Below, piece after piece: positions 1 to 64,000 of a stretch of DNA of 64,000 bases (position 1 is the stretch's first letter; each line of letters starts with the position of its first letter). The DNA lies in assembly GCA_048887225.1 (NCBI GenBank), contig JBHLJY010000001.1:32388-96387 (forward strand), given 5' to 3'. The notes beneath the pieces were generated by a model that saw only the letters and a list, made by a program, of their open reading frames with translations, ran no database searches and was not told the DNA's origin. The stretch is from Candidatus Hodarchaeota archaeon (GTDB lineage: Archaea > Asgardarchaeota > Lokiarchaeia > Sigyniarchaeales > SOKP01). A program made the position numbers and the translations under genes.

Positions 1-1
1 T

Positions 2-1141
2 GCCACTGGTGTAGCTGAGCTTGATGAAGAACAAGCAGCTCTATTTAGACAATTATTTGATAATAAAGATCCAGACGCGTTTACGAGAAATGCATATGAT
101 ATTAAAAGTATTTTAGACGCCATAAAGGAAAAAATATCAGAAGGTACAGAAGTCAATTATGCTAAAGGTTGTGAAATCCAAAACGATGATAAAAGTGGAT
201 TCGAAGAAGCAATCGAATTATCTAAAAAATCGGAAGTTGTAATCCTTATAATGGGAGAAAAGGCTGGATTGACAAGGGAATGTACTAGTGGTGAATCACG
301 CGACCGTTCTTCTTTAACTCTTCCAGGTGCCCAAGAAGGATTAGTTCGAGAAATTCACGCAACCGGGATTCCAATCGTCTTAGTGTTAATAAATGGTCGT
401 CCTCTTTCAATAGCCTGGGAAAAAGAAAATATTCCCGCCATATTAGAAGCATGGTTGCCTGGTGAAGAAGGAGGAAGGGCGATTGCTGATGTTTTGTTTG
501 GGGATTATAATCCTGGAGGAAAACTACCAATCTCTTTTCCACGAAGTGTAGGACAAATTCCAATTTATCATAACTGCAAACCTACTGGTGGTGTTTCTGT
601 GTGGGCATGGAATTATGTAGAAGAAAATACGACTCCTTTATTCCCCTTTGGATATGGTCTAAGTTATACTCAATTTGAGTATTCCAACTTAAAAATGAAT
701 AAATCTGAAGTGGATTCCCACGATAGTATTGAAATTTCTGTGGATATTAAAAATATTGGAAAGGTTAAAGGTGAAGAGGTGATCCAATTATATCTACACG
801 ATCAAGAAGCAACTGTTACAAGACCGATTGAAGAATTATTTGGTTTTAAACGGATAACATTAGACCCTGGAGAACAAGCTACGGTTGCTTTTACTGTTTC
901 AATGAAACAACTTGGATTTTACAATGAAAATATGGAATACATTGTAGAACCAGGAAATATTAGCGTTTACATAAGTAGTACGCACGCTAATCATGGTTCA
1001 GGTCAGTTAGACCTTTCCAAGGACCTTCTCGCTCAGAAAGACGTGAAATTGAAAGGTAAATTTAAAATAATAGGTGACGCCATAGATCTGAGTCAGGATA
1101 AGGAATTTTTCTCCAAAATCGTTATTAAAAAAAAAGGATAG
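2..1141 (+). CDS. Glycoside hydrolase family 3 (beta-glucosidase/BglX-like), C-terminal part; 5' end outside window
   Basis: Frame is open from base 2 (ATGVAELDEEQAALF...) into listed ORF 251-1141. GH3 C-terminal motifs LVLINGRPLSIAW and EAWLPGEEGGRAIADVLFGDYNPGGKLPISFPRSVGQIPIYHN, then an Fn3-like tail (EEVIQLYLHDQEATVTRPIEELFGFKRITLDPGE). Confidence 0.85.
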   Translation, partial: ATGVAELDEEQAALFRQLFDNKDPDAFTRNAYDIKSILDAIKEKISEGTEVNYAKGCEIQNDDKSGFEEAIELSKKSEVVILIMGEKAGLTRECTSGESRDRSSLTLPGAQEGLVREIHATGIPIVLVLINGRPLSIAWEKENIPAILEAWLPGEEGGRAIADVLFGDYNPGGKLPISFPRSVGQIPIYHNCKPTGGVSVWAWNYVEENTTPLFPFGYGLSYTQFEYSNLKMNKSEVDSHDSIEISVDIKNIGKVKGEEVIQLYLHDQEATVTRPIEELFGFKRITLDPGEQATVAFTVSMKQLGFYNENMEYIVEPGNISVYISSTHANHGSGQLDLSKDLLAQKDVKLKGKFKIIGDAIDLSQDKEFFSKIVIKKKG

Positions 1142-1157
1142 AGATGGTTTTTAATAC

Positions 1158-2210
1158 TTATTTTATTAAGCTATGAGCATTTTTCAATCTTTTTTCAGCA
1201 TCATTTACGATAGAATTAATAATATCTGGTACATTCTCTATACTATTTATAATCCCAATACTTTGACCTAATAGAACTGCTCCATCTTCAGTATCCCCCT
1301 CATAAATTACTCGGTAAGCAGTTGTTTCTTTTAACACATCTTCGGGAGACCAAGCTTTCTCTTGAGCAATCTTCTCTTCTTTACTTTCAACGAGACCGTG
1401 ATGTAGAGCATATCTATTTTTCCATAATCTAATTGGACCAAAGAATCCTGTGACTAAAATTGTATCTTGAGCATTAGCTGGAGGAACTATAGCTTTATAA
1501 TCTTTATGAAACTCACTCTCTTTTGATGCTATAAATCTGGATCCCATTGCTACAGCCCCAGCTCCCATAGATAAAGCAGCAGCTAAACCCTCGCCCGTTG
1601 CGAAACCCCCACAAGCAACAATAGGAATGTCGGGATATTTTTTTACAACCTGTTGTAGAAGCACTAAAGTGCTCACTTTTTCATATGATTGATGTCCGCC
1701 ACCTTCGGTTCCAGTAATTACTAAACCATCCACTCCCGCATCAACGCATTTATCCGCAAGCCACAATGCAGGTGCTACGTGAAAATGTTTAATATTTGAG
1801 CCGCTTTCTTTCAATCTCTGATAGGGTTTACTTTGTGGAAGCATTCTTGACGATCCAGCGCTTGTAATTGCATAGATACATTGTTCTTTTAATTTTGGGT
1901 TACTTAAAATAAATTTTGGAATTCTTCGACATAAAAGCTCGGCATCTGGCTGTACCCTAGCAGTTCTAATATTAAATCCAAATGGTTTATCGGTATGTTC
2001 AACAACATATTCCATACTTTTTTTCATTACCTCAAGTGTATTTGTTTCGCCAATTTCTTTAGAAAAATCAGACGCATGGCTTATCACACCGAGGCCGCCA
2101 GCTTCAGACACTGCTACTGTTAAATCAGTAGTGTAAAAAGGCCCCATAGGCGCTGCAATAATAGGATGTTTAATTCCCAACATTTTGGTTATATTTGTTT
2201 CAATTACCAT
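1158..2210 (-). CDS. Nitronate monooxygenase / FabK-like NAD(P)H-dependent flavin oxidoreductase (NMO family)
   Basis: N-terminus MLGIKHPIIAAPMGPFYTTDLTVAVSEAGGLGVISH and ITGTEGGGHQS motif typical of the 2-nitropropane dioxygenase/NMO TIM-barrel family. Confidence 0.8.
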   Translation of the reverse strand: MVIETNITKMLGIKHPIIAAPMGPFYTTDLTVAVSEAGGLGVISHASDFSKEIGETNTLEVMKKSMEYVVEHTDKPFGFNIRTARVQPDAELLCRRIPKFILSNPKLKEQCIYAITSAGSSRMLPQSKPYQRLKESGSNIKHFHVAPALWLADKCVDAGVDGLVITGTEGGGHQSYEKVSTLVLLQQVVKKYPDIPIVACGGFATGEGLAAALSMGAGAVAMGSRFIASKESEFHKDYKAIVPPANAQDTILVTGFFGPIRLWKNRYALHHGLVESKEEKIAQEKAWSPEDVLKETTAYRVIYEGDTEDGAVLLGQSIGIINSIENVPDIINSIVNDAEKRLKNAHSLIK

Positions 2211-2366
2211 ACCATACTTACCTCTCTTGATTAATCTTTCAAAAATGAATTAATTAAAAATAGAATTTTAGAATTAAAAAAATTATATGTTTGATGAAAA
2301 AGACTTTTTACATAATAATCAGTAAAATTTGGAAATATTTAAATTAAGGTTTCTATAAACGAAATT

Positions 2367-3635
2367 ATGTCCACTTTTGATGTAATCGTAATTGGCGCAG
2401 GAATTTCGGGGGCATCATTTGCGTGTAAAATTTCCAAATACGCAAAAACATTGGTTCTTGAAGCTAAAGATGAAAATGACCTTTCAATTACAACTAATAT
2501 TTTTCCTGAACACAATAGACGGTTTTTAAGCGAAGTAGACTACTCTGATAAATCACTTTTTCCATGTGTTCATTATAAAATCAATTATATGGATAAAAAA
2601 TACTTTGGAGTCATTGATTCGACCGAATTTGGAGAGCCCTTTGGATATATAAGCCATTCTGAAAATATTTTAAGAAGTTTACTCCAAAAATGTGAAAATC
2701 AAGGTGGCATAATCAAGTATAATGAAAAAGTATCAAAGGTTAAAAGAACTAGCGAAAAAGTTGAAGTTTTAACGAGTAAAGGTCAGTCTTACTCAGGAAA
2801 GCTTTTAGCCATTGCTACTGGTTCGCATTATTTTGAACTACAAAAGTCTTTGGGATTTAGCGCTCCAGATTCATATATGGGAATTCATACGCATCTTTAC
2901 GGCGACGAGGATACATTAAACGAGAATTTAGAATGGGATTATGTTTTTCATATTAATCGAAAAATAAGTCAAAATGGCCCTTTATTTTTTAACAAAGGAA
3001 AAGAAAGACTTTTCTTAGGATTTTTAGGTAATCAGAAGGATAATTCTGCTGATATTGTAAATAAATTAGATAGAATCTTAAATAACTATCAACCAATCCA
3101 ACCTTTTATTAGAGGATTAAAAAGAGGGCCAAAAACCATTGTTGGTAAAATATCAAAGCATCCTCTCAAAATTTTATCTAACGATCGAACGTTGGTATTA
3201 GGAGAAGCAGGGGGCTTAGTTACAGCATTTTTTTACGAAGGTTTTTTAGGCGGGCTTGCGTCTGCTGATATTGCTGCTTCAGTGTTAAAACCATTATTAG
3301 AAGCAAATAGTAATTTTACTCGTGAAGAACTAAAAAGATACGATCAAAAACTTTATCAAATTTTAATAAATACATATTTTAAGACAAACCTCGCATCTGA
3401 ATACTTATTTTATCATTCTGGATCTAAAATTAAGATTTTATGGGAGACTTATTGCCAATTTATTAAAGAAAGTAGAACCCTTCGAAGGTATATATGGGAG
3501 GCAATACGACGCCACGATTTAGAAAACCATGATCTGTCTAGAGACAGATGGACAGGTGAGCAAATATTTAAAAAACTCCCTTTTTTGGCAAAAGCAACTA
3601 CACTTACTCATTTTTTAAAGGCTTTAATGAAATAA
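2367..3635 (+). CDS. FAD-dependent oxidoreductase, geranylgeranyl-reductase-like family
   Basis: Rossmann motif FDVIVIGAGISGASFA at the N-terminus and GEAGGLVTAFFYEG (GDAAG-like) motif. Length is about 420 aa. Confidence 0.7.
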   Translation: MSTFDVIVIGAGISGASFACKISKYAKTLVLEAKDENDLSITTNIFPEHNRRFLSEVDYSDKSLFPCVHYKINYMDKKYFGVIDSTEFGEPFGYISHSENILRSLLQKCENQGGIIKYNEKVSKVKRTSEKVEVLTSKGQSYSGKLLAIATGSHYFELQKSLGFSAPDSYMGIHTHLYGDEDTLNENLEWDYVFHINRKISQNGPLFFNKGKERLFLGFLGNQKDNSADIVNKLDRILNNYQPIQPFIRGLKRGPKTIVGKISKHPLKILSNDRTLVLGEAGGLVTAFFYEGFLGGLASADIAASVLKPLLEANSNFTREELKRYDQKLYQILINTYFKTNLASEYLFYHSGSKIKILWETYCQFIKESRTLRRYIWEAIRRHDLENHDLSRDRWTGEQIFKKLPFLAKATTLTHFLKALMK

Positions 3636-3675
3636 TAACGATCCAAATTGACTAAATTATTTTAATTATTATTTT

Positions 3676-4602
3676 TTAAAACCTAACGGTTCGTAATTGT
3701 TCAGACATTCCAGTACCAATTTCACCAGTTTCTAAGTCTTTCATGAATACCATTTGTTCAAAAAGTTCTGTGTAGCCCTCCAGGAAATCTCTTGCAAAAC
3801 GGACATACGAATTTTCTTCAATTCGAGTCGCCTCAATTCTGTAAGATTTTCCTTCTGCATCAGTGAAAGAATAAATTGATTTGAGTGGGCTTTTTAATTT
3901 ATCGTTATCGTTGGTTGTTTCTATTTCCATTTGAGTAAGAGGGATGTTTTCATTTTTTCTTGCGACATATCCAGATAAATTTATTCTATCTCCTATGTAA
4001 TCTTTTCGGAATCCAGCAGACCAATTTTTGTATTGGAAATGCCCGGCAAACCATTTGTCAAACTGATGCCAATCTCTAAATCCCCAACTTTTGTCGCGTT
4101 GGCCATAACCATTAATTTTGCGCTCTTCACCATCTTTAAATAACATTTCACCACTAATAATGCCTGATGCTTCAAAATGTTCATGCCAAGAGCCTGAAGA
4201 ATCTGTTCCAAAACTATGATTAGGAAATCTTGTTTCGAATGTCAAGTTCATTTTAAATTTTCGAGATTTATAAATTATTTGCCACGTTTGAAGAGGTTTG
4301 ATGATTTTAAACGCGAGTTTTTTATATTGAAGCATATAATCAACATCATTAATATATTTCTCTAATACAGGTTCTTGGTAATAAAACTCTCTTTTATTAT
4401 CCATAAAGAGGAGGAAAACGAATTCTCTTCTTTTTTCATTTGGTACTATTCCGATGGTCGAAAAACCGGAGATTTTATTTTCAAGGTCAACCCAATTAAA
4501 ATAATAAGATTCTCGCCATTTCAAAGTCTTGTCAGGTTGATGAAGTAAATCATCTTCGTCCTTAAGGATTGATTGCCCTCTTGTTGGTTTCGTAATAATC
4601 AC
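3676..4602 (-). CDS. Hypothetical protein, possibly AttH/CrtC-like beta-barrel hydratase fold
   Basis: 308-aa ORF whose start overlaps by 4 nt the stop of the upstream ORF 4599-5756. The motif KWRESYYFNWVD...GFSTIGIV resembles the W-x-WWYF signature of the second CrtC-like ORF at 57942-59012. Weak call. Confidence 0.45.
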   Translation of the reverse strand: MIITKPTRGQSILKDEDDLLHQPDKTLKWRESYYFNWVDLENKISGFSTIGIVPNEKRREFVFLLFMDNKREFYYQEPVLEKYINDVDYMLQYKKLAFKIIKPLQTWQIIYKSRKFKMNLTFETRFPNHSFGTDSSGSWHEHFEASGIISGEMLFKDGEERKINGYGQRDKSWGFRDWHQFDKWFAGHFQYKNWSAGFRKDYIGDRINLSGYVARKNENIPLTQMEIETTNDNDKLKSPLKSIYSFTDAEGKSYRIEATRIEENSYVRFARDFLEGYTELFEQMVFMKDLETGEIGTGMSEQLRTVRF

Positions 4603-5756
4603 TCCTCGGCAAGTAAATAAAGTGAGGGACCTCCTTTCTTTTTCTTTGCTTTACTCCTAAAATGTCGCGTAATCCCTTGGTCAAAATCGGTTTCCATAAA
4701 TTCTGGAACGTATTTTTCCATGGTTCGTTCTGTGAGATCCCAGTTTATTTGGTCAGTAATTCCTACAAAATTAGTATAACGGGCATAACCATAGCAATAT
4801 GCAAAGGCACCAGCAAGCAAGCGTTGTTTCCTGTCCCATTTAGAAAATTTTACATACAATTCTCTTTGAGCCTTTGTTGCGTATTCAAAGAATCCATCTA
4901 AGACATCAAAATTAAGGGGTATTATATCATCTCCATCCCTCGTTAATAACACTGCACCTGTTATTCTATCTCCCCATGTTACTGGTTCTGTTGTCATTGT
5001 GGCGAAATTATCAATCTTAGCTTTGACATTTTTTAATCGGTAAGCAAAAGCAATGTTGCTATAGGGGGCTTTAGCTTTTGTTTCTGACCAAGGAAAGTGG
5101 GGTTTTCTACCATCATAAAGATGAGAAATTTCTCTGCAAACCAAAATTTCTTCATCGTTGATATTATAAGGACCATGATCACATAGTTTCGCACGAGCTT
5201 CACACTCATCAAGAAACGAGAATACTTCTAGATTTGCCATCGTTTTCCTAATTTTTTTTGCTTGATCATTTGAAACATCCTTGATTTGTTCTATAGTCCA
5301 ATTGATATCTGGTTGATCTAAGGCTATATTATTCCCATTCGCTTCGCTGACAAATAGTTCTCCTCCAGGAAAATATGAAGATGCGAGGCGTTTCCAGAAA
5401 TCTAAAATAAAAATTGTTTGTTTTCTTTTCTCCTCAGATTCGGAGTTTAGATCGCCATTATTTCTGTGAATTTCACCCATTCGACCTTCCATATAATATA
5501 ATGGGATATAGTTAATAGTTAAAGCTTGTAGTTCTGAAAGAATCTTTCTAGATTCTTCGCCCATTTGTTCTGGTGTTGTTTTTTCAGCAACTTTTTTTAA
5601 AATATCATGAAGCATGTCGTAGGAATTATAAAATGAAACACATATATAGGCCGTTACTGGAAATAATTGGGTTTCTAAAAGACCTCGTGTTTGTACTTGA
5701 TAATCAAAAATATCGGAGAGATATATTATAAGTTCATTTGCTTCTTTAACATTCAT
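4599..5756 (-). CDS. Hypothetical protein (no recognisable motif)
   Basis: 385-aa ORF, translationally coupled (4-nt overlap) to 3676-4602. Non-repetitive composition; the antisense ORF 4662-4901 looks spurious. Confidence 0.6.
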   Translation of the reverse strand: MNVKEANELIIYLSDIFDYQVQTRGLLETQLFPVTAYICVSFYNSYDMLHDILKKVAEKTTPEQMGEESRKILSELQALTINYIPLYYMEGRMGEIHRNNGDLNSESEEKRKQTIFILDFWKRLASSYFPGGELFVSEANGNNIALDQPDINWTIEQIKDVSNDQAKKIRKTMANLEVFSFLDECEARAKLCDHGPYNINDEEILVCREISHLYDGRKPHFPWSETKAKAPYSNIAFAYRLKNVKAKIDNFATMTTEPVTWGDRITGAVLLTRDGDDIIPLNFDVLDGFFEYATKAQRELYVKFSKWDRKQRLLAGAFAYCYGYARYTNFVGITDQINWDLTERTMEKYVPEFMETDFDQGITRHFRSKAKKKKGGPSLYLLAEE

Positions 5757-5838
5757 TTGGACTCATATGATAGGTTTTAAGTAATAAGTTTATTCTCTAA
5801 TTTTATTTTCATGTAACTTCACTATTTAAAAATTTTTA

Positions 5839-7065
5839 TTACTTTTTGGGAGGTTTTAGAATAAATGTAATCATAGTTGCTCCAATAGACATTATACCCA
5901 TTACAATAAACAGAACTATATACCCACCTAAAAGGGTAACAAATGTTAAAACCATAGTTGCACCTAAGAATCCCGCTATTCCATATGAAGTAAAAACTAC
6001 ACCGTAATTTTCACCTAAATTTTTAGTTCCGAATAAATCACTAGTGGCTGTTGGGAACATCGCAAAATTACCTCCAAAGCAGTAGTAAATCGAACATACC
6101 CAGATTAAAAAGAAAATTATGCTTCCACTAGTGAAAAAAAGAGTAATCATTAAGAATCCCTGAATCGTAAACATAATCATCATTGCCTTCTTGTAATAGA
6201 TTATATCTGATAATTTACCCCAGAAAACTCTGCCCACTCCATTAAATAAAGCCGCCAAGCTCCCAACTAGTACTAAAAAGTCGAAGTCATTTATAGGATA
6301 ACCAGCGTTTGATTTGGCAAATGAACTATATGCCCCAATGGTCATTAAACCACATATTGCGCTAAAAACGAATGTTGTCCACAACATCCAAAATTGTTTG
6401 TGTTTTACCATTTCTTTACGATTTAAGTCAAGTCCAGAAATCCCAGTATCATCAGAAGGAGGTGGTGGTGTCCAGTTAGCTGGTGTCCATCCTTCAGGAG
6501 GGTCATTTAATGTCATTGCACCACCTAAAACAAATGCTAAATATATTATTCCAAGAAGGATAAACATTGTAGGTATACTTAAAACTGAAAGCCATTTGAT
6601 GAAATAATTAAATAAAAAAGCTCCTGCCCCAAATCCAGCAACAGCTATACCATTAATAAACCCTTTCTTGTCAGGAAACCATTTGGCAGCACAAGCTATA
6701 GGACAAACATAAGTAAAACCAATCCCTGCACCAAATATAATACCATAAGTAATCAATAGTCCAATAAATGATGTCATTCCAGCAGAGGCGATTGCTCCAA
6801 TCCCTATAAGTATACCTCCAATTATTGCTATCTTTTTAGGACCGTACTTTTGTTGAAGCTTTCCAGCAAATATCATTGTAAAACCGAAAAATAATAAGCT
6901 CACACCAAATATATAGACGGTAACCTCCGCGGGTTCTTTTAAAAATGCGCCCCCACTAATAAATAGAGATAAAGTACCCCATGAATATATGGAACCAAGT
7001 GCTAATTGTACTAATATTGCTCCAATAACTACAATCCATCGATTCTTGAATTCTTCTTGAGACAT
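5839..7065 (-). CDS. MFS transporter, oxalate/formate antiporter (OFA)-like family
   Basis: About 12 hydrophobic segments. N-terminal WIVVIGAILVQLALGSIYSWGTLS motif is typical of OFA-family MFS proteins. Confidence 0.8.
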   Translation of the reverse strand: MSQEEFKNRWIVVIGAILVQLALGSIYSWGTLSLFISGGAFLKEPAEVTVYIFGVSLLFFGFTMIFAGKLQQKYGPKKIAIIGGILIGIGAIASAGMTSFIGLLITYGIIFGAGIGFTYVCPIACAAKWFPDKKGFINGIAVAGFGAGAFLFNYFIKWLSVLSIPTMFILLGIIYLAFVLGGAMTLNDPPEGWTPANWTPPPPSDDTGISGLDLNRKEMVKHKQFWMLWTTFVFSAICGLMTIGAYSSFAKSNAGYPINDFDFLVLVGSLAALFNGVGRVFWGKLSDIIYYKKAMMIMFTIQGFLMITLFFTSGSIIFFLIWVCSIYYCFGGNFAMFPTATSDLFGTKNLGENYGVVFTSYGIAGFLGATMVLTFVTLLGGYIVLFIVMGIMSIGATMITFILKPPKK

Positions 7066-7256
7066 TTTTTTGGAAACTTAAACATAATTTAATTAGTTTT
7101 AAAAATTCTATTAAGGATAAAAAGATTTCATTAATATTTTAATGGCAGAGTTATCAAAAGAATTTGAATGTATCTTCATTAGATTTTTTGCAGTCAAAAG
7201 ATTCAATTGTTATCTTCATTTAAATTAAAAACTATATAAATCTTGAAGTTTTTTTT

Positions 7257-7619
7257 ATGTTAATGGAAATAATTGGAGAAGGCTTATCTTGTTCTTCCAA
7301 ATCGGAAGTAATAGGAGAATTCGTATATATTAAGACAGCTGAGGATGTAATAAATTTATTTGATAGCGCTAACGGAAAGATAAGCATTGTAGAGGAGGCA
7401 GGAACTACAACGTTAGGTCCTATTCTATCTGAATTAACTGGCGTAATTTGTACAACGGGCTCAGGTGGTTCTCATCTAGCAATAGTTTCGCGAGAATTTG
7501 ATCTTCCTTGTATAATGGGCACAGAGTTTAAAGTAGATGATATAAATTCTTTAAATGGTAGAAAAGGCAAGATTTCTACTCAAAATAACGATAAAGGAAC
7601 AATATCCTTGGTTGAGTAA
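7257..7619 (+). CDS. PEP-utilising enzyme mobile (swivelling phospho-histidine) domain protein, stand-alone
   Basis: IVEEAGTTTLGPILSELTGVICTTGSGGSHLAIVSREFDLPCIMG matches the PEP-utilizers swivel domain with the catalytic His in GGSH. Confidence 0.75.
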   Translation: MLMEIIGEGLSCSSKSEVIGEFVYIKTAEDVINLFDSANGKISIVEEAGTTTLGPILSELTGVICTTGSGGSHLAIVSREFDLPCIMGTEFKVDDINSLNGRKGKISTQNNDKGTISLVE

Positions 7620-8613
7620 TTTTAAAAAATTGAAAAAATTGAAATATATAATATTTTTTTCTGAAGCGACACCTAATCCTGATTTATTAGGGGGAAAAGG
7701 ATCAAACATAATCAAATTATATGAATTGAATATAAACGTGCCCCCAGGTTTTATTATCACCACTAATTCTTATAATAAATTTCTTAAAGAATCAGAAAAC
7801 TGTTATCAGTTAATACAATTATTGGAGAACGATTTAAATCCGAAAGTGGTATTAGACTTGTCCAAAAAAATTAAAGATTTAATGTTAAAAATCCAAATTC
7901 CGTCAGAAATAATTGAAGAACTTAAACAAGCCTATGGTATTCTATGTAAAGAAACTGACAGCACTTCGTCTTTTGCTGTCAGATCTTCGGCAAATATTGA
8001 GGATTCAAGCACTTTCTCGTTTGCTGGACAAGCGGAAACTTATTTATACAATAATTCTTTTGACGATATATTAGAATCTCTAAAAAATTGCTGGATTTCT
8101 CTATTTTCTCCACAAGCACTGTTATATATAAATCAAATGAAAAAAAAAGGCATAACTTTCTCTTTATTAGATATCCAAATGGCAGTAATTATCCAAAAAA
8201 TGGTCAATTCGCAAATTTCGGGAGTTTTATTTACTGCAAATGTGATTAATAATAACAAAAACGAGATGCTAATAAATTCAACATGGGGTCTTGGTGAAAC
8301 TATAGCTAACAATATGATTATTCCCGATACATTTATAATAAATAAAAAAGAATTTGAAATAATTAAAGCTATGATGGGGAAAAAGGAGAAAATAGCGATT
8401 AAGAATCCTCACGGTTCACACACCATTTTGATAGAGACAGAACCAAAATCTAAGGTAAAATACTCATTAAGTGAGGAACAATTACGCCAACTTCACAAAT
8501 TAGGATTAACCCTCGAAAATAGGTTCAATTATCCTCAAGATATAGAATGGGCAATAGAAAAAGACGTGATTTATACTTTACAAACCCGACCTATTACAAC
8601 CCTTAAGAAGTAA
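7555..8613 (+). CDS. Pyruvate phosphate dikinase / PEP synthase N-terminal ATP-grasp (PPDK_N) domain protein; start uncertain
   Basis: LLGGKGSNIIKLYELNINVPPGFIITTNSY, FAVRSSANIEDSSTFSFAGQAETYL and IQKMVNSQISGVLFTAN are PPDK_N motifs. The only in-frame ATG (7555) overlaps the previous gene by 65 nt. In-frame TTG codons at 7630 and 7639 are alternative starts. Confidence 0.75.
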   Translation: MVEKARFLLKITIKEQYPWLSNFKKLKKLKYIIFFSEATPNPDLLGGKGSNIIKLYELNINVPPGFIITTNSYNKFLKESENCYQLIQLLENDLNPKVVLDLSKKIKDLMLKIQIPSEIIEELKQAYGILCKETDSTSSFAVRSSANIEDSSTFSFAGQAETYLYNNSFDDILESLKNCWISLFSPQALLYINQMKKKGITFSLLDIQMAVIIQKMVNSQISGVLFTANVINNNKNEMLINSTWGLGETIANNMIIPDTFIINKKEFEIIKAMMGKKEKIAIKNPHGSHTILIETEPKSKVKYSLSEEQLRQLHKLGLTLENRFNYPQDIEWAIEKDVIYTLQTRPITTLKK

Positions 8614-8620
8614 TTTATAA

Positions 8621-10030
8621 TCAGAGTCCTTTATCCCGTAAATTGGCTTTTAAGGTATATAATTTTTCACCTTTTAGATCGTATCCTATTAACATAATAA
8701 CACCCGCCACAAAGCAGAAAATCATTGGGATCAAAGCTTGATGAACTCGAACGCCCCATACTGCTAATGATGTTTGAACAGCATTTAGATCTTGAGTATA
8801 TCCCGTTAAAATGTGAATCCCTCCTATAATTAGGGCTTGAAGGATAACTGCGATGCGTAAAAAAATTACTCTAATTCCAAAGAGTGTCGCTTCTTGATGT
8901 CTTTCGCAAGCATTAGTAACTTCATCGTAGCAATCTGATGTAATCGGTAAAACCATTACAGTATAGCATGAACTTGCTATACCACGAAATGCAGAATAGA
9001 AAGTAGCCTCTTGCCAGGTTGTTAACCACAAATATGGTATATAAGCAGCCCCAGATAGAAATATGCCAACAATAAATGTTGTCACATTCCCATATTTTCT
9101 AGCAAATATAACCCAGAAAGGTACAGATACCATGACAAAAATGAAATAAACTATAGTAGAGAAGATTGAAAAAAATATGGGCACTCCCAATACATCTTTA
9201 AAGAAATATATTCCTGAGGCCATATTTAACGCAATAGCAACATTGACTAATGTAATAGCAATCAAAGCTACCATGAAATTCCTCCTTTCAAAAGCATGTT
9301 TCATCATTTTTAAAAACGATATCCTTGACTCATCTTTATATCCTTGAAAATAACGCTCCTTTACTTCCGGTGATTCGTGGATACCTGGAATTAGTATAAT
9401 TACACAAATAGCTAAAACTAAAATACTTATAATCGCAGTTAAAACGAAAGTGCTCTTCTGCCCATATTTGATAATAAATAAAGGAATAATAGACAAGAAG
9501 AATAGGGTTATCCCAGGGAATATAAAAGCAAATGCACTTGCTCTTCTGCGTTCAAAATCTTCTCGGAATTGGTTAGCAAATCCTCCTTGAAAGTGTTCTT
9601 GAAAAATCATTATAAATGAACCGAATAGACATGATATTATTAATAAATACCAAAAAATAGGCCAAGGATTCAATTTAGCATTGATATTGGGTGGAGTATA
9701 GAGGAGTAAATAAAATAATAAAGTTGGAATGGCCGCTATTATCACCCAAGGAGCGCGAAATCCAATTTTCTTGGACCATCTATATGGCTTATCAGTCAAG
9801 TAACCTAAGAAAGGACTACTAATCATAACCCATACTGTAAATAAAATAAGCGCAAGAGAAACTAGTCCAACTTCTAAGCCTACTTCGACTTCGTAAAAAT
9901 AAAATATAAACGAGTTATAAGCTAACAGTAGATATAAACTAAGAATAAAACCAAAAGAATAAGATAACATTTTTCCCGTAGAAGCGATTTCCCATTTATT
10001 TTTCAAGTGATCGTAACTTTTTGTGGTCAT
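8621..10030 (-). CDS. Glycoside-pentoside-hexuronide (GPH/MelB-like) cation symporter family transporter
   Basis: 469 aa and polytopic. N-terminal GKMLSYSFGFILSLYLLLAYNSFIFYFYEVEVGL resembles the GPH family signature region. Confidence 0.7.
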   Translation of the reverse strand: MTTKSYDHLKNKWEIASTGKMLSYSFGFILSLYLLLAYNSFIFYFYEVEVGLEVGLVSLALILFTVWVMISSPFLGYLTDKPYRWSKKIGFRAPWVIIAAIPTLLFYLLLYTPPNINAKLNPWPIFWYLLIISCLFGSFIMIFQEHFQGGFANQFREDFERRRASAFAFIFPGITLFFLSIIPLFIIKYGQKSTFVLTAIISILVLAICVIILIPGIHESPEVKERYFQGYKDESRISFLKMMKHAFERRNFMVALIAITLVNVAIALNMASGIYFFKDVLGVPIFFSIFSTIVYFIFVMVSVPFWVIFARKYGNVTTFIVGIFLSGAAYIPYLWLTTWQEATFYSAFRGIASSCYTVMVLPITSDCYDEVTNACERHQEATLFGIRVIFLRIAVILQALIIGGIHILTGYTQDLNAVQTSLAVWGVRVHQALIPMIFCFVAGVIMLIGYDLKGEKLYTLKANLRDKGL

Positions 10031-10170
10031 GACTAGTTATCGATAATTTATCAATTTTAGATTGAAAATTGTTTTTCAATTTTATATTTTTTCGAATTTA
10101 GTTTTCTCAATTCAACAAAAAATAATTTACATAAATGAGAAAATTTTGAAATAAAAAGAGATTAAAGTTT

Positions 10171-12666
10171 TTATTTATTCTTAAATAAATTAGATAATTT
10201 TTCTTGAATTAAGTTTGCAAGATTCTTAAAATCTTTAATTAGCGGACTAATTTCTTTCGCAATCTCAGATTCCAATTCTATTGCCTTTTCAATGTATTCT
10301 AATGCTTTATCATATTCCTTATTATCGTAGTAAATGCTTCCTAGAAATAACCATGCTCTAGCATGATCAGAATTTAAGTCTGTTGCCTTTTTATAGCTTT
10401 CAATCGCTTGATTCGATTCGTTTTTATGTTTATAAACATTTCCTTTTCTATACCACGCAATTGCGTAATTTGGATCGATTTCTAATGCTTTATTGATTGA
10501 ATTTAATGCATTATCGTATTCACTTTTAAGGACGTACGCTAGACCCATATCGTTCCACGCATTCACATGATTCGGATCTAATTCTACAGCTTTGTTAAAG
10601 TATTCAATCGCTTTATCGTAATCCTTCTTATTATGATAAGCGTTGCCCATGTTAAAATAAGACTCTACATATGTTTCATCAAGTTTAATTGCTTTATTAC
10701 AAAAATCAATTGCTACATCATATTCTCCGTTTTCTAAATCTTGCTTGACCTTATTATCTAGTTCTTGTTCATATAGTAATTTAATTTTAGAAATTTCTTC
10801 CTCTTTAATGGTTTTATCTTTTATAAGTTCAGATATTTGTAGCGCTTTATCGTAATCTTTAAATGCTTCCTCAAATTTGTTTTTCATTGCTAAAAGATTT
10901 CCATATTCTGATGTTGCACTAATTAACTTTTTTAACTCGTTATCTCTTACGACCGTATATTCAATTAAATCAATGAATTTTAACGCTTTGTCAATTTCTT
11001 GTACGGACTTATTAAATTTATTCCCCTCTGCCTGTAAATCTCCTTGTTCAATTAATAATTCTATTTGATTAGAATAAACGCTATCTATTTGATGTTTAAT
11101 ATCGCTAATCTTTTTCCTTTTACTTTCAGGATCGGTAATTGAGTTAGCTCGTTCCAATTCTTTGTTAAGTTCGTCTAGTTCTTTTTCGAATTTCTTTTGC
11201 TCTTCTGTAACATAACCTTCCGCAACAACTTGCTTCATTTCAGATTGGTACAACAAATTTTTAATAGTGCTAATTTGCTTCTCCATTTCATCTGAGACAT
11301 ACATTTTATTGGAAATCTTCATTGCCCTATTGAATATCTCTCTAGCTTCTTCAAATTTCTTTTTGCTTAATTCATTTTTTCCTTTTTCTAAAATGTTTTC
11401 AATTTCGGAAGAATAAATTTGATTTATCATATTTTTTATATTATCCATCTCAACATTATCATCTTCATCGCATGCCATATTTTTTGCCATGCTTAAAGCA
11501 GAATACATTTCGCTAATAGCTTTTTCATACTCTTTTTGCTCCCTATATTGAACTCCTTTGTCTTTTCTGATTTTAATTCCTGCTGAACATGTTTGATCAA
11601 TTAAATTAGTTATTATATCTAATTGATTATTTTTATCTTCAGAATCTACCATTTCTTTAGCAATCTTCAACACATTATTAAATATTTCGGCAGCTTCAAT
11701 AACTTTTGAGACTGACTCGTCATAATTTTTTTCTTCCGTTATTTGCATTCCACGTTCTTTAATTGGTTTGATTTTCTCAACTAACAATGGATTAATTAAT
11801 TCACCAATAGCGTTAAAATCCCTCTTTTTTTGGTTGGTATCAAACATTTTATTTCCAATATTTATTGCATTTTTTAACTCATTAATGGCCTCATCGGGAT
11901 TATTTTGGTCTATTAATTCTTTTGCTTTCCCTAATATTGGTTGTATTTTCTCTGAATGTATTTGGTTGATTAAGTCTTTTATATTTGATATTTCTGCTTC
12001 TTTTAACTCAGATTCATACATTTTATCTGCCATATTCATGGCATTCTCATAATTTTTAATTGCTTCTTCAGATTTACCGTCTTGTTTCATCTGATTTCCT
12101 TGAGCCTCAATTACCTCTATTTTATCAGAATAAGTTTGATTAGTGAGATTTTTTATATTAATAATATCTTCATTCTCTGGCTCAGAACTGTAAATCTCAT
12201 TAGCATCATTCAACGCTTTTTTGAATATTTCAATCGCGTTGTCAGATTTTAGTTCTTCTTTTAATTTTTTACCCTGTTCTATTACTACTTTTAAATCTGT
12301 TTTACTTATTTCGTATTTAATTTTTTTAATTTCAGAATCTTTTAAACCGATATCGTCAATATTGTTAGCAGTATCTATAGCGTTATTTAAATTATTTATT
12401 GCCTCATCAAATTCTTTTATTTCCACTAAATGATTTGTTTGTTTTATTACATCATTAATTTCAGCAGAATAAGTTTGATCTATTTTTTTTATTATTTTTT
12501 TTACTTCAATTTCTCTATCTTCCATACTTGTAGCTTTTAAACGAAGAAAATTTATACCCTCCCTATATTTTCTAACAGCCTCTTTATAATTCTTCTTATT
12601 TGTGAGATCATCAGCTTCTTGTAATATAGGGTTTAGTTTTTTTAAAATGGATGATTTTTTTGCCAT
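10171..12666 (-). CDS. Large repeat protein: about 640 aa of roughly 65-72-aa helical repeats followed by canonical TPR repeats
   Basis: C-terminal TPRs (YVESYFNMGNAYHNKKDYDKAIEYFNKAVELDPNHVNAWNDMGLAY..., AIAWYRKGNVY..., ARAWLFLGSIYYDNKEYDKALEYIEKAIEL). The N-terminal part repeats the pattern E-I-x-x-IK-x-L-I/T-NQ-x-YS-x-x-I...EEAI..Y..A...A.KMY. Confidence 0.8.
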   Translation of the reverse strand: MAKKSSILKKLNPILQEADDLTNKKNYKEAVRKYREGINFLRLKATSMEDREIEVKKIIKKIDQTYSAEINDVIKQTNHLVEIKEFDEAINNLNNAIDTANNIDDIGLKDSEIKKIKYEISKTDLKVVIEQGKKLKEELKSDNAIEIFKKALNDANEIYSSEPENEDIINIKNLTNQTYSDKIEVIEAQGNQMKQDGKSEEAIKNYENAMNMADKMYESELKEAEISNIKDLINQIHSEKIQPILGKAKELIDQNNPDEAINELKNAINIGNKMFDTNQKKRDFNAIGELINPLLVEKIKPIKERGMQITEEKNYDESVSKVIEAAEIFNNVLKIAKEMVDSEDKNNQLDIITNLIDQTCSAGIKIRKDKGVQYREQKEYEKAISEMYSALSMAKNMACDEDDNVEMDNIKNMINQIYSSEIENILEKGKNELSKKKFEEAREIFNRAMKISNKMYVSDEMEKQISTIKNLLYQSEMKQVVAEGYVTEEQKKFEKELDELNKELERANSITDPESKRKKISDIKHQIDSVYSNQIELLIEQGDLQAEGNKFNKSVQEIDKALKFIDLIEYTVVRDNELKKLISATSEYGNLLAMKNKFEEAFKDYDKALQISELIKDKTIKEEEISKIKLLYEQELDNKVKQDLENGEYDVAIDFCNKAIKLDETYVESYFNMGNAYHNKKDYDKAIEYFNKAVELDPNHVNAWNDMGLAYVLKSEYDNALNSINKALEIDPNYAIAWYRKGNVYKHKNESNQAIESYKKATDLNSDHARAWLFLGSIYYDNKEYDKALEYIEKAIELESEIAKEISPLIKDFKNLANLIQEKLSNLFKNK

Positions 12667-12768
12667 TGTTTTATTTGCTCATCATTTTATTATACAATAT
12701 AATTTCTTTATTCTTAAAATTCGCATCTATTTTTATTTTTTTTTATTTTAATTCTTTTAAAAGGCGTT

Positions 12769-13926
12769 TCAATCTGTAAAGTAGAGATGTTCATCAAAAC
12801 CAGTTTCAGCTACTAAATCTTGCCCCAATTTTTGAATAGCACGCTTGGTTGGGGTTTGCAATATACGCCTCGCAATATTTATAACTCTCGATAATTTTAC
12901 ATCTTTAAAATCGTTAATTATTTTATCATACCGAGAAAAATCTATTCCCGCTGTATATACCCCTGCTTGGCCACGCCCAGCTTGACTTGATACTTGCCAA
13001 TGTTCAACCTTTATCTCTATTGAAGAGAGAAGGTGCGAACAAAAAAACCATTCCAAAAGAAGGGGCATTCTTTTTGACTTTCTTTTAGTTTGTTTTAACA
13101 TTTTAGAAGCAAGAGATAACCTGTCAGGATGAATTTGTTTAAAAACTCTTTCATATTGGATTGTCATCTTTTCCTTAACGTGTTCTTTAATATTCTGCAT
13201 AATCTCTTCTACTTTTTGAGCTCTCTCATCAGAAATTTCTTGATGAATAGAATCTATATGGCGATCGATTGCTTCTTGAATTTCTTGACTTCTATCTATT
13301 GATAAGTCATGTGGCCTTGAGGTATTTAAACTACTTATTCCACCCTGAAGTTCTGAAGGTACAGAATAAATTTCTCTTTGTGGAAGACTAAATATATCAT
13401 CTAATTTTGAAGGATCGTTTCTTACTCCTATGATTTTTTCTTCAATTTCATCTTTAGAATATCCCTGATTGATAAGGTAAAACGCAGCACTAGCGAGTTG
13501 ATTCTCTAAAGCCTGTTTTTCGTCATATTCCCCCCCAAATTCTTTTTCTAATGGTTCATCTGCGATTTTACTCATTTCTTTTTCAGTTATTTCATTTAAT
13601 CTAAGTCCATCAATTTTAGTCAGAATATATTCGATTTGATTTGTATCTAAATAATTTAAATTCCCTGTAGGACCGATCATGTAGGAAACTAATTCCATTT
13701 TTTTAAGAACATCGTCTAAATCATTTTGCGTTTTCCCTTTTGATATTATTAAAAAATGTTCTAAAAATTTTTGATTAAATCCAGCAATTATTTTGAGGGT
13801 ATTGTCATTATATTTGTTTAGGTGATCGTTTAATTTACCTTCTTGAAGATCTGCTGGTAGATTGATGCCAAATACCAACACATTATCAATAATCATATTA
13901 ATGTAGTCTGATTTCTGCATAAGCAT
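12769..13926 (-). CDS. Hypothetical protein (coiled-coil-rich middle region)
   Basis: 385-aa ORF lying co-directionally between the S8 protease and the TPR repeat protein. No motif recognised. Confidence 0.6.
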   Translation of the reverse strand: MLMQKSDYINMIIDNVLVFGINLPADLQEGKLNDHLNKYNDNTLKIIAGFNQKFLEHFLIISKGKTQNDLDDVLKKMELVSYMIGPTGNLNYLDTNQIEYILTKIDGLRLNEITEKEMSKIADEPLEKEFGGEYDEKQALENQLASAAFYLINQGYSKDEIEEKIIGVRNDPSKLDDIFSLPQREIYSVPSELQGGISSLNTSRPHDLSIDRSQEIQEAIDRHIDSIHQEISDERAQKVEEIMQNIKEHVKEKMTIQYERVFKQIHPDRLSLASKMLKQTKRKSKRMPLLLEWFFCSHLLSSIEIKVEHWQVSSQAGRGQAGVYTAGIDFSRYDKIINDFKDVKLSRVINIARRILQTPTKRAIQKLGQDLVAETGFDEHLYFTD

Positions 13927-14026
13927 TCTGAATTTTCTGAAAATTAATAATAATTAATTTTATTGCACCAAATCAAAACAAACCTATTTAATCTTATGAA
14001 AGAAATATTATTTATTTTTTTACTTA

Positions 14027-16567
14027 TTAATAGTAAGACCGCTCCATAAGCGCTTTTATTCTTTCACTTTCTCTCTCATCCCTCTTACGCGCTGATCTTC
14101 TTGCAATGATCACAATTATTATCACGGCAGCAAAGACAGTTCCAATAATAAGCAGGCCAAGAGGGCTTAAAAGAAATTCTAATATGCTTAAAATCTTTTC
14201 GCCTTCCTCATCATCGTCTTCCTCTGAAATAGGAGGTAAAGAGGATCCTATTGCTTTTATAACTAAGAAATATTTTCCAGTATACTCAGCTGTATAATTA
14301 AGGATCTCATCCTTTCCCTTTATAGATGAAGTACTTGAAACGATAAGTACAGGCTCGCCATAGACGTCGGGTGTCGAATTATATAAATGTAGATCATAAT
14401 CGGCTCCAGCAGGTACACTTAAATTAAAAATATACCATTGTCCTTGTGTAAGATTAACAAAACCAGCTTTAGCATGTTTAGCATAAGGATCATTATATGA
14501 ACTATCAAGACTCGCGGTAAGCAGTTCAGATTTAGTTATATTTGTCGTCCAATTAAGAATCCATGCCTCAATAGCAGCATCAACATTCATTCTTCCGTAT
14601 CCTTCATGAATATCTTTACCGCCACGATCAAGAGTTGGACTATAATAAGGAATTCCCTCTCTTTTTAAAGGATAAGTTTCAGTTGCCGTCATTAATAATA
14701 GAGATTTTACCATTTTTGATGTTGATGCATTATCCCAACTCCAAGCATTAATTCCTCCCATTGCCTGAACTAGAAGGTTTGCTGCACCTGATATGATAGG
14801 ACACGACATTGAAGTTCCCTGCGCTCCAAACAGTTCATTTTTATAGGCATCAACGCTATAAGCTCCATTTGCATCGTTGTCGTTTGTATCGGCTGAGAAG
14901 ATTTGTAAGTGATTGAAACTTCCGCCTGGAGCAGTGATATCTGGTTTTCTTGTCTTCGTACTGTTTGAAACACCACCTTGGCTACTATATACTGTTATTT
15001 GGTCTAAAAAGTTATTAGCTGCAACTGTGATTACTTTATCAGCATCTCCAGGAGACTCAAGATAATTCCCTCCTGGGCCATCGTTTCCAGCTGATACTAC
15101 CACAACAATGCCATTTTCGACAGCGTTGTCCACAGCATCATTTAAGGCTGTAAATCCTGGCCAATATCCAAGACTCATCGAAATTACGGTAATATTGTAT
15201 ATTTTCCTTTTGTTAATACACCAATCAACTCCCTTAACGGCATCTGATCCAAATCCTCCTCCGTCCTTGTTAATTACTTTGACGCCTACTAGCTGAGCGT
15301 CAGGTGCCACGCCTTTCCAGAGATTTCCACATCCATAATCGGGTGGATCAAAAGGCCAATGGAGTTCTACTCTAAACTTAAAATCAGGTAAAACGCACAA
15401 GAAATCGCCATCACCGTCCTTGAAAGTATAAAAAACAACAATTTGATAATCTCCTAATTGGCTATTAACAGAGATTGTATAAGTAAAATTATTTGTCCAA
15501 TTACCAGAACCACTCTGGCCTTGCTGAGCAACTACATAACCATCATCATCTAAAAGATAAAAATCGGCTATAACATAATCTGAACCCTGAGTAGAATCGT
15601 TGAATAAACACTCGATTTCAATCTGCCCAAGGGAAGGTACATTAAAACTAGCGGCACCAACACCCTCTTGTAATCCGTCAATAGCCCAGAGATATTTATC
15701 ATGTTCTAAAGCATATGTTGAAACTGATCTTCCCAGACCATCCGCTGTAGTTCCCAGACCTGCCGCTATTCCCGCAACATGAGTACCATGACCGTTATCA
15801 TCATATGCTGTATCATTTTGTCCTGTTACATAATCCACAAATTTGATAACTTTCCCAGTTGTATCATTATCAAAAAACGTATGATCCTCGTCTATACCAG
15901 AATCTAAAATTGCAATTGAACTTTTATTATCTCCAGTGTAGGGTGTGTTATAATTCTTCCAAACATAAGGGCGAAGTCTTGTGTTTCGGGAAGTAAAAAA
16001 AAGATGAATGTTACCAACATCGTCACCTTCAATGAAAAATGGAACTTTATCATCTCTTAATTGATTATAAAAATTCAAGAAAGCTTCATAATTAATGCTT
16101 CCTGAGAAGCCATTAATTGCCTCTGTATATGTATATTTAATTTTTCCACCCAAGTTTTTGAAAAGTAGAAGATCAGTGGAATAATCGTAATTTTCACGAA
16201 ACTGAATGATAATCTTAATTGAATCATTTATTGTTGCTCTAATATTTTGAGTCGAAGATAATGACACTTTCTCGTTAGAGTCTTTAAGTTCTTTTATGGA
16301 TTTTAATTTAGCTTCAAATCTATCATGTAATTTATTATTATTTTGATCCACTCCTAGATATAAATCCTCTTGAACAGCTGTCTCAATTCCTAATTTATTT
16401 TGCTGTTCAGATATTTCCAGAGCTTGAATAGGAATATTCTTATTTTGTGAAATTATTTTATTAGCATTAGAATTTGGAATTATGAAGACAAAGAAAGGAG
16501 GTACTAAGATTAACAATAAAAAAACCAGACTCAATTTTTCACTTTTTTTGGTATTTTTAATCTTCAT
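14027..16567 (-). CDS. Subtilisin-like serine protease (peptidase S8) with N-terminal signal/anchor and C-terminal TM anchor
   Basis: Catalytic triad contexts AILDSGIDEDHTFF (Asp), DDNGHGTHVAGIAAG (His) and GTSMSCPIISGAANLL (Ser). N-terminal hydrophobic LSLVFLLLILVPPFFVFII. C-terminal acidic run EEDDDEEGE + TM LGLLIIGTVFAAVIIIVII + ARRSARKR. Confidence 0.85.
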   Translation of the reverse strand: MKIKNTKKSEKLSLVFLLLILVPPFFVFIIPNSNANKIISQNKNIPIQALEISEQQNKLGIETAVQEDLYLGVDQNNNKLHDRFEAKLKSIKELKDSNEKVSLSSTQNIRATINDSIKIIIQFRENYDYSTDLLLFKNLGGKIKYTYTEAINGFSGSINYEAFLNFYNQLRDDKVPFFIEGDDVGNIHLFFTSRNTRLRPYVWKNYNTPYTGDNKSSIAILDSGIDEDHTFFDNDTTGKVIKFVDYVTGQNDTAYDDNGHGTHVAGIAAGLGTTADGLGRSVSTYALEHDKYLWAIDGLQEGVGAASFNVPSLGQIEIECLFNDSTQGSDYVIADFYLLDDDGYVVAQQGQSGSGNWTNNFTYTISVNSQLGDYQIVVFYTFKDGDGDFLCVLPDFKFRVELHWPFDPPDYGCGNLWKGVAPDAQLVGVKVINKDGGGFGSDAVKGVDWCINKRKIYNITVISMSLGYWPGFTALNDAVDNAVENGIVVVVSAGNDGPGGNYLESPGDADKVITVAANNFLDQITVYSSQGGVSNSTKTRKPDITAPGGSFNHLQIFSADTNDNDANGAYSVDAYKNELFGAQGTSMSCPIISGAANLLVQAMGGINAWSWDNASTSKMVKSLLLMTATETYPLKREGIPYYSPTLDRGGKDIHEGYGRMNVDAAIEAWILNWTTNITKSELLTASLDSSYNDPYAKHAKAGFVNLTQGQWYIFNLSVPAGADYDLHLYNSTPDVYGEPVLIVSSTSSIKGKDEILNYTAEYTGKYFLVIKAIGSSLPPISEEDDDEEGEKILSILEFLLSPLGLLIIGTVFAAVIIIVIIARRSARKRDERESERIKALMERSYY

Positions 16568-16745
16568 TTAAAGTTTACACAAATTTCTGTAAATTGATTT
16601 TTTTTGAAAAAACTCTTTTGAAATTAGTAATATAGTTCTTTTAAATTCTTGGAAATATAAATTTTATGGTAAATCTATTACATTTAGATTAAATAAAAAT
16701 TATTTAATATTGAAAAATTTTGATTTATTAAAAGAAAAATCTGGA

Positions 16746-17240
16746 ATGTCTAGTTTAAATGGAAAAATAATGAAAGATAAAGAGAAATTAACTGCCCTTG
16801 ATACGAGAAAATACCCAATTCGTCCGCAGGTAGGAGTTGGAATTTTATTAGTTAGGAATCATCATCTTCTTTTAGTCAAAAGAAAATACGATCCTGATGC
16901 GGGGTATTGGTCTATTCCTGGTGGACATCTAGAACTCGGAGAGAAAGTTCAAAACGCCGCTGAAAGGGAAGGTTTTGAGGAAACAGGTTTTAAAGTAAAG
17001 GTTTCTAAATTAGCAGGTATTATAGATAAAATTATGTATGATAAAGATGGAAAAATCGAATTTCATTACGTCTTAATTAATTACTTTGTAGAGCAAATAG
17101 ATGGTAATTTAAACCAACCTCCTAAAGCTGCATCAGACGCACTCGAGGCTAAATTTGTGCCTTTTGAAGATCTTCAAAACTATAAACTTACTGAATCTTT
17201 GATTGAGCTTTTAAAACAATTGAAGATCGGATTTGATTAA
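16746..17240 (+). CDS. NUDIX hydrolase
   Basis: Nudix box GGHLELGEKVQNAAEREGFEETG. The listed ORF begins at TTG 16710; the first ATG is at 16746. Confidence 0.8.
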   Translation: MSSLNGKIMKDKEKLTALDTRKYPIRPQVGVGILLVRNHHLLLVKRKYDPDAGYWSIPGGHLELGEKVQNAAEREGFEETGFKVKVSKLAGIIDKIMYDKDGKIEFHYVLINYFVEQIDGNLNQPPKAASDALEAKFVPFEDLQNYKLTESLIELLKQLKIGFD

Positions 17241-17380
17241 TTTTTTAATTTTATATCAAATCTATTTTTTAAAAGAAAAAGAAATTTAATTCCGCCCTTA
17301 TTATTTTAAATAGATAGATATTGAATTAATTAGAAAAGAACTTAAAAATTTATTGTAGGTATAACAACTTGTCCGCACTT

Positions 17381-18685
17381 ATGAAACTTGCCAAGGATGG
17401 AAAAACCACAAAAGAAATGGGAATTGTAGCTCAGAACGAAAAATTAGAAATAGAGTTCATCCGGCGTGGAATTGCTAAAGGGAGGATTATAATACCTAAA
17501 TCGAATCAAAGAGAGTTGGAGCAACCAATAGGTATAGGGAAGGGTTTATTGGTAAAAATTAACGCTAATGTGGGCTCATCGAAAACAATATGTAATGTGG
17601 ATGCAGAAGTTGAGAAAGCAAAAATTGCCGTAAAATTCGGAGCTGATACTGTAATGGATTTAAGTACTGGTGTTACAGAGAAAGATGTAAAAAATATTAG
17701 AGAGCGAATTCTTAGTGAAGTCAATGTTCCGATAGGAACAGTCCCAATTTATCAATCTGCTTTAAGAGCTCTTGAAGGAAAAGGTGCCATTATTCATATG
17801 AATGAGGATGATATGTTTAACGTTATAGAGGAACAAGCTAAAGAAGGAGTGGATTTTTTCACTATACATGTAGGAGTAACAAAAGAGATTGTAAATTATT
17901 TAATAGACCATCCCCGAACTATGGGTGTCGTTTCAAGAGGTGGGACTTTCTTAGCGTCGTGGATTTTAAAAAATGACATGGAGAATCCTTTTAATAGAAG
18001 ATACGATTATTTACTCGAAATGGCGAAAGAGTACGATTTCACTTTATCTTTAGGCGATGGATGTCGGCCAGGATCAATTTTTGATTCAACAGATTATGTT
18101 CAGATTCAAGAATTACTAGAAATTTCTAAATTAGTAAAGCGAGCTTGGAATGCTGATGTACAAGTTATGGTTGAGGGCCCAGGACATATTCCTGCTCATC
18201 AAATTGAGCGTAATATAAAAATTCAGAAGTCGCTCTGTAATGAAGCACCCTTTTATGTTTTAGGTCCTTTAGTTACAGATATAGCTCCAGGTTATGACGA
18301 AATCGTAAGTGCTATAGGTGGAACAATAGCAGGATTAGCAGGCGCGGATTATTTATGCTATGTTACTCCCTCGGAACATTTAGGATTGCCAAATAAAGAT
18401 GAAGTGAAAAGGGGAGTTATAGCTTCTAGAATTGCTGCTCACGCAGTAAATATCGCTAGATATGGTCAAAGAGCTTCAAATTGGGATTACAAAATGGATA
18501 TTGCTCGAAAAAATTTAAACTGGGAAGAGATGATAAAACATTCAATTGATCCCGAGTTAGCAAGAAAGATCCATTATCGAAACGGAAGTTCGATTGATGA
18601 CGATGTTTGTAGCATGTGCGGAGAATTTTGTGCAATAAAACTTCTTAAAGATACGTTAGAAAATAAAAAGAAATCTGAAAAATAA
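17381..18685 (+). CDS. thiC: Phosphomethylpyrimidine synthase ThiC
   Basis: Full-length ThiC-like sequence (VNANVGSS, VMDLSTG, TIHVGV, VSRGG, MVEGPGH, C-terminal CSMCGEFCA Fe-S motif). ATG at 17381 gives MKLAKDGKTTKEMGIVAQNE; the listed ORF starts at TTG 17369. Confidence 0.9.
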   Translation: MKLAKDGKTTKEMGIVAQNEKLEIEFIRRGIAKGRIIIPKSNQRELEQPIGIGKGLLVKINANVGSSKTICNVDAEVEKAKIAVKFGADTVMDLSTGVTEKDVKNIRERILSEVNVPIGTVPIYQSALRALEGKGAIIHMNEDDMFNVIEEQAKEGVDFFTIHVGVTKEIVNYLIDHPRTMGVVSRGGTFLASWILKNDMENPFNRRYDYLLEMAKEYDFTLSLGDGCRPGSIFDSTDYVQIQELLEISKLVKRAWNADVQVMVEGPGHIPAHQIERNIKIQKSLCNEAPFYVLGPLVTDIAPGYDEIVSAIGGTIAGLAGADYLCYVTPSEHLGLPNKDEVKRGVIASRIAAHAVNIARYGQRASNWDYKMDIARKNLNWEEMIKHSIDPELARKIHYRNGSSIDDDVCSMCGEFCAIKLLKDTLENKKKSEK

Positions 18686-18763
18686 TAATTCTATTCCACT
18701 TTAATTAGATTAATTCTTCTTTTTTATAATATTCAAAAAATTAAATCTATAATGGTTATAATT

Positions 18764-19597
18764 ATGAAAAAAGTTTTAACAATCGCAGGTTCAGATTCAG
18801 GCGGAGGTGCTGGAATTCAAGCTGATTTAAAAACTTTTTCAGCACGTGGCGTTTTTGGAATGAGTGCAATAACAGCACTTACGGCTCAAAATACCATAGG
18901 AGTTCAAGGCGTTTTTGAAGTGACTCCAGAATTTGTTGGAGAACAAATAGATTCAGTAATGACTGACATGGGAGCAGATGCTTGGAAAACCGGCATGCTT
19001 TTAAATGCAAAGATTATTCAAAAAGTTTCAGATCGAGCATCTCGATATAATGTTAAGCTTTTAGTAGTAGATCCAGTGATGGTTGCTAAAAGTGGTGATC
19101 CCTTATTACAATCTGAGGCAAAAGATACTCTTATCTCAAAGCTAGTTCCATTGGCTTATGTTATAACCCCAAATCTTCACGAAGCTAAAGTTTTAACAGG
19201 AATAAAAATACAACATATAGAAGAGGCTAAAGAAACTGCAATTAAAATCCATGAACTGGGTGCTAAAAATGTGGTTCTGAAAGGAGGCCATTTCCCAGAC
19301 ACAGAGGAATCCATAGACATTCTTTACAATGGTAAGGAATTTACTATCTTCCAAGCTCCTCGAATTAATACAAAAAACACGCATGGTACAGGATGCACTT
19401 TTGCTTCAGCAATAGCTGCTGAGCTAGCTAAGGGATTCGATATAACAAAAGCAGTACATATTGCTAAAGCATACATAACAAAAGCAATTCAAAGAGCGGA
19501 TGAACTCCACATCGGAAAAGGTCATGGTCCAACGAATCATTTGTTAGGTGATGTTATAGAAGTTGACCTTAATTTAATTAATGTTAAAAAAATATAA
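18764..19597 (+). CDS. thiD: Hydroxymethylpyrimidine/phosphomethylpyrimidine kinase ThiD
   Basis: KVLTIAGSDSGGGAGIQADLKTFSARGVFGMSAITALTAQNT and NTHGTGCTFASAIAAELAKG are ThiD/PfkB-type motifs. ATG at 18764 (alternative 18752). Confidence 0.9.
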   Translation: MKKVLTIAGSDSGGGAGIQADLKTFSARGVFGMSAITALTAQNTIGVQGVFEVTPEFVGEQIDSVMTDMGADAWKTGMLLNAKIIQKVSDRASRYNVKLLVVDPVMVAKSGDPLLQSEAKDTLISKLVPLAYVITPNLHEAKVLTGIKIQHIEEAKETAIKIHELGAKNVVLKGGHFPDTEESIDILYNGKEFTIFQAPRINTKNTHGTGCTFASAIAAELAKGFDITKAVHIAKAYITKAIQRADELHIGKGHGPTNHLLGDVIEVDLNLINVKKI

Positions 19598-19613
19598 ACT
19601 TTAAACCAAGAAA

Positions 19614-20189
19614 TTATCGCACGCGATCAAAAGCCCATTTTGCTTTCTCTGTTAATCCAAGTTTTTCGTATGATTTCCCAAGATACAAAAAAGCATCTGG
19701 AAATTTGTAAGTTTCTTTAATTATTTTAAATAAATGACTAATGGCTATATCATATCGTCCTTTAAAATAGAACGTTTTTCCTTTTAAGAAAGTAATAGTA
19801 TAGCTCATATCTTTTGATAGATTTTGACTTTCAAGTACGTTTAACTCTTCAAGTACTTTATCGTATTCTTTTTGTTCTATTAAGCTTTCAATAGCATCAA
19901 CCTGCTTTAAAAATACCATTTTTTCTGCGATTTTTTCGATTTTTGTTCTTTTTTGCATTCTCATTTGCTCTTCTACAGATAAATTTTTTTCTCTCGCTTT
20001 TTTCTCAATGAAATCTTTACTTTTAGCAACTATGTACGAATCGAAATCTCTATCACATAATGGACATTTTGGAGAATGAAGTAACCATTCTGCTAAACAT
20101 GTATCGTGAATAATATGTTGATTGGGACAATTATAGGTCTTATCAACACCTTCATTTATATCCATGTGACAAATTATACAAGAAGGCAT
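19614..20189 (-). CDS. RING-H2 zinc-finger protein with C-terminal TPR-like helical repeats
   Basis: CIIC-x13-C-PNQ-H-II-H-DT-C-x10-CPLC fits C-x2-C-x(9-39)-C-x(1-3)-H-x(2-3)-H-x2-C-x(4-48)-C-x2-C, including the CLAEW tryptophan and CPLC proline. C-terminus FYFKGRYDIAISHLFKII...AFLYLGKSYEKLGLTEKAKWAFDRV is TPR-like. ATG at 20189; the listed ORF starts at TTG 20219. Confidence 0.75.
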   Translation of the reverse strand: MPSCIICHMDINEGVDKTYNCPNQHIIHDTCLAEWLLHSPKCPLCDRDFDSYIVAKSKDFIEKKAREKNLSVEEQMRMQKRTKIEKIAEKMVFLKQVDAIESLIEQKEYDKVLEELNVLESQNLSKDMSYTITFLKGKTFYFKGRYDIAISHLFKIIKETYKFPDAFLYLGKSYEKLGLTEKAKWAFDRVR

Positions 20190-20359
20190 CTTCGGCTTAT
20201 TGACCGTTAATTTAAACAATTGATAAAATATATAGTAAATTAATAAAATTAAATTTTTTAAACAATATGATTTACTAAGATTTTTTTACTAATACTTTTT
20301 TACTAATATTGAACACGCAAAATGAATTCTTATACTTTTAATTTTGTGAGATTATTATT

Positions 20360-21925
20360 ATGGCATTAAATTTAACAAAATCATTTAACACATTATTAAA
20401 TAATTTTTTAGAAAAGAATAAAGAAGTTGAAGCTATAATAGTTTCTGACAGAGACGGACTTATCGTAGCAGGGGAAACTTCAAAAAAAGTTAATGTAGAA
20501 CTTATTTCTGTTTTAACTGCTGTCGTTAATCCAATTTTAGAACGAATTCGAGACGAATTCGCGTTTAAAAAGTTCGGAACAGCAAGTTTTGATACTGATG
20601 AGCATCGTTTACTATTTGTTTCTGTTGATGAAAACGTAACTTTAAGTTTAGTATTAAACACATTAGCTTCGATTGATAAAAATTCGCCTTATGCATATTT
20701 TCTTGCAGAAAAGACAGCTCAGATTATTAACGCCGATGAAGATGATGTAATTCAATTTGATATTCCCGATTTTGAATATGAAGGAGAAAGCGTTGAAAGA
20801 ATAAAAGACCAGATTTATCAATTAAGATTAGATACAGGTGGTAGATATCGGTTCAAATTTATCATAATTGGAGATCATTATGTCGGAAAGACGTCCATCG
20901 TGCGTCAATATGTTGATAAGAAATTTTCAAAAGATTATCGTGCAACGATTGGAATCAATATCTTATCTCATAGCTTTGAATTCTTTGGAAATGAAATAAA
21001 TTTATCTTTATGGGATATTGGGGCGCAGCAGTATTTCAAACGTTTCAGACGTACATATTACACGGGAACACAAGCTGCTTTTATCGTTTTTGACCTAACT
21101 AATCGCGAGTCTTTTGAAAATGCAAAAATGTGGTTTGATGAATTAATAAATTTTATAGGGCGAAAGGATTTGCCTATTGTTATTGTAGGAAATAAAACAG
21201 ATTTGAATGATCAAAGAGTAGTAAATTATGAAGAAGGAGTTAATTTAGCTACTAAATTGGCTGAAAAAGGAGTTTCTAAAATATCTTATATTGAAACAAG
21301 CGCCTTGACAGGTGAAAATATTGACGATGCGTTTAGTTTAATTTCCTATCATTATATAATGAAAAATAAAGAAGCAGAAGAAGAATTATTAAAGGATGCA
21401 TTAATAAACGAAATCAATTGTATTTTAACGAATAAGGATAATTTAACGCTTACCTTTATTACAGAAAACACTTTCTGGAATCCTGGCTTACAAATTATGG
21501 GTGAATTAAATAAGCTAGGAGAATATTCAAAAGTTGTAGATACTAAAGAAGAAAAAATATTTAAATATTCAAATGGATTAGTTTTAAAAAGTAATTTATT
21601 TGACTCTATAGATTTATCTGATTCAGATGGCGCTTTTTGCATATTTGACGCTCGTGATAAGGAGCATATCGATCCTAAATGGAAGGATATCGTAATAAAC
21701 ATTATAGATAGCATACAGGAAAATAAGGTCGTATTAATAGGTGTAAGAGTAGAAGCTGAAAAAATAGACTGGTCAATTTTAATGGAAGAATTTGACGTTA
21801 ACGAGCAATTGGAAAAAAAAATGGTGTCGCTTTTATTCTTTAAGATTGGCATTGAATATCGCTTAGAGATCTATGATCAATTAGAAGTTATGTTAAATAC
21901 CATAAAAACTATTAGTCAAAATTAA
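20360..21925 (+). CDS. Roadblock/LC7-like domain + Rab/Ras-like small GTPase + C-terminal degenerate GTPase-like domain
   Basis: N-terminus VEAIIVSDRDGLIVAGETS...LLFVSVDENVTLSLVL is roadblock-like. G1 GDHYVGKTS, G3 WDIGAQQ, G4 GNKTD, G5 ETSAL. The C-terminal region (about aa 340-521) parallels the G domain but lacks the P-loop and NKxD. Confidence 0.8.
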   Translation: MALNLTKSFNTLLNNFLEKNKEVEAIIVSDRDGLIVAGETSKKVNVELISVLTAVVNPILERIRDEFAFKKFGTASFDTDEHRLLFVSVDENVTLSLVLNTLASIDKNSPYAYFLAEKTAQIINADEDDVIQFDIPDFEYEGESVERIKDQIYQLRLDTGGRYRFKFIIIGDHYVGKTSIVRQYVDKKFSKDYRATIGINILSHSFEFFGNEINLSLWDIGAQQYFKRFRRTYYTGTQAAFIVFDLTNRESFENAKMWFDELINFIGRKDLPIVIVGNKTDLNDQRVVNYEEGVNLATKLAEKGVSKISYIETSALTGENIDDAFSLISYHYIMKNKEAEEELLKDALINEINCILTNKDNLTLTFITENTFWNPGLQIMGELNKLGEYSKVVDTKEEKIFKYSNGLVLKSNLFDSIDLSDSDGAFCIFDARDKEHIDPKWKDIVINIIDSIQENKVVLIGVRVEAEKIDWSILMEEFDVNEQLEKKMVSLLFFKIGIEYRLEIYDQLEVMLNTIKTISQN

Positions 21926-22192
21926 CGAATTTTTACAAATTTAACTCCTTTTTAGTATTATTTCCCTGTTTCTTGATTGTTTTTTATATATTAATCATGT
22001 TTTAATAAAAAATAAGAGAAAGATAAAAATTGTCTATTCCACAAAATAAGTTCAGAACTGATAACAATTTGAATCATCGAATTAATTAATATTATAAAAA
22101 TGGTGAATCACAATAATTAAAGGATTCAGAGGAAAGTTCTTAAAAGTAAACTTAACTATGAATGAAATCTAAAGAAATTATCATAATCAACA

Positions 22193-22861
22193 ATGGCCAA
22201 TAAAGAGATATTAAGGATTAGAGCAGATAAAGATCAAATTAAAAACATGTACACAAAATTAAGTAAGTTTTATGGACTTATTGAATGGTTTGAGAGGCAA
22301 CTTAGGAAGAAAGCTATAAAATTTTTAAACCCTAGTAAAGGTGAAATTGTGTTGGAGATTGGTTTTGGAAGGGGCGCCTCTCTAGTCGAAATTTCTAAAG
22401 CTGTAGGTGAAACTGGAAAAGTATATGGCATTGATTTAACTCCTGAAATGATCAAACTGTCTAAAAAGATATTAACAAAAAAGAGAATGTTAAATCGGGT
22501 AGAATTAAGAGAAGGAGATGCTCGACAATTACCTTATGAAAATAATGTGTTTGATGGGGTTTACATCGCAAGTACTCTTGAATTATTCGACACCCCCGAT
22601 ATACCCCTTGTTTTGAAAGAAATTAAAAGAGTATTAAAACCTAATGGGAAGTTATGTGTGGTAAGTATTCCGAAGGAAGATCGAGAGAAATCTTTTGGAG
22701 TTAAACTTTACGAATGGTCGCATAGGACATTCCAAAAATATGCAAGTTGCCGACCGATATATGTTGAAGACTCTATAAAAAACACTGGATATAAGATAAC
22801 AAAAACAGAAATAATCGGTAAACTTTTTCCAATGAAAATTGTAATTGCCATGCCTTTATAG
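22193..22861 (+). CDS. Class I SAM-dependent methyltransferase (UbiE/Methyltransf_11-like)
   Basis: Motif I VLEIGFGRGASL, post-I YGIDLTPEMI, and KPNGKLCVVS. Confidence 0.8.
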   Translation: MANKEILRIRADKDQIKNMYTKLSKFYGLIEWFERQLRKKAIKFLNPSKGEIVLEIGFGRGASLVEISKAVGETGKVYGIDLTPEMIKLSKKILTKKRMLNRVELREGDARQLPYENNVFDGVYIASTLELFDTPDIPLVLKEIKRVLKPNGKLCVVSIPKEDREKSFGVKLYEWSHRTFQKYASCRPIYVEDSIKNTGYKITKTEIIGKLFPMKIVIAMPL

Positions 22862-22876
22862 TAATTTATTTCAAAT

Positions 22877-23938
22877 CTATTTCTTCAAAATAATCTTTAG
22901 TTTTTCTGAGATTAAATCTCCCATCTCGTTTGTTGATAGAGTTTTAAGATTAGGATTTTTAATATCAACAGTTCTACCTTCTCTAAGAGCCTCTTCAACT
23001 GCCATCTCAATCTCATTTCCTATTTTTGAGTTAAAAGATTCTTGCAACATTAATTTGATGCTTAAAATCGTGCCAATAGGATTTGCGATATTTTTTCCAG
23101 CTATGTCGGGAGCAGAACCATGTATAGGTTCGTACATAGAGACTTTATTTGGGTGAATATTCCCGCTTGAGGCCATTCCTAAACTTCCAATAAGAAATGC
23201 TGCCTCATCGCTAATGATGTCTCCGAACATATTTCCAGTTACAACTGTTTTATATGCGTGCGGTGTTCGGATAAGCCATTGACAAAACGCATCAACATAC
23301 ACATCTTCTTTTTGAATATTAGGATAATCCTCACCTATTTCATGAAAAATCTTACGCCACAATTGGCTGGGTTTTAGAATATTAGCCTTATCCACTGAGG
23401 TTATTTTATTATGGCCCATTTTTTTTGCAAATTCAAATCCATATTTTATAATTCGTTCACAACCTTTACGGGTATAAAGCATTATGTTCTGAGCTTCATC
23501 TTCTTTTAAATAACCAATATTTTTATAAAGACCCTCTGTATTTTCTCTAATAAAATATATATCGATACCATCACCAACAAATTCATCCTTCAAGGGACAA
23601 CGATCTTTTATGACGTCATATAATTTAACTGGTCGTAAATTTACATACAAGTCTAACCATTGCCTAATCCTTAATATCGCATATTCGGCAACGCCTTGTG
23701 GTAAACCTGGAATCCCAATCGCCCCAAATAATAATGCATCGGAATTCTTTATTGTTTCAAATGATTTTTTAGGCAAACTATCTCCGTATTTCTTCCATAT
23801 CGAGCCTCCTGCAGGAGCTTCTTGAAATTCAAATTCAAATTCAGTATAATTGTTGATAATCTTTAATATTTTAAGACCCTCGTCCACAACCTCAGGTCCG
23901 ATTCCATCACCTTTACAGAAGGAAATGATTTTTTTCAT
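22877..23938 (-). CDS. Isopropylmalate/isocitrate/homoisocitrate dehydrogenase family (beta-decarboxylating dehydrogenase)
   Basis: NLRPVK, IRENTEGLY, NMFGDIISDEAAFLIGSLGMASSGN and EPIHGSAPDIAGKNIANP motifs. Substrate not assignable by eye. Confidence 0.8.
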   Translation of the reverse strand: MKKIISFCKGDGIGPEVVDEGLKILKIINNYTEFEFEFQEAPAGGSIWKKYGDSLPKKSFETIKNSDALLFGAIGIPGLPQGVAEYAILRIRQWLDLYVNLRPVKLYDVIKDRCPLKDEFVGDGIDIYFIRENTEGLYKNIGYLKEDEAQNIMLYTRKGCERIIKYGFEFAKKMGHNKITSVDKANILKPSQLWRKIFHEIGEDYPNIQKEDVYVDAFCQWLIRTPHAYKTVVTGNMFGDIISDEAAFLIGSLGMASSGNIHPNKVSMYEPIHGSAPDIAGKNIANPIGTILSIKLMLQESFNSKIGNEIEMAVEEALREGRTVDIKNPNLKTLSTNEMGDLISEKLKIILKK

Positions 23939-24169
23939 TATAAGTTAGATCTCTTGAACTCTATTTGGTGTTATGAAATAATAAAGAACAGCGATTTAAG
24001 AGATTTTTTAAAAAAGTACCAAGGATGTCTAGAGCTAATTCTATAATGATAGTAATTGGTAAGAAAAATATTTGAATCATATGGGCGATAGTTTTGCATA
24101 GAAGGATTTTTAAATATGATTATTCAATTATTTATTATCTAAAATTTAATTTAGAAAAATAATAATAAG

Positions 24170-25843
24170 GTGTCCAAAACGGATTATCTTATAAGAAAAT
24201 ACTATTTTTTGGCTGCTTTTTGTCTTATTCTTGTTATTTCAAGCGTAATTATCTATAATAATCAAGACAAGATGAGTATAAATCTGGAAAATTCCAACGA
24301 CTCTGAGTTAGCAGTAGAACCACCCCGCTCAAGCGCGATATATAAAGTATTCTGGGAAAAGAATGGATCCGCAATTTGTAATCTATACCATACCGAGAGC
24401 CATGATCCTCAAGTGTGTTCTGACGGAGCTGGTGGCGCAATCATTGTATGGGTAGATAATAGGTCTGGAGATACAGATCTTAATATTTATGCTCAGAGAA
24501 TTGATAAAAATGGAATACATAAATGGGGCGCTAATGGCACTATTATTTGTAATAAAGAAGGAAGTGTATATACACCCAAAATATGCAGTGATGGGAACGG
24601 AGGAGCAATAATAGCATGGTTAGATTACAGAACTACCTGTGGTGATATTTATGCTCAGAGAATTGATAAATATGGAAAGACAAAATGGGAGGCTAACGGT
24701 ACTGTTATTCGTAATGCACTTAACGACGCAAAAGATTTAAACATATGTGAAGATGGTAATTATGGAGCAATCATTGCTTGGTCAGACAGCCGAACTTTAA
24801 TCTGGGATATATATGCTCAAAAGATTACTTATAATGGTGATAAAGAATGGAAAGATAATGGAATCGTAATAAGCAATTCGACTATAAGTAAAGGTTATCT
24901 TGAGATGAAAGGAGATAATCAAGGTAATGCGTATTTTTGTTGGCAGGATAATGATGATTATGATATTTATGCCCATAAAATTGACTCAACTGGAAAGACT
25001 ATTTGGAGGAATAATGGAACCGTAGTATGTAATCATACAAATACTCAATTTAATCCTCATTTATGCATTGACGAAGATGGAGGTGCCATAATAATATGGG
25101 AAGATTGGAGGAATGAATATGTGAGTAGTTGTGATATCTACGCTCAACGTATTAATTCAACGGGTCATAGGTTGTGGAAGGAGGGAACAAATGATTACAA
25201 TGGAACAAAAATTTGTGATAATGCTAAGGAAGATTTTTCGCCTCATATATGCAGCGACAGATCAGGTGGCGCTATTATCGCATGGGAATTCAATTCGTCA
25301 ATCTCAGGTGAACTTGACATTCATGTTCAGAAAATCGATAAAAATGGGATTAGGAAATGGGGCAACCAAGGAATAACCATATCTAATGAAACTAGTGATC
25401 AAAACTACCCTCTTATTTGTAGTGATGGCTTCGGTGGTGCCATTATTGCATGGACTAATGATAACGTAGATCCATTGGAATATGACATCTATGCACAACA
25501 TATAACTGCTGCAAAGACTCAAATGTGGGGCGCAAATGGAACTGCCGTATGTAATGCGATATATGATCAAGGAGAAGAACTGGATGTATGTAGTGATGGG
25601 CTTGGAGGAGCGCTTTTTACCTGGGGTGATTACCGAGTAGATGATATAAGCCACCAAGATATATATGCCCAGAGAATCGGATATCCCACATCCATAACTA
25701 AATATTTACCAACCGCTGATGACGATGATGATGACGATGAAGAACAAGCTATCCCAGGAATTAATCCAATTACAATCCTAATCCCAATCTGCTGTGGTAT
25801 AGGAATTACATATATTTTAATTCGAAAGCGATTAAAAACCTAA
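24170..25843 (+). CDS. Membrane-anchored repeat protein, 8 tandem units of about 55-60 aa (probable beta-propeller)
   Basis: GTG start, N-terminal hydrophobic anchor FLAAFCLILVISSVIIY. Eight repeats of DIYAQRIDKNG..KWG.NGT.ICN....P.ICSDG.GGAIIAW. Then DDDDDDDEE + PGI + TM ITILIPICCGIGITYILI + RKRLKT. Confidence 0.7.
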   Translation: MSKTDYLIRKYYFLAAFCLILVISSVIIYNNQDKMSINLENSNDSELAVEPPRSSAIYKVFWEKNGSAICNLYHTESHDPQVCSDGAGGAIIVWVDNRSGDTDLNIYAQRIDKNGIHKWGANGTIICNKEGSVYTPKICSDGNGGAIIAWLDYRTTCGDIYAQRIDKYGKTKWEANGTVIRNALNDAKDLNICEDGNYGAIIAWSDSRTLIWDIYAQKITYNGDKEWKDNGIVISNSTISKGYLEMKGDNQGNAYFCWQDNDDYDIYAHKIDSTGKTIWRNNGTVVCNHTNTQFNPHLCIDEDGGAIIIWEDWRNEYVSSCDIYAQRINSTGHRLWKEGTNDYNGTKICDNAKEDFSPHICSDRSGGAIIAWEFNSSISGELDIHVQKIDKNGIRKWGNQGITISNETSDQNYPLICSDGFGGAIIAWTNDNVDPLEYDIYAQHITAAKTQMWGANGTAVCNAIYDQGEELDVCSDGLGGALFTWGDYRVDDISHQDIYAQRIGYPTSITKYLPTADDDDDDDEEQAIPGINPITILIPICCGIGITYILIRKRLKT

Positions 25844-26182
25844 TAATTAATTATTTTCCTTTTTTTAATTTTTCGTAATGTTTGGATCAACATAAATCCT
25901 TCAACATTTTACTAGAAAGGATAATAATTCTCTTCGGACAGAGCTTGCGCTATTTATTTATGATCGAGATCTCTGATCTAATGGCTCGGTTTATATCACG
26001 TGGGCTTTCTTGTAGGACATCGCAATTTTGTCGAGCGGTCGATCTTTGAAAATTTATTAACCCAAACATACTCTATCGAGAAATTTACGCAATCTTTAAA
26101 TATTTGAACGAAATATTATTATTTAATGGAGTTCATGTTAAAAAATATGAACTTTGCATTAAGAATTTTAAAAATATAATAT

Positions 26183-26187
26183 GGAGG
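26183..26187 (+). promoter_or_regulatory. Shine-Dalgarno-like GGAGG upstream of histone ATG
   Basis: ggagg lies 9 nt upstream of the ATG at 26197 (atatggaggaataaaaaaATG). Confidence 0.4.
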
Positions 26188-26196
26188 AATAAAAAA

Positions 26197-26409
26197 ATGG
26201 CTAAAAAAGTTTTTGCCTGGAGTCCAGTCCGTAAGTTAATGAAAGACAATGGTGCTGAAATGGTTGCTCGAGACGCTGTAGATGCCTTGATTGATTATTT
26301 AGAGAAAACTGCGAAAAATGTTACTAATAAAGCTTTAGAAATGACTCGACATGCTGGAAGAAAAAAGCTCACACTAGAAGATATGGGCCTGGCAATGAAG
26401 TTGATGTAA
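26197..26409 (+). CDS. Archaeal histone (HMf family histone fold)
   Basis: MAKKVFAWSPVRKLMKDNGAEMVARDAVDALIDYLEKTAKNVTNKALEMTRHAGRKKLTLEDMGLAMKLM, 70 aa with the RHAGRK-T/L signature. The listed ORF start (TTG 26104) adds an implausible 31-aa extension. Confidence 0.85.
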   Translation: MAKKVFAWSPVRKLMKDNGAEMVARDAVDALIDYLEKTAKNVTNKALEMTRHAGRKKLTLEDMGLAMKLM

Positions 26410-26439
26410 GAATGGTAACAATCTACTTATTATAACAAA

Positions 26440-26449
26440 TTTTTTTTTT
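26440..26449 (+). terminator. Oligo-T tract downstream of histone gene (candidate archaeal intrinsic terminator)
   Basis: Run of 10 T about 30 nt after the histone stop, between convergent genes. Archaeal termination typically uses oligo-T. Confidence 0.35.
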
Positions 26450-26459
26450 ATTTTATAAT

Positions 26460-27251
26460 CTAGGAATTATTTACATTTAGTTTACTTTCAGCGATTTTTC
26501 TCTCATTAATATCTTGTAATATTACTTGTATATAAGTTTCTTGCTCAATCTTTACAGTGTGAGCGTAAATCGTGTTCCAAATTAAATTTCTTTCACTGTC
26601 ATATAACTGTATATCAATAGGTTCGATTTCTGATTTTTCGAAGAGTTCAACAAATTTCCTATTTAAGAGAGATTTATATTCTTTTGGAACTATGTTAATT
26701 AACTCCCGAAAGTTTTGTCCCAATATTTCCTCTCTAAGATATCCATAATCTTCTAATTTGCGATTTATATCCACAATTATTCCATTTTCGTCTAATATTA
26801 TTACAATAAAAGGAATATATTCAAATAATTGACGATACTTGACTTCTGATTGAATTAATTTTTTTTTAATTTCTCTTTTATCTGAAATATCCTTTGAAAG
26901 GAAGAACATCTTATATGTGGAATCTTGACTTTTATAATAATACCCACGAACTTCAAACCATTTATAAGTTCCATCTTTAAGCCTGAATCTTATCTCCACC
27001 TTTCCTTTTCTATCAAATAAATCTCTAAATTGTTGTGGAGTTATTATATCATCGGGATGCATTAAATCAAATGAGGTCTTTCCAATTAAATCATCTTTGG
27101 TATATCCCATGATTGTTTTATATGTAGACTCATTAATCCAAAGAAATTCAAATTTATTGTTTAGTAAGGTAATTAATTCATTTGATCCTTCAAATATAAA
27201 ATTCAATATATTATATAGTTGAGGTATAGCTCTCTCTGATCCTTGTTCCAT
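26460..27251 (-). CDS. Tandem PAS-domain protein without recognisable output domain
   Basis: Two PAS-like units (NESTYKTIMGYTKDDLIGKTSFDLMHPDD...; DINRKLEDYGYLREEILGQNFRELI...). 263 aa, with no kinase or HTH motif seen. Confidence 0.75.
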   Translation of the reverse strand: MEQGSERAIPQLYNILNFIFEGSNELITLLNNKFEFLWINESTYKTIMGYTKDDLIGKTSFDLMHPDDIITPQQFRDLFDRKGKVEIRFRLKDGTYKWFEVRGYYYKSQDSTYKMFFLSKDISDKREIKKKLIQSEVKYRQLFEYIPFIVIILDENGIIVDINRKLEDYGYLREEILGQNFRELINIVPKEYKSLLNRKFVELFEKSEIEPIDIQLYDSERNLIWNTIYAHTVKIEQETYIQVILQDINERKIAESKLNVNNS

Positions 27252-27527
27252 AATTATTATCCCTTTTTTTAAGAAAAAATTCCTTAATATTATAAAATAT
27301 TTCTTGAGTTGTTTGTAATAAAAAAAAAGTATTCTTTTTTAATTATTTTCTTTAACTGTTCTGTATAAGATATTGACACGAATTAACTTATCGATAATAA
27401 TTTTTAACAGAATTTTATGAAATCAGAAAAACATTGAAAACTATAAAAAACTAAAGAAAGAATTATATTTCATTACAAATTAAAAACAGAAAATATAGTT
27501 GAAAATAATAATTTAAGGTAGGAGAAA

Positions 27528-28727
27528 ATGTGGTATTTTCTTAGTCCTCAAATAATGTATGGAGAAGGTGCTTTAGACTTTTTAGAAAATATTTCTGGTG
27601 AGAAGTGTTTTATAGTCACAGACAAAAACTTGGAAGAATTAGGATATTTAAAGATATTAACAGATAAATTAGAAAAATTCGGAAAACAATTTAAAGTATT
27701 CAACGAAGTTGTTCCAGATCCTCACGAAGACGACGTTTTGAAAGCAAGGGAACAGTGTTTATTGTATAAACCTAATTTAATTCTTGCTTTAGGTGGAGGC
27801 TCTGTTATAGATTCTGCCAGGGCTGTGTGGTTCTTATATGAATTCCCCGACTTAAATCTTGATGATATACACGTGCTTAATCCAATAATATATAATATAG
27901 GGAAAAAGTCAAAATTTATAGCAATCCCAACTACTTCGGGGACAGGAGCAGAAGCAACAAACGTTAGTGTCATCTCTAGATTCGTAAATGATATTTGGAT
28001 GAAATATTTTTATTTACATAAAAGTTTGATTCCTACATACGCCTTAGTCGATCCAATTTTTCCTAAAGGAATGCCCCCTAAATTAACTACATATACTGCT
28101 TTTGATGCGCTGTCACATGCAATCGAGGGTATGGTTTCTCTTTGGAAAAACGAGTTTAGTTATGCTTTAGGGTTAAAAGCTATAGAACTTATTTTTAAAT
28201 GGTTGCCTATCGCTTATAAAGATGGCAATAACATGGAAGCGAGAAATTTTCTACATCAAGCAGCAACAATGGCTGGACAAGCTGTAAATAATGGGCAAGT
28301 TCATATAGGACATACAATGGGTCATACTTGGGGAGCTGTTTTTCACACTTCGCATGGACAAGCAGTTGGTATTTTTCTATTATATGTCACTCAGTTTGCC
28401 TTGAATAATCCCGACGATCGGGAAAAAACAGTTGAAACTTATGCCAAAATGGCAAAACAATTAGGATGGGCCAAATGGGATGATGATGATAAGAAGGCTG
28501 CTTATACAGTTATAGATAAAATTAAAGAACTACAAAAAGAAGTTGATTTTTCTCATAGGCTAAGTGATTTAGGAATAACAAGGGAAGATCTTGAAGAAAA
28601 CTTAGATCAGTTAGTTGGTATATGTTATCAAGATCCCAGTGGAGTTTTAACTCCGAGAACCCCAAGCGGAGAAGATTATAAAAATATTTACAGGTACGCT
28701 TTCGAAGGAAAAGATATTGACTTTTAA
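27528..28727 (+). CDS. Iron-containing alcohol dehydrogenase (Fe-ADH family)
   Basis: ILALGGGSVIDSARA, IAIPTTSGTGAEAT, and metal-binding His cluster region FDALSHAIEG...HIGHTMGHTWG. Confidence 0.85.
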   Translation: MWYFLSPQIMYGEGALDFLENISGEKCFIVTDKNLEELGYLKILTDKLEKFGKQFKVFNEVVPDPHEDDVLKAREQCLLYKPNLILALGGGSVIDSARAVWFLYEFPDLNLDDIHVLNPIIYNIGKKSKFIAIPTTSGTGAEATNVSVISRFVNDIWMKYFYLHKSLIPTYALVDPIFPKGMPPKLTTYTAFDALSHAIEGMVSLWKNEFSYALGLKAIELIFKWLPIAYKDGNNMEARNFLHQAATMAGQAVNNGQVHIGHTMGHTWGAVFHTSHGQAVGIFLLYVTQFALNNPDDREKTVETYAKMAKQLGWAKWDDDDKKAAYTVIDKIKELQKEVDFSHRLSDLGITREDLEENLDQLVGICYQDPSGVLTPRTPSGEDYKNIYRYAFEGKDIDF

Positions 28728-28840
28728 ATTTAATTTTTTTTCTTTTTTCTCAATTAAATTGAATTTACTTTCCATGTAAGTTTAATTATTCCTTAATATC
28801 CTATTTGTGGAACAAAATTAATAGAAAATATTTAAGAACT

Positions 28841-29089
28841 TTAGCCACCAGCAATTATAGGGAATAAAGCAACGATATCTCCGCTTTTAAGAACGAAGTT
28901 ACTTTCTATGTGGGGTCTTCCATTAACCATAATAATGAGGTTCCTATCATCCTTAGAAATTTTATATTTTTCCAGAATTGCTTTGATGGTACTCCCTTCC
29001 TGTAAGTCTAGGACAGTTCGATCTGGTCCATATTCCCTTAAATCAGCAAATAACTTAACTGTTACTGAGATAGCATTAGTTTTAGTCAT
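28841..29089 (-). CDS. MoaD/ThiS/SAMP-type ubiquitin-like beta-grasp protein with C-terminal Gly-Gly
   Basis: 82 aa, VTVKLFADLREYG...NGRPHIESNFVLKSGDIVALFPIIAGG*. The start overlaps the upstream ORF stop by 8 nt (ATGACTAA). Confidence 0.75.
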   Translation of the reverse strand: MTKTNAISVTVKLFADLREYGPDRTVLDLQEGSTIKAILEKYKISKDDRNLIIMVNGRPHIESNFVLKSGDIVALFPIIAGG

Positions 29090-29369
29090 TTTCTACTTTT
29101 TTAAAATACCACTTATACAACAATCCCATTCTTTTGGGGAATATTGCCACTCTATCCCCATCATTGACTTTTTTTCCAAATCCAGAAAATATTCCACTTA
29201 CAAAAATATGGCTGGTTTCTGATTCATCTATAGTGAACTTTTTAAGAATGTCAGATACCGTCTCTATATCTTCATTTTTGATCATCATTGTTATAGGAGC
29301 ACCCCCCTTAGCGATTTGATTTTTTACTTTTTCTCTTAATTCTCCAAAGAATTTGATTTCTATTGGCAT
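29082..29369 (-). CDS. Beta-grasp (Ub-Mut7C/MoaD-like) domain protein lacking C-terminal Gly-Gly
   Basis: MPIEIKFFGELREK...SHIFVSGIFSGFGKKVNDGDRVAIFPKRMG has the pattern of the ThiS/MoaD superfamily (aromatic-G-x-L-R/K-E start, NG...DGDxVxxFP end). Ends ...KKVEND. Confidence 0.6.
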   Translation of the reverse strand: MPIEIKFFGELREKVKNQIAKGGAPITMMIKNEDIETVSDILKKFTIDESETSHIFVSGIFSGFGKKVNDGDRVAIFPKRMGLLYKWYFKKVEND

Positions 29370-29410
29370 TGTTTATTAGGATGACATTTAAATGAGATTA
29401 TTTTTTTTCT

Positions 29411-29465
29411 TTATTATAATATCAATTTATCTAGTATAAATTTGTAAATAAAATCTTTTTTTTTA
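29411..29465. repeat. Duplicated leader/promoter block, copy upstream of 29082-29369
   Basis: ttattataatatcaatttatctagtataaatttgtaaataaaatcttttttttt aligns with 29986-30045. It contains the stop codon (29463-29465) of the fused Ubl gene. Confidence 0.7.
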
Positions 29466-29951
29466 AAATGTAACAATATCTCCATCTCTAAGAACGAAAT
29501 TCACATTAGAGCAAGGTTTTTCATTAACCTTGATTTTAATATTATTTTTATCCTTAGAAAATTTGTATTTTTTTAGTAATGATTTAAGAGTGCTCCCTTC
29601 AGGTATTTCTATCACTGTTTCAGCCAGTCCATATTCTCTTAAATCACCATCAAGTTGGATTTTAACTGAGATAAATTTATCTATTGCAATTTCTAAGAAC
29701 ATCAATGCCATTCGCCTCGGGAATAATCCTACTCGGTCTCCATCCCTAATCCTTCTTCCAATTTCAGAATATTTTCCATTAACAAATATATGACTTATTT
29801 CAGTCTTTTCTATGATCAGCTTTTTAAGAACATCTAATACAGTTTTAATCCCTTTATCTTCGATATTTAGTGTGATTGGAACACCTACATCGATGCTTTG
29901 TTGTTTGGCTTTTTCTTTTAAGTCTCCATATAATCTTACTTGTAGCGGCAT
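29463..29951 (-). CDS. Fused di-beta-grasp (tandem ubiquitin-like) protein, no Gly-Gly terminus
   Basis: The N-terminal domain MPLQVRLYGDLKEK...DGDRVGLFPRRMA is paralogous to 29082-29369. The C-terminal domain ISVKIQLDGDLREYG...VLRDGDIVTF* is paralogous to 28841-29089. ATG 29951 matches the paralogue's MPI/MPL start; the listed ORF begins 48 nt earlier at 29999. Confidence 0.65.
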   Translation of the reverse strand: MPLQVRLYGDLKEKAKQQSIDVGVPITLNIEDKGIKTVLDVLKKLIIEKTEISHIFVNGKYSEIGRRIRDGDRVGLFPRRMALMFLEIAIDKFISVKIQLDGDLREYGLAETVIEIPEGSTLKSLLKKYKFSKDKNNIKIKVNEKPCSNVNFVLRDGDIVTF

Positions 29952-29985
29952 TTTCTTTAAGCTTTCTAGATTTAAAGATAATCGG

Positions 29986-30045
29986 TTATTAATATCCAAT
30001 TTATCTAAGAAATTAAGTCTAAATAAAATCTTTTTTTTTAAAAAA
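29986..30045. repeat. Duplicated leader/promoter block, copy upstream of fused Ubl gene
   Basis: ttattaatatccaatttatctaagaaattaagtctaaataaaatcttttttttt aligns with 29411-29465. Confidence 0.7.
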
Positions 30046-30147
30046 TAAATTTCTATACAAATTTAAGAAAACAACATAGCAAAAAAAAAAACATAAATTT
30101 AAGATTATTTATCAACTTTTTTTAATTTATTTCAATGGGGTCTTATT

Positions 30148-31317
30148 ATGATTGATAAAACAAAAATAGCGATACAAAAGATAGATAATGATGACATAAA
30201 AACTGCGGTATTTAAAGCGCTTGAAATGATTAATGCCCAAGAATTAATGGTAAATGAAGATATGACTGTATTAATAAAACCAAATATTTTAATGGGTAAA
30301 CCACCTGAAAGAGCAGTTAATACACATCCAGAAATAGTAAAATCTGTAATTCAATGGGTAAAACAATTCAATCCTTTAAAAATTTATGTAAGTGATTCTT
30401 CGGGTGGCCAAAAATCTGGTATTACAAGAATTGCGATGCAAGAGAGTGGTATTCAGCTAGTTTGTGAGGAAGAAGGTGTAGAATGCATTCCTTTTGAAAA
30501 AACTATTACAGAAGATTATAAAGTATTAGAACCTCTTGAAATGAAAGAATTCACTAGTTCAAGATTGATTAGAGATGCCGATATTATAATTAACATACCT
30601 AAAATTAAGACACATTGGCAATGTATCCTTACATGCTGCATTAAAAATATGTTTGGAACAATATTATTAGGGAACAAAGCGAAAACTCATGGAGAATTTC
30701 CTGATTTAGACAGATTTTGTGCAGCTTTAGTTGATATTTATTCAGTTTCTAAGCCACAATTAACAGTAATTGATGGTTTCTTTTGTCAAGAAGGAAATGG
30801 TCCAACTCAAGGTGATGTTGTTAAGTTAGATTTAATTTTAGCTGGTTATGATGGTGTTGCTTTAGACACGGCTGTTTGCAAAATTATTGGTTTTGATCCC
30901 AAAAAGATATTATACTTAGCAAAAGCGGAAGAAAAGGGATTAGGAACCACACATTTAGAAGATATAGAGTTTTTAGGAGAAAAAATTGAAGATGTATCTT
31001 GCGAATTTAAACAACCAAAAAAATATAGAATTTTTAAACCAACAGTTAAATTCAATAATAATTGTAAACTATGTTATGAATGTTGGACAAACTGTCCAGC
31101 ACAAGCCATAACGCGTCCAATACTGTCTAAAAAAATAATGACTCCAAAATGGAATAAAAAACCGTGTATAACGTGTTATTGTTGTGTTGAAATATGTCCA
31201 AACGAGGCTATTGATTTTAAGATTAATTATATCAAAAATGCATTACTCGCGTTTTTATGTATTGGTTTAGTTTCGATCTTAGTTCTTTTAATATTTTTTA
31301 TAACATGGATTATTTAA
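30148..31317 (+). CDS. DUF362 domain protein fused to 2x[4Fe-4S] ferredoxin domain with C-terminal TM helix
   Basis: VLIKPNIL...HPEIVKSV...IINIPKIKTH is a DUF362-like core. CKLCYECWTNCP and CITCYCCVEICP are ferredoxin motifs. C-terminal LLAFLCIGLVSILVLLIFFITWII. Confidence 0.75.
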   Translation: MIDKTKIAIQKIDNDDIKTAVFKALEMINAQELMVNEDMTVLIKPNILMGKPPERAVNTHPEIVKSVIQWVKQFNPLKIYVSDSSGGQKSGITRIAMQESGIQLVCEEEGVECIPFEKTITEDYKVLEPLEMKEFTSSRLIRDADIIINIPKIKTHWQCILTCCIKNMFGTILLGNKAKTHGEFPDLDRFCAALVDIYSVSKPQLTVIDGFFCQEGNGPTQGDVVKLDLILAGYDGVALDTAVCKIIGFDPKKILYLAKAEEKGLGTTHLEDIEFLGEKIEDVSCEFKQPKKYRIFKPTVKFNNNCKLCYECWTNCPAQAITRPILSKKIMTPKWNKKPCITCYCCVEICPNEAIDFKINYIKNALLAFLCIGLVSILVLLIFFITWII

Positions 31318-31530
31318 TAATTACGTATGTGAGAATCTTATTTAGTTCCAAATTCAGTTTCCATTAATATCTAATATAGATTGAAATTGGATTAAAATTG
31401 ATGAAATTCACTATTTTAAACATTATCCCTAAAGGTGATGAGGGAATTTATACAAAATTTATTTCATAAAATTGAGAGGAAAAAAAAGAGGGATTAGAAG
31501 AGAGCCTAGAATAGGTATCTCATTCGATTC

Positions 31531-33267
31531 TTAACTTTCAAAAACTTTATCAAGTTCATCATTGGGTACATCGAAAACTACATTATGTGGCGGAAGTTTC
31601 TCTTGTAAAAAGAATTCCGGAAGGCGATCATGTACATCGGTCATTCCAGCTGCTTTATTAAAATTCCTTTCTGTGTCAATTATTTGCTTTCCAAATCCAG
31701 GAACATCACCTACAGTTAAACTAATTCCTAAAACACCATTTAGTGTATCTACTATGCCTTCAAGACCTTCAGCGATATCGAGGATTGCAAAGGCTACAAA
31801 AAGACAATAACCTGTTGAATCTAAGGCTGCTGTCGCTAATTGCAAATTACGAGAGACCTCAGCCTTATCAGTAGCTCTTGGGTCTAGTTGACCTCCTACA
31901 CCCAAAATTTCAGGAGCAATCGCGTATCCAGCAGTATGATCAGCACCCATAGGAGTTGTGGCATAAGTAACTCCAATACCTTTAATCGCTCTTGGGTCAT
32001 ATGCAGGAAGTCCTTGACCTTTAACTGTAGGAACTCGTGTAACTCCTAATGCTTGAGCTACAAATGATGTTCCATTTGCGAGGAGTCTCCCTGTAGGTGT
32101 TTTTTTGTGGATTTCATCCATGAGTTTCAATGCCTCCTTACCATCTCCAAAATTAGTTAATCCTCCCTCCATAGCTACACCAATTGTATCGCCCATTTCG
32201 ATAGTATCAACACCTAAATCATTACACGCTCGATTGAGTTCTCCCACATGATCCAAATCATAAATACCGCAGTTTGGACCAAGGGCCCATACACTTTCAT
32301 ATTCTAATACTCCAACAGGATCTTTTCCACCAGGTTTACACCATATTTCGGAACACTGAATTATACAACCAGGACTGCAAAAATGTGGGCGAACACCTCC
32401 TCTCTTCTTAATTTCTTCAGCCTTTGCTTCACCAGATACTTTTGCTGAATTATCATCTTGACCTGAAGAAAAATTCCGTTGTGGCAATGCTCCTGCTTCA
32501 TTTATTATATTAACTAACACACTTGTACCATATGAATTAAGTGCTCCTTCTGGTTTTGTAACGTCATGTGTATTGAGAGCCTTCGTCAGCTTTTCAATAC
32601 CTTGGTTAAAGAGGTCTTCATTTGCTATTTCTACTCCTGGTGCGTCAGTTTCATCAACAACAATAAATTTTAATCCTTTTGATGCCATTACCGCTCCAAG
32701 ACCTCCCCTACCAGCATATCTACTTGGTAGTCCTTCAGGATCATTAAAGCAGACTCCTGAAGCTGCTCCTAATAATTCCGCAGCAATTCCAACACTACAA
32801 ATACCTACTTTATCTCCAAATTGCTTAAAGAGATTTTTATATGTATCATATAATCCTTTTCCTGACCATTTATTCGCGTTAATAAATTCTGTTCCATCAA
32901 TGGTTACTTTCAGGAGATAATAATCATCTCCTACATGTTTCCCTTCAACTATAATAGCAGCAATTCGCATTCTTCCTAACATCTGAGCAAAAATTGTTCC
33001 TGCGTTAGCCTCTTTGATACCATTCGTTAATGGTGATTTGCCCCCAACTGAAATTCGTCCAGAAGTTGGTGCATCTGTTCCAGTCACTACTCCTGGGGCT
33101 AAAACAAGTTTATTATTTGGACCTAAAGGATGGCATGTTGGAGGAACCTCATCTGCTACGATAGTTGAGGTCAATGCACGACCTCCTAAAACTTGGTATT
33201 TTTCTGGTACATCTTCGTATTTGGTTTCAAGATTACTCATATTTACTCTTAATATTTTCTTTGGCAT
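31531..33267 (-). CDS. aor: Aldehyde:ferredoxin oxidoreductase (tungstopterin AOR family)
   Basis: ILRVNMSN...GGRALTSTIV...LGPNNKLVLAPGVVTG (AFOR_N). C-terminal domain motifs include the Fe-S cysteines HFCSPGCIIQC, plus GADHTAGY and EVSRNLQ. Confidence 0.9.
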   Translation of the reverse strand: MPKKILRVNMSNLETKYEDVPEKYQVLGGRALTSTIVADEVPPTCHPLGPNNKLVLAPGVVTGTDAPTSGRISVGGKSPLTNGIKEANAGTIFAQMLGRMRIAAIIVEGKHVGDDYYLLKVTIDGTEFINANKWSGKGLYDTYKNLFKQFGDKVGICSVGIAAELLGAASGVCFNDPEGLPSRYAGRGGLGAVMASKGLKFIVVDETDAPGVEIANEDLFNQGIEKLTKALNTHDVTKPEGALNSYGTSVLVNIINEAGALPQRNFSSGQDDNSAKVSGEAKAEEIKKRGGVRPHFCSPGCIIQCSEIWCKPGGKDPVGVLEYESVWALGPNCGIYDLDHVGELNRACNDLGVDTIEMGDTIGVAMEGGLTNFGDGKEALKLMDEIHKKTPTGRLLANGTSFVAQALGVTRVPTVKGQGLPAYDPRAIKGIGVTYATTPMGADHTAGYAIAPEILGVGGQLDPRATDKAEVSRNLQLATAALDSTGYCLFVAFAILDIAEGLEGIVDTLNGVLGISLTVGDVPGFGKQIIDTERNFNKAAGMTDVHDRLPEFFLQEKLPPHNVVFDVPNDELDKVFES

Positions 33268-33440
33268 AATTTCACCTTTTTATAATTTCTTTTTTTTGAC
33301 AATCTGTTGCTAATTTAAAATTAATTCTTTTTTCATATTTAATTATATCTTTGAGTAGAACTTATATCGTTATGTATGAATGTAAATAACGCTATGTATT
33401 AATTATATCTTTCAAAAATTATGGGTGCCAAAAGAAGTAC

Positions 33441-33514
33441 AGGCTCGGAGGGATTCGAACCCTCGATCTTCGGCTTAGGAGGCCGCTGCCCTATCCTAAC
33501 TAGGCCACGAGCCT
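33441..33514 (-). tRNA. tRNA-Arg (anticodon CCT)
   Basis: Minus-strand sequence AGGCTCG TG GCCT AGTTAGGATA GGGC A GCGGC CTCCTAA GCCGA AGATC GAGGG TTCGAAT CCCTC CGAGCCT. 7-bp acceptor stem, GG in the D-loop, TTCGAAT T-loop, U33 and A37 flanking CCT. No encoded CCA and no intron. Confidence 0.9.
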
Positions 33515-33539
33515 AAATTTTTGTGAAAATCAGTTTGGA

Positions 33540-33701
33540 TTAGAGGTTCAAGGTGCCCCGGTAATATGCTGCTCCACATTCACCACAAAAATATTTATTT
33601 TTTATAATAATTGCTTTTTCAAGAGGGATTTCTTTTTGGCAATTCATTACACAGCATTTCACCATTTTTTTCCCATTCTCTGTATCGTTTACTTTTGCCA
33701 T
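33540..33701 (-). CDS. Small zinc-ribbon protein (53 aa), not in ORF track
   Basis: Hand translation: MAKVNDTENGKKMVKCCVMNCQKEIPLEKAIIIKNKYFCGECGAAYYRGTLNL*. Cys pairs C-x3-C ... C-x2-C with a YFCGxxC context reminiscent of TRASH/FCS-type fingers. Lies directly upstream of, and co-directional with, the tRNA. Confidence 0.5.
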   Translation of the reverse strand: MAKVNDTENGKKMVKCCVMNCQKEIPLEKAIIIKNKYFCGECGAAYYRGTLNL

Positions 33702-33786
33702 TAAAATCGATTATATTTTTATAACCTTTAGTGGTAATAAATAGGATTTTTTTTATTTTTTAAATTCTTTATTTTTCTTTTTCAGA

Positions 33787-34191
33787 TTAGGCAGATGGAG
33801 CTGCTAATGCTAAAATTTGGCCTACAATTGCCACTTGCGAGGCTCCTTTAATTTTACCTCCCACTATTTTTCTAAGCCATTTTCCAGTACCCCAATTTGC
33901 TGCGCTTATTAGAGTTTGCATTGTAGGAAATCTCCAGTAACCCCACCAATAGAGATTTTTCCTACTTAAATTTTCTTTTGGTTCGGTTCTTATCCCTTCG
34001 ACTGTTATTTGTTCATCTTCAACTGTAATTAAAGCAGCCCATTTATTTTCTTCATTATTTAAAAGAACACGAGTGCGTATTCCTTTAATAATATCTATAC
34101 ATTCTTTCTTATCTTTAACAGAATTTATTATATTGTTTATAAACGCCGCAAAACCTCTGAGCTTTGGTTTTTTTGGTTTTTCGTTAGACAT
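33787..34191 (-). CDS. Hypothetical protein, possibly SCP2-like
   Basis: ATG at 34191 (MSNEKPKKPK...); the listed ORF starts at TTG 34236. The C-terminus LRKIVGGKIKGASQVAIVGQILAL loosely resembles the SCP2 GKLKIKG-x-MxxAxKL motif. Weak. Confidence 0.4.
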   Translation of the reverse strand: MSNEKPKKPKLRGFAAFINNIINSVKDKKECIDIIKGIRTRVLLNNEENKWAALITVEDEQITVEGIRTEPKENLSRKNLYWWGYWRFPTMQTLISAANWGTGKWLRKIVGGKIKGASQVAIVGQILALAAPSA

Positions 34192-34432
34192 GTTAATTAA
34201 TTTAAAAGAAGTGTTATTTTTAAAATTTGTATTCAATTTCTTTTATTTTAACATTTAAAGCAATTTACTTGATTTTACAATTTTCTTCTTTTTTGTTAAA
34301 TCTTTAAATTAATTACATTTTTGTATTCTTTAATAAAACTAAATCTAAATTAGATCAAAAGGTTTTAATTGCGAATTGTTTTTTAATAATTAGAATTTTT
34401 TTATTAATTTTTTTTTTTAGTGTATTTCAAAT

Positions 34433-34714
34433 ATGGAACGAAAGATTCAGCAGAAATCTCGTAGACCTATTGATTATTTAAAAGATTCGATAAATAAAGT
34501 TATTTTAATAAAGGTTAAAAGGAACCGACTGTTTAGAGGGAAATTGGAAGGATTTGATGAGCATTTAAATTTATATCTTGAGGGGACTTCCCAAATTTTT
34601 GAATATCAAGATGAAGATGGGAACATACGTGAAGAACACGAAAATTTAGGTTCAATCGTTGTGCGTGGAGATAATGTTATCTTTGTTGATCTAGCACGAA
34701 ACAACATGTTTTGA
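34433..34714 (+). CDS. Sm-like (LSm/SmAP) RNA-binding protein
   Basis: Sm1 VILIKVKRNRLFRGKLEGFDEHLNLYLEG and Sm2 LGSIVVRGDNVIFV, with a longer than usual loop between them. Confidence 0.8.
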   Translation: MERKIQQKSRRPIDYLKDSINKVILIKVKRNRLFRGKLEGFDEHLNLYLEGTSQIFEYQDEDGNIREEHENLGSIVVRGDNVIFVDLARNNMF

Positions 34715-34844
34715 GGCCCTCTCCTTAAATCATCAATATGAAAGAATCTATTTAAGTTTTTATACCTCTATTCTTTTGTTATTATTAGAGTAATAGAGTA
34801 TTAAGAAAAGTAGATAAACATATAAATAAAGTTTTATAAGAGAA

Positions 34845-36950
34845 TTGAGCTATTTACATCCCATAGAAGAGATTGTAGGGAAATCATTTTTAGTTAATCC
34901 AAACTTAGGCCATCCAATGATTCTAAGTATAGATCCTGAGCTAAAAAATGATGATTTTGAAATAAATTTGTTATATATTAGCAATATAAAAGATCCTAAA
35001 AAATTTGAGAAACACATTACCAAAAGAATAAAAATAATCCCTATTCTCGAGTATAAGTGGAAGCTGAAATTAATACTAGAAAAAATGAGAAAAGAAATCG
35101 ATTTAAAAAAAAAAGAAAAGAAGAAAAGTTTTTGGCAAAGATGGAAGGAAAGAAGGTCTTCAAAAAAAAAGAAAAAATTAAAAACTTCAGAAACAGAGAG
35201 TAAAACGCTTGAGTCTGATTTTGTTGAAATCGAACTCGAAGACGAAAGATTAAGAAGATTAAAACCACGAGCATTTCGAGGAGATCCAATAATTCCAACA
35301 ATATGGAAAGTCGAAAATGTCTCTATAACTGCGATTAATGATCTAAATTATGAGGAATATTGTAGCCCGCATGATCATTTGTTAAAACATAATATTTATG
35401 GCAATTTAGATCTTTTCTTTAGGGTAACAATTAGGTTTGATTTAACAGAAGAAGTAATAGAATTTTTAAAAAGGCGGAAATTTGTCATGTTTGATATTGT
35501 ACAAAAAATAGATAACTTTCAAAATCGAATAAATTATCATTCAATTGTTATTTCAAAACAAGATTGGGAAAATTTTACTTTCATTCATGCCACAGATTTA
35601 CATATAGCTGAGAGAAATGATAAAATATACGAAATTATTAAAAAATGGACAAAAATATTCAGTGGAGATTATCTAAATGCAATTACAAAAGAAAAAGATT
35701 TTAAAATCGAAGGATTAGAAGAAAAAGAATTACTAAAAGATGATGAAATACATAAACCTTTAAAAAAAAGATTAGTAAATCCGAATAATCAATTTAGACG
35801 GTTTATTAAATTAATGAATAGAAAGGTTCTACAGAATGAGTTAGATTTCATAGCTTTAACAGGTGATCTTATTGATTTTTCTTTATTAAGTAAATTTCCA
35901 AAAGAATTGAAAATGTTTGACTATAGCCACAGTAATTGGAAAACTTTTAAAGAAATAGTGTTAAATTTGCCTCAAAAAAAAAGAAAAGGTAATGTTAAAG
36001 GGGAAGAACTATTATGCCCCATATTTACAATTCCCGGTAATCACGATTATCGCCCTTTTCATTATGATATAAGATGGGCAGGATTTTATAGAAAAATGGG
36101 TCTAAAAGCATCCGAGGCACTTGCTTTAAACGATAAGTTGTTAGCTTTACCTGTTTCTGCGATTATAAAAAGTAAAAAATCTTTAAAAGGATATTGGTTA
36201 GAGATCAATCCTTCATTAGATTATTTTCTAAAGTTTGGAAAATCTAACTTTATTTTTTTAAACACAGGTTCAGATTCCTTTAAAAATCTTAGTGATCTCG
36301 TAACAGGTCATCCTTCATTAACAGGACTTAAAAAGAAACAAATCAGTTATTTAGAAAATTTAATTAAGAATAAAATCCAACAAGGAGATAATACTTTCCT
36401 TTTTCTTCATGGACCAGTAATTAATCCAAAAAAGAAAATGGGCATTCTTAAAAGGATCAAACATAAATTTGGGAAAAGGATTTCAACAAAAATAGATGAA
36501 TTTAGAGAATCTCTGCTTAGAAAGTTTGTAAAAAAAACCTCAAAAATCCGCATTGATAAAAAATTTAACGTGAAATATGGAACTGTTTCATCAAATTGGG
36601 AAAAACTTGTTAAATTTTGCAAAGATTATTGCGTTCTTACTATGACTGGACATACACATACTCTTAAAGAGTTTAGATTAGGAGACCCAGAACATAAAAA
36701 ATCAAAAGTATTTGATGCTCCTCCGTTTAGCTTAAAAAAAATAGAAAATCCAGCAGCAATTTTTTTTGATACATATTCAGAGGTTTTTACAAATGCAAAA
36801 GATATAGAAAAATTTGGACCATTTGTAGTTCAAACACCAGCATTAGGATTAGCTGGGTATAGGAGTCCTAGATTGGTCGGTGCATATAGAGTGATAAAAA
36901 TTAAGCATGGAAAATTATCTTCTTTCAAAGTTAAATATATCCATAGATGA
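34845..36950 (+). CDS. Calcineurin-like metallophosphoesterase with long N-terminal extension including a Lys-rich segment
   Basis: FIHATDLHIAERND, ALTGDLIDFS, IPGNHDYRP, FLFLHGP and MTGHTHT motifs in the C-terminal 460 aa. N-terminal region of about 240 aa with KKKEKKKSFWQRWKERRSSKKKKKLK. Start TTG 34845 or ATG 34917. Confidence 0.75.
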   Translation: MSYLHPIEEIVGKSFLVNPNLGHPMILSIDPELKNDDFEINLLYISNIKDPKKFEKHITKRIKIIPILEYKWKLKLILEKMRKEIDLKKKEKKKSFWQRWKERRSSKKKKKLKTSETESKTLESDFVEIELEDERLRRLKPRAFRGDPIIPTIWKVENVSITAINDLNYEEYCSPHDHLLKHNIYGNLDLFFRVTIRFDLTEEVIEFLKRRKFVMFDIVQKIDNFQNRINYHSIVISKQDWENFTFIHATDLHIAERNDKIYEIIKKWTKIFSGDYLNAITKEKDFKIEGLEEKELLKDDEIHKPLKKRLVNPNNQFRRFIKLMNRKVLQNELDFIALTGDLIDFSLLSKFPKELKMFDYSHSNWKTFKEIVLNLPQKKRKGNVKGEELLCPIFTIPGNHDYRPFHYDIRWAGFYRKMGLKASEALALNDKLLALPVSAIIKSKKSLKGYWLEINPSLDYFLKFGKSNFIFLNTGSDSFKNLSDLVTGHPSLTGLKKKQISYLENLIKNKIQQGDNTFLFLHGPVINPKKKMGILKRIKHKFGKRISTKIDEFRESLLRKFVKKTSKIRIDKKFNVKYGTVSSNWEKLVKFCKDYCVLTMTGHTHTLKEFRLGDPEHKKSKVFDAPPFSLKKIENPAAIFFDTYSEVFTNAKDIEKFGPFVVQTPALGLAGYRSPRLVGAYRVIKIKHGKLSSFKVKYIHR

Positions 36951-37021
36951 TATATGTTTATATATCTCAAATTTTACGTTTAATTTAAAATTTTAACGAA
37001 CATTATATATTTTTAGAGAAT

Positions 37022-37792
37022 ATGGAGAATATAATTTATTGTTTTTCAGGCACAGGGAATTCTTTAAAAATAAGTCGAGACCTTGCTAAAGACTTGGAAA
37101 ATACAAAAATCATTGCTATTTCAAAAGCAATTAACGAGGAAATAAATTTTCCTATTAATAAAGTTGGCTTTGTTTTTCCCGTTTATTTCGGAGCACTCCC
37201 TCCTATTGTAGCAGAATTTATTAGAAAGCTAAACGTCGATCAAATAACTTATATCTATGCTGTTGCTACGTGTAATGATTTTCCAGGGGGAACCATCAAT
37301 ATTATAGCAAAAATTTTGAAAAATAAAGGGAAGAAATTAAACGCAAGCTTTGTTATTAAAATGCCGGGAAATTATATTCCGATGTATTCTCCACCATCTA
37401 AAGAGGACCAACTAAAAAGATTTAATATAGCAAATCAAAAAGTTAAAGAAATTATTAAAATCATTGAAGGGGCTAAATCAATTAAAAAAACACCTGGTTT
37501 GGGTAAATTACTCACATTCCTTCAAAAAAGAAACGATCGTAAATTACTCTTAAAGGATACAAATTTTTGGGTTGATGAAAATTGTAATAGCTGCGAAATT
37601 TGTCAAAAAATTTGCCCTGTCCAAAATATTGAAATAATTGAAGGGAAACCCCTATGGCTTCATAAATGTCAGCAATGTTTAGCTTGTTTACATTGGTGTC
37701 CAAAAGAAGCCATTCAATACGGGAAAAAAACAATAGGAAGGGCTCGCTATCACCATCCAGACGTCACATTAGAAGATCTAATAGATCAATAG
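37022..37792 (+). CDS. Flavodoxin-like domain + 2x[4Fe-4S] ferredoxin domain protein (EFR1-type)
   Basis: IIYCFSGTGNSLKISRDLA N-terminus; CNSCEICQKICP and CQQCLACLHWCP cluster motifs. Confidence 0.7.
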   Translation: MENIIYCFSGTGNSLKISRDLAKDLENTKIIAISKAINEEINFPINKVGFVFPVYFGALPPIVAEFIRKLNVDQITYIYAVATCNDFPGGTINIIAKILKNKGKKLNASFVIKMPGNYIPMYSPPSKEDQLKRFNIANQKVKEIIKIIEGAKSIKKTPGLGKLLTFLQKRNDRKLLLKDTNFWVDENCNSCEICQKICPVQNIEIIEGKPLWLHKCQQCLACLHWCPKEAIQYGKKTIGRARYHHPDVTLEDLIDQ

Positions 37793-37833
37793 CAACAATT
37801 CTTCTCCTTTATTTTATTAGCATCTATTTTAAT

Positions 37834-39312
37834 TTATAGATGAATTGGTCGTCCTTTTTTATGAATCGCTGTACCAATGACAGATTCTACACCCTCTAGG
37901 ACCATCTCTGATAGTGTTGGATGACTATGTATTGTATCAGCAACATGTTGAACGGTTAAACCATTTTGTATTGCTAAAGCAATCTCTGCGATTAATTCAG
38001 GTGCTTCAGCACCTATACATGACGCACCAATAATTTTTTGGGATACTTTATCAGCAAGAACCATTAAAAATCCATCTTCCTTACCCATACACTTAGCCTT
38101 GCCAAGAGATTTGTATGGAAATGTACCCATTAACACGTCAATACCTTGATTTTGTGCGATTTTTCTTCTTAGCCCTACTGATCCAATAATAGGATATGTC
38201 CATATAGTAGATGGTATTACTGCATAATTTGCTTTCATTTCCTTGACTGGAAAGCCTCCGATGCTTGATAACGCATTTGCTACCGCAATTTTACCCTCAT
38301 AACTACTCACATGAGCTAGCATAAGGCCACCTGTTACATCTCCTATAGCATATACTCCCTTAACATTAGTTTCTAAAGTATCTGGATTTACCTTAATTGC
38401 GCCTCGCTCAGTTTTAATTCCAAGTTCTTCAAGTCCAAGATTTTTGGATTCTTTTTTCCGACCATTTGTGACCAAGCAATATTCTGCTTCAAAGAAAGTC
38501 TTTTCAGCGGTGTTAATTTCCTCCCTAGGAACATTTGAAGAATAAGTTATAGCTTTAACTCCAGAACCTGTATTTTCAACCGATAAAACGTTCTGCGAAG
38601 TATAAAGTTCTATTCCTTTAGAAACCAATTTCTTTTGTAATTCTTTAATAATCAAAGATTCTTCGGTAGCTATAGGTGAAGGAAAAAATTCCAATAAGGT
38701 GATCTTACTACCAAACGATGCAAAAATAGTAGCAAATTCACAACCACTAACACCAGCCCCAATTATTAATAATCGTTTTGGTACTATTGTAAAAGTTGGT
38801 TCTAAAATATCATCAGTAGTTAAAATTCGTTTATGATCAATATTAAAATTAGGTATAATAGCTGGTGATGAGCCAGTTGCGATTATCATTCTTTTAGCGA
38901 TAATAGTCTTATTATCTTGACCTTGAATTGAAACTTTAAATCCAGTATTGATATCTCCACCTAAAATCTTACCAAAACCATAATAAACGTCGTTTTTCCA
39001 CGCTTTTTCTAGGGCTTTAATACCTTCAGTTAATTCTTGAACAATTCTATTCTTTCTTTCAACAGCATTAGTAAAATTTAATTTATATTCTTTAATTTCA
39101 ATTCCAAAATCTTCCGCGTTCTTAATTTTCTCAATTAGTTCCGCTGAAGTGTACAAAGCCTTTGTAGGTATACACCCTCTATTAAGACAAGTTCCTCCCA
39201 ATTTATCTTTCTCAATTAAAGCAACTTTTGCACCATACTGCGCCGCTCTAATCGCTGCTTGGTAGCCTCCTGGACCGGCTCCTAATATCGCAATATCGTA
39301 TTGTTCGCTCAT
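37834..39312 (-). CDS. lpdA: Dihydrolipoyl dehydrogenase (E3) family flavoprotein disulfide reductase
   Basis: YDIAILGAGPGGYQAAIRAAQ, redox-active GGTCLNRGCIPTK, second Rossmann LLIIGAGVSGCEFA, and C-terminal HSHPTLSE dimerisation motif. No E1/E2 genes adjacent. Confidence 0.85.
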   Translation of the reverse strand: MSEQYDIAILGAGPGGYQAAIRAAQYGAKVALIEKDKLGGTCLNRGCIPTKALYTSAELIEKIKNAEDFGIEIKEYKLNFTNAVERKNRIVQELTEGIKALEKAWKNDVYYGFGKILGGDINTGFKVSIQGQDNKTIIAKRMIIATGSSPAIIPNFNIDHKRILTTDDILEPTFTIVPKRLLIIGAGVSGCEFATIFASFGSKITLLEFFPSPIATEESLIIKELQKKLVSKGIELYTSQNVLSVENTGSGVKAITYSSNVPREEINTAEKTFFEAEYCLVTNGRKKESKNLGLEELGIKTERGAIKVNPDTLETNVKGVYAIGDVTGGLMLAHVSSYEGKIAVANALSSIGGFPVKEMKANYAVIPSTIWTYPIIGSVGLRRKIAQNQGIDVLMGTFPYKSLGKAKCMGKEDGFLMVLADKVSQKIIGASCIGAEAPELIAEIALAIQNGLTVQHVADTIHSHPTLSEMVLEGVESVIGTAIHKKGRPIHL

Positions 39313-39388
39313 TTTCTAATCAATTTCAGTAAATAATATGAAATATATACTTCTAATTAATTCTATCAAATTAATAATTTGATAAAAA

Positions 39389-40807
39389 GTGATATTACTG
39401 TTTATTAAAAATTTTTCTCAGTTTTTTACAAGAAATTTGAAAGAATCCCAATTAAATTTAAGAAAAGTCGGATTGGAATCATTAGAGAAAGCACTAGATG
39501 CAGTAAAGCCTGAAAATTTAATGGCAAAATCTATCAAAATTCAAAATAATTTTTTAATCGTTCAAAAAGATAGATTTAATCTAAGTAATTATGATAAAAT
39601 ATATATTATTGGTGGGGGTAAGGCTACAGCGCAGATGGTTCTCTCTCTCGAGAAAATCTTGCTAGAATCTACTAACATCCAGTATGAAGGTATTGTAAAT
39701 ATTCCAAAGGGACTAGACATTATTTCAAATATAACTGGAAAAATTATTTTTAATTACGCTTCACACCCAATTCCAAAGGAGAATGGATTAAGCGGAACTA
39801 AATCAATGATGGAAATTATTAAAAAAACCTCAAATAGAGATTTAGTTATTTGTTTAATATCTGGAGGAGGGTCTGCTTTATTACCTTTACCTAAAAAAGG
39901 GATAAAAATCAACGATTTACAAGAAGTAAACTCGTTGCTTTTAGCATGTGGAGCGTCAATACACGAAATTAATACTGTTCGGAAGCATTTGTCTGATTTT
40001 AAAGGGGGTAATCTCGCTAAGAAATTGTACAACTCAAGCAGAGCTACATTAATCACTTTAATTATATCAGATGTAGTGGGAGACAATCTTGATTCAATAG
40101 CTTCTGGACCAACTGTACCAGATAAGACTACATTCAGTGAAGCTGTAGAAATTTTTAAAAAATATAGTATCTTTGAAAGTCTTCCGACTTCCGTCAAAAA
40201 TATTTTAGAGAGAGGAATAAATAATGAAGAATTAGAAAATCCAAAATCCTCTGATATTTGTTTTAATAATGTTCATAACTATTTAATAGGAAGTGTTACT
40301 TCGGCAGTTGAAGAAATAAGATTTTATTTAAGAGAACGGGATTTTGAAGTAGATTATTTTTCTAACGAAATTACGGGGGAAGCACAAGATTTTGGAAGAA
40401 AACTCTATCAAGTACTAATTCAAAAAATAAAAGAAAAATTTAATCAAGATAAAATTGCGTTAATTGGAACGGGTGAATTAACGGTTACAATTAAAGGCAA
40501 TGGGATTGGAGGAAGAAATCAAGAAATGCTTTTAGCATTTCTTGATTTTATTAAAGAAAAGAGAATTCTTAATGATTTTTTAATAATTGCTGCCAATTTA
40601 GATGGTATTGAGGGTAACAGCAAAGCAATGGGTGCTCTAGTTGATAATTTTACCTTATCTCAAACCAATAGAAAAAAAATCGATACTAAAAAATATCTAG
40701 ATAACAATGACTCTAATAGCTTTTTCAAAGCTCTTAAAAGCGAAATAATTTCAGGTCCAACAGGTTGTAATGTGAACGACATTTTAATTATATTAATAGA
40801 GAAATAG
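39389..40807 (+). CDS. Glycerate 2-kinase / hydroxypyruvate reductase-like (DUF4147 + MOFRL domains)
   Basis: IYIIGGGKATAQM, LISGGGSALLPLP, TVRKHLSDFKGG, and C-terminal MOFRL-like GTGELTVTIKGNGIGGRNQE...GPTGCNVND. GTG start at 39389, with no in-frame ATG until residue 45. Confidence 0.75.
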   Translation: MILLFIKNFSQFFTRNLKESQLNLRKVGLESLEKALDAVKPENLMAKSIKIQNNFLIVQKDRFNLSNYDKIYIIGGGKATAQMVLSLEKILLESTNIQYEGIVNIPKGLDIISNITGKIIFNYASHPIPKENGLSGTKSMMEIIKKTSNRDLVICLISGGGSALLPLPKKGIKINDLQEVNSLLLACGASIHEINTVRKHLSDFKGGNLAKKLYNSSRATLITLIISDVVGDNLDSIASGPTVPDKTTFSEAVEIFKKYSIFESLPTSVKNILERGINNEELENPKSSDICFNNVHNYLIGSVTSAVEEIRFYLRERDFEVDYFSNEITGEAQDFGRKLYQVLIQKIKEKFNQDKIALIGTGELTVTIKGNGIGGRNQEMLLAFLDFIKEKRILNDFLIIAANLDGIEGNSKAMGALVDNFTLSQTNRKKIDTKKYLDNNDSNSFFKALKSEIISGPTGCNVNDILIILIEK

Positions 40808-40881
40808 AATCTGTAATAATTAATACCTAAATTTCTTTTAATTATATGAGTTAATTAAATAATAGATTAGGAGTTAAAATA

Positions 40882-41049
40882 ATGAATAAGAATTTAATAA
40901 GAACCTGTCCGGCATGTGGGTATAGCTTTAGACCGTTTGATTCACAAAAGAAAGAAAAGATAAAGACATGTCCAATGTGCGGTTATAAATTTATTGAACC
41001 AACCATCTTGCCAGAGAAACCAAAAGATTTTAATAATAAATATATTTAA
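40882..41049 (+). CDS. Small zinc-ribbon protein (55 aa), not in ORF track
   Basis: Hand translation: MNKNLIRTCPACGYSFRPFDSQKKEKIKTCPMCGYKFIEPTILPEKPKDFNNKYI*. Two CPxCGY knuckles; ggag lies 9 nt upstream of the ATG. Confidence 0.5.
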   Translation: MNKNLIRTCPACGYSFRPFDSQKKEKIKTCPMCGYKFIEPTILPEKPKDFNNKYI

Positions 41050-41154
41050 ATGGGATTTTTAGACAATTTTCACTTAATCTCCCCCATACAAATCACATAT
41101 AAATAAAATCCTAAACAAAAGTAAAGCTCCTAAAAATGAGGACTCTACCGAAAT

Positions 41155-41589
41155 TTAAACAAAATAAGCTTTTATTTCATCCTTAAAAGGTTCAAACAAA
41201 GTTATATTTGTAAAATCTCCCCCATCGTATTTTTGACGGAAATTTTCTAAGATAGGATTTGTTTTTTTTAAAAATTTAAATACTAATTTATCTGGATTTT
41301 TTTTTTTCTTCTCAGTTAATCCGTACAAAATCAATGGTTCAGCAGATTTTGATCTTTTGGATTTCACTTCTGACATTTTGAAAATAAATAATATATTGCC
41401 ACTTTCTAGATATTCTAAATTATTATTGCTAAAGGCGGTTTCAGCAAATATACTAATTGCTGATACAAAGGCACCTCTCAAATCCTTTTTAACACCATCT
41501 TCCTTGTGAGCAGGAAGCTCTTTAAAGGTATGACTTACGATAGTAAATCCACGAAATATAAATCCAATTTCATAGATTAAATCTTTCAT
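41155..41589 (-). CDS. Hypothetical protein, possible longin/roadblock-like small alpha-beta domain
   Basis: 144 aa. The alternating pattern IYEIGFIFRGFTIVSH (beta-beta), LRGAFVSAISIFAETAF (helix), LEYLESGNILFIFKM / PLILYGL (beta strands), then helices, is compatible with that fold class. Pattern-level inference only. Confidence 0.35.
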   Translation of the reverse strand: MKDLIYEIGFIFRGFTIVSHTFKELPAHKEDGVKKDLRGAFVSAISIFAETAFSNNNLEYLESGNILFIFKMSEVKSKRSKSAEPLILYGLTEKKKKNPDKLVFKFLKKTNPILENFRQKYDGGDFTNITLFEPFKDEIKAYFV

Positions 41590-41742
41590 TAAAATTAGTT
41601 TATAATAAAAATGTTGTTTTCTTAAGAAATTAAATAATAATTTTTCTATTTAACTTTTTAACTTTTATAAATACATTTTAAAAAAATCGAGGTTTATCTT
41701 CCTAATAATTCAAATTCAAATTTTTGAATTAGATATAATATT

Positions 41743-42429
41743 TTAAAAGACTAAAGAGTCTCCGACATAGATATTTTTAAATTGATCAGGAAACTTATTC
41801 TTTAATAAATCTATATGTTGTGTGCAATGGGTCGCACCTATAAAATCAATACCTTCTAAGCAACTAAATTTTCGAAATCCATGAAATCCTCCTATTATCG
41901 CCTTAATTTTACCAATAATTTTCCCCCTCGATATAATTTCGTCTAAGCCTGGATGAGAGCAACCAACAATAGCTATTAAATAGCCTTCTTCTGTTTTTAA
42001 AAATATAGCCTGTTCTTTTAAATAATTTCCTAATTGTCCTGTAGAATATATATTTTGTTCGATTAGAATTTTATCTGAAACTCCTATAACTCGTGATTTT
42101 TGATATTTTCTTTTATATGATATTAAATTCTCAGTAGGTACATATATTTCTATGTTAGAATTTTTATTATATACCCCATCTAAACCCCCAATGTGTTCAT
42201 AATGATTGTGAGAAATTATAACTTTTGATATATCTGAAATGTCAATGTCAAATTGTTCTATATTATGAATTAATGCTTCACTATTACTGCCTGTATCAAA
42301 TAACAAGTAGTTTTCAGTAAAATTGTTATAAATTAAAACTGAAAATCCAAAATCAGAGATAAATCTATCTTCAATCTTATTATTATCAAATGCAATTTTG
42401 ATTTCGAATGAAGCTAAAACGGTTTCCAT
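41743..42429 (-). CDS. MBL-fold metallo-hydrolase
   Basis: VIISHNHYEHIGG (HxHxEH variant of HxHxDH), later GCSHPG and GGFHG/ATHCT metal-ligand contexts. Confidence 0.75.
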   Translation of the reverse strand: METVLASFEIKIAFDNNKIEDRFISDFGFSVLIYNNFTENYLLFDTGSNSEALIHNIEQFDIDISDISKVIISHNHYEHIGGLDGVYNKNSNIEIYVPTENLISYKRKYQKSRVIGVSDKILIEQNIYSTGQLGNYLKEQAIFLKTEEGYLIAIVGCSHPGLDEIISRGKIIGKIKAIIGGFHGFRKFSCLEGIDFIGATHCTQHIDLLKNKFPDQFKNIYVGDSLVF

Positions 42430-42603
42430 ATGTTAAAAAGTAATATAATTTTATTTATATTGTTTACATTTTCTGTAGATATTCAATATTAAATAAAAAA
42501 TATTTTTAATTAAAAAGGAATTCTATATCAAGTTATCTTCTTGGAAATTCAGATTTTTTATCCATGTAAATACATTTATTTAGCTTTTCTTATTTTAGTT
42601 AAT

Positions 42604-43125
42604 ATGACTGATATAAATGAAAAATTTGACAATAAAATTAAAGATCTAGAAGAAACTCTACCTTATCTCAAAAGAGAGGCTAATTGCTCTGTCCTAACTT
42701 TAACTTCTGTCCTTGAAATCCTTGGCATACCAGAATTACGAAGTTTTTATTTTAATAATCTTGCTGTTCCACTTGCGGGAGGTTTTGGAGGTTTTAAGTC
42801 AGAAAAAGGTTGGAAAGGACCATGTGGTGCAGTGTGTGGTGGATGTGCTGCCATAGGAATAATTATAGGAGGGAAGGAAAAACTTAAATTCAAAGATCAT
42901 ATGAAGGCTTATCAAAAAGCAGCAATTTACGCTCATAACTTCGAAAAAGAATTTGGAAGCGTTGCTTGTAAGGAGTTATGCGGTACTGATTTTACCGATT
43001 TAAATTCTATCAATCAATATATGGAAAATAAAATATGGGAGAAACAGTGTTATAAATACGTCGTATTTGGCGTAGATCAAGTAAGAAAGCTGACGTCGTT
43101 AGAGTTAAAAAGGAAATGGCAATAA
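42604..43125 (+). CDS. C_GCAxxG_C_C family protein
   Basis: NCSVLTL..., GPCGAVCGGCAAIG (C-GCAxxG-C-C signature), and ACKELCG. ATG at 42604; the listed ORF starts at TTG 42541. Confidence 0.75.
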   Translation: MTDINEKFDNKIKDLEETLPYLKREANCSVLTLTSVLEILGIPELRSFYFNNLAVPLAGGFGGFKSEKGWKGPCGAVCGGCAAIGIIIGGKEKLKFKDHMKAYQKAAIYAHNFEKEFGSVACKELCGTDFTDLNSINQYMENKIWEKQCYKYVVFGVDQVRKLTSLELKRKWQ

Positions 43126-43304
43126 ATCATTCTGCTTACAGATAAAGTTTTAAAACAAAAAACTAATACTTATATTTTTATTCTCTCAATAGTTTTATCA
43201 AAATTAAAAATGTGAAATTAAAAATTTTTTAAGCAAATAATATATTATAATTATAATTTTAAAATTAATAATTTTTAATTTACTAATAGTGAAGAGAAAA
43301 AACT

Positions 43305-43550
43305 ATGGAAAAGGACAATGAAAGCCGAAAATGTCCCTACTGTGGTGTTACATTACAGCGTCCCTATTGGGTACACATTCAATCTAAACATCCAGCAGAA
43401 TACGCTAAAAACGAGACCTGGATACAGCTTTACAAGGATTATACAAGTATGGGGATGGATCAATCAATGTCTTTAATGGTTATATCAGAATTATTTAACC
43501 AATCAATAAAAGACGTGAAATCTTATCTAAAAGAGAATGGCATTCTATAA
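43305..43550 (+). CDS. Small C2H2-like zinc-finger protein
   Basis: CPYC-x10-H-x4-H (CPYCGVTLQRPYWVHIQSKH). 81 aa with a helical C-terminal half. Confidence 0.55.
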   Translation: MEKDNESRKCPYCGVTLQRPYWVHIQSKHPAEYAKNETWIQLYKDYTSMGMDQSMSLMVISELFNQSIKDVKSYLKENGIL

Positions 43551-43647
43551 TTTCCTTTTTTGCTTTTTCTTTTAAGGCCGTATAATAATAAATAGAAAAA
43601 GAAAATGAATACCTAAATTTTACGCATATTAAGTTCTTTAAAAGTAG

Positions 43648-43947
43648 TTAAAATTCCTCCTCTTCCTCTTCTTTTAAGAGGCCAGATTGTTTTAACATGT
43701 CCTCTATTGAATCTCGTGTTTTTATGATTGATTCGTTCTCATGAAGGTTGAGTTTTTCTAACACATCATCTGAAAATTCCATGAATTTCTTTATAGAAGA
43801 TGACGAAAAGTCTTTTATCTTTTCTTGAGTTTCTTTCACCCATTCTTTTCCACTCTCACCAAATACATTACCGACGAAGTCCACGAATGCATTATTTATT
43901 TTATCTAAAAGTTTCTCTTCTTTTTCTTCCCCTTCTTCTTCACTCAT
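43648..43947 (-). CDS. Acidic hypothetical protein
   Basis: 99 aa with Glu-rich termini (MSEEEGEEKEEK..., ...KEEEEEEF). No motif recognised. Confidence 0.5.
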   Translation of the reverse strand: MSEEEGEEKEEKLLDKINNAFVDFVGNVFGESGKEWVKETQEKIKDFSSSSIKKFMEFSDDVLEKLNLHENESIIKTRDSIEDMLKQSGLLKEEEEEEF

Positions 43948-44115
43948 TTTTTTTACCTATTTTCTGATATTTAACTTTTGTATTTTTAAAATTAATTCGT
44001 ATTTTATTAATAATTTTTTCAATTTTTTCTTTATATTTCTTATATTATTTTTCTCTTTTTAGAAGAAATTAAGTAGTAAGAAAATTAGAAAAAAATTAAT
44101 TTAAAAAATTATATT

Positions 44116-44664
44116 TCATTCAAAGGACTTAAATTTATCCCTTTTGGCACCGCAAATTGGACACTTATCAGGTATTTCGCCTTCTAAAGTATAACCACAT
44201 ATTCCACAAACTTGTATAGGTCCAATTTCTACATCTTTTTTTCTTTCAACTGATTTTTTTGCTTTTTCGTAGAGTTTTTTATGTTCTTTTTCAGTAGTTA
44301 ATGCCCATTCAAATGTTTGGATTGCCCCTTTTTCTCCTTGAAATTTTGCTGTTTCTATATAAACAGGATACATTTCTGTAATTTCAAAAGATTCTCCTGC
44401 GATTCCTAAGTCTAAATTTTTTGCGGTATCACCTGGTCCAAAAGCCCCCATACTATTGGCAACGAATCCTCCATTTAGGTGTGTTAGTTCTCTATAATGA
44501 TCACCAGCATGTACATATTCGGCATGAGCTATTGCTTCAAAAAGCCGGGAAACATTATCAAATCCTTCTTTTTTTGCCATGACGGCAAAATGGAGATAAC
44601 GCATGTGGGCCATACTCTCTCCACCAAACGCATTTAAAAGATTTTGTTCTGTCATTTGTTTCAT
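44116..44664 (-). CDS. rbr: Rubrerythrin
   Basis: Ferritin-like diiron motifs (GESMAHMRY, EAIAHAEYVH, EITEMYP, ALTTEKEH) plus a C-terminal rubredoxin-like CGICGY...CPICG. Confidence 0.85.
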   Translation of the reverse strand: MKQMTEQNLLNAFGGESMAHMRYLHFAVMAKKEGFDNVSRLFEAIAHAEYVHAGDHYRELTHLNGGFVANSMGAFGPGDTAKNLDLGIAGESFEITEMYPVYIETAKFQGEKGAIQTFEWALTTEKEHKKLYEKAKKSVERKKDVEIGPIQVCGICGYTLEGEIPDKCPICGAKRDKFKSFE

Positions 44665-44759
44665 ATAGATTTGCCTCTGTTATTTGGATAATCATTTTAT
44701 TATTTGATTAAGTTATTTTCATTTTTAAATATAATTTTTAACAATTAAAAAAGAGTGAA

Positions 44760-46187
44760 TTATGAAGCACTAATATAACTTATATTATCTTTGATATAAG
44801 AAACGAGCTTTATTGCACTATCCGCTGCCAATTCAGTTCCAATCCCTCTAGCTTGTACATCTGCACCTACATAATAAAGACCTTTAATTGGTGAGATAGC
44901 TGATGGACGATTTTCTCCTGTTTGTTCAGGAGTTTGAGCTAATCCTATAGCGCCCCCACCGAACCTTCCAGTCCAATTAGATATATCCTTTGGTGTAGTA
45001 ATTTCGACCCACATTGCTTTATCGAATATATTGGGAAAAACTCTATTGATATTATCTTTCAGTTGCGTAATCCAAGGTTGAAAATCTATGTTTGGATCAT
45101 TTGGACAAGGAGTGCCAATTGTTAATAGTTGGATTCCCGCTGGTGCCAGGTCTGGATCCAAATTTGATGGGATGGGTATGAAGAGAAACATATTTTTAGG
45201 TGGTTTACCCGCATCTATATCTCTAAAAGATTTTTCGGAATTTTCTGGCATCACTACTATGCAAGGATGATTTGTAATTTTATCCTTTACAGCGATTTTC
45301 ATACTAAGATAGCCTAGTGATTCTTTCAGATTTTTTATATAATTTACATACTCCTTAGTAAAACTTTTTTCGCCTACTAATTTTAGCACAGTTTCTTTTA
45401 TGCCTGCATTACTTATAATAATTTCAGAATTAATGATATTTTCATCAACCGTCTCAACGCCAATAACTCTTTCATTCCCAACAAGAATTCGCTTTATTTG
45501 AATGTGCTTTTTTATCTCAGCTCCATGATCGCTAGCTACTTCCATAAAAGCTTTAGATAGCGAAGAAGATCCTCCTTTGACGTAGCCAAAAGATGAATCT
45601 ATAAACATATTTCTAAAGCAGTAAATAAATTCTCCAGCAGAAGCCCTGTAATAAGGTAATGCAAAATAAAGAATACAAACGCAATTTAAAAAATCGTGCA
45701 TGGCAAGATTATTGGTGTAATTAGATACCCAAGATTTTAAGTCCTTAGTGTCGAAAGTTTTAATATCAGATTCGCTCGCTGAAAGTATAGCCATGAACAT
45801 TTGAATCACCTTATCTATTTCTTCGGAATCAAGAGAGTGGAAATCTAAAAATTTTCGCATATTTTCCGGTCTTGAAAAAAATAATGGCATGAGAAAGCTT
45901 TTATTAGCATATTTAATTTCTGTGGCTGGATCGTTATAAATCCACTTGAGTTTTTCCTCAGCTTTGAATTCTTTTAAAACCTGACTGAGAGGTCCATTCT
46001 CGCAGCGTGAAAACATGTGTACTCCTGCTTCAAGGGTGAATCCATCCTTATTATAAGTAGAAGCTTTACCGCCTACAGAATTATTTTTTTCTAAAATGAT
46101 CGGTTTTAAATTAGTTTTAGCTAATAAAGCACAGCAAGCAGATCCTCCTATTCCCCCGCCTACGATTATTACTGAAGAAATCGTTTC
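44760..46187 (-). CDS. FAD/NAD(P)-dependent oxidoreductase (phytoene desaturase/amine oxidase-like); start codon problem or 1-nt frameshift at the 5' end
   Basis: The listed ORF (44760-46016) starts at an internal Met. The same frame stays open upstream to 46217 and encodes the missing Rossmann motif ISSVIIVGGGIGGSACCALLAKTNLKPIILEKNNSVGGKA. There is no ATG/GTG/TTG in that frame. An ATG at 46187-46189 is out of frame by one base. Confidence 0.65.
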   Translation of the reverse strand, partial: ETISSVIIVGGGIGGSACCALLAKTNLKPIILEKNNSVGGKASTYNKDGFTLEAGVHMFSRCENGPLSQVLKEFKAEEKLKWIYNDPATEIKYANKSFLMPLFFSRPENMRKFLDFHSLDSEEIDKVIQMFMAILSASESDIKTFDTKDLKSWVSNYTNNLAMHDFLNCVCILYFALPYYRASAGEFIYCFRNMFIDSSFGYVKGGSSSLSKAFMEVASDHGAEIKKHIQIKRILVGNERVIGVETVDENIINSEIIISNAGIKETVLKLVGEKSFTKEYVNYIKNLKESLGYLSMKIAVKDKITNHPCIVVMPENSEKSFRDIDAGKPPKNMFLFIPIPSNLDPDLAPAGIQLLTIGTPCPNDPNIDFQPWITQLKDNINRVFPNIFDKAMWVEITTPKDISNWTGRFGGGAIGLAQTPEQTGENRPSAISPIKGLYYVGADVQARGIGTELAADSAIKLVSYIKDNISYISAS

Positions 46188-46188
46188 A

Positions 46189-47355
46189 TCACTCCAAGAT
46201 TTTTTTGAGGTATTCCGTCAGATCTATTACATCTATATTGATACCTCGCCTCTTACTCGCTTCCTTTAAATTATGCTTACAGAAGGGACAACATGAAATT
46301 AATGTCTGGGCTCCTGTATCTTTTGCTTCTTCAAGCCTTTCAAGACCTGACCAAGTCGCAAAATCTGAATAAGCTGCTTTTACACCTGAACCAGCACCAC
46401 AACACCAAGAAAATTCTTTATTTCTCTCCATTTCGATTAATTTAACTCCAGGAATGTTACTTAGAATCTTACGTGGAGCGTTATAAATGTTCAAGTGCCT
46501 TCCTAAATGACAAGGATCATGATAGGTTATAATTTCATCTATATTTTTAAATTTAAAAGAATCTGTCAACTCAGCTAAAAACTCCACTATATGAAGAGGT
46601 TTAAAGGAGTAGCTTATTCCGAATTTTGGATAATCTTCTTTAAAAGCTCGATAACAACCTGCACACGAAAAAATTACTTTTTCGGCTCCTAAATCCTCTA
46701 TGATTTTTATATTATGTTGCATTAATTTCATTGCGAGATCTCGTTGCCCAGTTCTAAGGAGAGGGCTACCACAACACCACTCATCAAATAATACACTATA
46801 TTTAATATTTAATTTTCTTAAAATACTTGTAACAGATTCAGCAATCTCAGTAGTTCTATATGCTGTTGTACAGCCCACGAAATAGACAAGATTTTCTTTC
46901 TTATTTATTGCACTCTTATCTTTGAGCCATTGAAACCTTTTTTCGTGTGGTTCATGGTATGGATTATTATTTTTTTCAATACTTTCTTTAAATCTAGTGT
47001 GCTCAGGGAGAGGACCGAAGCCGTCTTTAACGATCTTTGTTTTGAGTTCCTCAAAGATCTCCAAAGGCCTTAGCTCTTTAACATAATAACATTGAGCATT
47101 ACAAGCACCACATCCTGTACAAGCGTAGAAAATGTGAAGTAATCTGTCTGTATAGTCTAAATCTCCATCGCAAATCGCCCGTGTGATTTCCATTTTCCCA
47201 GATGCATAATAGGCATCAAAATGAAAACGAGTACCACTTGGACATATGGCTGAATAGCGGGCACTTTTTACCTCAAATGGTAAAACTATCTTACAAATCG
47301 AACATTTACCACAACGAGCGGCTTTGTCTCTATAATCCTGTAGCATATTTTTCAT
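46189..47355 (-). CDS. (Fe-S)-binding subunit, GlcF/HdrD/LutA-like (4Fe-4S dicluster + CCG domains)
   Basis: CGKCSICKIVLP...CPSG, CTGCGACNAQC, and two CCG-type regions (FVGCTTAY...WCCGSPL; HDPCHLGR...SWCCGAGSG...CPFC). Confidence 0.8.
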   Translation of the reverse strand: MKNMLQDYRDKAARCGKCSICKIVLPFEVKSARYSAICPSGTRFHFDAYYASGKMEITRAICDGDLDYTDRLLHIFYACTGCGACNAQCYYVKELRPLEIFEELKTKIVKDGFGPLPEHTRFKESIEKNNNPYHEPHEKRFQWLKDKSAINKKENLVYFVGCTTAYRTTEIAESVTSILRKLNIKYSVLFDEWCCGSPLLRTGQRDLAMKLMQHNIKIIEDLGAEKVIFSCAGCYRAFKEDYPKFGISYSFKPLHIVEFLAELTDSFKFKNIDEIITYHDPCHLGRHLNIYNAPRKILSNIPGVKLIEMERNKEFSWCCGAGSGVKAAYSDFATWSGLERLEEAKDTGAQTLISCCPFCKHNLKEASKRRGINIDVIDLTEYLKKILE

Positions 47356-47364
47356 CTTAAATTC

Positions 47365-48741
47365 TTATATTGATAACTTCTTAGGATTTATTATATTATT
47401 TGGGTCTAATTGATTCTTAATACTTTTCAAAAAACTCTTAAACATCGGGTTTTTAGAGTAAACAATACTATCTATCCGTTTATTGGGCCTATCCACATTT
47501 CCTCCAAGATTCGATATCAATTGATATAAATCAATATAAAGTTTTTCTACCATTTCTTTTTCGTTTGGTTTTGTAGGATCTGCGTATATATAATACTCAA
47601 CGAAACAAGCACGCCCTAATTCTACTGGAGTTATAAAAGTTCCTAATTCTTCAGATGAATAATTATTTTCTCCAAGATAACTAAGTATATTAGAATTGAA
47701 TTCTGATAATCTGTCTAAAGTAGTATAAAATGAAATTTTTCTGCAAATCGTTTTGTATTCAAGAATCCTTGATATTCTCTGGGGGCATAAAAACTCGTTT
47801 AGAAGATCGTCTGCAAAATTTTCCAAACTATCGATCGGAGTTAGACCAAGATCTTTAAAATCTTCTTCTTGATATTTAATCTTTTCTTCAGGTCCTGCTA
47901 AGCATAATAATAAAGTCCATTGTGGTAGTTCATTAACTAGTGATTTAAAGTCGGCTGAATTTTTACTTAACATAGCTGCCAAATTAAAATTTTTTGATAG
48001 TAAGCACTCTTCACCAAGCTCGATCCGTTGGATTTTATATAGAACATCTACAGCATCTTCAATTTTACTAAAAGCAAGAAATAATAATTTTCGAGATTGG
48101 GGCATAGCCTTAATTTTGATAGTTGCTTTTGCTACTATTCCCAAGTTTCCATGTGCCGCTGTAAAGACGCGAGACATATCAGGACCTCCACCAAAAGGCC
48201 AATAAAACGGTTTTTTCATGCTTTTCATAGAGGATGCCCCCGTTTTTAAGATCTCCCCTGTTGGTAAAACAACATCCATCGTTAAAATACACTGCCAACC
48301 ATTTGCTAATAGTGGTTTTGGAGCTGAAAACAACGGAACTCTCTCAATATAACAATTTAAGACTGAAATTGAAGCAGGTAAGCCTAAAGGATTCATGGCC
48401 CTAAATTCATACTTATTTAGCTCTGTTTGGAGTTGTAAAAATGATACGCCAGGTTGGATTGTTATAGCTCTAGATATTTTATCTAAATCTTGAATTTTGT
48501 TCATTCTATAAAAATCTAAAATAACATCATTAGTAATTAAATCATCTATTCCGTGATAATTATCGTCGCAAGTTTTAATATGAATGTTAAATTTTTGCTG
48601 GTTAGCAGCTTGAATTATATTTTGGATGTCCTCTGTGTTTCCTGGTGAAACAATATAAGCTTCGGAATCTTTTTTTACATACGCATTCCCAACAATATCA
48701 ACCAATTTATCTAAAACAATATCACCACTCAAAAAAATCAC
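47365..48741 (-). CDS. FAD-binding oxidoreductase, GlcE-like subunit
   Basis: FAD_binding_4-like N-terminus (IVSPGNTEDIQNIIQAANQQKFNIHIKT, ITIQPGVSFLQL). Sits between the GlcD-like and GlcF-like genes with gaps of 1 and 9 nt. Confidence 0.7.
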   Translation of the reverse strand: MIFLSGDIVLDKLVDIVGNAYVKKDSEAYIVSPGNTEDIQNIIQAANQQKFNIHIKTCDDNYHGIDDLITNDVILDFYRMNKIQDLDKISRAITIQPGVSFLQLQTELNKYEFRAMNPLGLPASISVLNCYIERVPLFSAPKPLLANGWQCILTMDVVLPTGEILKTGASSMKSMKKPFYWPFGGGPDMSRVFTAAHGNLGIVAKATIKIKAMPQSRKLLFLAFSKIEDAVDVLYKIQRIELGEECLLSKNFNLAAMLSKNSADFKSLVNELPQWTLLLCLAGPEEKIKYQEEDFKDLGLTPIDSLENFADDLLNEFLCPQRISRILEYKTICRKISFYTTLDRLSEFNSNILSYLGENNYSSEELGTFITPVELGRACFVEYYIYADPTKPNEKEMVEKLYIDLYQLISNLGGNVDRPNKRIDSIVYSKNPMFKSFLKSIKNQLDPNNIINPKKLSI

Positions 48742-48742
48742 C

Positions 48743-50236
48743 TCATTTTGGAAGATACACTCCTGGGTTCATTATATTGTTCGGATCTATTATCTTTTTA
48801 AACTTTTTCAATATCTTATAGTAAGAACCAAGTTCTGGACCAATAATTTCACCAGCACTGCCACAAACGGTCTCATAATAATTTAATCCCTCTCCATCTA
48901 TCGTAAATGCTCTATTAACCTCTAATAAAATCTTTTCCGCCAGCTTCCTATCGGTAGCTTGACCATGATCGTATATAATGTCCATTTCAATGAAAGCATA
49001 ATGGTAATCATCTATTGGTTGAATGTAATACGTTGTAAGATCCTCGTATCCAAATTTTTTACAAATTTCTTCAAATTTATCGAATATTTTAAATGAGTTT
49101 TCAATATCATGTAAATAGACCGTTATTCCAAATGCTCCTTTAGGTCTCATTATCCTCACTGTAATTGTCATATAATCAGCTTGACGAACTATTCCTGTTT
49201 CTGCGGGTTTAGGATCAATACCCATTTCAGCCCCTCCAAACATCTCAACGATTTCAGCCAAATTTAAATAAGTACCTTTAGTTTCTTCGACTATTTTATT
49301 GAAAACTTGCTCTTCATATTCCACTTGCCTTTTTGTACCCTCAAAAAACGCTAATATCGTGTAAGGAGGCAATAAATTCATTACTTGCGAAGCAGTCTCG
49401 TTATTAAGCGTGAAGAAATGAGCTGCATAAGTTGCGGGCATATGAACATAACCAGATGATGCAATGCCAGTTTTTTGAATTCGATTCAGAGCTTCTAAAA
49501 CTTGATCTGGTTCATTGTACAAAACAATGTAACTATTTCTTATCTCAGGTTTTGGATAAAGTTTAACTTTAGCTTTCGTACATATTCCAAGACCTCCACT
49601 GGCCTCGAGAAATAAGCCCAATAAATCAGGGCCAGGAGAGTTTCCAGTACATCCTGTCTGCCAACCGTTTTGATATACACAGGAGCCTAATTCCAATAAA
49701 TTACCATCTGGTAAAATCCACTCAAGACCAACAATATGATTATCTCCGACACCGTATTTAACAGATGCTATGCTTGTTCCTCTCGTACCAATATAGTTTG
49801 CCATCACAGAGACGCTCCCCGGGGCGCTTGGAACAATAATTTTTAATTCTCTTTTATAGGCTTCTGCTTGTAGCTGAGCCATTAAGACACCCGGTTCTAT
49901 GGTGGCAGTCATGTTTCTCTCATCAATATCAATAATCCTATCCATCCTCTTCAAATCTATTAAAAGCCCACCTTCTGAAGATGGTATACAAAGACCCGCA
50001 ACATTTACTCCAGTGGTTCGTGGAATAACTGGAATCTTAAATTTATTAGCAATTTTAACTACAGCTTGGACATCTTCTGTTGAACCAGGTAAAACGACAA
50101 ATGTTGGATTTTTAGCTGGTTTAGGAGATTGATCTCTTGAATAACAAATAAGAATAGCTGGATCTGAAGAAATATATTCTGATCCTAATGCTTCTGTTAA
50201 TTCTTTAAGAATGGTTTTCTTTTCTGTAGCTAACAT
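48743..50236 (-). CDS. FAD-linked oxidase, GlcD/D-lactate dehydrogenase-like subunit
   Basis: VVLPGSTEDVQAVVKIANKFKIPVIPRTTGVNVAG, ATIEPGVLMAQLQ, and C-terminal IIDPNNIMNPG. Confidence 0.8.
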   Translation of the reverse strand: MLATEKKTILKELTEALGSEYISSDPAILICYSRDQSPKPAKNPTFVVLPGSTEDVQAVVKIANKFKIPVIPRTTGVNVAGLCIPSSEGGLLIDLKRMDRIIDIDERNMTATIEPGVLMAQLQAEAYKRELKIIVPSAPGSVSVMANYIGTRGTSIASVKYGVGDNHIVGLEWILPDGNLLELGSCVYQNGWQTGCTGNSPGPDLLGLFLEASGGLGICTKAKVKLYPKPEIRNSYIVLYNEPDQVLEALNRIQKTGIASSGYVHMPATYAAHFFTLNNETASQVMNLLPPYTILAFFEGTKRQVEYEEQVFNKIVEETKGTYLNLAEIVEMFGGAEMGIDPKPAETGIVRQADYMTITVRIMRPKGAFGITVYLHDIENSFKIFDKFEEICKKFGYEDLTTYYIQPIDDYHYAFIEMDIIYDHGQATDRKLAEKILLEVNRAFTIDGEGLNYYETVCGSAGEIIGPELGSYYKILKKFKKIIDPNNIMNPGVYLPK

Positions 50237-50438
50237 TAAAGATACCTAATAATATAAAATAAATAAAATTTATTATAATAATTATTATAATTAGGGAACT
50301 AAAAAAATAATATTAATTCCTAATTGAATCCTATTAGAAAAGAAAAATTTAATAGAAAAATATAGTTATAGAAATATTCAATATTTACATAACAGATTAT
50401 AAAAAAAATAATCCAATAAAAAGAGAGTTGCTTAAAAT

Positions 50439-51410
50439 ATGAGCAGTGTAAGAAAAAAACTCTGGGAACCCTCGGAAGAATGGATCAAAAACGCAGAAGC
50501 AACCCGTTTTATCGAATTTGTCAATAAAAATTACGGACAAGATTTAAAAGGAGGTAAAGACCTTTATAAATTTTCTGTTGAGAAAATAGAAGATTTTTGG
50601 GACGCAATGTGGAAATTTTCAGATATTATCGTATCCAAACCTTACGATAAAGTTGTTGAAGACTTAAGTGTATATCCAGGTACAAAATGGTTTCCTGGAG
50701 CCAAGTTAAATTTTGCTGAAAACCTCTTGAAGTTTAAGGACGAACAATTGGCTTTTGATTTCCAAGGTGAAACGAAAGTATCTAAACAAATGACATATGC
50801 CGAATTAAATAAGAGAGTTGCACGTATAGCAAAATCCCTCCGTGAAATGGGGATTAAAACTGGAGATAGAGTTGTCTCTTATATTCCGAATTTAATTGAA
50901 ACACCAATAGCTATGCTTGCTGCTACAAGTATAGGCGCAATTTGGGCATCATGTGGTGCTGAACTTCAATCCAGTGCTGTTATCGATAGATTTGGGCAAA
51001 TTGAGCCAAAAGTACTCTTTTCAGTTGATGGGTATTACTATAGGGGTAAGGCTTTTAAAATTAGTAAAAATATCAAGGAAGTAGTCGATGCAATCCCCTC
51101 GATAGAAAAAGTAATTGTTGTTTCGTACATATCCGATGGTAAGCCAGACATTAGTGACATTCCCAAGGCAGTCCATTGGGATGATTTTATTTCTAAGGAG
51201 GAAGATCCACCAATCGAATTCGAACAATTGCCATTCGACCATCCTGTTTATATAATGTTTTCCTCTGGGACAACTGGAAAGCCAAAATGCATGGTCCAAA
51301 GTGCGGGTGGAGTTCTTATTAATCATTTAAAAGAACTAATACTCTCAACAGATTTAAAAAGAAACGATGTAATAAACTATATCACCGCGCCCTCATGGAT
51401 GATGGTATAA
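50439..51410 (+). CDS. Acetoacetyl-CoA synthetase-type acyl-CoA ligase, N-terminal segment (ends at in-frame TAA)
   Basis: LWEPSEEWIKNAEATRFIEFVN..., AMP-binding motif FSSGTTGKPKCMVQS. Ends ...APSWMMV* inside the WMMWNW motif. Confidence 0.8.
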   Translation: MSSVRKKLWEPSEEWIKNAEATRFIEFVNKNYGQDLKGGKDLYKFSVEKIEDFWDAMWKFSDIIVSKPYDKVVEDLSVYPGTKWFPGAKLNFAENLLKFKDEQLAFDFQGETKVSKQMTYAELNKRVARIAKSLREMGIKTGDRVVSYIPNLIETPIAMLAATSIGAIWASCGAELQSSAVIDRFGQIEPKVLFSVDGYYYRGKAFKISKNIKEVVDAIPSIEKVIVVSYISDGKPDISDIPKAVHWDDFISKEEDPPIEFEQLPFDHPVYIMFSSGTTGKPKCMVQSAGGVLINHLKELILSTDLKRNDVINYITAPSWMMV

Positions 51411-51431
51411 GATCACCTTATTCCAGCCAAA

Positions 51432-52457
51432 ATGTGGAACTGGCTTATCAGTGCCTTAGCTGTGGGCGCCACGATATTCTTGTACGAGGGAAATCCGCTA
51501 TATCCAGATCCATTAAGATTTTTTGAATTAATGGAAAAACATAAGATCACGATATTTGGTACAAGCGCAGCTTATATCCACTACTTAATGGGATTGGGAG
51601 TAAAACCAGCTGAAAAGTATGATTTAAGTGCGTTAAGAGAGATTTCACAGACGGCATCAACTCTCTCTCCCGAAGGATTTGAATATGTTTATAGAGAAAT
51701 TAAAAAAGATCTTTACTTCAATTCAATAAGTGGGGGAACAGATATTAATGGATGCTTTGCCGGAGCAATACCAATTCTTCCAGTATATTCTGGTGAATTA
51801 CAAGGTCGTGCGTTAGCTATGAAAGTTGAGTCTTATAATGAAAATGGAGAGCCTATTGAAGATGAACAAGCCGAGCTGGTATGTGAGGCACCCGCTCCCT
51901 CAATGCCTACATATTTCTGGGCTGATGATGATAAGATGACAAAATATAATGCTGCTTATTTTGATTTTTATAAGGATAAAGGCAAAAATGTATGGAGGCA
52001 TGGAGACTACATAGTAATTCATAGCGATACGGGTGGCATTACTTTTTGGGGCAGATCTGATGCGGTTTTGAAACCATCAGGAGTCCGAATTGGAACGGCA
52101 GAAATTTACAATGTGGTTGAGCAACTGCCAGAAATAGCGGATTCGTTAGTGATAGGACAAAAGATCAGTGGTGATATACGAATTGTAATGTTTGTTCTCT
52201 TAAATGAGGGTTATGAATTGGATGATAACTTGAAAGCTAAAATTAAAAAGACACTACGGGAAAAAACCTCTCCAAGACATGTTCCTAAACTCATATTCCA
52301 AGCCCCTCCAGATGGTATACCATATACGTTTAGTAATAAAAAGGTCGAAATAGCAGTAACTAAAATTATTCATGGAATGTCCGTTGCAAACCGAGGGGCG
52401 TTAAGAAATCCAAACTCACTGGATTTCTATGAAGAAATCAAGAATGAGTTAAAATAA
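51432..52457 (+). CDS. Acetoacetyl-CoA synthetase-type acyl-CoA ligase, C-terminal segment (same frame as 50439-51410)
   Basis: Begins [22 protein letters not shown]. Continues with [33 protein letters not shown] and PRHVPK motifs of adenylate-forming enzymes. Confidence 0.8.
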   Translation: [341 protein letters not shown]

Positions 52458-52654
52458 GTATTATTTAATAAATTTTTTTTTTCCTTTTTTACTATATCAT
52501 TTAAAACAGTCTCTTTTTCTTAGAAGACTCTCTTTATAATAAAAATAAAAAAAAAAGATAAGGTTCGATAATAATCGTAAAAATAGATTTTTACTAATTT
52601 TTTATTTACTACTTATTTATTATTATTTTTTTGGATTTATAATGATTCATAATA

Positions 52655-52906
52655 TTAAATGCGAAAACCGCCTCTACCGTATGGGCTAGGAGGGGCTTTT
52701 TCGGTAACGACTACATTACTCGCTTGAGGTCCTTTTTGACCCTCAACAATATCAAACTCTACCTTGTCATTTTCATTAAGAGTTTTATATTCATCATCTC
52801 TGCCACTTAATGCTGTGTAATGGACAAATACATCAGTCCCCTCATTAGAACTTATAAATCCATAACCTTTTCGGCTATTAAACCATTTAACTGTTCCTTT
52901 TACCAA
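52655..52906 (-). CDS. Cold-shock domain protein (CspA family) with short RGG-containing C-terminal tail
   Basis: [17 protein letters not shown] (RNP1) and DVFVHYTAL (RNP2). Tail [15 protein letters not shown]. No in-frame ATG; TTG at 52906 gives the classical [10 protein letters not shown], and the listed ORF uses TTG 52918. Confidence 0.8.
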
Positions 52907-52944
52907 TTTTAAAACCAATTTTTAAATTTTTAAAAAATGCTATT

Positions 52945-52957
52945 GTTCTAATAGAAC
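52945..52957. promoter_or_regulatory. Perfect 6-1-6 inverted repeat upstream of csp
   Basis: gttcta a tagaac, 27-51 nt upstream of the candidate TTG starts. Could be an operator or a 5'-UTR hairpin. Confidence 0.3.
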
Positions 52958-53105
52958 TAATTAATAAAAAAATCTAAAGATAATAAACTTATTACTTTTT
53001 TGAGAAAAAACTAAGGAAGATCTATAATTATTTTTTTATTCTTATATTTATATCATTGTATTATTAGAGAAAATTCAAAATTAGGTGAACTTTAAATTGG
53101 CAAAA

Positions 53106-54350
53106 ATGACTTCACGAGAAAGAATTAATGCTGCTATAAGCCATAAGGAACCAGATATGGTCCCCATTGACCTTGGCTCAACAGAAGCAACGGGAATATC
53201 GGCAATCGCTTATCATAATTTAAAAAAGCTCTTAGGGATGAGAAGTGGACAAACCCGTATATACGATATTTCTCAACAACTTGCTCAACCTGAAGATGAA
53301 ATTCTTGACCGTTTTAAAGTTGATACCGTTCATTTAGGACGATTCTTTAACGATAGCGAGGATGATTGGTATGATATCGAAGTAAATGGTATTCCTGCAC
53401 AGTTTCCTTCATGGTTTTCACCCAGACACAATGAAGATGGCTCGATGGAGGTAGTTCATCCTGATGGAACGGTTTTAGCAAGAATGTCAGAGGCAGCATT
53501 AGTATTTGATCAAACATTTTGGCCTTTTTATGATAAATATCCAGAGAATATAAGCGGATTTTTGCAAGCATTAACTAAATATCAAGGATTTGCATTAGTT
53601 AAAACTCCTTTTGATAAATTAAATCAAAAAGGTTTTTGGCGAAAGTTAAGAAAAGAAACAATTGAGTATAAGAAAACAACAGATAGGGCTCTTGTTTTAC
53701 ATATGGGATTAAGTCTTTTTGAATTTGGGACTGGTATGCGACGAATGGATAAATTCTTAATTGATATAATTCGACGCCCAAATAAGGTTGAGAAATTTTT
53801 AGATATCGTATTAGAGTTTAATTTTGCTGCACTTTCGTTAGTTTGTAAATATCTTGGAGATCTTGTTGATGTTATTGGTATAGGTGACGATCTTGGTGAA
53901 AATAAAGGCCCTTTTATGAATCCAAGAGCATATCGCGAGATCTTTAAGCCACGTCATGAAAGTATGTGTAATTTCATTAAAAATCATTCTAATATGAAAA
54001 TCTTTATGCACAGCTGTGGATCTATTGTTCCTTTTATTTACGATTTCATTGAAATTGGAATTGATATATTAAATCCGGTCCAGATTAACGCGAAAGGGAT
54101 GGAACCTAAGTTTTTAAAAGAGGAATTTGGAGATGATATCACATTTTGGGGTGGTGGAGCCGATACGAGAAATGTAATTACCCGAAAATCTCCTGAGGAA
54201 GTTAAAAAGCATGTTACAGAATTACTCGAAATATTTGCTCCTGGTGGAGGTTATATTTGGAATACTGTTCATAATATCCTACCAGATGTTCCCCCTGAAA
54301 ATATTGTGGCAATGTTTGAAGCACTTCATGAATATAATGAAAAGATATAA
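53106..54350 (+). CDS. Uroporphyrinogen decarboxylase (URO-D) family protein (MtaA/CmuA-like methyltransferase or decarboxylase)
   Basis: MTSRERINAAISHKEPDMVPID N-terminus and C-terminal HSCGSIVPFIYDFIEIGIDILNPVQ are typical of the URO-D superfamily. ATG at 53106. Confidence 0.75.
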   Translation: MTSRERINAAISHKEPDMVPIDLGSTEATGISAIAYHNLKKLLGMRSGQTRIYDISQQLAQPEDEILDRFKVDTVHLGRFFNDSEDDWYDIEVNGIPAQFPSWFSPRHNEDGSMEVVHPDGTVLARMSEAALVFDQTFWPFYDKYPENISGFLQALTKYQGFALVKTPFDKLNQKGFWRKLRKETIEYKKTTDRALVLHMGLSLFEFGTGMRRMDKFLIDIIRRPNKVEKFLDIVLEFNFAALSLVCKYLGDLVDVIGIGDDLGENKGPFMNPRAYREIFKPRHESMCNFIKNHSNMKIFMHSCGSIVPFIYDFIEIGIDILNPVQINAKGMEPKFLKEEFGDDITFWGGGADTRNVITRKSPEEVKKHVTELLEIFAPGGGYIWNTVHNILPDVPPENIVAMFEALHEYNEKI

Positions 54351-54376
54351 TTAATTTTTGGAAAATTAGCAACTTC

Positions 54377-57133
54377 TTAATTAAGATACGAAGTTTTAAA
54401 GAAATATTTACCGGAGTTAATCTCTAAACATAAAGTTTTATTTTCATAACTCGAGATTTTAATTTCCTTAGATTCTTGAATGGGTTTTTCATTCTCATAA
54501 TTGTTTTCTACACTTTCAGCAGGCAAATATACAGTTGCGGTTGTATTAGTTGGAATTGAGACTTCAAGATTAAAGATCCTATTCTCAATGCTCCAATTTA
54601 TGATAATTTTACCATAAATGGATTCATAACAACCTTTAGCCCAGGTTAATGGATCACCTGGCATAGGTTTGATTATAATATGTTTATATCCAGGGCGATT
54701 CTCATCATAGTTAATACCTAAGATTACTCTAAAAATCCATTCGCCAACGGATCCAATCGAAAAATGATTAAATGAATTCATTTTTGTATCATAAAAGCCA
54801 CGTCCTTTCATAAAACTATCCCAATGTTCCCACATTGTCGTAGCACCTTGGTCAATCATAAAGAACCATGACGGAAATCGTCTACTAAACATTAACTTGT
54901 ATGCTTTTTCATAATAACCAGCCTTCGTTAACTCGAGCATCAATGGAAGAGTAGAAAAAAAACCTGTTGATAATCTCCCATCATATTTCTCAATTCCCTC
55001 CACCATTTTGCGTGCTAATTTAGGACGTAGATCTTCTGGTATTAGATTAAAGTGGAGTGCTAATGCATAACCTGCTTGTGTATCTCCTGTTATTCGACCA
55101 GTTTCTTTAACATACCTCTTAGTAAATTTATCTCTAATTTGTTTTGCTAAATTCGAATATATAATAGAATCTTCTTTTAAACCAAGTACACTAGCCATCT
55201 TGGATAATATACTGGTGGAATTGGCAAAATAAGCTGTTGCAAATATTCGAAAAGGAATTGTTGCACCAGTTCTCGGGTAATCTTCTGAGATAATAGTATC
55301 TCCATTCAACCAATCACCATAATGCATTCCAGTAGATCTTAGCCAGAGTAAAGACTTATTTCTTGAATGTATAAAGTCTACGAATTTTTTTGCTGAATTA
55401 TAATGCATTTTAATAATTCGCTTATCTTTATAATTTAAATATAATTTCCACGGTAAAATTAAACCACAATCCGACCAAGCAGCAGCACCAAATTGTTCAT
55501 TAGTGATTTCCTTATATACAGGTGGATATGGAACATAAATAGGAAACATTCCATCTTCTCTTTGGCAATCCCTAATATCCTGTATCCATTTTGTATAAAA
55601 TGCTCCCATATCCATATTATAAATAGATGTCTGGCAAAACACTTGAGCATCACCCATCCAACCCATTCTCTCGTCTCTTTGAGGGCAATCTGTAGGTATA
55701 CTTATAAGATTATCTCGCTGTGTCCATAATATATTGTTCCATAAGTTATTAAGAGTAGCATCGGAGCTTTCAAATTCTCCAACAATTTTACAATCAGAAC
55801 TAATAACGCAACCTGTAAGGAAATTAAGATCAGGTTTTATACCCATTCTTAATCCAGTAACTTCAACATATTGAAACCCGTGATAAGTAAAATGTGGATT
55901 GAATTCCCTTGTGTTATTTCCATTAAGAATAAACTTATCAATTGCTTTAGCATCTCGTAAATTATCTACATAAAGCGTTCCATCTTCATTGAGCATTTCT
56001 GCGTGCCTTAAGGTAATTGTAGCGTCAGGCTCGCATAATGAGCTATTTACTCTAATTTTACACCAACCAGCAATATTTTGTCCCAAGTCAAATATAAAAA
56101 TTCCTGGTTTTATCTCATTTATAGAAACAGGAGTAATTTCCTTTACAATTCTAATCGGTTCATTCAACTGTGCAACAAGGTCAATATTTATTGACTCATC
56201 AACTATTACATTTGACCAATTTAAATCATTGTATCTTGGAGCATTCCATCCAGGCTTCTCTTTTCTAACATCGTAGATTTCGCCAATAAAATGATCGGAC
56301 ATGCGTATAGGGCTTTCTTCGGATATTTTCCAATCCGATTCTGAAAGAATTTCTTTAATAGAACCATCAGATAATTCTACTGACATTTGTAAAATTAAAC
56401 GAAGATTATCTCCATAACAAGTATGAGGAATATCACTACCAGGACCAAGATTTCCCCTATACCAACCATCTCCAAGAACTGCCCCTATTACATTTTCTCC
56501 TTTATTTATAAAATTACTCACTTCATATGTTTGATACTGAACTCTTTTAGTGTAATCAGTCCATTCTGGTGCTAAAATGTGATCTCCAATACGTTTTCCA
56601 TTTAGGAAAAGTTCATAATGCCCTAATGCGGTAACATAAATAAATGCTTTTTTAATGGGACTTTCAAGTGAGAAGGATTTGCGAATAAGTGGTGAGGTAT
56701 AATATTTACGCTCTCGATCCTCAATATTTATTGGTTCCTTAATAGGGGGCAAGCCAATCCACTTTGCCTTCCAATCTGAAGCATAAAGCAAACCCATTGT
56801 CCACATTGCCGATTGGCTCCACTCTGATGGAATCTCATTTTTATTCCATACCATTACTTTCCAATAGCAACACATCTCAGACTTGAGTGGCGTTCCATCA
56901 TAGCTTATATGGTTTGTTTGGTTAGACAAAACTTTTTCAGTATCCCATAAATCTCCTTTATTTTTATCCAATAAATCCTTTTTGCTTGATACTAGAATTC
57001 GATAAGCTGTTTGATATTGACCACGTTCATCTGAATCTATAATCCAACTTAGGCGTGGAGTCTTTACATCTATACCTAATGGATTTACTAGATATTCACA
57101 CCTTAAATTATTTATAACTAAAGAAGAGGGCAT
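54377..57133 (-). CDS. Alpha-L-rhamnosidase (glycoside hydrolase family 78)
   Basis: NLRCEYLVNPLGIDVKTPRLSWIIDSDERGQYQTAYRILVSS N-terminus and the six-hairpin catalytic region (PTDCPQRDERMGWMGDAQVF, TMWEHW). 918 aa. Confidence 0.85.
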   Translation of the reverse strand: MPSSLVINNLRCEYLVNPLGIDVKTPRLSWIIDSDERGQYQTAYRILVSSKKDLLDKNKGDLWDTEKVLSNQTNHISYDGTPLKSEMCCYWKVMVWNKNEIPSEWSQSAMWTMGLLYASDWKAKWIGLPPIKEPINIEDRERKYYTSPLIRKSFSLESPIKKAFIYVTALGHYELFLNGKRIGDHILAPEWTDYTKRVQYQTYEVSNFINKGENVIGAVLGDGWYRGNLGPGSDIPHTCYGDNLRLILQMSVELSDGSIKEILSESDWKISEESPIRMSDHFIGEIYDVRKEKPGWNAPRYNDLNWSNVIVDESINIDLVAQLNEPIRIVKEITPVSINEIKPGIFIFDLGQNIAGWCKIRVNSSLCEPDATITLRHAEMLNEDGTLYVDNLRDAKAIDKFILNGNNTREFNPHFTYHGFQYVEVTGLRMGIKPDLNFLTGCVISSDCKIVGEFESSDATLNNLWNNILWTQRDNLISIPTDCPQRDERMGWMGDAQVFCQTSIYNMDMGAFYTKWIQDIRDCQREDGMFPIYVPYPPVYKEITNEQFGAAAWSDCGLILPWKLYLNYKDKRIIKMHYNSAKKFVDFIHSRNKSLLWLRSTGMHYGDWLNGDTIISEDYPRTGATIPFRIFATAYFANSTSILSKMASVLGLKEDSIIYSNLAKQIRDKFTKRYVKETGRITGDTQAGYALALHFNLIPEDLRPKLARKMVEGIEKYDGRLSTGFFSTLPLMLELTKAGYYEKAYKLMFSRRFPSWFFMIDQGATTMWEHWDSFMKGRGFYDTKMNSFNHFSIGSVGEWIFRVILGINYDENRPGYKHIIIKPMPGDPLTWAKGCYESIYGKIIINWSIENRIFNLEVSIPTNTTATVYLPAESVENNYENEKPIQESKEIKISSYENKTLCLEINSGKYFFKTSYLN

Positions 57134-57205
57134 TTACTTCAGTTCATTTAAAATTAAAATTTAATAAAACCTACTTATACATCCACATATTTATAGTTAT
57201 TTGAT

Positions 57206-57841
57206 TTAGTTTTTACGTTTCATAAAGGCATAATTTGCTAAATGCGAAATGGGTTTTCCTCTAATTTCTATTGTTTTTAATATTTCTATATTGAAGAAAG
57301 AACTAAAAAGTTCTTTTAGTTCATTTTCGGATGAAAAGTACAAAATAGTACCCAAAGGGGTTTTTCTATATTTCCTTTGGCTTCCAAAACATGGATCTTT
57401 GTCGCTAAAACTAACAGATAGATATATCCCCTCTGGATTAAGTAAATTATATACATTTTTAATGTAAATTTCCCTTTTTTCGGGAAAAATATGGTGCAAC
57501 ACTTCCCAATCATAAGCAAAATCATAGTTTTGCTTGAGTTCGTTTAAATCAGCAAGAACATCAGCAACAAGAAAATTGCATTTCACTTTTTTTTCATCGG
57601 CATTTCTTTTAGCAATTTTTATAGCAGCAGGGGAAATATCAATTCCCGTAACAGTAAATCCTTTACGTGCGAGATATATTGCATAATTACCGGTACCACA
57701 ACCTAAATCAATAGTTTTACAAGGTTTTATCTTGCCACTATTAATAAGTTCAATTAAAATGGCTGGTGGAGTCTCATATATCCAAGGAATTTTTTTTAAG
57801 GGTATTTCTTTGTATACTCTATTAATATCATCCTGCTGCAT
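57206..57841 (-). CDS. Class I SAM-dependent methyltransferase
   Basis: Motif I TIDLGCGTGNYAIYLA, post-I VTGIDISPAAI, and LLNPEGIYL. Confidence 0.8.
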   Translation of the reverse strand: MQQDDINRVYKEIPLKKIPWIYETPPAILIELINSGKIKPCKTIDLGCGTGNYAIYLARKGFTVTGIDISPAAIKIAKRNADEKKVKCNFLVADVLADLNELKQNYDFAYDWEVLHHIFPEKREIYIKNVYNLLNPEGIYLSVSFSDKDPCFGSQRKYRKTPLGTILYFSSENELKELFSSFFNIEILKTIEIRGKPISHLANYAFMKRKN

Positions 57842-57941
57842 TAAAAACTCTCTAATCTCAAAATTTCTTAATAATTATAAACTAAAATAAATAAAATAAT
57901 CTTAATCTTTTTAGTTATTAAAATTTAATTAGAGCTTAAAA

Positions 57942-59012
57942 ATGGTAAAAAATTACAATAAAACTCCTAAAATAAAGGAAGGATGGTCGGGACCTGGTCG
58001 TCGTGATGAAGTAATAACATCTTTCAAACCTGAATATGATGGTTTACATATTGACTTGAAAAAGAAAGGCTATTTTGAGTGGTGGTATTTTGACGCTCGT
58101 CTTGAAGGAGGTTATACAGTAGTAGGATTTTTTCGAGCAGCTCATGAGCGAACTGGTAAAACAGCAGTCGAAATCGTAATATATAAGCCTAATGGAGAAA
58201 GAATGCAAAAATTTGTTAAATATAAACGATCAGATATGACTGTTTCTCGTGAGAAGGCGGATATGAATATAGGCCATAATTATATAAAAGTTGATTATTC
58301 AAGCGCAGATCTACCTATTTATGAAGTTTTTTTAGACGAGGATGGTTTAGGGTTTCATTTGAAATTTGCTGCTAAAGTTCATGGTTGGATGCCTGGAAAT
58401 GGAAGCACACAATTTGGAAATAAGGGTTATTTTGCTTGGTGTGTGCCTTTTCCTAGAGCCGATGTAGAAGGAAATATTTGGATTGGCAAAAATAACATGC
58501 CTGTAAAGGGAATTGGTTATCATGACCATAATTGGGGCAATATTAATATGCCTAGATATTTAGAGTATTGGTATTGGGGACGCTTATACTCTGAGACTTT
58601 TACAGTGGTCTATGCATATATAAAATGCAACAAAAAAATGGATGATTATGCAATAAAAGTGCTCATGCTTGCGAAAAATGAGGAGATTATTCTCAGTACG
58701 GGTGAATATGAGCTCATACAGAAAAATTTTGCTTATGATGCTAAAGCTGCTAATAAATATCCAAAATCTTTAACATTCAAAATGGATAAGCAACTAGAGA
58801 TTTATCTTCATGTCCAAGAAATTATCGATTCTGGAAATATTTTAGAACTCTTTAATATAAACTCTGTTATACGTTTTATTGTGAAATATATTTTGAGACT
58901 TAATCCTGGCTATTTTAGATTCAATTCTAACTTCAAATTAAATGTAACTCTTGAAGGAAAGTCTTATCAAGAGCAAGGAAATATTCTCCATGAAATGGTT
59001 ATTTTAAGTTAA
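57942..59012 (+). CDS. CrtC/AttH-like (hydroxyneurosporene synthase family) beta-barrel protein
   Basis: GYFEWWYFDARLEGGYTVVGFF signature and HDHNWGN later in the sequence. Confidence 0.55.
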   Translation: MVKNYNKTPKIKEGWSGPGRRDEVITSFKPEYDGLHIDLKKKGYFEWWYFDARLEGGYTVVGFFRAAHERTGKTAVEIVIYKPNGERMQKFVKYKRSDMTVSREKADMNIGHNYIKVDYSSADLPIYEVFLDEDGLGFHLKFAAKVHGWMPGNGSTQFGNKGYFAWCVPFPRADVEGNIWIGKNNMPVKGIGYHDHNWGNINMPRYLEYWYWGRLYSETFTVVYAYIKCNKKMDDYAIKVLMLAKNEEIILSTGEYELIQKNFAYDAKAANKYPKSLTFKMDKQLEIYLHVQEIIDSGNILELFNINSVIRFIVKYILRLNPGYFRFNSNFKLNVTLEGKSYQEQGNILHEMVILS

Positions 59013-59031
59013 AAATTATCTCAATTCTTTC

Positions 59032-60246
59032 TTAGATTTTCTCAATGATAGTAGCAACACCTTGACCGCCGCCTACGCAAGCAGTAGCAAGACCATATCT
59101 TCCATCTTCAACTTGTAGAATACGTGCGAGTGTTCCAATCAATCTTACTCCAGTTGCCCCAAGAGGATGTCCAAGAGCTATTGCCCCTCCCTTTATATTA
59201 ACCTTCTCATATGGAATATTAAGGATTTTACACGCGTATAAAGGAACAATTGCAAAGGCTTCATTTATTTCCCAGAAATCTATATCACCAACTTGCAATC
59301 CTCCTCTTTGAAGGGCTTTTTTGCTAGCTGGAACTGGTCCACTTCCCATAATACCTGGATTAACACCTGCCCACGCCATTGATAGGATCTTAGCTATCGG
59401 TTTGATTCCCAATTCTTCGGCACGAGCTCTTGACATTAGAACGCAACAACCTGCTCCTGTATTTAACGGTGAACTATTTCCAGCAGTAATTTGCGGATCT
59501 TTGTTAATACTTTTCGAAACCAAACGGAGTTTGCTCATAATCTCCAATGTAGATCCAGCACGCATAGATTGATCATATTTAATAATTTTTTTAGTGCCAT
59601 CTGGGAGAGCACCCTCAATTGGAAGGATTTCTTCATCAAAAAATCCTTCATCCCGCGCTTTTATTGCTCTCTCGTGAGAAATGAGGCTCCACTGATCCAT
59701 ATCTGTCCTTGTTATATCTGGATTTTGCTCCCATAATTGTTGAGCTGTTTGAATCATAGAGAATCCCGTATTTAAATCATATTTGACATGATTTGGAAAT
59801 TTTTCTTTATCCCCAAGTTCCGTATGGCGAATCGTTAAATCGGTTCCGCGAGGAATTCGTGTCATATGTTCCATTCCACCAGCAATAATTATTTCAGAAT
59901 TTCCCGTCATTATCTCCATTGCGCCCATATGTACGCTTGACATGCTTGATGCGCATTGTCTATCCAAGCCTATAGCTGCTATTGTTTCAGGAAGTTCTGC
60001 TAAAAATATTATATGTCGTCCCCCATAGAGAAAATTTTCTTTAACTTGGTTAGCACACCCTATTATAATTTCGTCAATTTCAGAGGAATCGAACTTTGAA
60101 CGCGCTACTATTTCTTTAATTACTATAGCTAATAATTTATCAGCAGGAATCTCGTGGAAAATATCCCGCTCAGGTTCAGCAGGTCTACTTCGGGATATTG
60201 GAGTCCGCAAATAATCTACCATTACGACTTCTCTTAATTCTGACAT
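59032..60246 (-). CDS. Acetyl-CoA C-acyltransferase (thiolase, bacterial/eukaryotic type)
   Basis: VVMVDYLRTPISRS, active-site LDRQCASSM, NEAFA, GGAIALGHPLGATG and ACVGGGQG motifs. Confidence 0.85.
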   Translation of the reverse strand: MSELREVVMVDYLRTPISRSRPAEPERDIFHEIPADKLLAIVIKEIVARSKFDSSEIDEIIIGCANQVKENFLYGGRHIIFLAELPETIAAIGLDRQCASSMSSVHMGAMEIMTGNSEIIIAGGMEHMTRIPRGTDLTIRHTELGDKEKFPNHVKYDLNTGFSMIQTAQQLWEQNPDITRTDMDQWSLISHERAIKARDEGFFDEEILPIEGALPDGTKKIIKYDQSMRAGSTLEIMSKLRLVSKSINKDPQITAGNSSPLNTGAGCCVLMSRARAEELGIKPIAKILSMAWAGVNPGIMGSGPVPASKKALQRGGLQVGDIDFWEINEAFAIVPLYACKILNIPYEKVNIKGGAIALGHPLGATGVRLIGTLARILQVEDGRYGLATACVGGGQGVATIIEKI

Positions 60247-60372
60247 TTTTTGATCACATCTGTTTATTATTGATTTTAAAGGAAATTTTAACTATAATAA
60301 TAATTATATTTCATTAAAATTCTATAAATAATTGACTATTATCAAAAAACTTAGCAAAAATTTGTGTTTATT

Positions 60373-61596
60373 ATGGAAAAAGTTGCTATTATTGGGGTAG
60401 GACATACAAAATTCGGTAGATTAGATGGTAAAGATTTATTGGATTTATTATGCGATGCTTCATTAGAAGCTATTGAAAATTCAAACACAAACGATAAAGA
60501 ATTTGGTTCTGTTTATGTAGGTGCTATGTGTCCCGAAATTTTAAGCCATATGACAGGAATAGCCAGTGCATTGGTGGATAGACTCAGTTTAATTCCTGCC
60601 GCTGCTGATCACATAAAAAATGGACCTGCCAGTGGTGGTTCTGCTGTAAAAGCGGGTTTCCAAGCAATTGCCTCGGGGATGAGTGATATAGTCTTAGTTG
60701 TTGGTGGTGAGAAAATGACCCATATTAAAACTCCTGGATTTATTACCTCGACTATCGCGACTATTACTCATCACCAAGCAGAGCGTCGTCATGGAATCTC
60801 ACTGCCATCCTTAGCAGGGCTTTTAACCCGCGTCTATCTTAAAAAATATAATGCAAAATTGGAGTGGCTTTCAGATATTGCTATTAAAAATCATAAGAAT
60901 GGAGAATTAAACCCAAATGCACATTTTCAAAGAAGCATTCATAGTTTCATGGAAAGTGCCATTCAAAAAGGAAAGGGCCAATGGGAAAATGTCTACGAAT
61001 TTCTTGAAGATAATAAGACCAATCCAATAATAGCTGATCCATTAAGATTATTTCATGCTTGTCCCATCTCTGATGGAGCTGCGGCTCTCGTATTATCTAA
61101 TGCTAATATCGCTAAAAAACATTGCGACAGTCCTGTTTTAATTTCGGGAATTGGACAAGCAACTGATACACAAATATCTTATGAACGAGACGATATTACT
61201 GTCTTAAAAGCTTTAAAGATTTGCTCTAATCAAGCTTACAAGATGGCAAAAAAGAGTCCCAATGATATTAATGTTGCGGAACTTCATGATGCATTCGAAA
61301 TTCTTGAAGCTGTACAAAGCGAAGATATTGGATTTTTCAATAAAGGAGAAGGAGCAAAAGCCGCTCATGAAGGTTTAACAGAAATAGGCGGAAAAATACC
61401 TATCAACCCTTCAGGCGGTTTAAAAGCAAGAGGTCACCCACTTGGGGCAACTGGAGTGGCTCAAGTTGTAGAATTAGTATTGCAATTACGAGGGGACGCA
61501 GGCAAACGGCAAGTCGCAGATGCAAAAACTGGTATCACCTGCAATTTTGGAGGATTTGGGAATAATATTTTATCGATTTTGGTCGAGAGGATGTGA
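60373..61596 (+). CDS. Thiolase-domain protein (archaeal/SCP-x type acetoacetyl-CoA thiolase)
   Basis: MEKVAIIGVGHTKFGR, ACPISDGAAALVL, NPSGGLKARGHPLGATG and CNFGGFG. ATG at 60373 (GTG at 60364 is an alternative). Confidence 0.8.
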   Translation: MEKVAIIGVGHTKFGRLDGKDLLDLLCDASLEAIENSNTNDKEFGSVYVGAMCPEILSHMTGIASALVDRLSLIPAAADHIKNGPASGGSAVKAGFQAIASGMSDIVLVVGGEKMTHIKTPGFITSTIATITHHQAERRHGISLPSLAGLLTRVYLKKYNAKLEWLSDIAIKNHKNGELNPNAHFQRSIHSFMESAIQKGKGQWENVYEFLEDNKTNPIIADPLRLFHACPISDGAAALVLSNANIAKKHCDSPVLISGIGQATDTQISYERDDITVLKALKICSNQAYKMAKKSPNDINVAELHDAFEILEAVQSEDIGFFNKGEGAKAAHEGLTEIGGKIPINPSGGLKARGHPLGATGVAQVVELVLQLRGDAGKRQVADAKTGITCNFGGFGNNILSILVERM

Positions 61597-61955
61597 GATC
61601 AATGGACTATGAAGAAGAAATAGTATGGAAAAAATGTAAAAAATGTGGATTTTTACAATATCCAACACATTTAAGATGTTTAAAATGTAAAAATAGGGAA
61701 TTTACTCAGTTAAAAGCCTCAGGTGTATGCAAATTATTGACTTATACTATTTTAAATGCACCTCCCGCAGAATTTAAAGAACAAAAATCACTTGCGCTAG
61801 GAATTGTAGAATTCGAAAATGGAATAAGGGCATTAGGACAAATTGCTATAAGAGATAATCTTGAAATTGGAATGAAATTAAAACCTATATATAAAAAAAT
61901 TTGTGAAAATTTGGATGATAATGAAGTATATGCTCATATTTTTGAACCAATTTAA
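61593..61955 (+). CDS. DUF35 OB-fold/zinc-ribbon protein (thiolase-associated)
   Basis: CKKCGFLQYPTHLRCLKCKN rubredoxin-like ribbon followed by an OB-like region. GTG 61593 overlaps the thiolase stop (ATGTGA); ATG 61602 is an alternative start. Confidence 0.8.
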   Translation: MRSMDYEEEIVWKKCKKCGFLQYPTHLRCLKCKNREFTQLKASGVCKLLTYTILNAPPAEFKEQKSLALGIVEFENGIRALGQIAIRDNLEIGMKLKPIYKKICENLDDNEVYAHIFEPI

Positions 61956-61982
61956 TAAATTAAAAAGGAGGATAAAATTGTT

Positions 61983-63659
61983 ATGTTTTCTTATGAAGAA
62001 TTAAAAAAAATTAAAGGTAAACGGCAAGAATGGGAAGAAAAAATTTTGACTAAATTTATAGAGCGGGGCGAAAGAAAAGAAAAATTCGAGACCCCCTCAG
62101 GAATTCACTTAAAACAAGTATATGGACCAGAAGATATTGATTATATCAATTATTTAGAAGATCTTGGATTTCCAGGAAATCCACCATTCACCCGAGGTGT
62201 TTATCCAAACATGTATCGCGGTAGAATTTGGACGATGAGGCAATATGGTGGCTTTGGAGATGCTACCCAAACTAATGAAAGGTTCAAATATTTAATATCA
62301 CAAGGGCAAAAAGGACTCTCCATAGCATTTGATTTACCAACTCAAATGGGATATAATTCAGATAATAATATTTGTTTGGGTGAAGTAGGCAGAGTTGGAG
62401 TTACAGTTAATTCATTAAAGGATTTTGAAAAAGTTTTTGAAGGAATTCCTTTAGATAAAGTATCAACAAGTATGACAATAAACGCGCCAACTTCTATTCT
62501 TTTAGCAATGTACATCGCAGTTGGAGAGACACAAGGTATTTCTCCTGAACAATTAATAGGTACAGTTCAAAATGATATTTTAAAGGAATATGTTGCTCGA
62601 GGAACTTATATATTTCCTCCTAAACCCTCCTTAAGGTTAATGGCAGATGTTATTGAATATTGTTCGAAATATTTGCCAAGATTTAACACAATAAGTATAA
62701 GTGGATATCATATGCGTGAAGCGGGAGCTAATGCTATTCAAGAGATTGCTTTTACGATAGCTGACGGTATTGCGTATGTTGAGGAGGTTCTTAAGCGTGG
62801 AATTGATATAGATGATTTTGCACCGAGATTATCATTCTTTTTTACAACTCATAATTATTTTTTTGAAGAAATTGCGAAATTAAGGGCTGCAAGAAGGTTA
62901 TGGGCTAAAATTATGAGAGAGAGATTTAATGCCAAGAACCCAAATTCATTAAGATTAAGATTTCATACTCAAACCGCTGGTGTAACACTAACTGCGCAAC
63001 AACCACAAGTAAATATAATCCGTGTTGCGCTTCAAGCTTTAGCAGCAGTTCTTGGTGGTACACAATCGCTACATACTTGTGGAGCAGATGAAGCTTTAGC
63101 TATACCAACTGAAGACTCCGTTAGATTATCGCTAAGAACCCAGCAAGTTCTTGCATATGAATCAGGAGTGACTGAGGTTGTAGATCCACTTGGAGGGTCA
63201 TACTTCGTGGAATACTTAACAACGGAATTAGAAAAAAAAACTATAGAATATATTGAAAAAATAGATAAGATGGGTGGTATGGCAATAGCCATTGAAGAGG
63301 GTTACATTCAGAAGGAAATTCAAAATAGTGCTTATTTGTACCAAAAAAGAATAGAAGATTCCGTTGAAAAAGTGATAGGTGTTAATAAATTTTGTACAGA
63401 TGAAGAATGTAAAATAAATACATTCAAACGTGATGAGAATGTTGAAAAAAAGATTATAGAATCTTTAAAATCTGTAAAAAAAGATAGAGATGAAAAATTG
63501 GTTCAAGAAAAACTAACTGAATTGAAGAAAATTGCACAATCATCAGAAAATATAATGCCAATAATGATTGAAACTGTCAAAACCTATGCCACAATTCAAG
63601 AGATTTGCGACCTCTTAAGAGAAGCATTTGGGGAATACCGAAGCCTTCAGATTTTTTAG
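61983..63659 (+). CDS. Methylmalonyl-CoA mutase family, large catalytic (substrate-binding TIM-barrel) subunit
   Basis: PPFTRGVYPNMYRGRIWTMRQYGGFGDATQTNERFKYLISQGQKGLSIAFDLPTQMGY, HTQTAG and SLHTCGADEALAIPTE. No B12-binding domain in this ORF or adjacent to it. Confidence 0.85.
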   Translation: MFSYEELKKIKGKRQEWEEKILTKFIERGERKEKFETPSGIHLKQVYGPEDIDYINYLEDLGFPGNPPFTRGVYPNMYRGRIWTMRQYGGFGDATQTNERFKYLISQGQKGLSIAFDLPTQMGYNSDNNICLGEVGRVGVTVNSLKDFEKVFEGIPLDKVSTSMTINAPTSILLAMYIAVGETQGISPEQLIGTVQNDILKEYVARGTYIFPPKPSLRLMADVIEYCSKYLPRFNTISISGYHMREAGANAIQEIAFTIADGIAYVEEVLKRGIDIDDFAPRLSFFFTTHNYFFEEIAKLRAARRLWAKIMRERFNAKNPNSLRLRFHTQTAGVTLTAQQPQVNIIRVALQALAAVLGGTQSLHTCGADEALAIPTEDSVRLSLRTQQVLAYESGVTEVVDPLGGSYFVEYLTTELEKKTIEYIEKIDKMGGMAIAIEEGYIQKEIQNSAYLYQKRIEDSVEKVIGVNKFCTDEECKINTFKRDENVEKKIIESLKSVKKDRDEKLVQEKLTELKKIAQSSENIMPIMIETVKTYATIQEICDLLREAFGEYRSLQIF

Positions 63660-63666
63660 TATCTCC

Positions 63667-64000
63667 TTAATTTTTTATCTTTCTCGTATATTTTGAGATT
63701 TTTACTAATAAAGGTAGAAATTCAAGCGGATCTCCAAATACGGGAACTTTTCTTTCAGATAGTTTTTTAAAAAGTCTCTCCCAATCTTCAGGACAATTAA
63801 TTCGCTTTAGGATTGGAATTAATGGTTTTCTATGTTTATGACCTAAGGTTAGAGCCTCAATCATTTCATTTTCATAGGATTGATTTAATCTAGTTCTAAA
63901 AGATAAATCGCTATTAAAATAAAAACTCGGTAAATCTACTATCATTCCATCAATATTTCTGTCAGTTAACGCTAAATTAATAATATTATAAAAAGTTTCA
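63667..64000 (-). CDS. C-terminal part of an ADP-forming acyl-CoA synthetase-like / CoA-ligase-domain protein (5' end beyond window)
   Basis: The frame stays open from the listed Met (63945) to the window edge (ETFYNIINLALTDRNIDGMIVDLP...). The NIDGMIV ... KPLIPIL ... KVPVFGDPLEF pattern resembles the ligase-CoA domain of ACD alpha subunits. Tentative. Confidence 0.45.
   Translation of the reverse strand, partial: ETFYNIINLALTDRNIDGMIVDLPSFYFNSDLSFRTRLNQSYENEMIEALTLGHKHRKPLIPILKRINCPEDWERLFKKLSERKVPVFGDPLEFLPLLVKISKYTRKIKN

What the first reader, a model, noticed from the sequence alone, without database searches (positions are those of the whole stretch)
19614..20189. Textbook RING-H2 finger fused to TPR-like repeats in an archaeal context
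The sequence CIICHMDINEGVDKTYNCPNQHIIHDTCLAEWLLHSPKCPLCDRDF satisfies every spacing rule of the eukaryotic RING-H2 cross-brace (C-x2-C-x13-C-x3-H-x2-H-x2-C-x10-C-x2-C). It also has the secondary hallmarks: Trp four residues after Cys6, and CP-x-C at the last pair. RING E3-like proteins are established as eukaryotic signature proteins reported in Asgard archaea, usually discussed next to Ub/E1/E2 genes. Here no Ub, E1 or E2 is nearby. The RING is fused to a helical TPR-like substrate-binding-type module. It is divergently paired, across a 170-nt shared intergenic region, with the roadblock-GTPase gene.
Basis: partly seen in the sequence, partly recalled or inferred. Interest (0 to 1): 0.55.

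Follow-up and report, generated by a model that had tools for sequence, protein, structure and literature searches.

The report
Lokiarchaeal RING-H2/TPR protein paired with GTPase
This Asgard (Lokiarchaeota-type) gene encodes a genuine eukaryote-style RING-H2 zinc finger joined to a small TPR domain, a family already auto-annotated in databases; what appears to be new is that it almost always sits head-to-head with a roadblock/Rab-like GTPase gene, hinting at ubiquitin-type control of a small GTPase in archaea.

Summary
The ORF at 19614-20189 (-) encodes a 191-aa protein with three parts:
- an N-terminal RING-H2. Pfam zf-RING_2 scores 32.4 bits against a cut-off of 27.3, and the best solved relative is the Arkadia/RNF165 RING at E=1e-6;
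- two long helices;
- three TPR-like hairpins (AF2 pLDDT 89.9; TM-score 0.7-0.83 to 3-repeat TPR proteins).

All eight zinc ligands are invariant in 82 close homologues and stay invariant down to 25% identity. The residues RINGs use to bind E2 are also conserved: Ile5/Ile6, Trp35, Pro43 and Leu44. The basic 'linchpin' residue after Cys8 is not conserved.

The family occurs in at least 116 species-level genomes, almost all labelled Lokiarchaeota/Promethearchaeota. NCBI already names it 'RING finger domain-containing protein'.

The divergent pairing with the 521-aa roadblock/Rab-like GTPase holds in 78 of 79 informative genome loci. It also holds in 54 of 54 informative metagenome loci chosen through the GTPase.

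One caveat applies. Thiamine genes flank the RING gene almost as constantly (74/78). A distant clade keeps the thiamine genes but not the GTPase.

No ubiquitin, E1 or E2 gene lies in the window. E3 activity and a functional GTPase link are inferred, not shown. This is a new member of a known kind, of moderate interest.

The parts
19614..20189 (-). RING-H2 / coiled helix / TPR protein gene (191 aa plus stop codon)
   Evidence: ORF. 92 full-length homologue clusters of 185-205 aa at 41-86% identity. Relatives in 116 species-level genomes.
20043..20183 (-). RING-H2 finger, residues 3-49 (C4 C7 C21 H25 H28 C31 C42 C45; W35; P43)
   Evidence: Pfam zf-RING_2 scores 32.4 bits against a cut-off of 27.3. 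Arkadia RING 2kiz matches at E=1e-6. All 8 ligands and W35 are invariant in 82 sequences, and the ligands stay invariant down to 25% identity. Foldseek against BFVD finds RING and RING-H2 hits at 1.3-2.2 A rmsd.
19875..20039 (-). Two long helices, residues 51-105, Lys/Glu-rich; a possible coiled-coil or dimerisation stalk (inferred)
   Evidence: AF2 DSSP assigns helices at 51-68 and 72-105 with pLDDT 70-95.
19626..19865 (-). Three TPR-like helical hairpins, residues 109-188, with the conserved motif KAKWAFDR at the C-terminal end
   Evidence: Foldseek against PDB: CTPR3, FLU-TPR, MamA and YbgF at TM-score (normalised to target length) 0.66-0.83 and rmsd about 2 A. Pfam TPR models match weakly, below cut-off. 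G137, D147, I150, F167, Y174, W185 and A186 are invariant. K182, W185 and R189 are invariant across the broad family.
20190..20359 (.). 170-nt AT-rich intergenic region shared by the divergent RING and GTPase genes
   Evidence: Coordinates. The equivalent spacer is 99-272 nt in 77 of 78 genome loci. It carries TATA-like A/T blocks that are conserved within clades.
20360..21925 (+). 521-aa multidomain GTPase. Roadblock-like domain (residues 1-123, 20360-20728); conserved acidic, low-confidence linker (124-163); Rab-like G domain (164-330, 20849-21349); long helix (321-358); family-specific alpha/beta domain (362-520, 21443-21919).
   Evidence: Pfam Ras 1.4e-44, Roc and Arf; weak Robl_LC7 and MAPKK1_Int matches. 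AF2 model. Foldseek finds Rab27b, Rab8a and Rab6 at 30-37% identity. The gene lies divergently upstream of RING in 78/79 genome loci and 54/54 metagenome loci.
17369..19597 (+). ThiC (17369-18685) and ThiD (18752-19597). These thiamine genes are the conserved downstream neighbours of the RING gene; here ThiD is convergent, 16 nt from the RING stop codon.
   Evidence: Pfam ThiC_Rad_SAM 1.7e-182 and Phos_pyr_kin 4.6e-99. A ThiD-like gene lies next to or near RING in 74/78 loci, and in 51 of them a ThiD-ThiN fusion runs in the same direction with a gap of 11-121 nt.

Best explanation
The gene encodes a small cytoplasmic RING-H2 protein built like a minimal single-chain E3 ligase. The N-terminal RING would recruit a ubiquitin-charged (or Ubl-charged) E2. 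A two-helix stalk may dimerise the protein. A three-repeat TPR module with conserved basic residues would dock the partner or substrate. The most likely partner is the product of the divergently transcribed neighbour, a roadblock/Rab-like multidomain GTPase, and in most relatives also its tandem paralogue. The pair would then form a ubiquitin-type control module for a small-GTPase switch, working like eukaryotic RNF152 acting on RagA. Shown here: the RING-H2 sequence signature, its conservation, the predicted fold, the TPR fold, and the near-universal gene pairing. Inferred: E2 binding, ligase activity, and the GTPase as target or partner. One speculative detail: the conserved acidic, predicted-disordered GTPase linker (consensus IPNFEYE, residues ~135-141) is a candidate TPR ligand.
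For: RING identity: zf-RING_2 passes its curated cut-off. Arkadia, RNF165 and RNF126 RING-H2 domains are the best PDB matches. The eight ligands and W35 are invariant in 82 sequences, and the ligands are invariant down to 25% identity. AF2 pLDDT is 89.9, and the model matches RING and RING-H2 domains structurally.
E2-contact positions are conserved: I5 and I6 100% aliphatic, W35 100%, P43 99%, L44 94%.
The TPR fold is supported.
Pairing: the GTPase lies divergently upstream in 78 of 79 informative genome loci, with a spacer of 99-272 nt in 77 of the 78. The reciprocal test gave 54 of 54 informative metagenome loci selected by the GTPase's C-terminal domain. The pair stays intact while genes on its outer sides change: ThiD versus ThiDN downstream of the RING gene, and IDH, a methyltransferase or a second GTPase copy beyond the GTPase.
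Distance matrices of RING and GTPase correlate beyond ThiC: partial r=0.51, permutation p=5e-4. This is a weak kind of evidence.
Lokiarchaeota genomes are reported to carry ubiquitin-system genes in a separate region (PMC9192718). An Asgard E1/E2/RING E3 cascade has been reconstituted (bioRxiv 10.1101/2023.07.25.550441).
Against: No ubiquitin, E1 or E2 gene lies in the 64-kb window, and I could not check the rest of this genome. The basic 'linchpin' residue after Cys8, which stimulates E2~Ub discharge in many active RINGs, is not conserved (S26 N22 R12 T11 D5 of 82). Thiamine genes flank the RING gene almost as constantly as the GTPase does. In a distant clade (244-257 aa) the thiamine genes remain but the GTPase is not adjacent. 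So part of the pairing may be inherited gene order rather than function. No RING-GTPase fusion protein was found among distant relatives. No interaction prediction could be run.
Confidence: 0.5

Rival explanations
1. It is a RING-H2/TPR E3 ligase, but its substrate is unrelated to the GTPase. The adjacency would be inherited gene order within one slowly rearranging lokiarchaeal block: IDH - GTPase(s) - RING - ThiD/ThiDN - ThiC - Nudix.
For: The whole block recurs across the 80 genome loci. Thiamine genes are adjacent or near in 74/78 loci. The distant clade keeps the thiamine genes but lacks the adjacent GTPase. No domain fusion with a GTPase was found.
Against: The RING-GTPase junction is the most stable one in the block (78/79 and 54/54), with a tightly constrained 99-272 nt spacer, while genes on both outer sides are replaced or inverted. 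The proteins have diverged to 41-60% identity, a distance at which archaeal gene order is usually kept only for linked functions (established comparative-genomics knowledge).
Confidence: 0.25
2. It is a zinc-finger/TPR adaptor with no ligase activity. For example, it could be an effector or regulator that reads the nucleotide state of the GTPase, or an E3-like factor for a non-ubiquitin beta-grasp modifier (SAMP, Urm1, ThiS/MoaD type).
For: The linchpin residue is not conserved. No E1, E2 or ubiquitin gene is in the window. Three ThiS-family beta-grasp genes, one ending in Gly-Gly, lie 8.7-10 kb away. An extra, nearly invariant His8 next to Cys7 is not a standard RING feature.
Against: The E2-contact residues (Ile, Trp, Pro-Leu) are conserved as strictly as the zinc ligands, which is hard to explain without an E2-like partner. 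The ThiS-like genes sit beside AOR and DUF362 genes, a context typical of cofactor sulfur carriers. Known archaeal SAMP conjugation needs no E2 or E3 (established knowledge).
Confidence: 0.13
3. It is a CHIP-like quality-control ligase. The TPR would dock on acidic C-terminal tails of chaperones, and the RING would ubiquitylate their clients.
For: The parts list matches CHIP: a three-repeat TPR, a long helical stalk and an E2-binding domain. The best TPR structural matches include Hsp90-peptide-binding TPRs: CTPR390, HOP TPR2A and RPAP3. Conserved Lys and Arg residues occur in the TPR.
Against: The domain order is reversed, and the E2-binding domain is a zinc RING rather than a U-box. No chaperone gene is a conserved neighbour. 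The carboxylate-clamp geometry could not be checked.
Confidence: 0.07
4. It functions with thiamine metabolism, for example by controlling the stability of ThiD/ThiDN, ThiC or ThiW. In most relatives it is apparently co-transcribed with them.
For: 51 of 78 loci have a ThiD-ThiN gene running in the same direction 11-121 nt downstream. In the distant clade the order RING - ThiW - unknown - ThiDN has gaps of about 5-25 nt.
Against: In the window's own lineage ThiD is convergent, not co-transcribed. No precedent is known to me for RING control of thiamine enzymes. ThiC and ThiD are housekeeping genes whose clustering explains itself.
Confidence: 0.05

Closest known systems
Eukaryotic RING-H2 E3 domains of the zf-RING_2 type (Arkadia/RNF111, RNF165/ARK2C, RNF126, HRD1)
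   Same: The C3H2C3 ligand pattern and spacing match. Shared features are Ile after Cys1, Trp in the central helix and CP-x-C at the last pair. These are the best sequence matches among solved structures, with E from 1e-6 to 8e-4.
   Different: Three residues (not one) separate Cys3 and His4. No Arg or Lys linchpin follows Cys8. The RING is N-terminal and fused to a TPR module. The host is an archaeon.
Experimentally studied archaeal RING E3s: the Helarchaeia E1/E2/RING E3 cascade acting on UEV-Vps23 (bioRxiv 10.1101/2023.07.25.550441) and the Caldiarchaeum subterraneum E1/E2/(RING) E3 operon (Hennell James et al. 2017, cited there)
   Same: These are archaeal RING fingers of eukaryotic type, and they show that such proteins can work with archaeal E1, E2 and Ub.
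   Different: Those RINGs are small proteins encoded inside ubiquitin/ESCRT gene clusters. This one has a TPR module, lies far from any ubiquitin-system gene, and is paired with a GTPase instead.
CHIP/STUB1 (TPR - helical hairpin - U-box)
   Same: Both combine a three-repeat TPR docking module, a long helical stalk and an E2-binding domain in one short chain (CHIP architecture as described in PMC4638040).
   Different: The order is reversed (RING first), and this protein has a zinc-dependent RING-H2 rather than a zinc-free U-box. No detectable sequence relationship exists outside the generic TPR.
RNF152 acting on RagA, Rheb and Ragulator p18
   Same: This is the working model: a RING E3 that recognises a small GTPase of a roadblock-containing system according to its nucleotide state and ubiquitylates it to change its regulation (PMC7313026; PMC11068552).
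   Different: RNF152 is a membrane-anchored C3HC4 RING without TPR. The relation here rests only on gene neighbourhood. The archaeal GTPase is Rab-like with an N-terminal roadblock domain, so it is not a Rag.
Roadblock-GTPase fusions of Lokiarchaeota, and the MglB/MglA pair (for the neighbouring gene)
   Same: Roadblock domains fused to Ras-like or Rag-like GTPases were already reported in Lokiarchaeum (PMC4917890; 'RB-GTPase architectures' in PMC10933270).
   Different: The papers I could search mention neither a RING partner nor the extra C-terminal domain. Here the G3 motif is WD-x-G-A-Q rather than Rab's WDTAGQ.

Membership tests
RING-H2 finger (Pfam zf-RING_2, PF13639) | Eight zinc ligands in the order C-C-C-H-H-C-C-C with consensus spacing C-x2-C-x(9-39)-C-x(1-3)-H-x(2-3)-H-x2-C-x(4-48)-C-x2-C | tested here: met
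   The spacing is x2, x13, x3, x2, x2, x10, x2. All eight ligands are invariant in 82 homologues and in 18 relatives down to 25% identity.
RING-H2 finger (Pfam zf-RING_2, PF13639) | Profile score above the curated gathering threshold | tested here: met
   32.4 bits against a cut-off of 27.3, E=1.1e-7, residues 3-45 covering model positions 2-43 of 44.
RING-H2 finger (Pfam zf-RING_2, PF13639) | RING fold: a beta-hairpin followed by a central helix, superposable on known RING domains | tested here: met
   The AF2 model has strands at 18-20 and 26-28 and a helix at 29-36, with pLDDT 82-91. Foldseek against BFVD aligns 48-59 columns to RING, RING-H2, APC11-like and LAP proteins at 1.3-2.2 A rmsd. 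E-values are weak (0.03-0.08) because the domain is small. A PDB search of the whole model was dominated by the TPR part.
RING-H2 finger (Pfam zf-RING_2, PF13639) | Cross-brace binding of two zinc ions (ligand pairs 1+3 and 2+4) | not testable with these tools
   Model coordinates are not exposed and AF2 places no metal. The cross-brace is implied only by homology to Arkadia-type RINGs.
RING-type E3 ubiquitin ligase (function) | Conserved E2-contact surface: an aliphatic residue after Cys1, Trp or another hydrophobic residue in the helix, and Pro-hydrophobic after Cys7 | tested here: met
   I5/I6 are 100% aliphatic, W35 100%, P43 99%, L44 94%. Which positions contact E2 comes from established RING-E2 structures (my knowledge).
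RING-type E3 ubiquitin ligase (function) | Basic 'linchpin' residue directly after Cys8, which primes E2~Ub. It is common in highly active RINGs but is not universal. | tested here: not met
   Position 46 is S26 N22 R12 T11 D5 Q3 E2 in 82 sequences, and Asp in the window protein.
RING-type E3 ubiquitin ligase (function) | Cognate ubiquitin, E1 and E2 encoded in the same genome | not tested
   They are absent from the 64-kb window, and the rest of the genome is not available. Lokiarchaeota in general are reported to have a separate ubiquitin gene region (PMC9192718).
RING-type E3 ubiquitin ligase (function) | Stimulates ubiquitin transfer from E2 | not testable with these tools
   This needs biochemistry.
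TPR repeat domain | Three or more tandem helix-turn-helix repeats of about 34 residues forming a right-handed superhelix | tested here: met
   The model has six helices between residues 109 and 188. TM-score (normalised to target length) is 0.66-0.83 at about 2 A rmsd to CTPR3, FLU-TPR and YbgF TPR. Individual Pfam TPR models stay below their cut-offs (TPR_6 20.5 against 26.3).
CHIP-like ligases (TPR - coiled coil - U-box) | U-box (zinc-free) E2-binding domain at the C-terminus, TPR at the N-terminus | tested here: not met
   The zinc ligands are present and invariant, and the RING is N-terminal with the TPR C-terminal. The resemblance is in architecture only.
Rag GTPases (for the paired neighbour) | Gtr1/RagA-type G domain followed by a C-terminal roadblock domain | tested here: not met
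   Gtr1_RagA scores 20 bits, below its cut-off of 22. The Ras/Rab models are far stronger (152 bits), and the roadblock-like domain is N-terminal.
Roadblock/LC7 domain (N-terminus of the neighbour) | Alpha-beta-beta-alpha-beta-beta-beta-alpha roadblock fold recognised by a profile | tested here: inconclusive
   The AF2 secondary-structure order fits. Sequence support is weak: Robl_LC7 E=0.029 and MAPKK1_Int E=0.0023; the family profile against PDB 7yh1 Roadblock/LC7 gives E=0.035.

The most novel reading that the evidence does not exclude
The RING-TPR protein and the roadblock/Rab-like GTPase(s) form a dedicated two-gene module, conserved across Lokiarchaeota, in which a small GTPase switch is read or reset by ubiquitylation. 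That would be an archaeal forerunner of the RING-E3 control of Rag, Rheb and Rab GTPases seen in eukaryotes, and it would be encoded apart from the ubiquitin/ESCRT cluster.
Probability: 0.3. Interest if true: 0.75.

Novelty: new member of a known kind. Interest (0 to 1): 0.45.

Why it matters
RING E3-like proteins and small GTPases are both counted among the eukaryotic signature proteins of Asgard archaea. So far they have been discussed separately, with RINGs tied to ubiquitin/ESCRT gene clusters.

A strictly conserved head-to-head RING/GTPase pair gives a concrete hypothesis that a bench lab can test. The hypothesis is that ubiquitin-type regulation of a small-GTPase switch predates eukaryotes. 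It also names a candidate substrate for an archaeal E3, and few such substrates are known.

If the link is only inherited gene order, the gene is one more annotated Asgard RING protein of unknown target.

Tried and rejected
1. A Foldseek search of the whole RING-TPR model against PDB returned only TPR proteins in the top 50. The RING is too small to rank there. The BFVD search gave the RING matches instead.
2. Identity of the GTPase's C-terminal domain (residues 362-520) remains open. Its profile hit Rnd1/Rho6 at E=1.3e-3 over the beta4-alpha3-beta5 region, which suggested a degenerate second G domain. But hhalign against the protein's own G domain (probability 0.7%) and against its roadblock domain (0.2%) gave nothing. 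The whole-protein Foldseek search returned only Rab/Ras hits to the true G domain.
3. I looked for a 'Rosetta stone' fusion. Distant relatives embed the RING-helix-TPR module in proteins of 445-675 aa, but the extra parts have no Pfam domain and none is a GTPase.
4. A defence-system origin is rejected: PADLOC gave no meaningful hit for either protein.
5. The intergenic spacer shows A/T-rich, TATA-like blocks conserved within clades, but no motif shared across clades that I could call a common operator.
6. The ThiS/Ub-Mut7C tandem ORF at 29463-29999 was considered as a nearby ubiquitin. It lacks a C-terminal Gly-Gly and sits in an AOR/DUF362 context.
7. Literature searches found no description of this RING-TPR family or of its pairing with the GTPase. 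The Spang et al. 2015 paper was not held.
8. The mirror-tree correlation is reported but given little weight.
Full report
**Observation**

The minus-strand ORF ending at 19614 is real. The ATG at 20189 gives a 191-aa protein beginning MPSCIICH. The upstream TTG at 20219 is unlikely to be the start, since 77 of 82 homologues begin at this Met.

Trp35 lies four residues after Cys31, and the last pair reads C-P-L-C. A canonical RING regular expression matches once in the six-frame translation of the window and never in 60 shuffled windows.

**Family assignment**

- Pfam zf-RING_2 scores 32.4 bits against its curated cut-off of 27.3, over residues 3-45. Other RING models follow (zf-C3HC4_2, zf-RING_16, zf-rbx1), and no non-RING zinc-finger family scores better.
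- Among solved structures, the best sequence matches are the RING-H2 domains of Arkadia (E=1e-6), RNF165/ARK2C, RNF126 and HRD1.
- A search of 5.8 billion proteins returned 92 clusters. Nearly all are full-length (185-205 aa), at 41-86% identity. Where named, they are 'RING finger domain-containing protein' or 'tetratricopeptide repeat protein' from Promethearchaeota or Lokiarchaeota MAGs.
- In NCBI taxonomy, Promethearchaeota is the phylum that holds class Promethearchaeia, inside the Asgard kingdom Promethearchaeati.
- A scan of one genome per species found relatives in 116 genomes. The closest (RING 88%, GTPase 96% identical) is a MAG contig labelled Thorarchaeota by its submitter. Nearly all others are labelled Promethearchaeota.

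So the family is Asgard-specific, essentially lokiarchaeal, and already recognised by automatic annotation.

**Conservation**

- In 82 aligned homologues the eight ligands and Trp35 are invariant.
- In a wider set reaching 25% identity the eight ligands and Pro43 remain invariant, as do Lys182, Trp185 and Arg189 of the TPR end.
- The positions that contact E2 in known RING-E2 complexes (my knowledge of c-Cbl/UbcH7-type and RNF4/UbcH5-type structures) are as conserved as the ligands: Ile5 and Ile6 100% aliphatic, Trp35 100%, Pro43 99%, Leu44 94%.
- The residue after Cys8, a basic 'linchpin' in many highly active RINGs, is variable: Ser, Asn, Arg, Thr or Asp, and Asp in this protein.
- His8 and Tyr49 are nearly invariant, and I cannot explain why.

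**Structure**

- AF2 with the 82-sequence alignment gives mean pLDDT 89.9. The model has a beta-hairpin (18-20, 26-28) and a helix (29-36) in the RING. Two long helices follow (51-68, 72-105), then six helices (109-188).
- Against PDB the model matches 3-repeat TPR proteins: CTPR3, FLU-TPR, MamA, YbgF, HOP TPR2A. TM-scores normalised to target length are about 0.6-0.83, at roughly 2-3 A rmsd.
- Against predicted viral structures, the N-terminal ~50 residues align to many giant-virus RING, RING-H2, APC11-like and LAP proteins. The alignments span 48-59 columns at 1.3-2.2 A rmsd and 24-32% identity. Their E-values are weak (0.03-0.08) because the domain is small.
- The two-zinc cross-brace itself could not be inspected because coordinates are not exposed.

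**Window context**

I scanned the ORFs of at least 120 aa, plus selected small ORFs from intergenic gaps, against Pfam.

- There is no ubiquitin (PF00240), no ThiF-type E1 and no UQ_con E2.
- The neighbours are metabolic: Nudix, ThiC and ThiD on one side; a methyltransferase and an isocitrate/isopropylmalate dehydrogenase on the other.
- About 8.7-10 kb away there are three ThiS-family beta-grasp ORFs beside DUF362 and aldehyde:ferredoxin oxidoreductase genes. One of them (28841-29089, 82 aa) ends in Gly-Gly. That context points to cofactor sulfur carriers or SAMP-like proteins rather than ubiquitin.

**The pairing with the GTPase**

*Loci selected by the RING gene.* tblastn of the window's proteins against the 80 genome loci found the GTPase in 78. 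It was always on the opposite strand, upstream of the RING start. The spacer was 99-272 nt in 77 loci and 882 nt in one. Of the two remaining loci, one contig ends 110 nt upstream of the RING gene. The other (L020) has an AOR gene there and is the single true exception.

*Loci selected by the GTPase.* I then reversed the test. Eighty metagenome loci were selected by the GTPase's family-specific C-terminal domain. Fifty-four are informative for the RING-proximal GTPase copy, and all 54 have the divergent RING gene. Five further loci looked like exceptions. In each of them the contig carries two tandem GTPase paralogues, and the first copy is cut by the contig end.

*Tandem paralogue.* Such a second paralogue (54-58% identical) is present in 54 of 76 genome loci. 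The window has a methyltransferase at that place.

*Co-variation.* Pairwise distances of RING and GTPase correlate (r=0.76). They remain correlated after removing what ThiC explains (partial r=0.51, permutation p=5e-4). I treat this only as weak support, because fast-evolving proteins track phylogeny better than a slow one.

The other side of the RING gene is almost as constant.

- 51 of 78 loci have a ThiD-ThiN fusion gene 11-121 nt downstream, running in the same direction.
- 8 loci, including the window's type, have a convergent ThiD directly adjacent.
- 13 loci have a convergent ThiD about 600 nt away.

A sensitive profile search found 34 cluster representatives at E<=1e-30. Among them is a distant clade of 230-257 aa with a longer Cys2-Cys3 loop and an extra C-terminal helix. 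Some of its members are labelled Lokiarchaeota.

In the two contexts of this clade that I could read, the GTPase is not adjacent. LSM and Alba genes lie upstream, and ThiW, an unknown gene and ThiDN follow in the same direction, with ThiC beyond. An intermediate relative (197 aa, 41% identity) has both the GTPase and ThiDN.

So the RING gene sits in an old syntenic block. The thiamine linkage is phylogenetically deeper than the GTPase linkage.

**The partner**

The 521-aa neighbour belongs to a family of at least 120 clusters of 516-537 aa (two of 582 aa) at 61-96% identity, so it is more conserved than the RING protein.

- Pfam sees Ras (1.4e-44), Roc and Arf in residues 164-330. Only weak roadblock-type matches appear at the N-terminus.
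- The AF2 model (pLDDT 71.9) shows a roadblock-like alpha/beta domain (1-123) and a low-confidence but sequence-conserved acidic linker (124-163; consensus includes IPNFEYE). Then come the G domain, a long helix (321-358) and a confident alpha/beta domain (362-520).
- The G domain matches Rab27b, Rab8a and Rab6 at 30-37% identity.
- G1 (GDHxVGKTS), G4 (GNKxD) and G5 (ETSA) are canonical. G3 reads WD-x-G-A-Q.
- The C-terminal domain could not be identified.
- Roadblock-GTPase fusions in Lokiarchaeum are already in the literature (PMC4917890; PMC10933270).

**Mechanism**

The best-supported reading is a compact E3-type protein in which the RING recruits a charged E2, the helical stalk may dimerise, and the TPR docks a partner.

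The strongest candidate partner is the neighbouring GTPase. Conserved, closely spaced divergent gene pairs are a recognised indicator of functional coupling (established comparative-genomics knowledge).

Eukaryotes offer a direct working analogue. RNF152 ubiquitylates RagA selectively in its GDP state and thereby promotes GAP binding (PMC7313026).

Two published results make the E3 reading plausible. Asgard RINGs can act in an E1/E2/E3 cascade, as shown for Helarchaeia (bioRxiv 10.1101/2023.07.25.550441). Lokiarchaeota keep their ubiquitin genes in a separate region (PMC9192718).

Every step beyond 'this is a RING-H2 plus TPR protein whose gene is paired with the GTPase gene' is inference.

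The rivals are inherited synteny without functional coupling, a non-ligase adaptor or an E3 for another Ubl, a CHIP-like quality-control ligase, and a thiamine-related role. They are set out with their evidence in the structured fields.

**Novelty and verdict**

RING E3-like proteins in Asgard archaea are well known, and this family already carries a RING annotation. The finger itself is therefore a new member of a known kind.

RING-plus-TPR ligases also exist in eukaryotes: CHIP with a U-box, and TTC3 from my memory.

I found no description of the near-universal pairing with a roadblock/Rab-like GTPase, which lies outside the ubiquitin/ESCRT cluster. I ran four literature searches, but the library is incomplete.

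Interest is moderate. The finding is correct and gives a testable lead, but it is not a surprise to a specialist unless the GTPase link is proven.

Noticed in passing
window 28841-29089 (-), 29082-29369 (-), 29463-29999 (-): A cluster of three ThiS/MoaD-family beta-grasp ORFs lies beside DUF362 (30148-31317) and aldehyde:ferredoxin oxidoreductase (31531-33267). The 82-aa one ends in ...IIAGG (C-terminal diglycine, SAMP/MoaD/ThiS type). The 95-aa one and the 178-aa tandem (Ub-Mut7C + ThiS) do not end in GG. No E1-like gene lies nearby.
   Followed up: partly
L005, L007, L009, L010 and 50 other genome loci; L087, L092, L110, L125, L128: Most relatives carry a second, tandem paralogue of the roadblock/Rab-like GTPase (54-58% identical) directly downstream of the first. 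The window has a methyltransferase gene (22193-22861) at that position instead.
   Followed up: partly
L161 5001-8492; L166 1349-4213: A distant clade of the RING-TPR family (244-257 aa, longer Cys2-Cys3 loop, extra C-terminal helix) has no adjacent GTPase in the contexts I could read (L161, L166). It sits in an operon-like row RING - ThiW - unknown gene - ThiD-ThiN, with LSM upstream in both loci and Alba in L161.
   Followed up: partly
window 20360-21925 (+), residues 218-223 and 124-163: The GTPase's G3 motif is WD-x-G-A-Q, with Gly and Ala swapped relative to Rab's WDTAGQ and closer to the Arf/Rag motif WDxGGQ. The roadblock-to-G-domain linker is predicted disordered, yet its sequence is conserved and acidic (IPNFEYE, with Pro136 and Phe138 invariant).
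   Followed up: no
window 21443-21919 (+), GTPase residues 362-520: A confidently modelled alpha/beta domain has no Pfam family. Its profile weakly matches the beta4-alpha3-beta5 region of Rnd1/Rho6 (E=1.3e-3), but profile-profile comparison with the protein's own G domain is negative. It may be a degenerate G domain; this is unresolved.
   Followed up: partly
P0217, P0219, P0223, P0226, P0230, P0235, P0241, P0243: The complete RING-helix-TPR module also occurs inside larger proteins of 445-675 aa, at either end. The additional 200-450 residues match no Pfam domain.
   Followed up: partly
window 50439-51410 (+) and 51432-52457 (+): An acetyl-CoA-synthetase-like AMP-binding enzyme is split into two consecutive ORFs (the N-terminal and C-terminal parts of the AMP-binding domain). 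This may be a frameshift, a pseudogene or an assembly error.
   Followed up: no
window 7257-7619 (+) and 7555-8613 (+): A PEP-utilizers mobile domain and a PPDK_N ATP-binding domain are encoded in two overlapping ORFs. Their order is the opposite of the usual order in PEP synthase and PPDK.
   Followed up: no
window 10171-12666 (-): This ORF encodes an 831-aa protein with a weak N-terminal MIT-like match (below cut-off) and a long, strong TPR array at the C-terminus.
   Followed up: no
window 26104-26409 (+) and 34433-34714 (+): An archaeal histone-fold gene (CBFD_NFYB_HMF, with a ~35-aa N-terminal extension if the TTG start is real) and an LSM/Sm-like gene.
   Followed up: no
L001 (JBHLQY010000009.1) and other JBHL... 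records: The window's closest relative is labelled 'Candidatus Thorarchaeota'. Sister records from the same submission are labelled Odin-, Hermod- or Hodarchaeota, yet their genes are as similar to the window as those of records labelled Promethearchaeota/Lokiarchaeota. The labels look unreliable.
   Followed up: no
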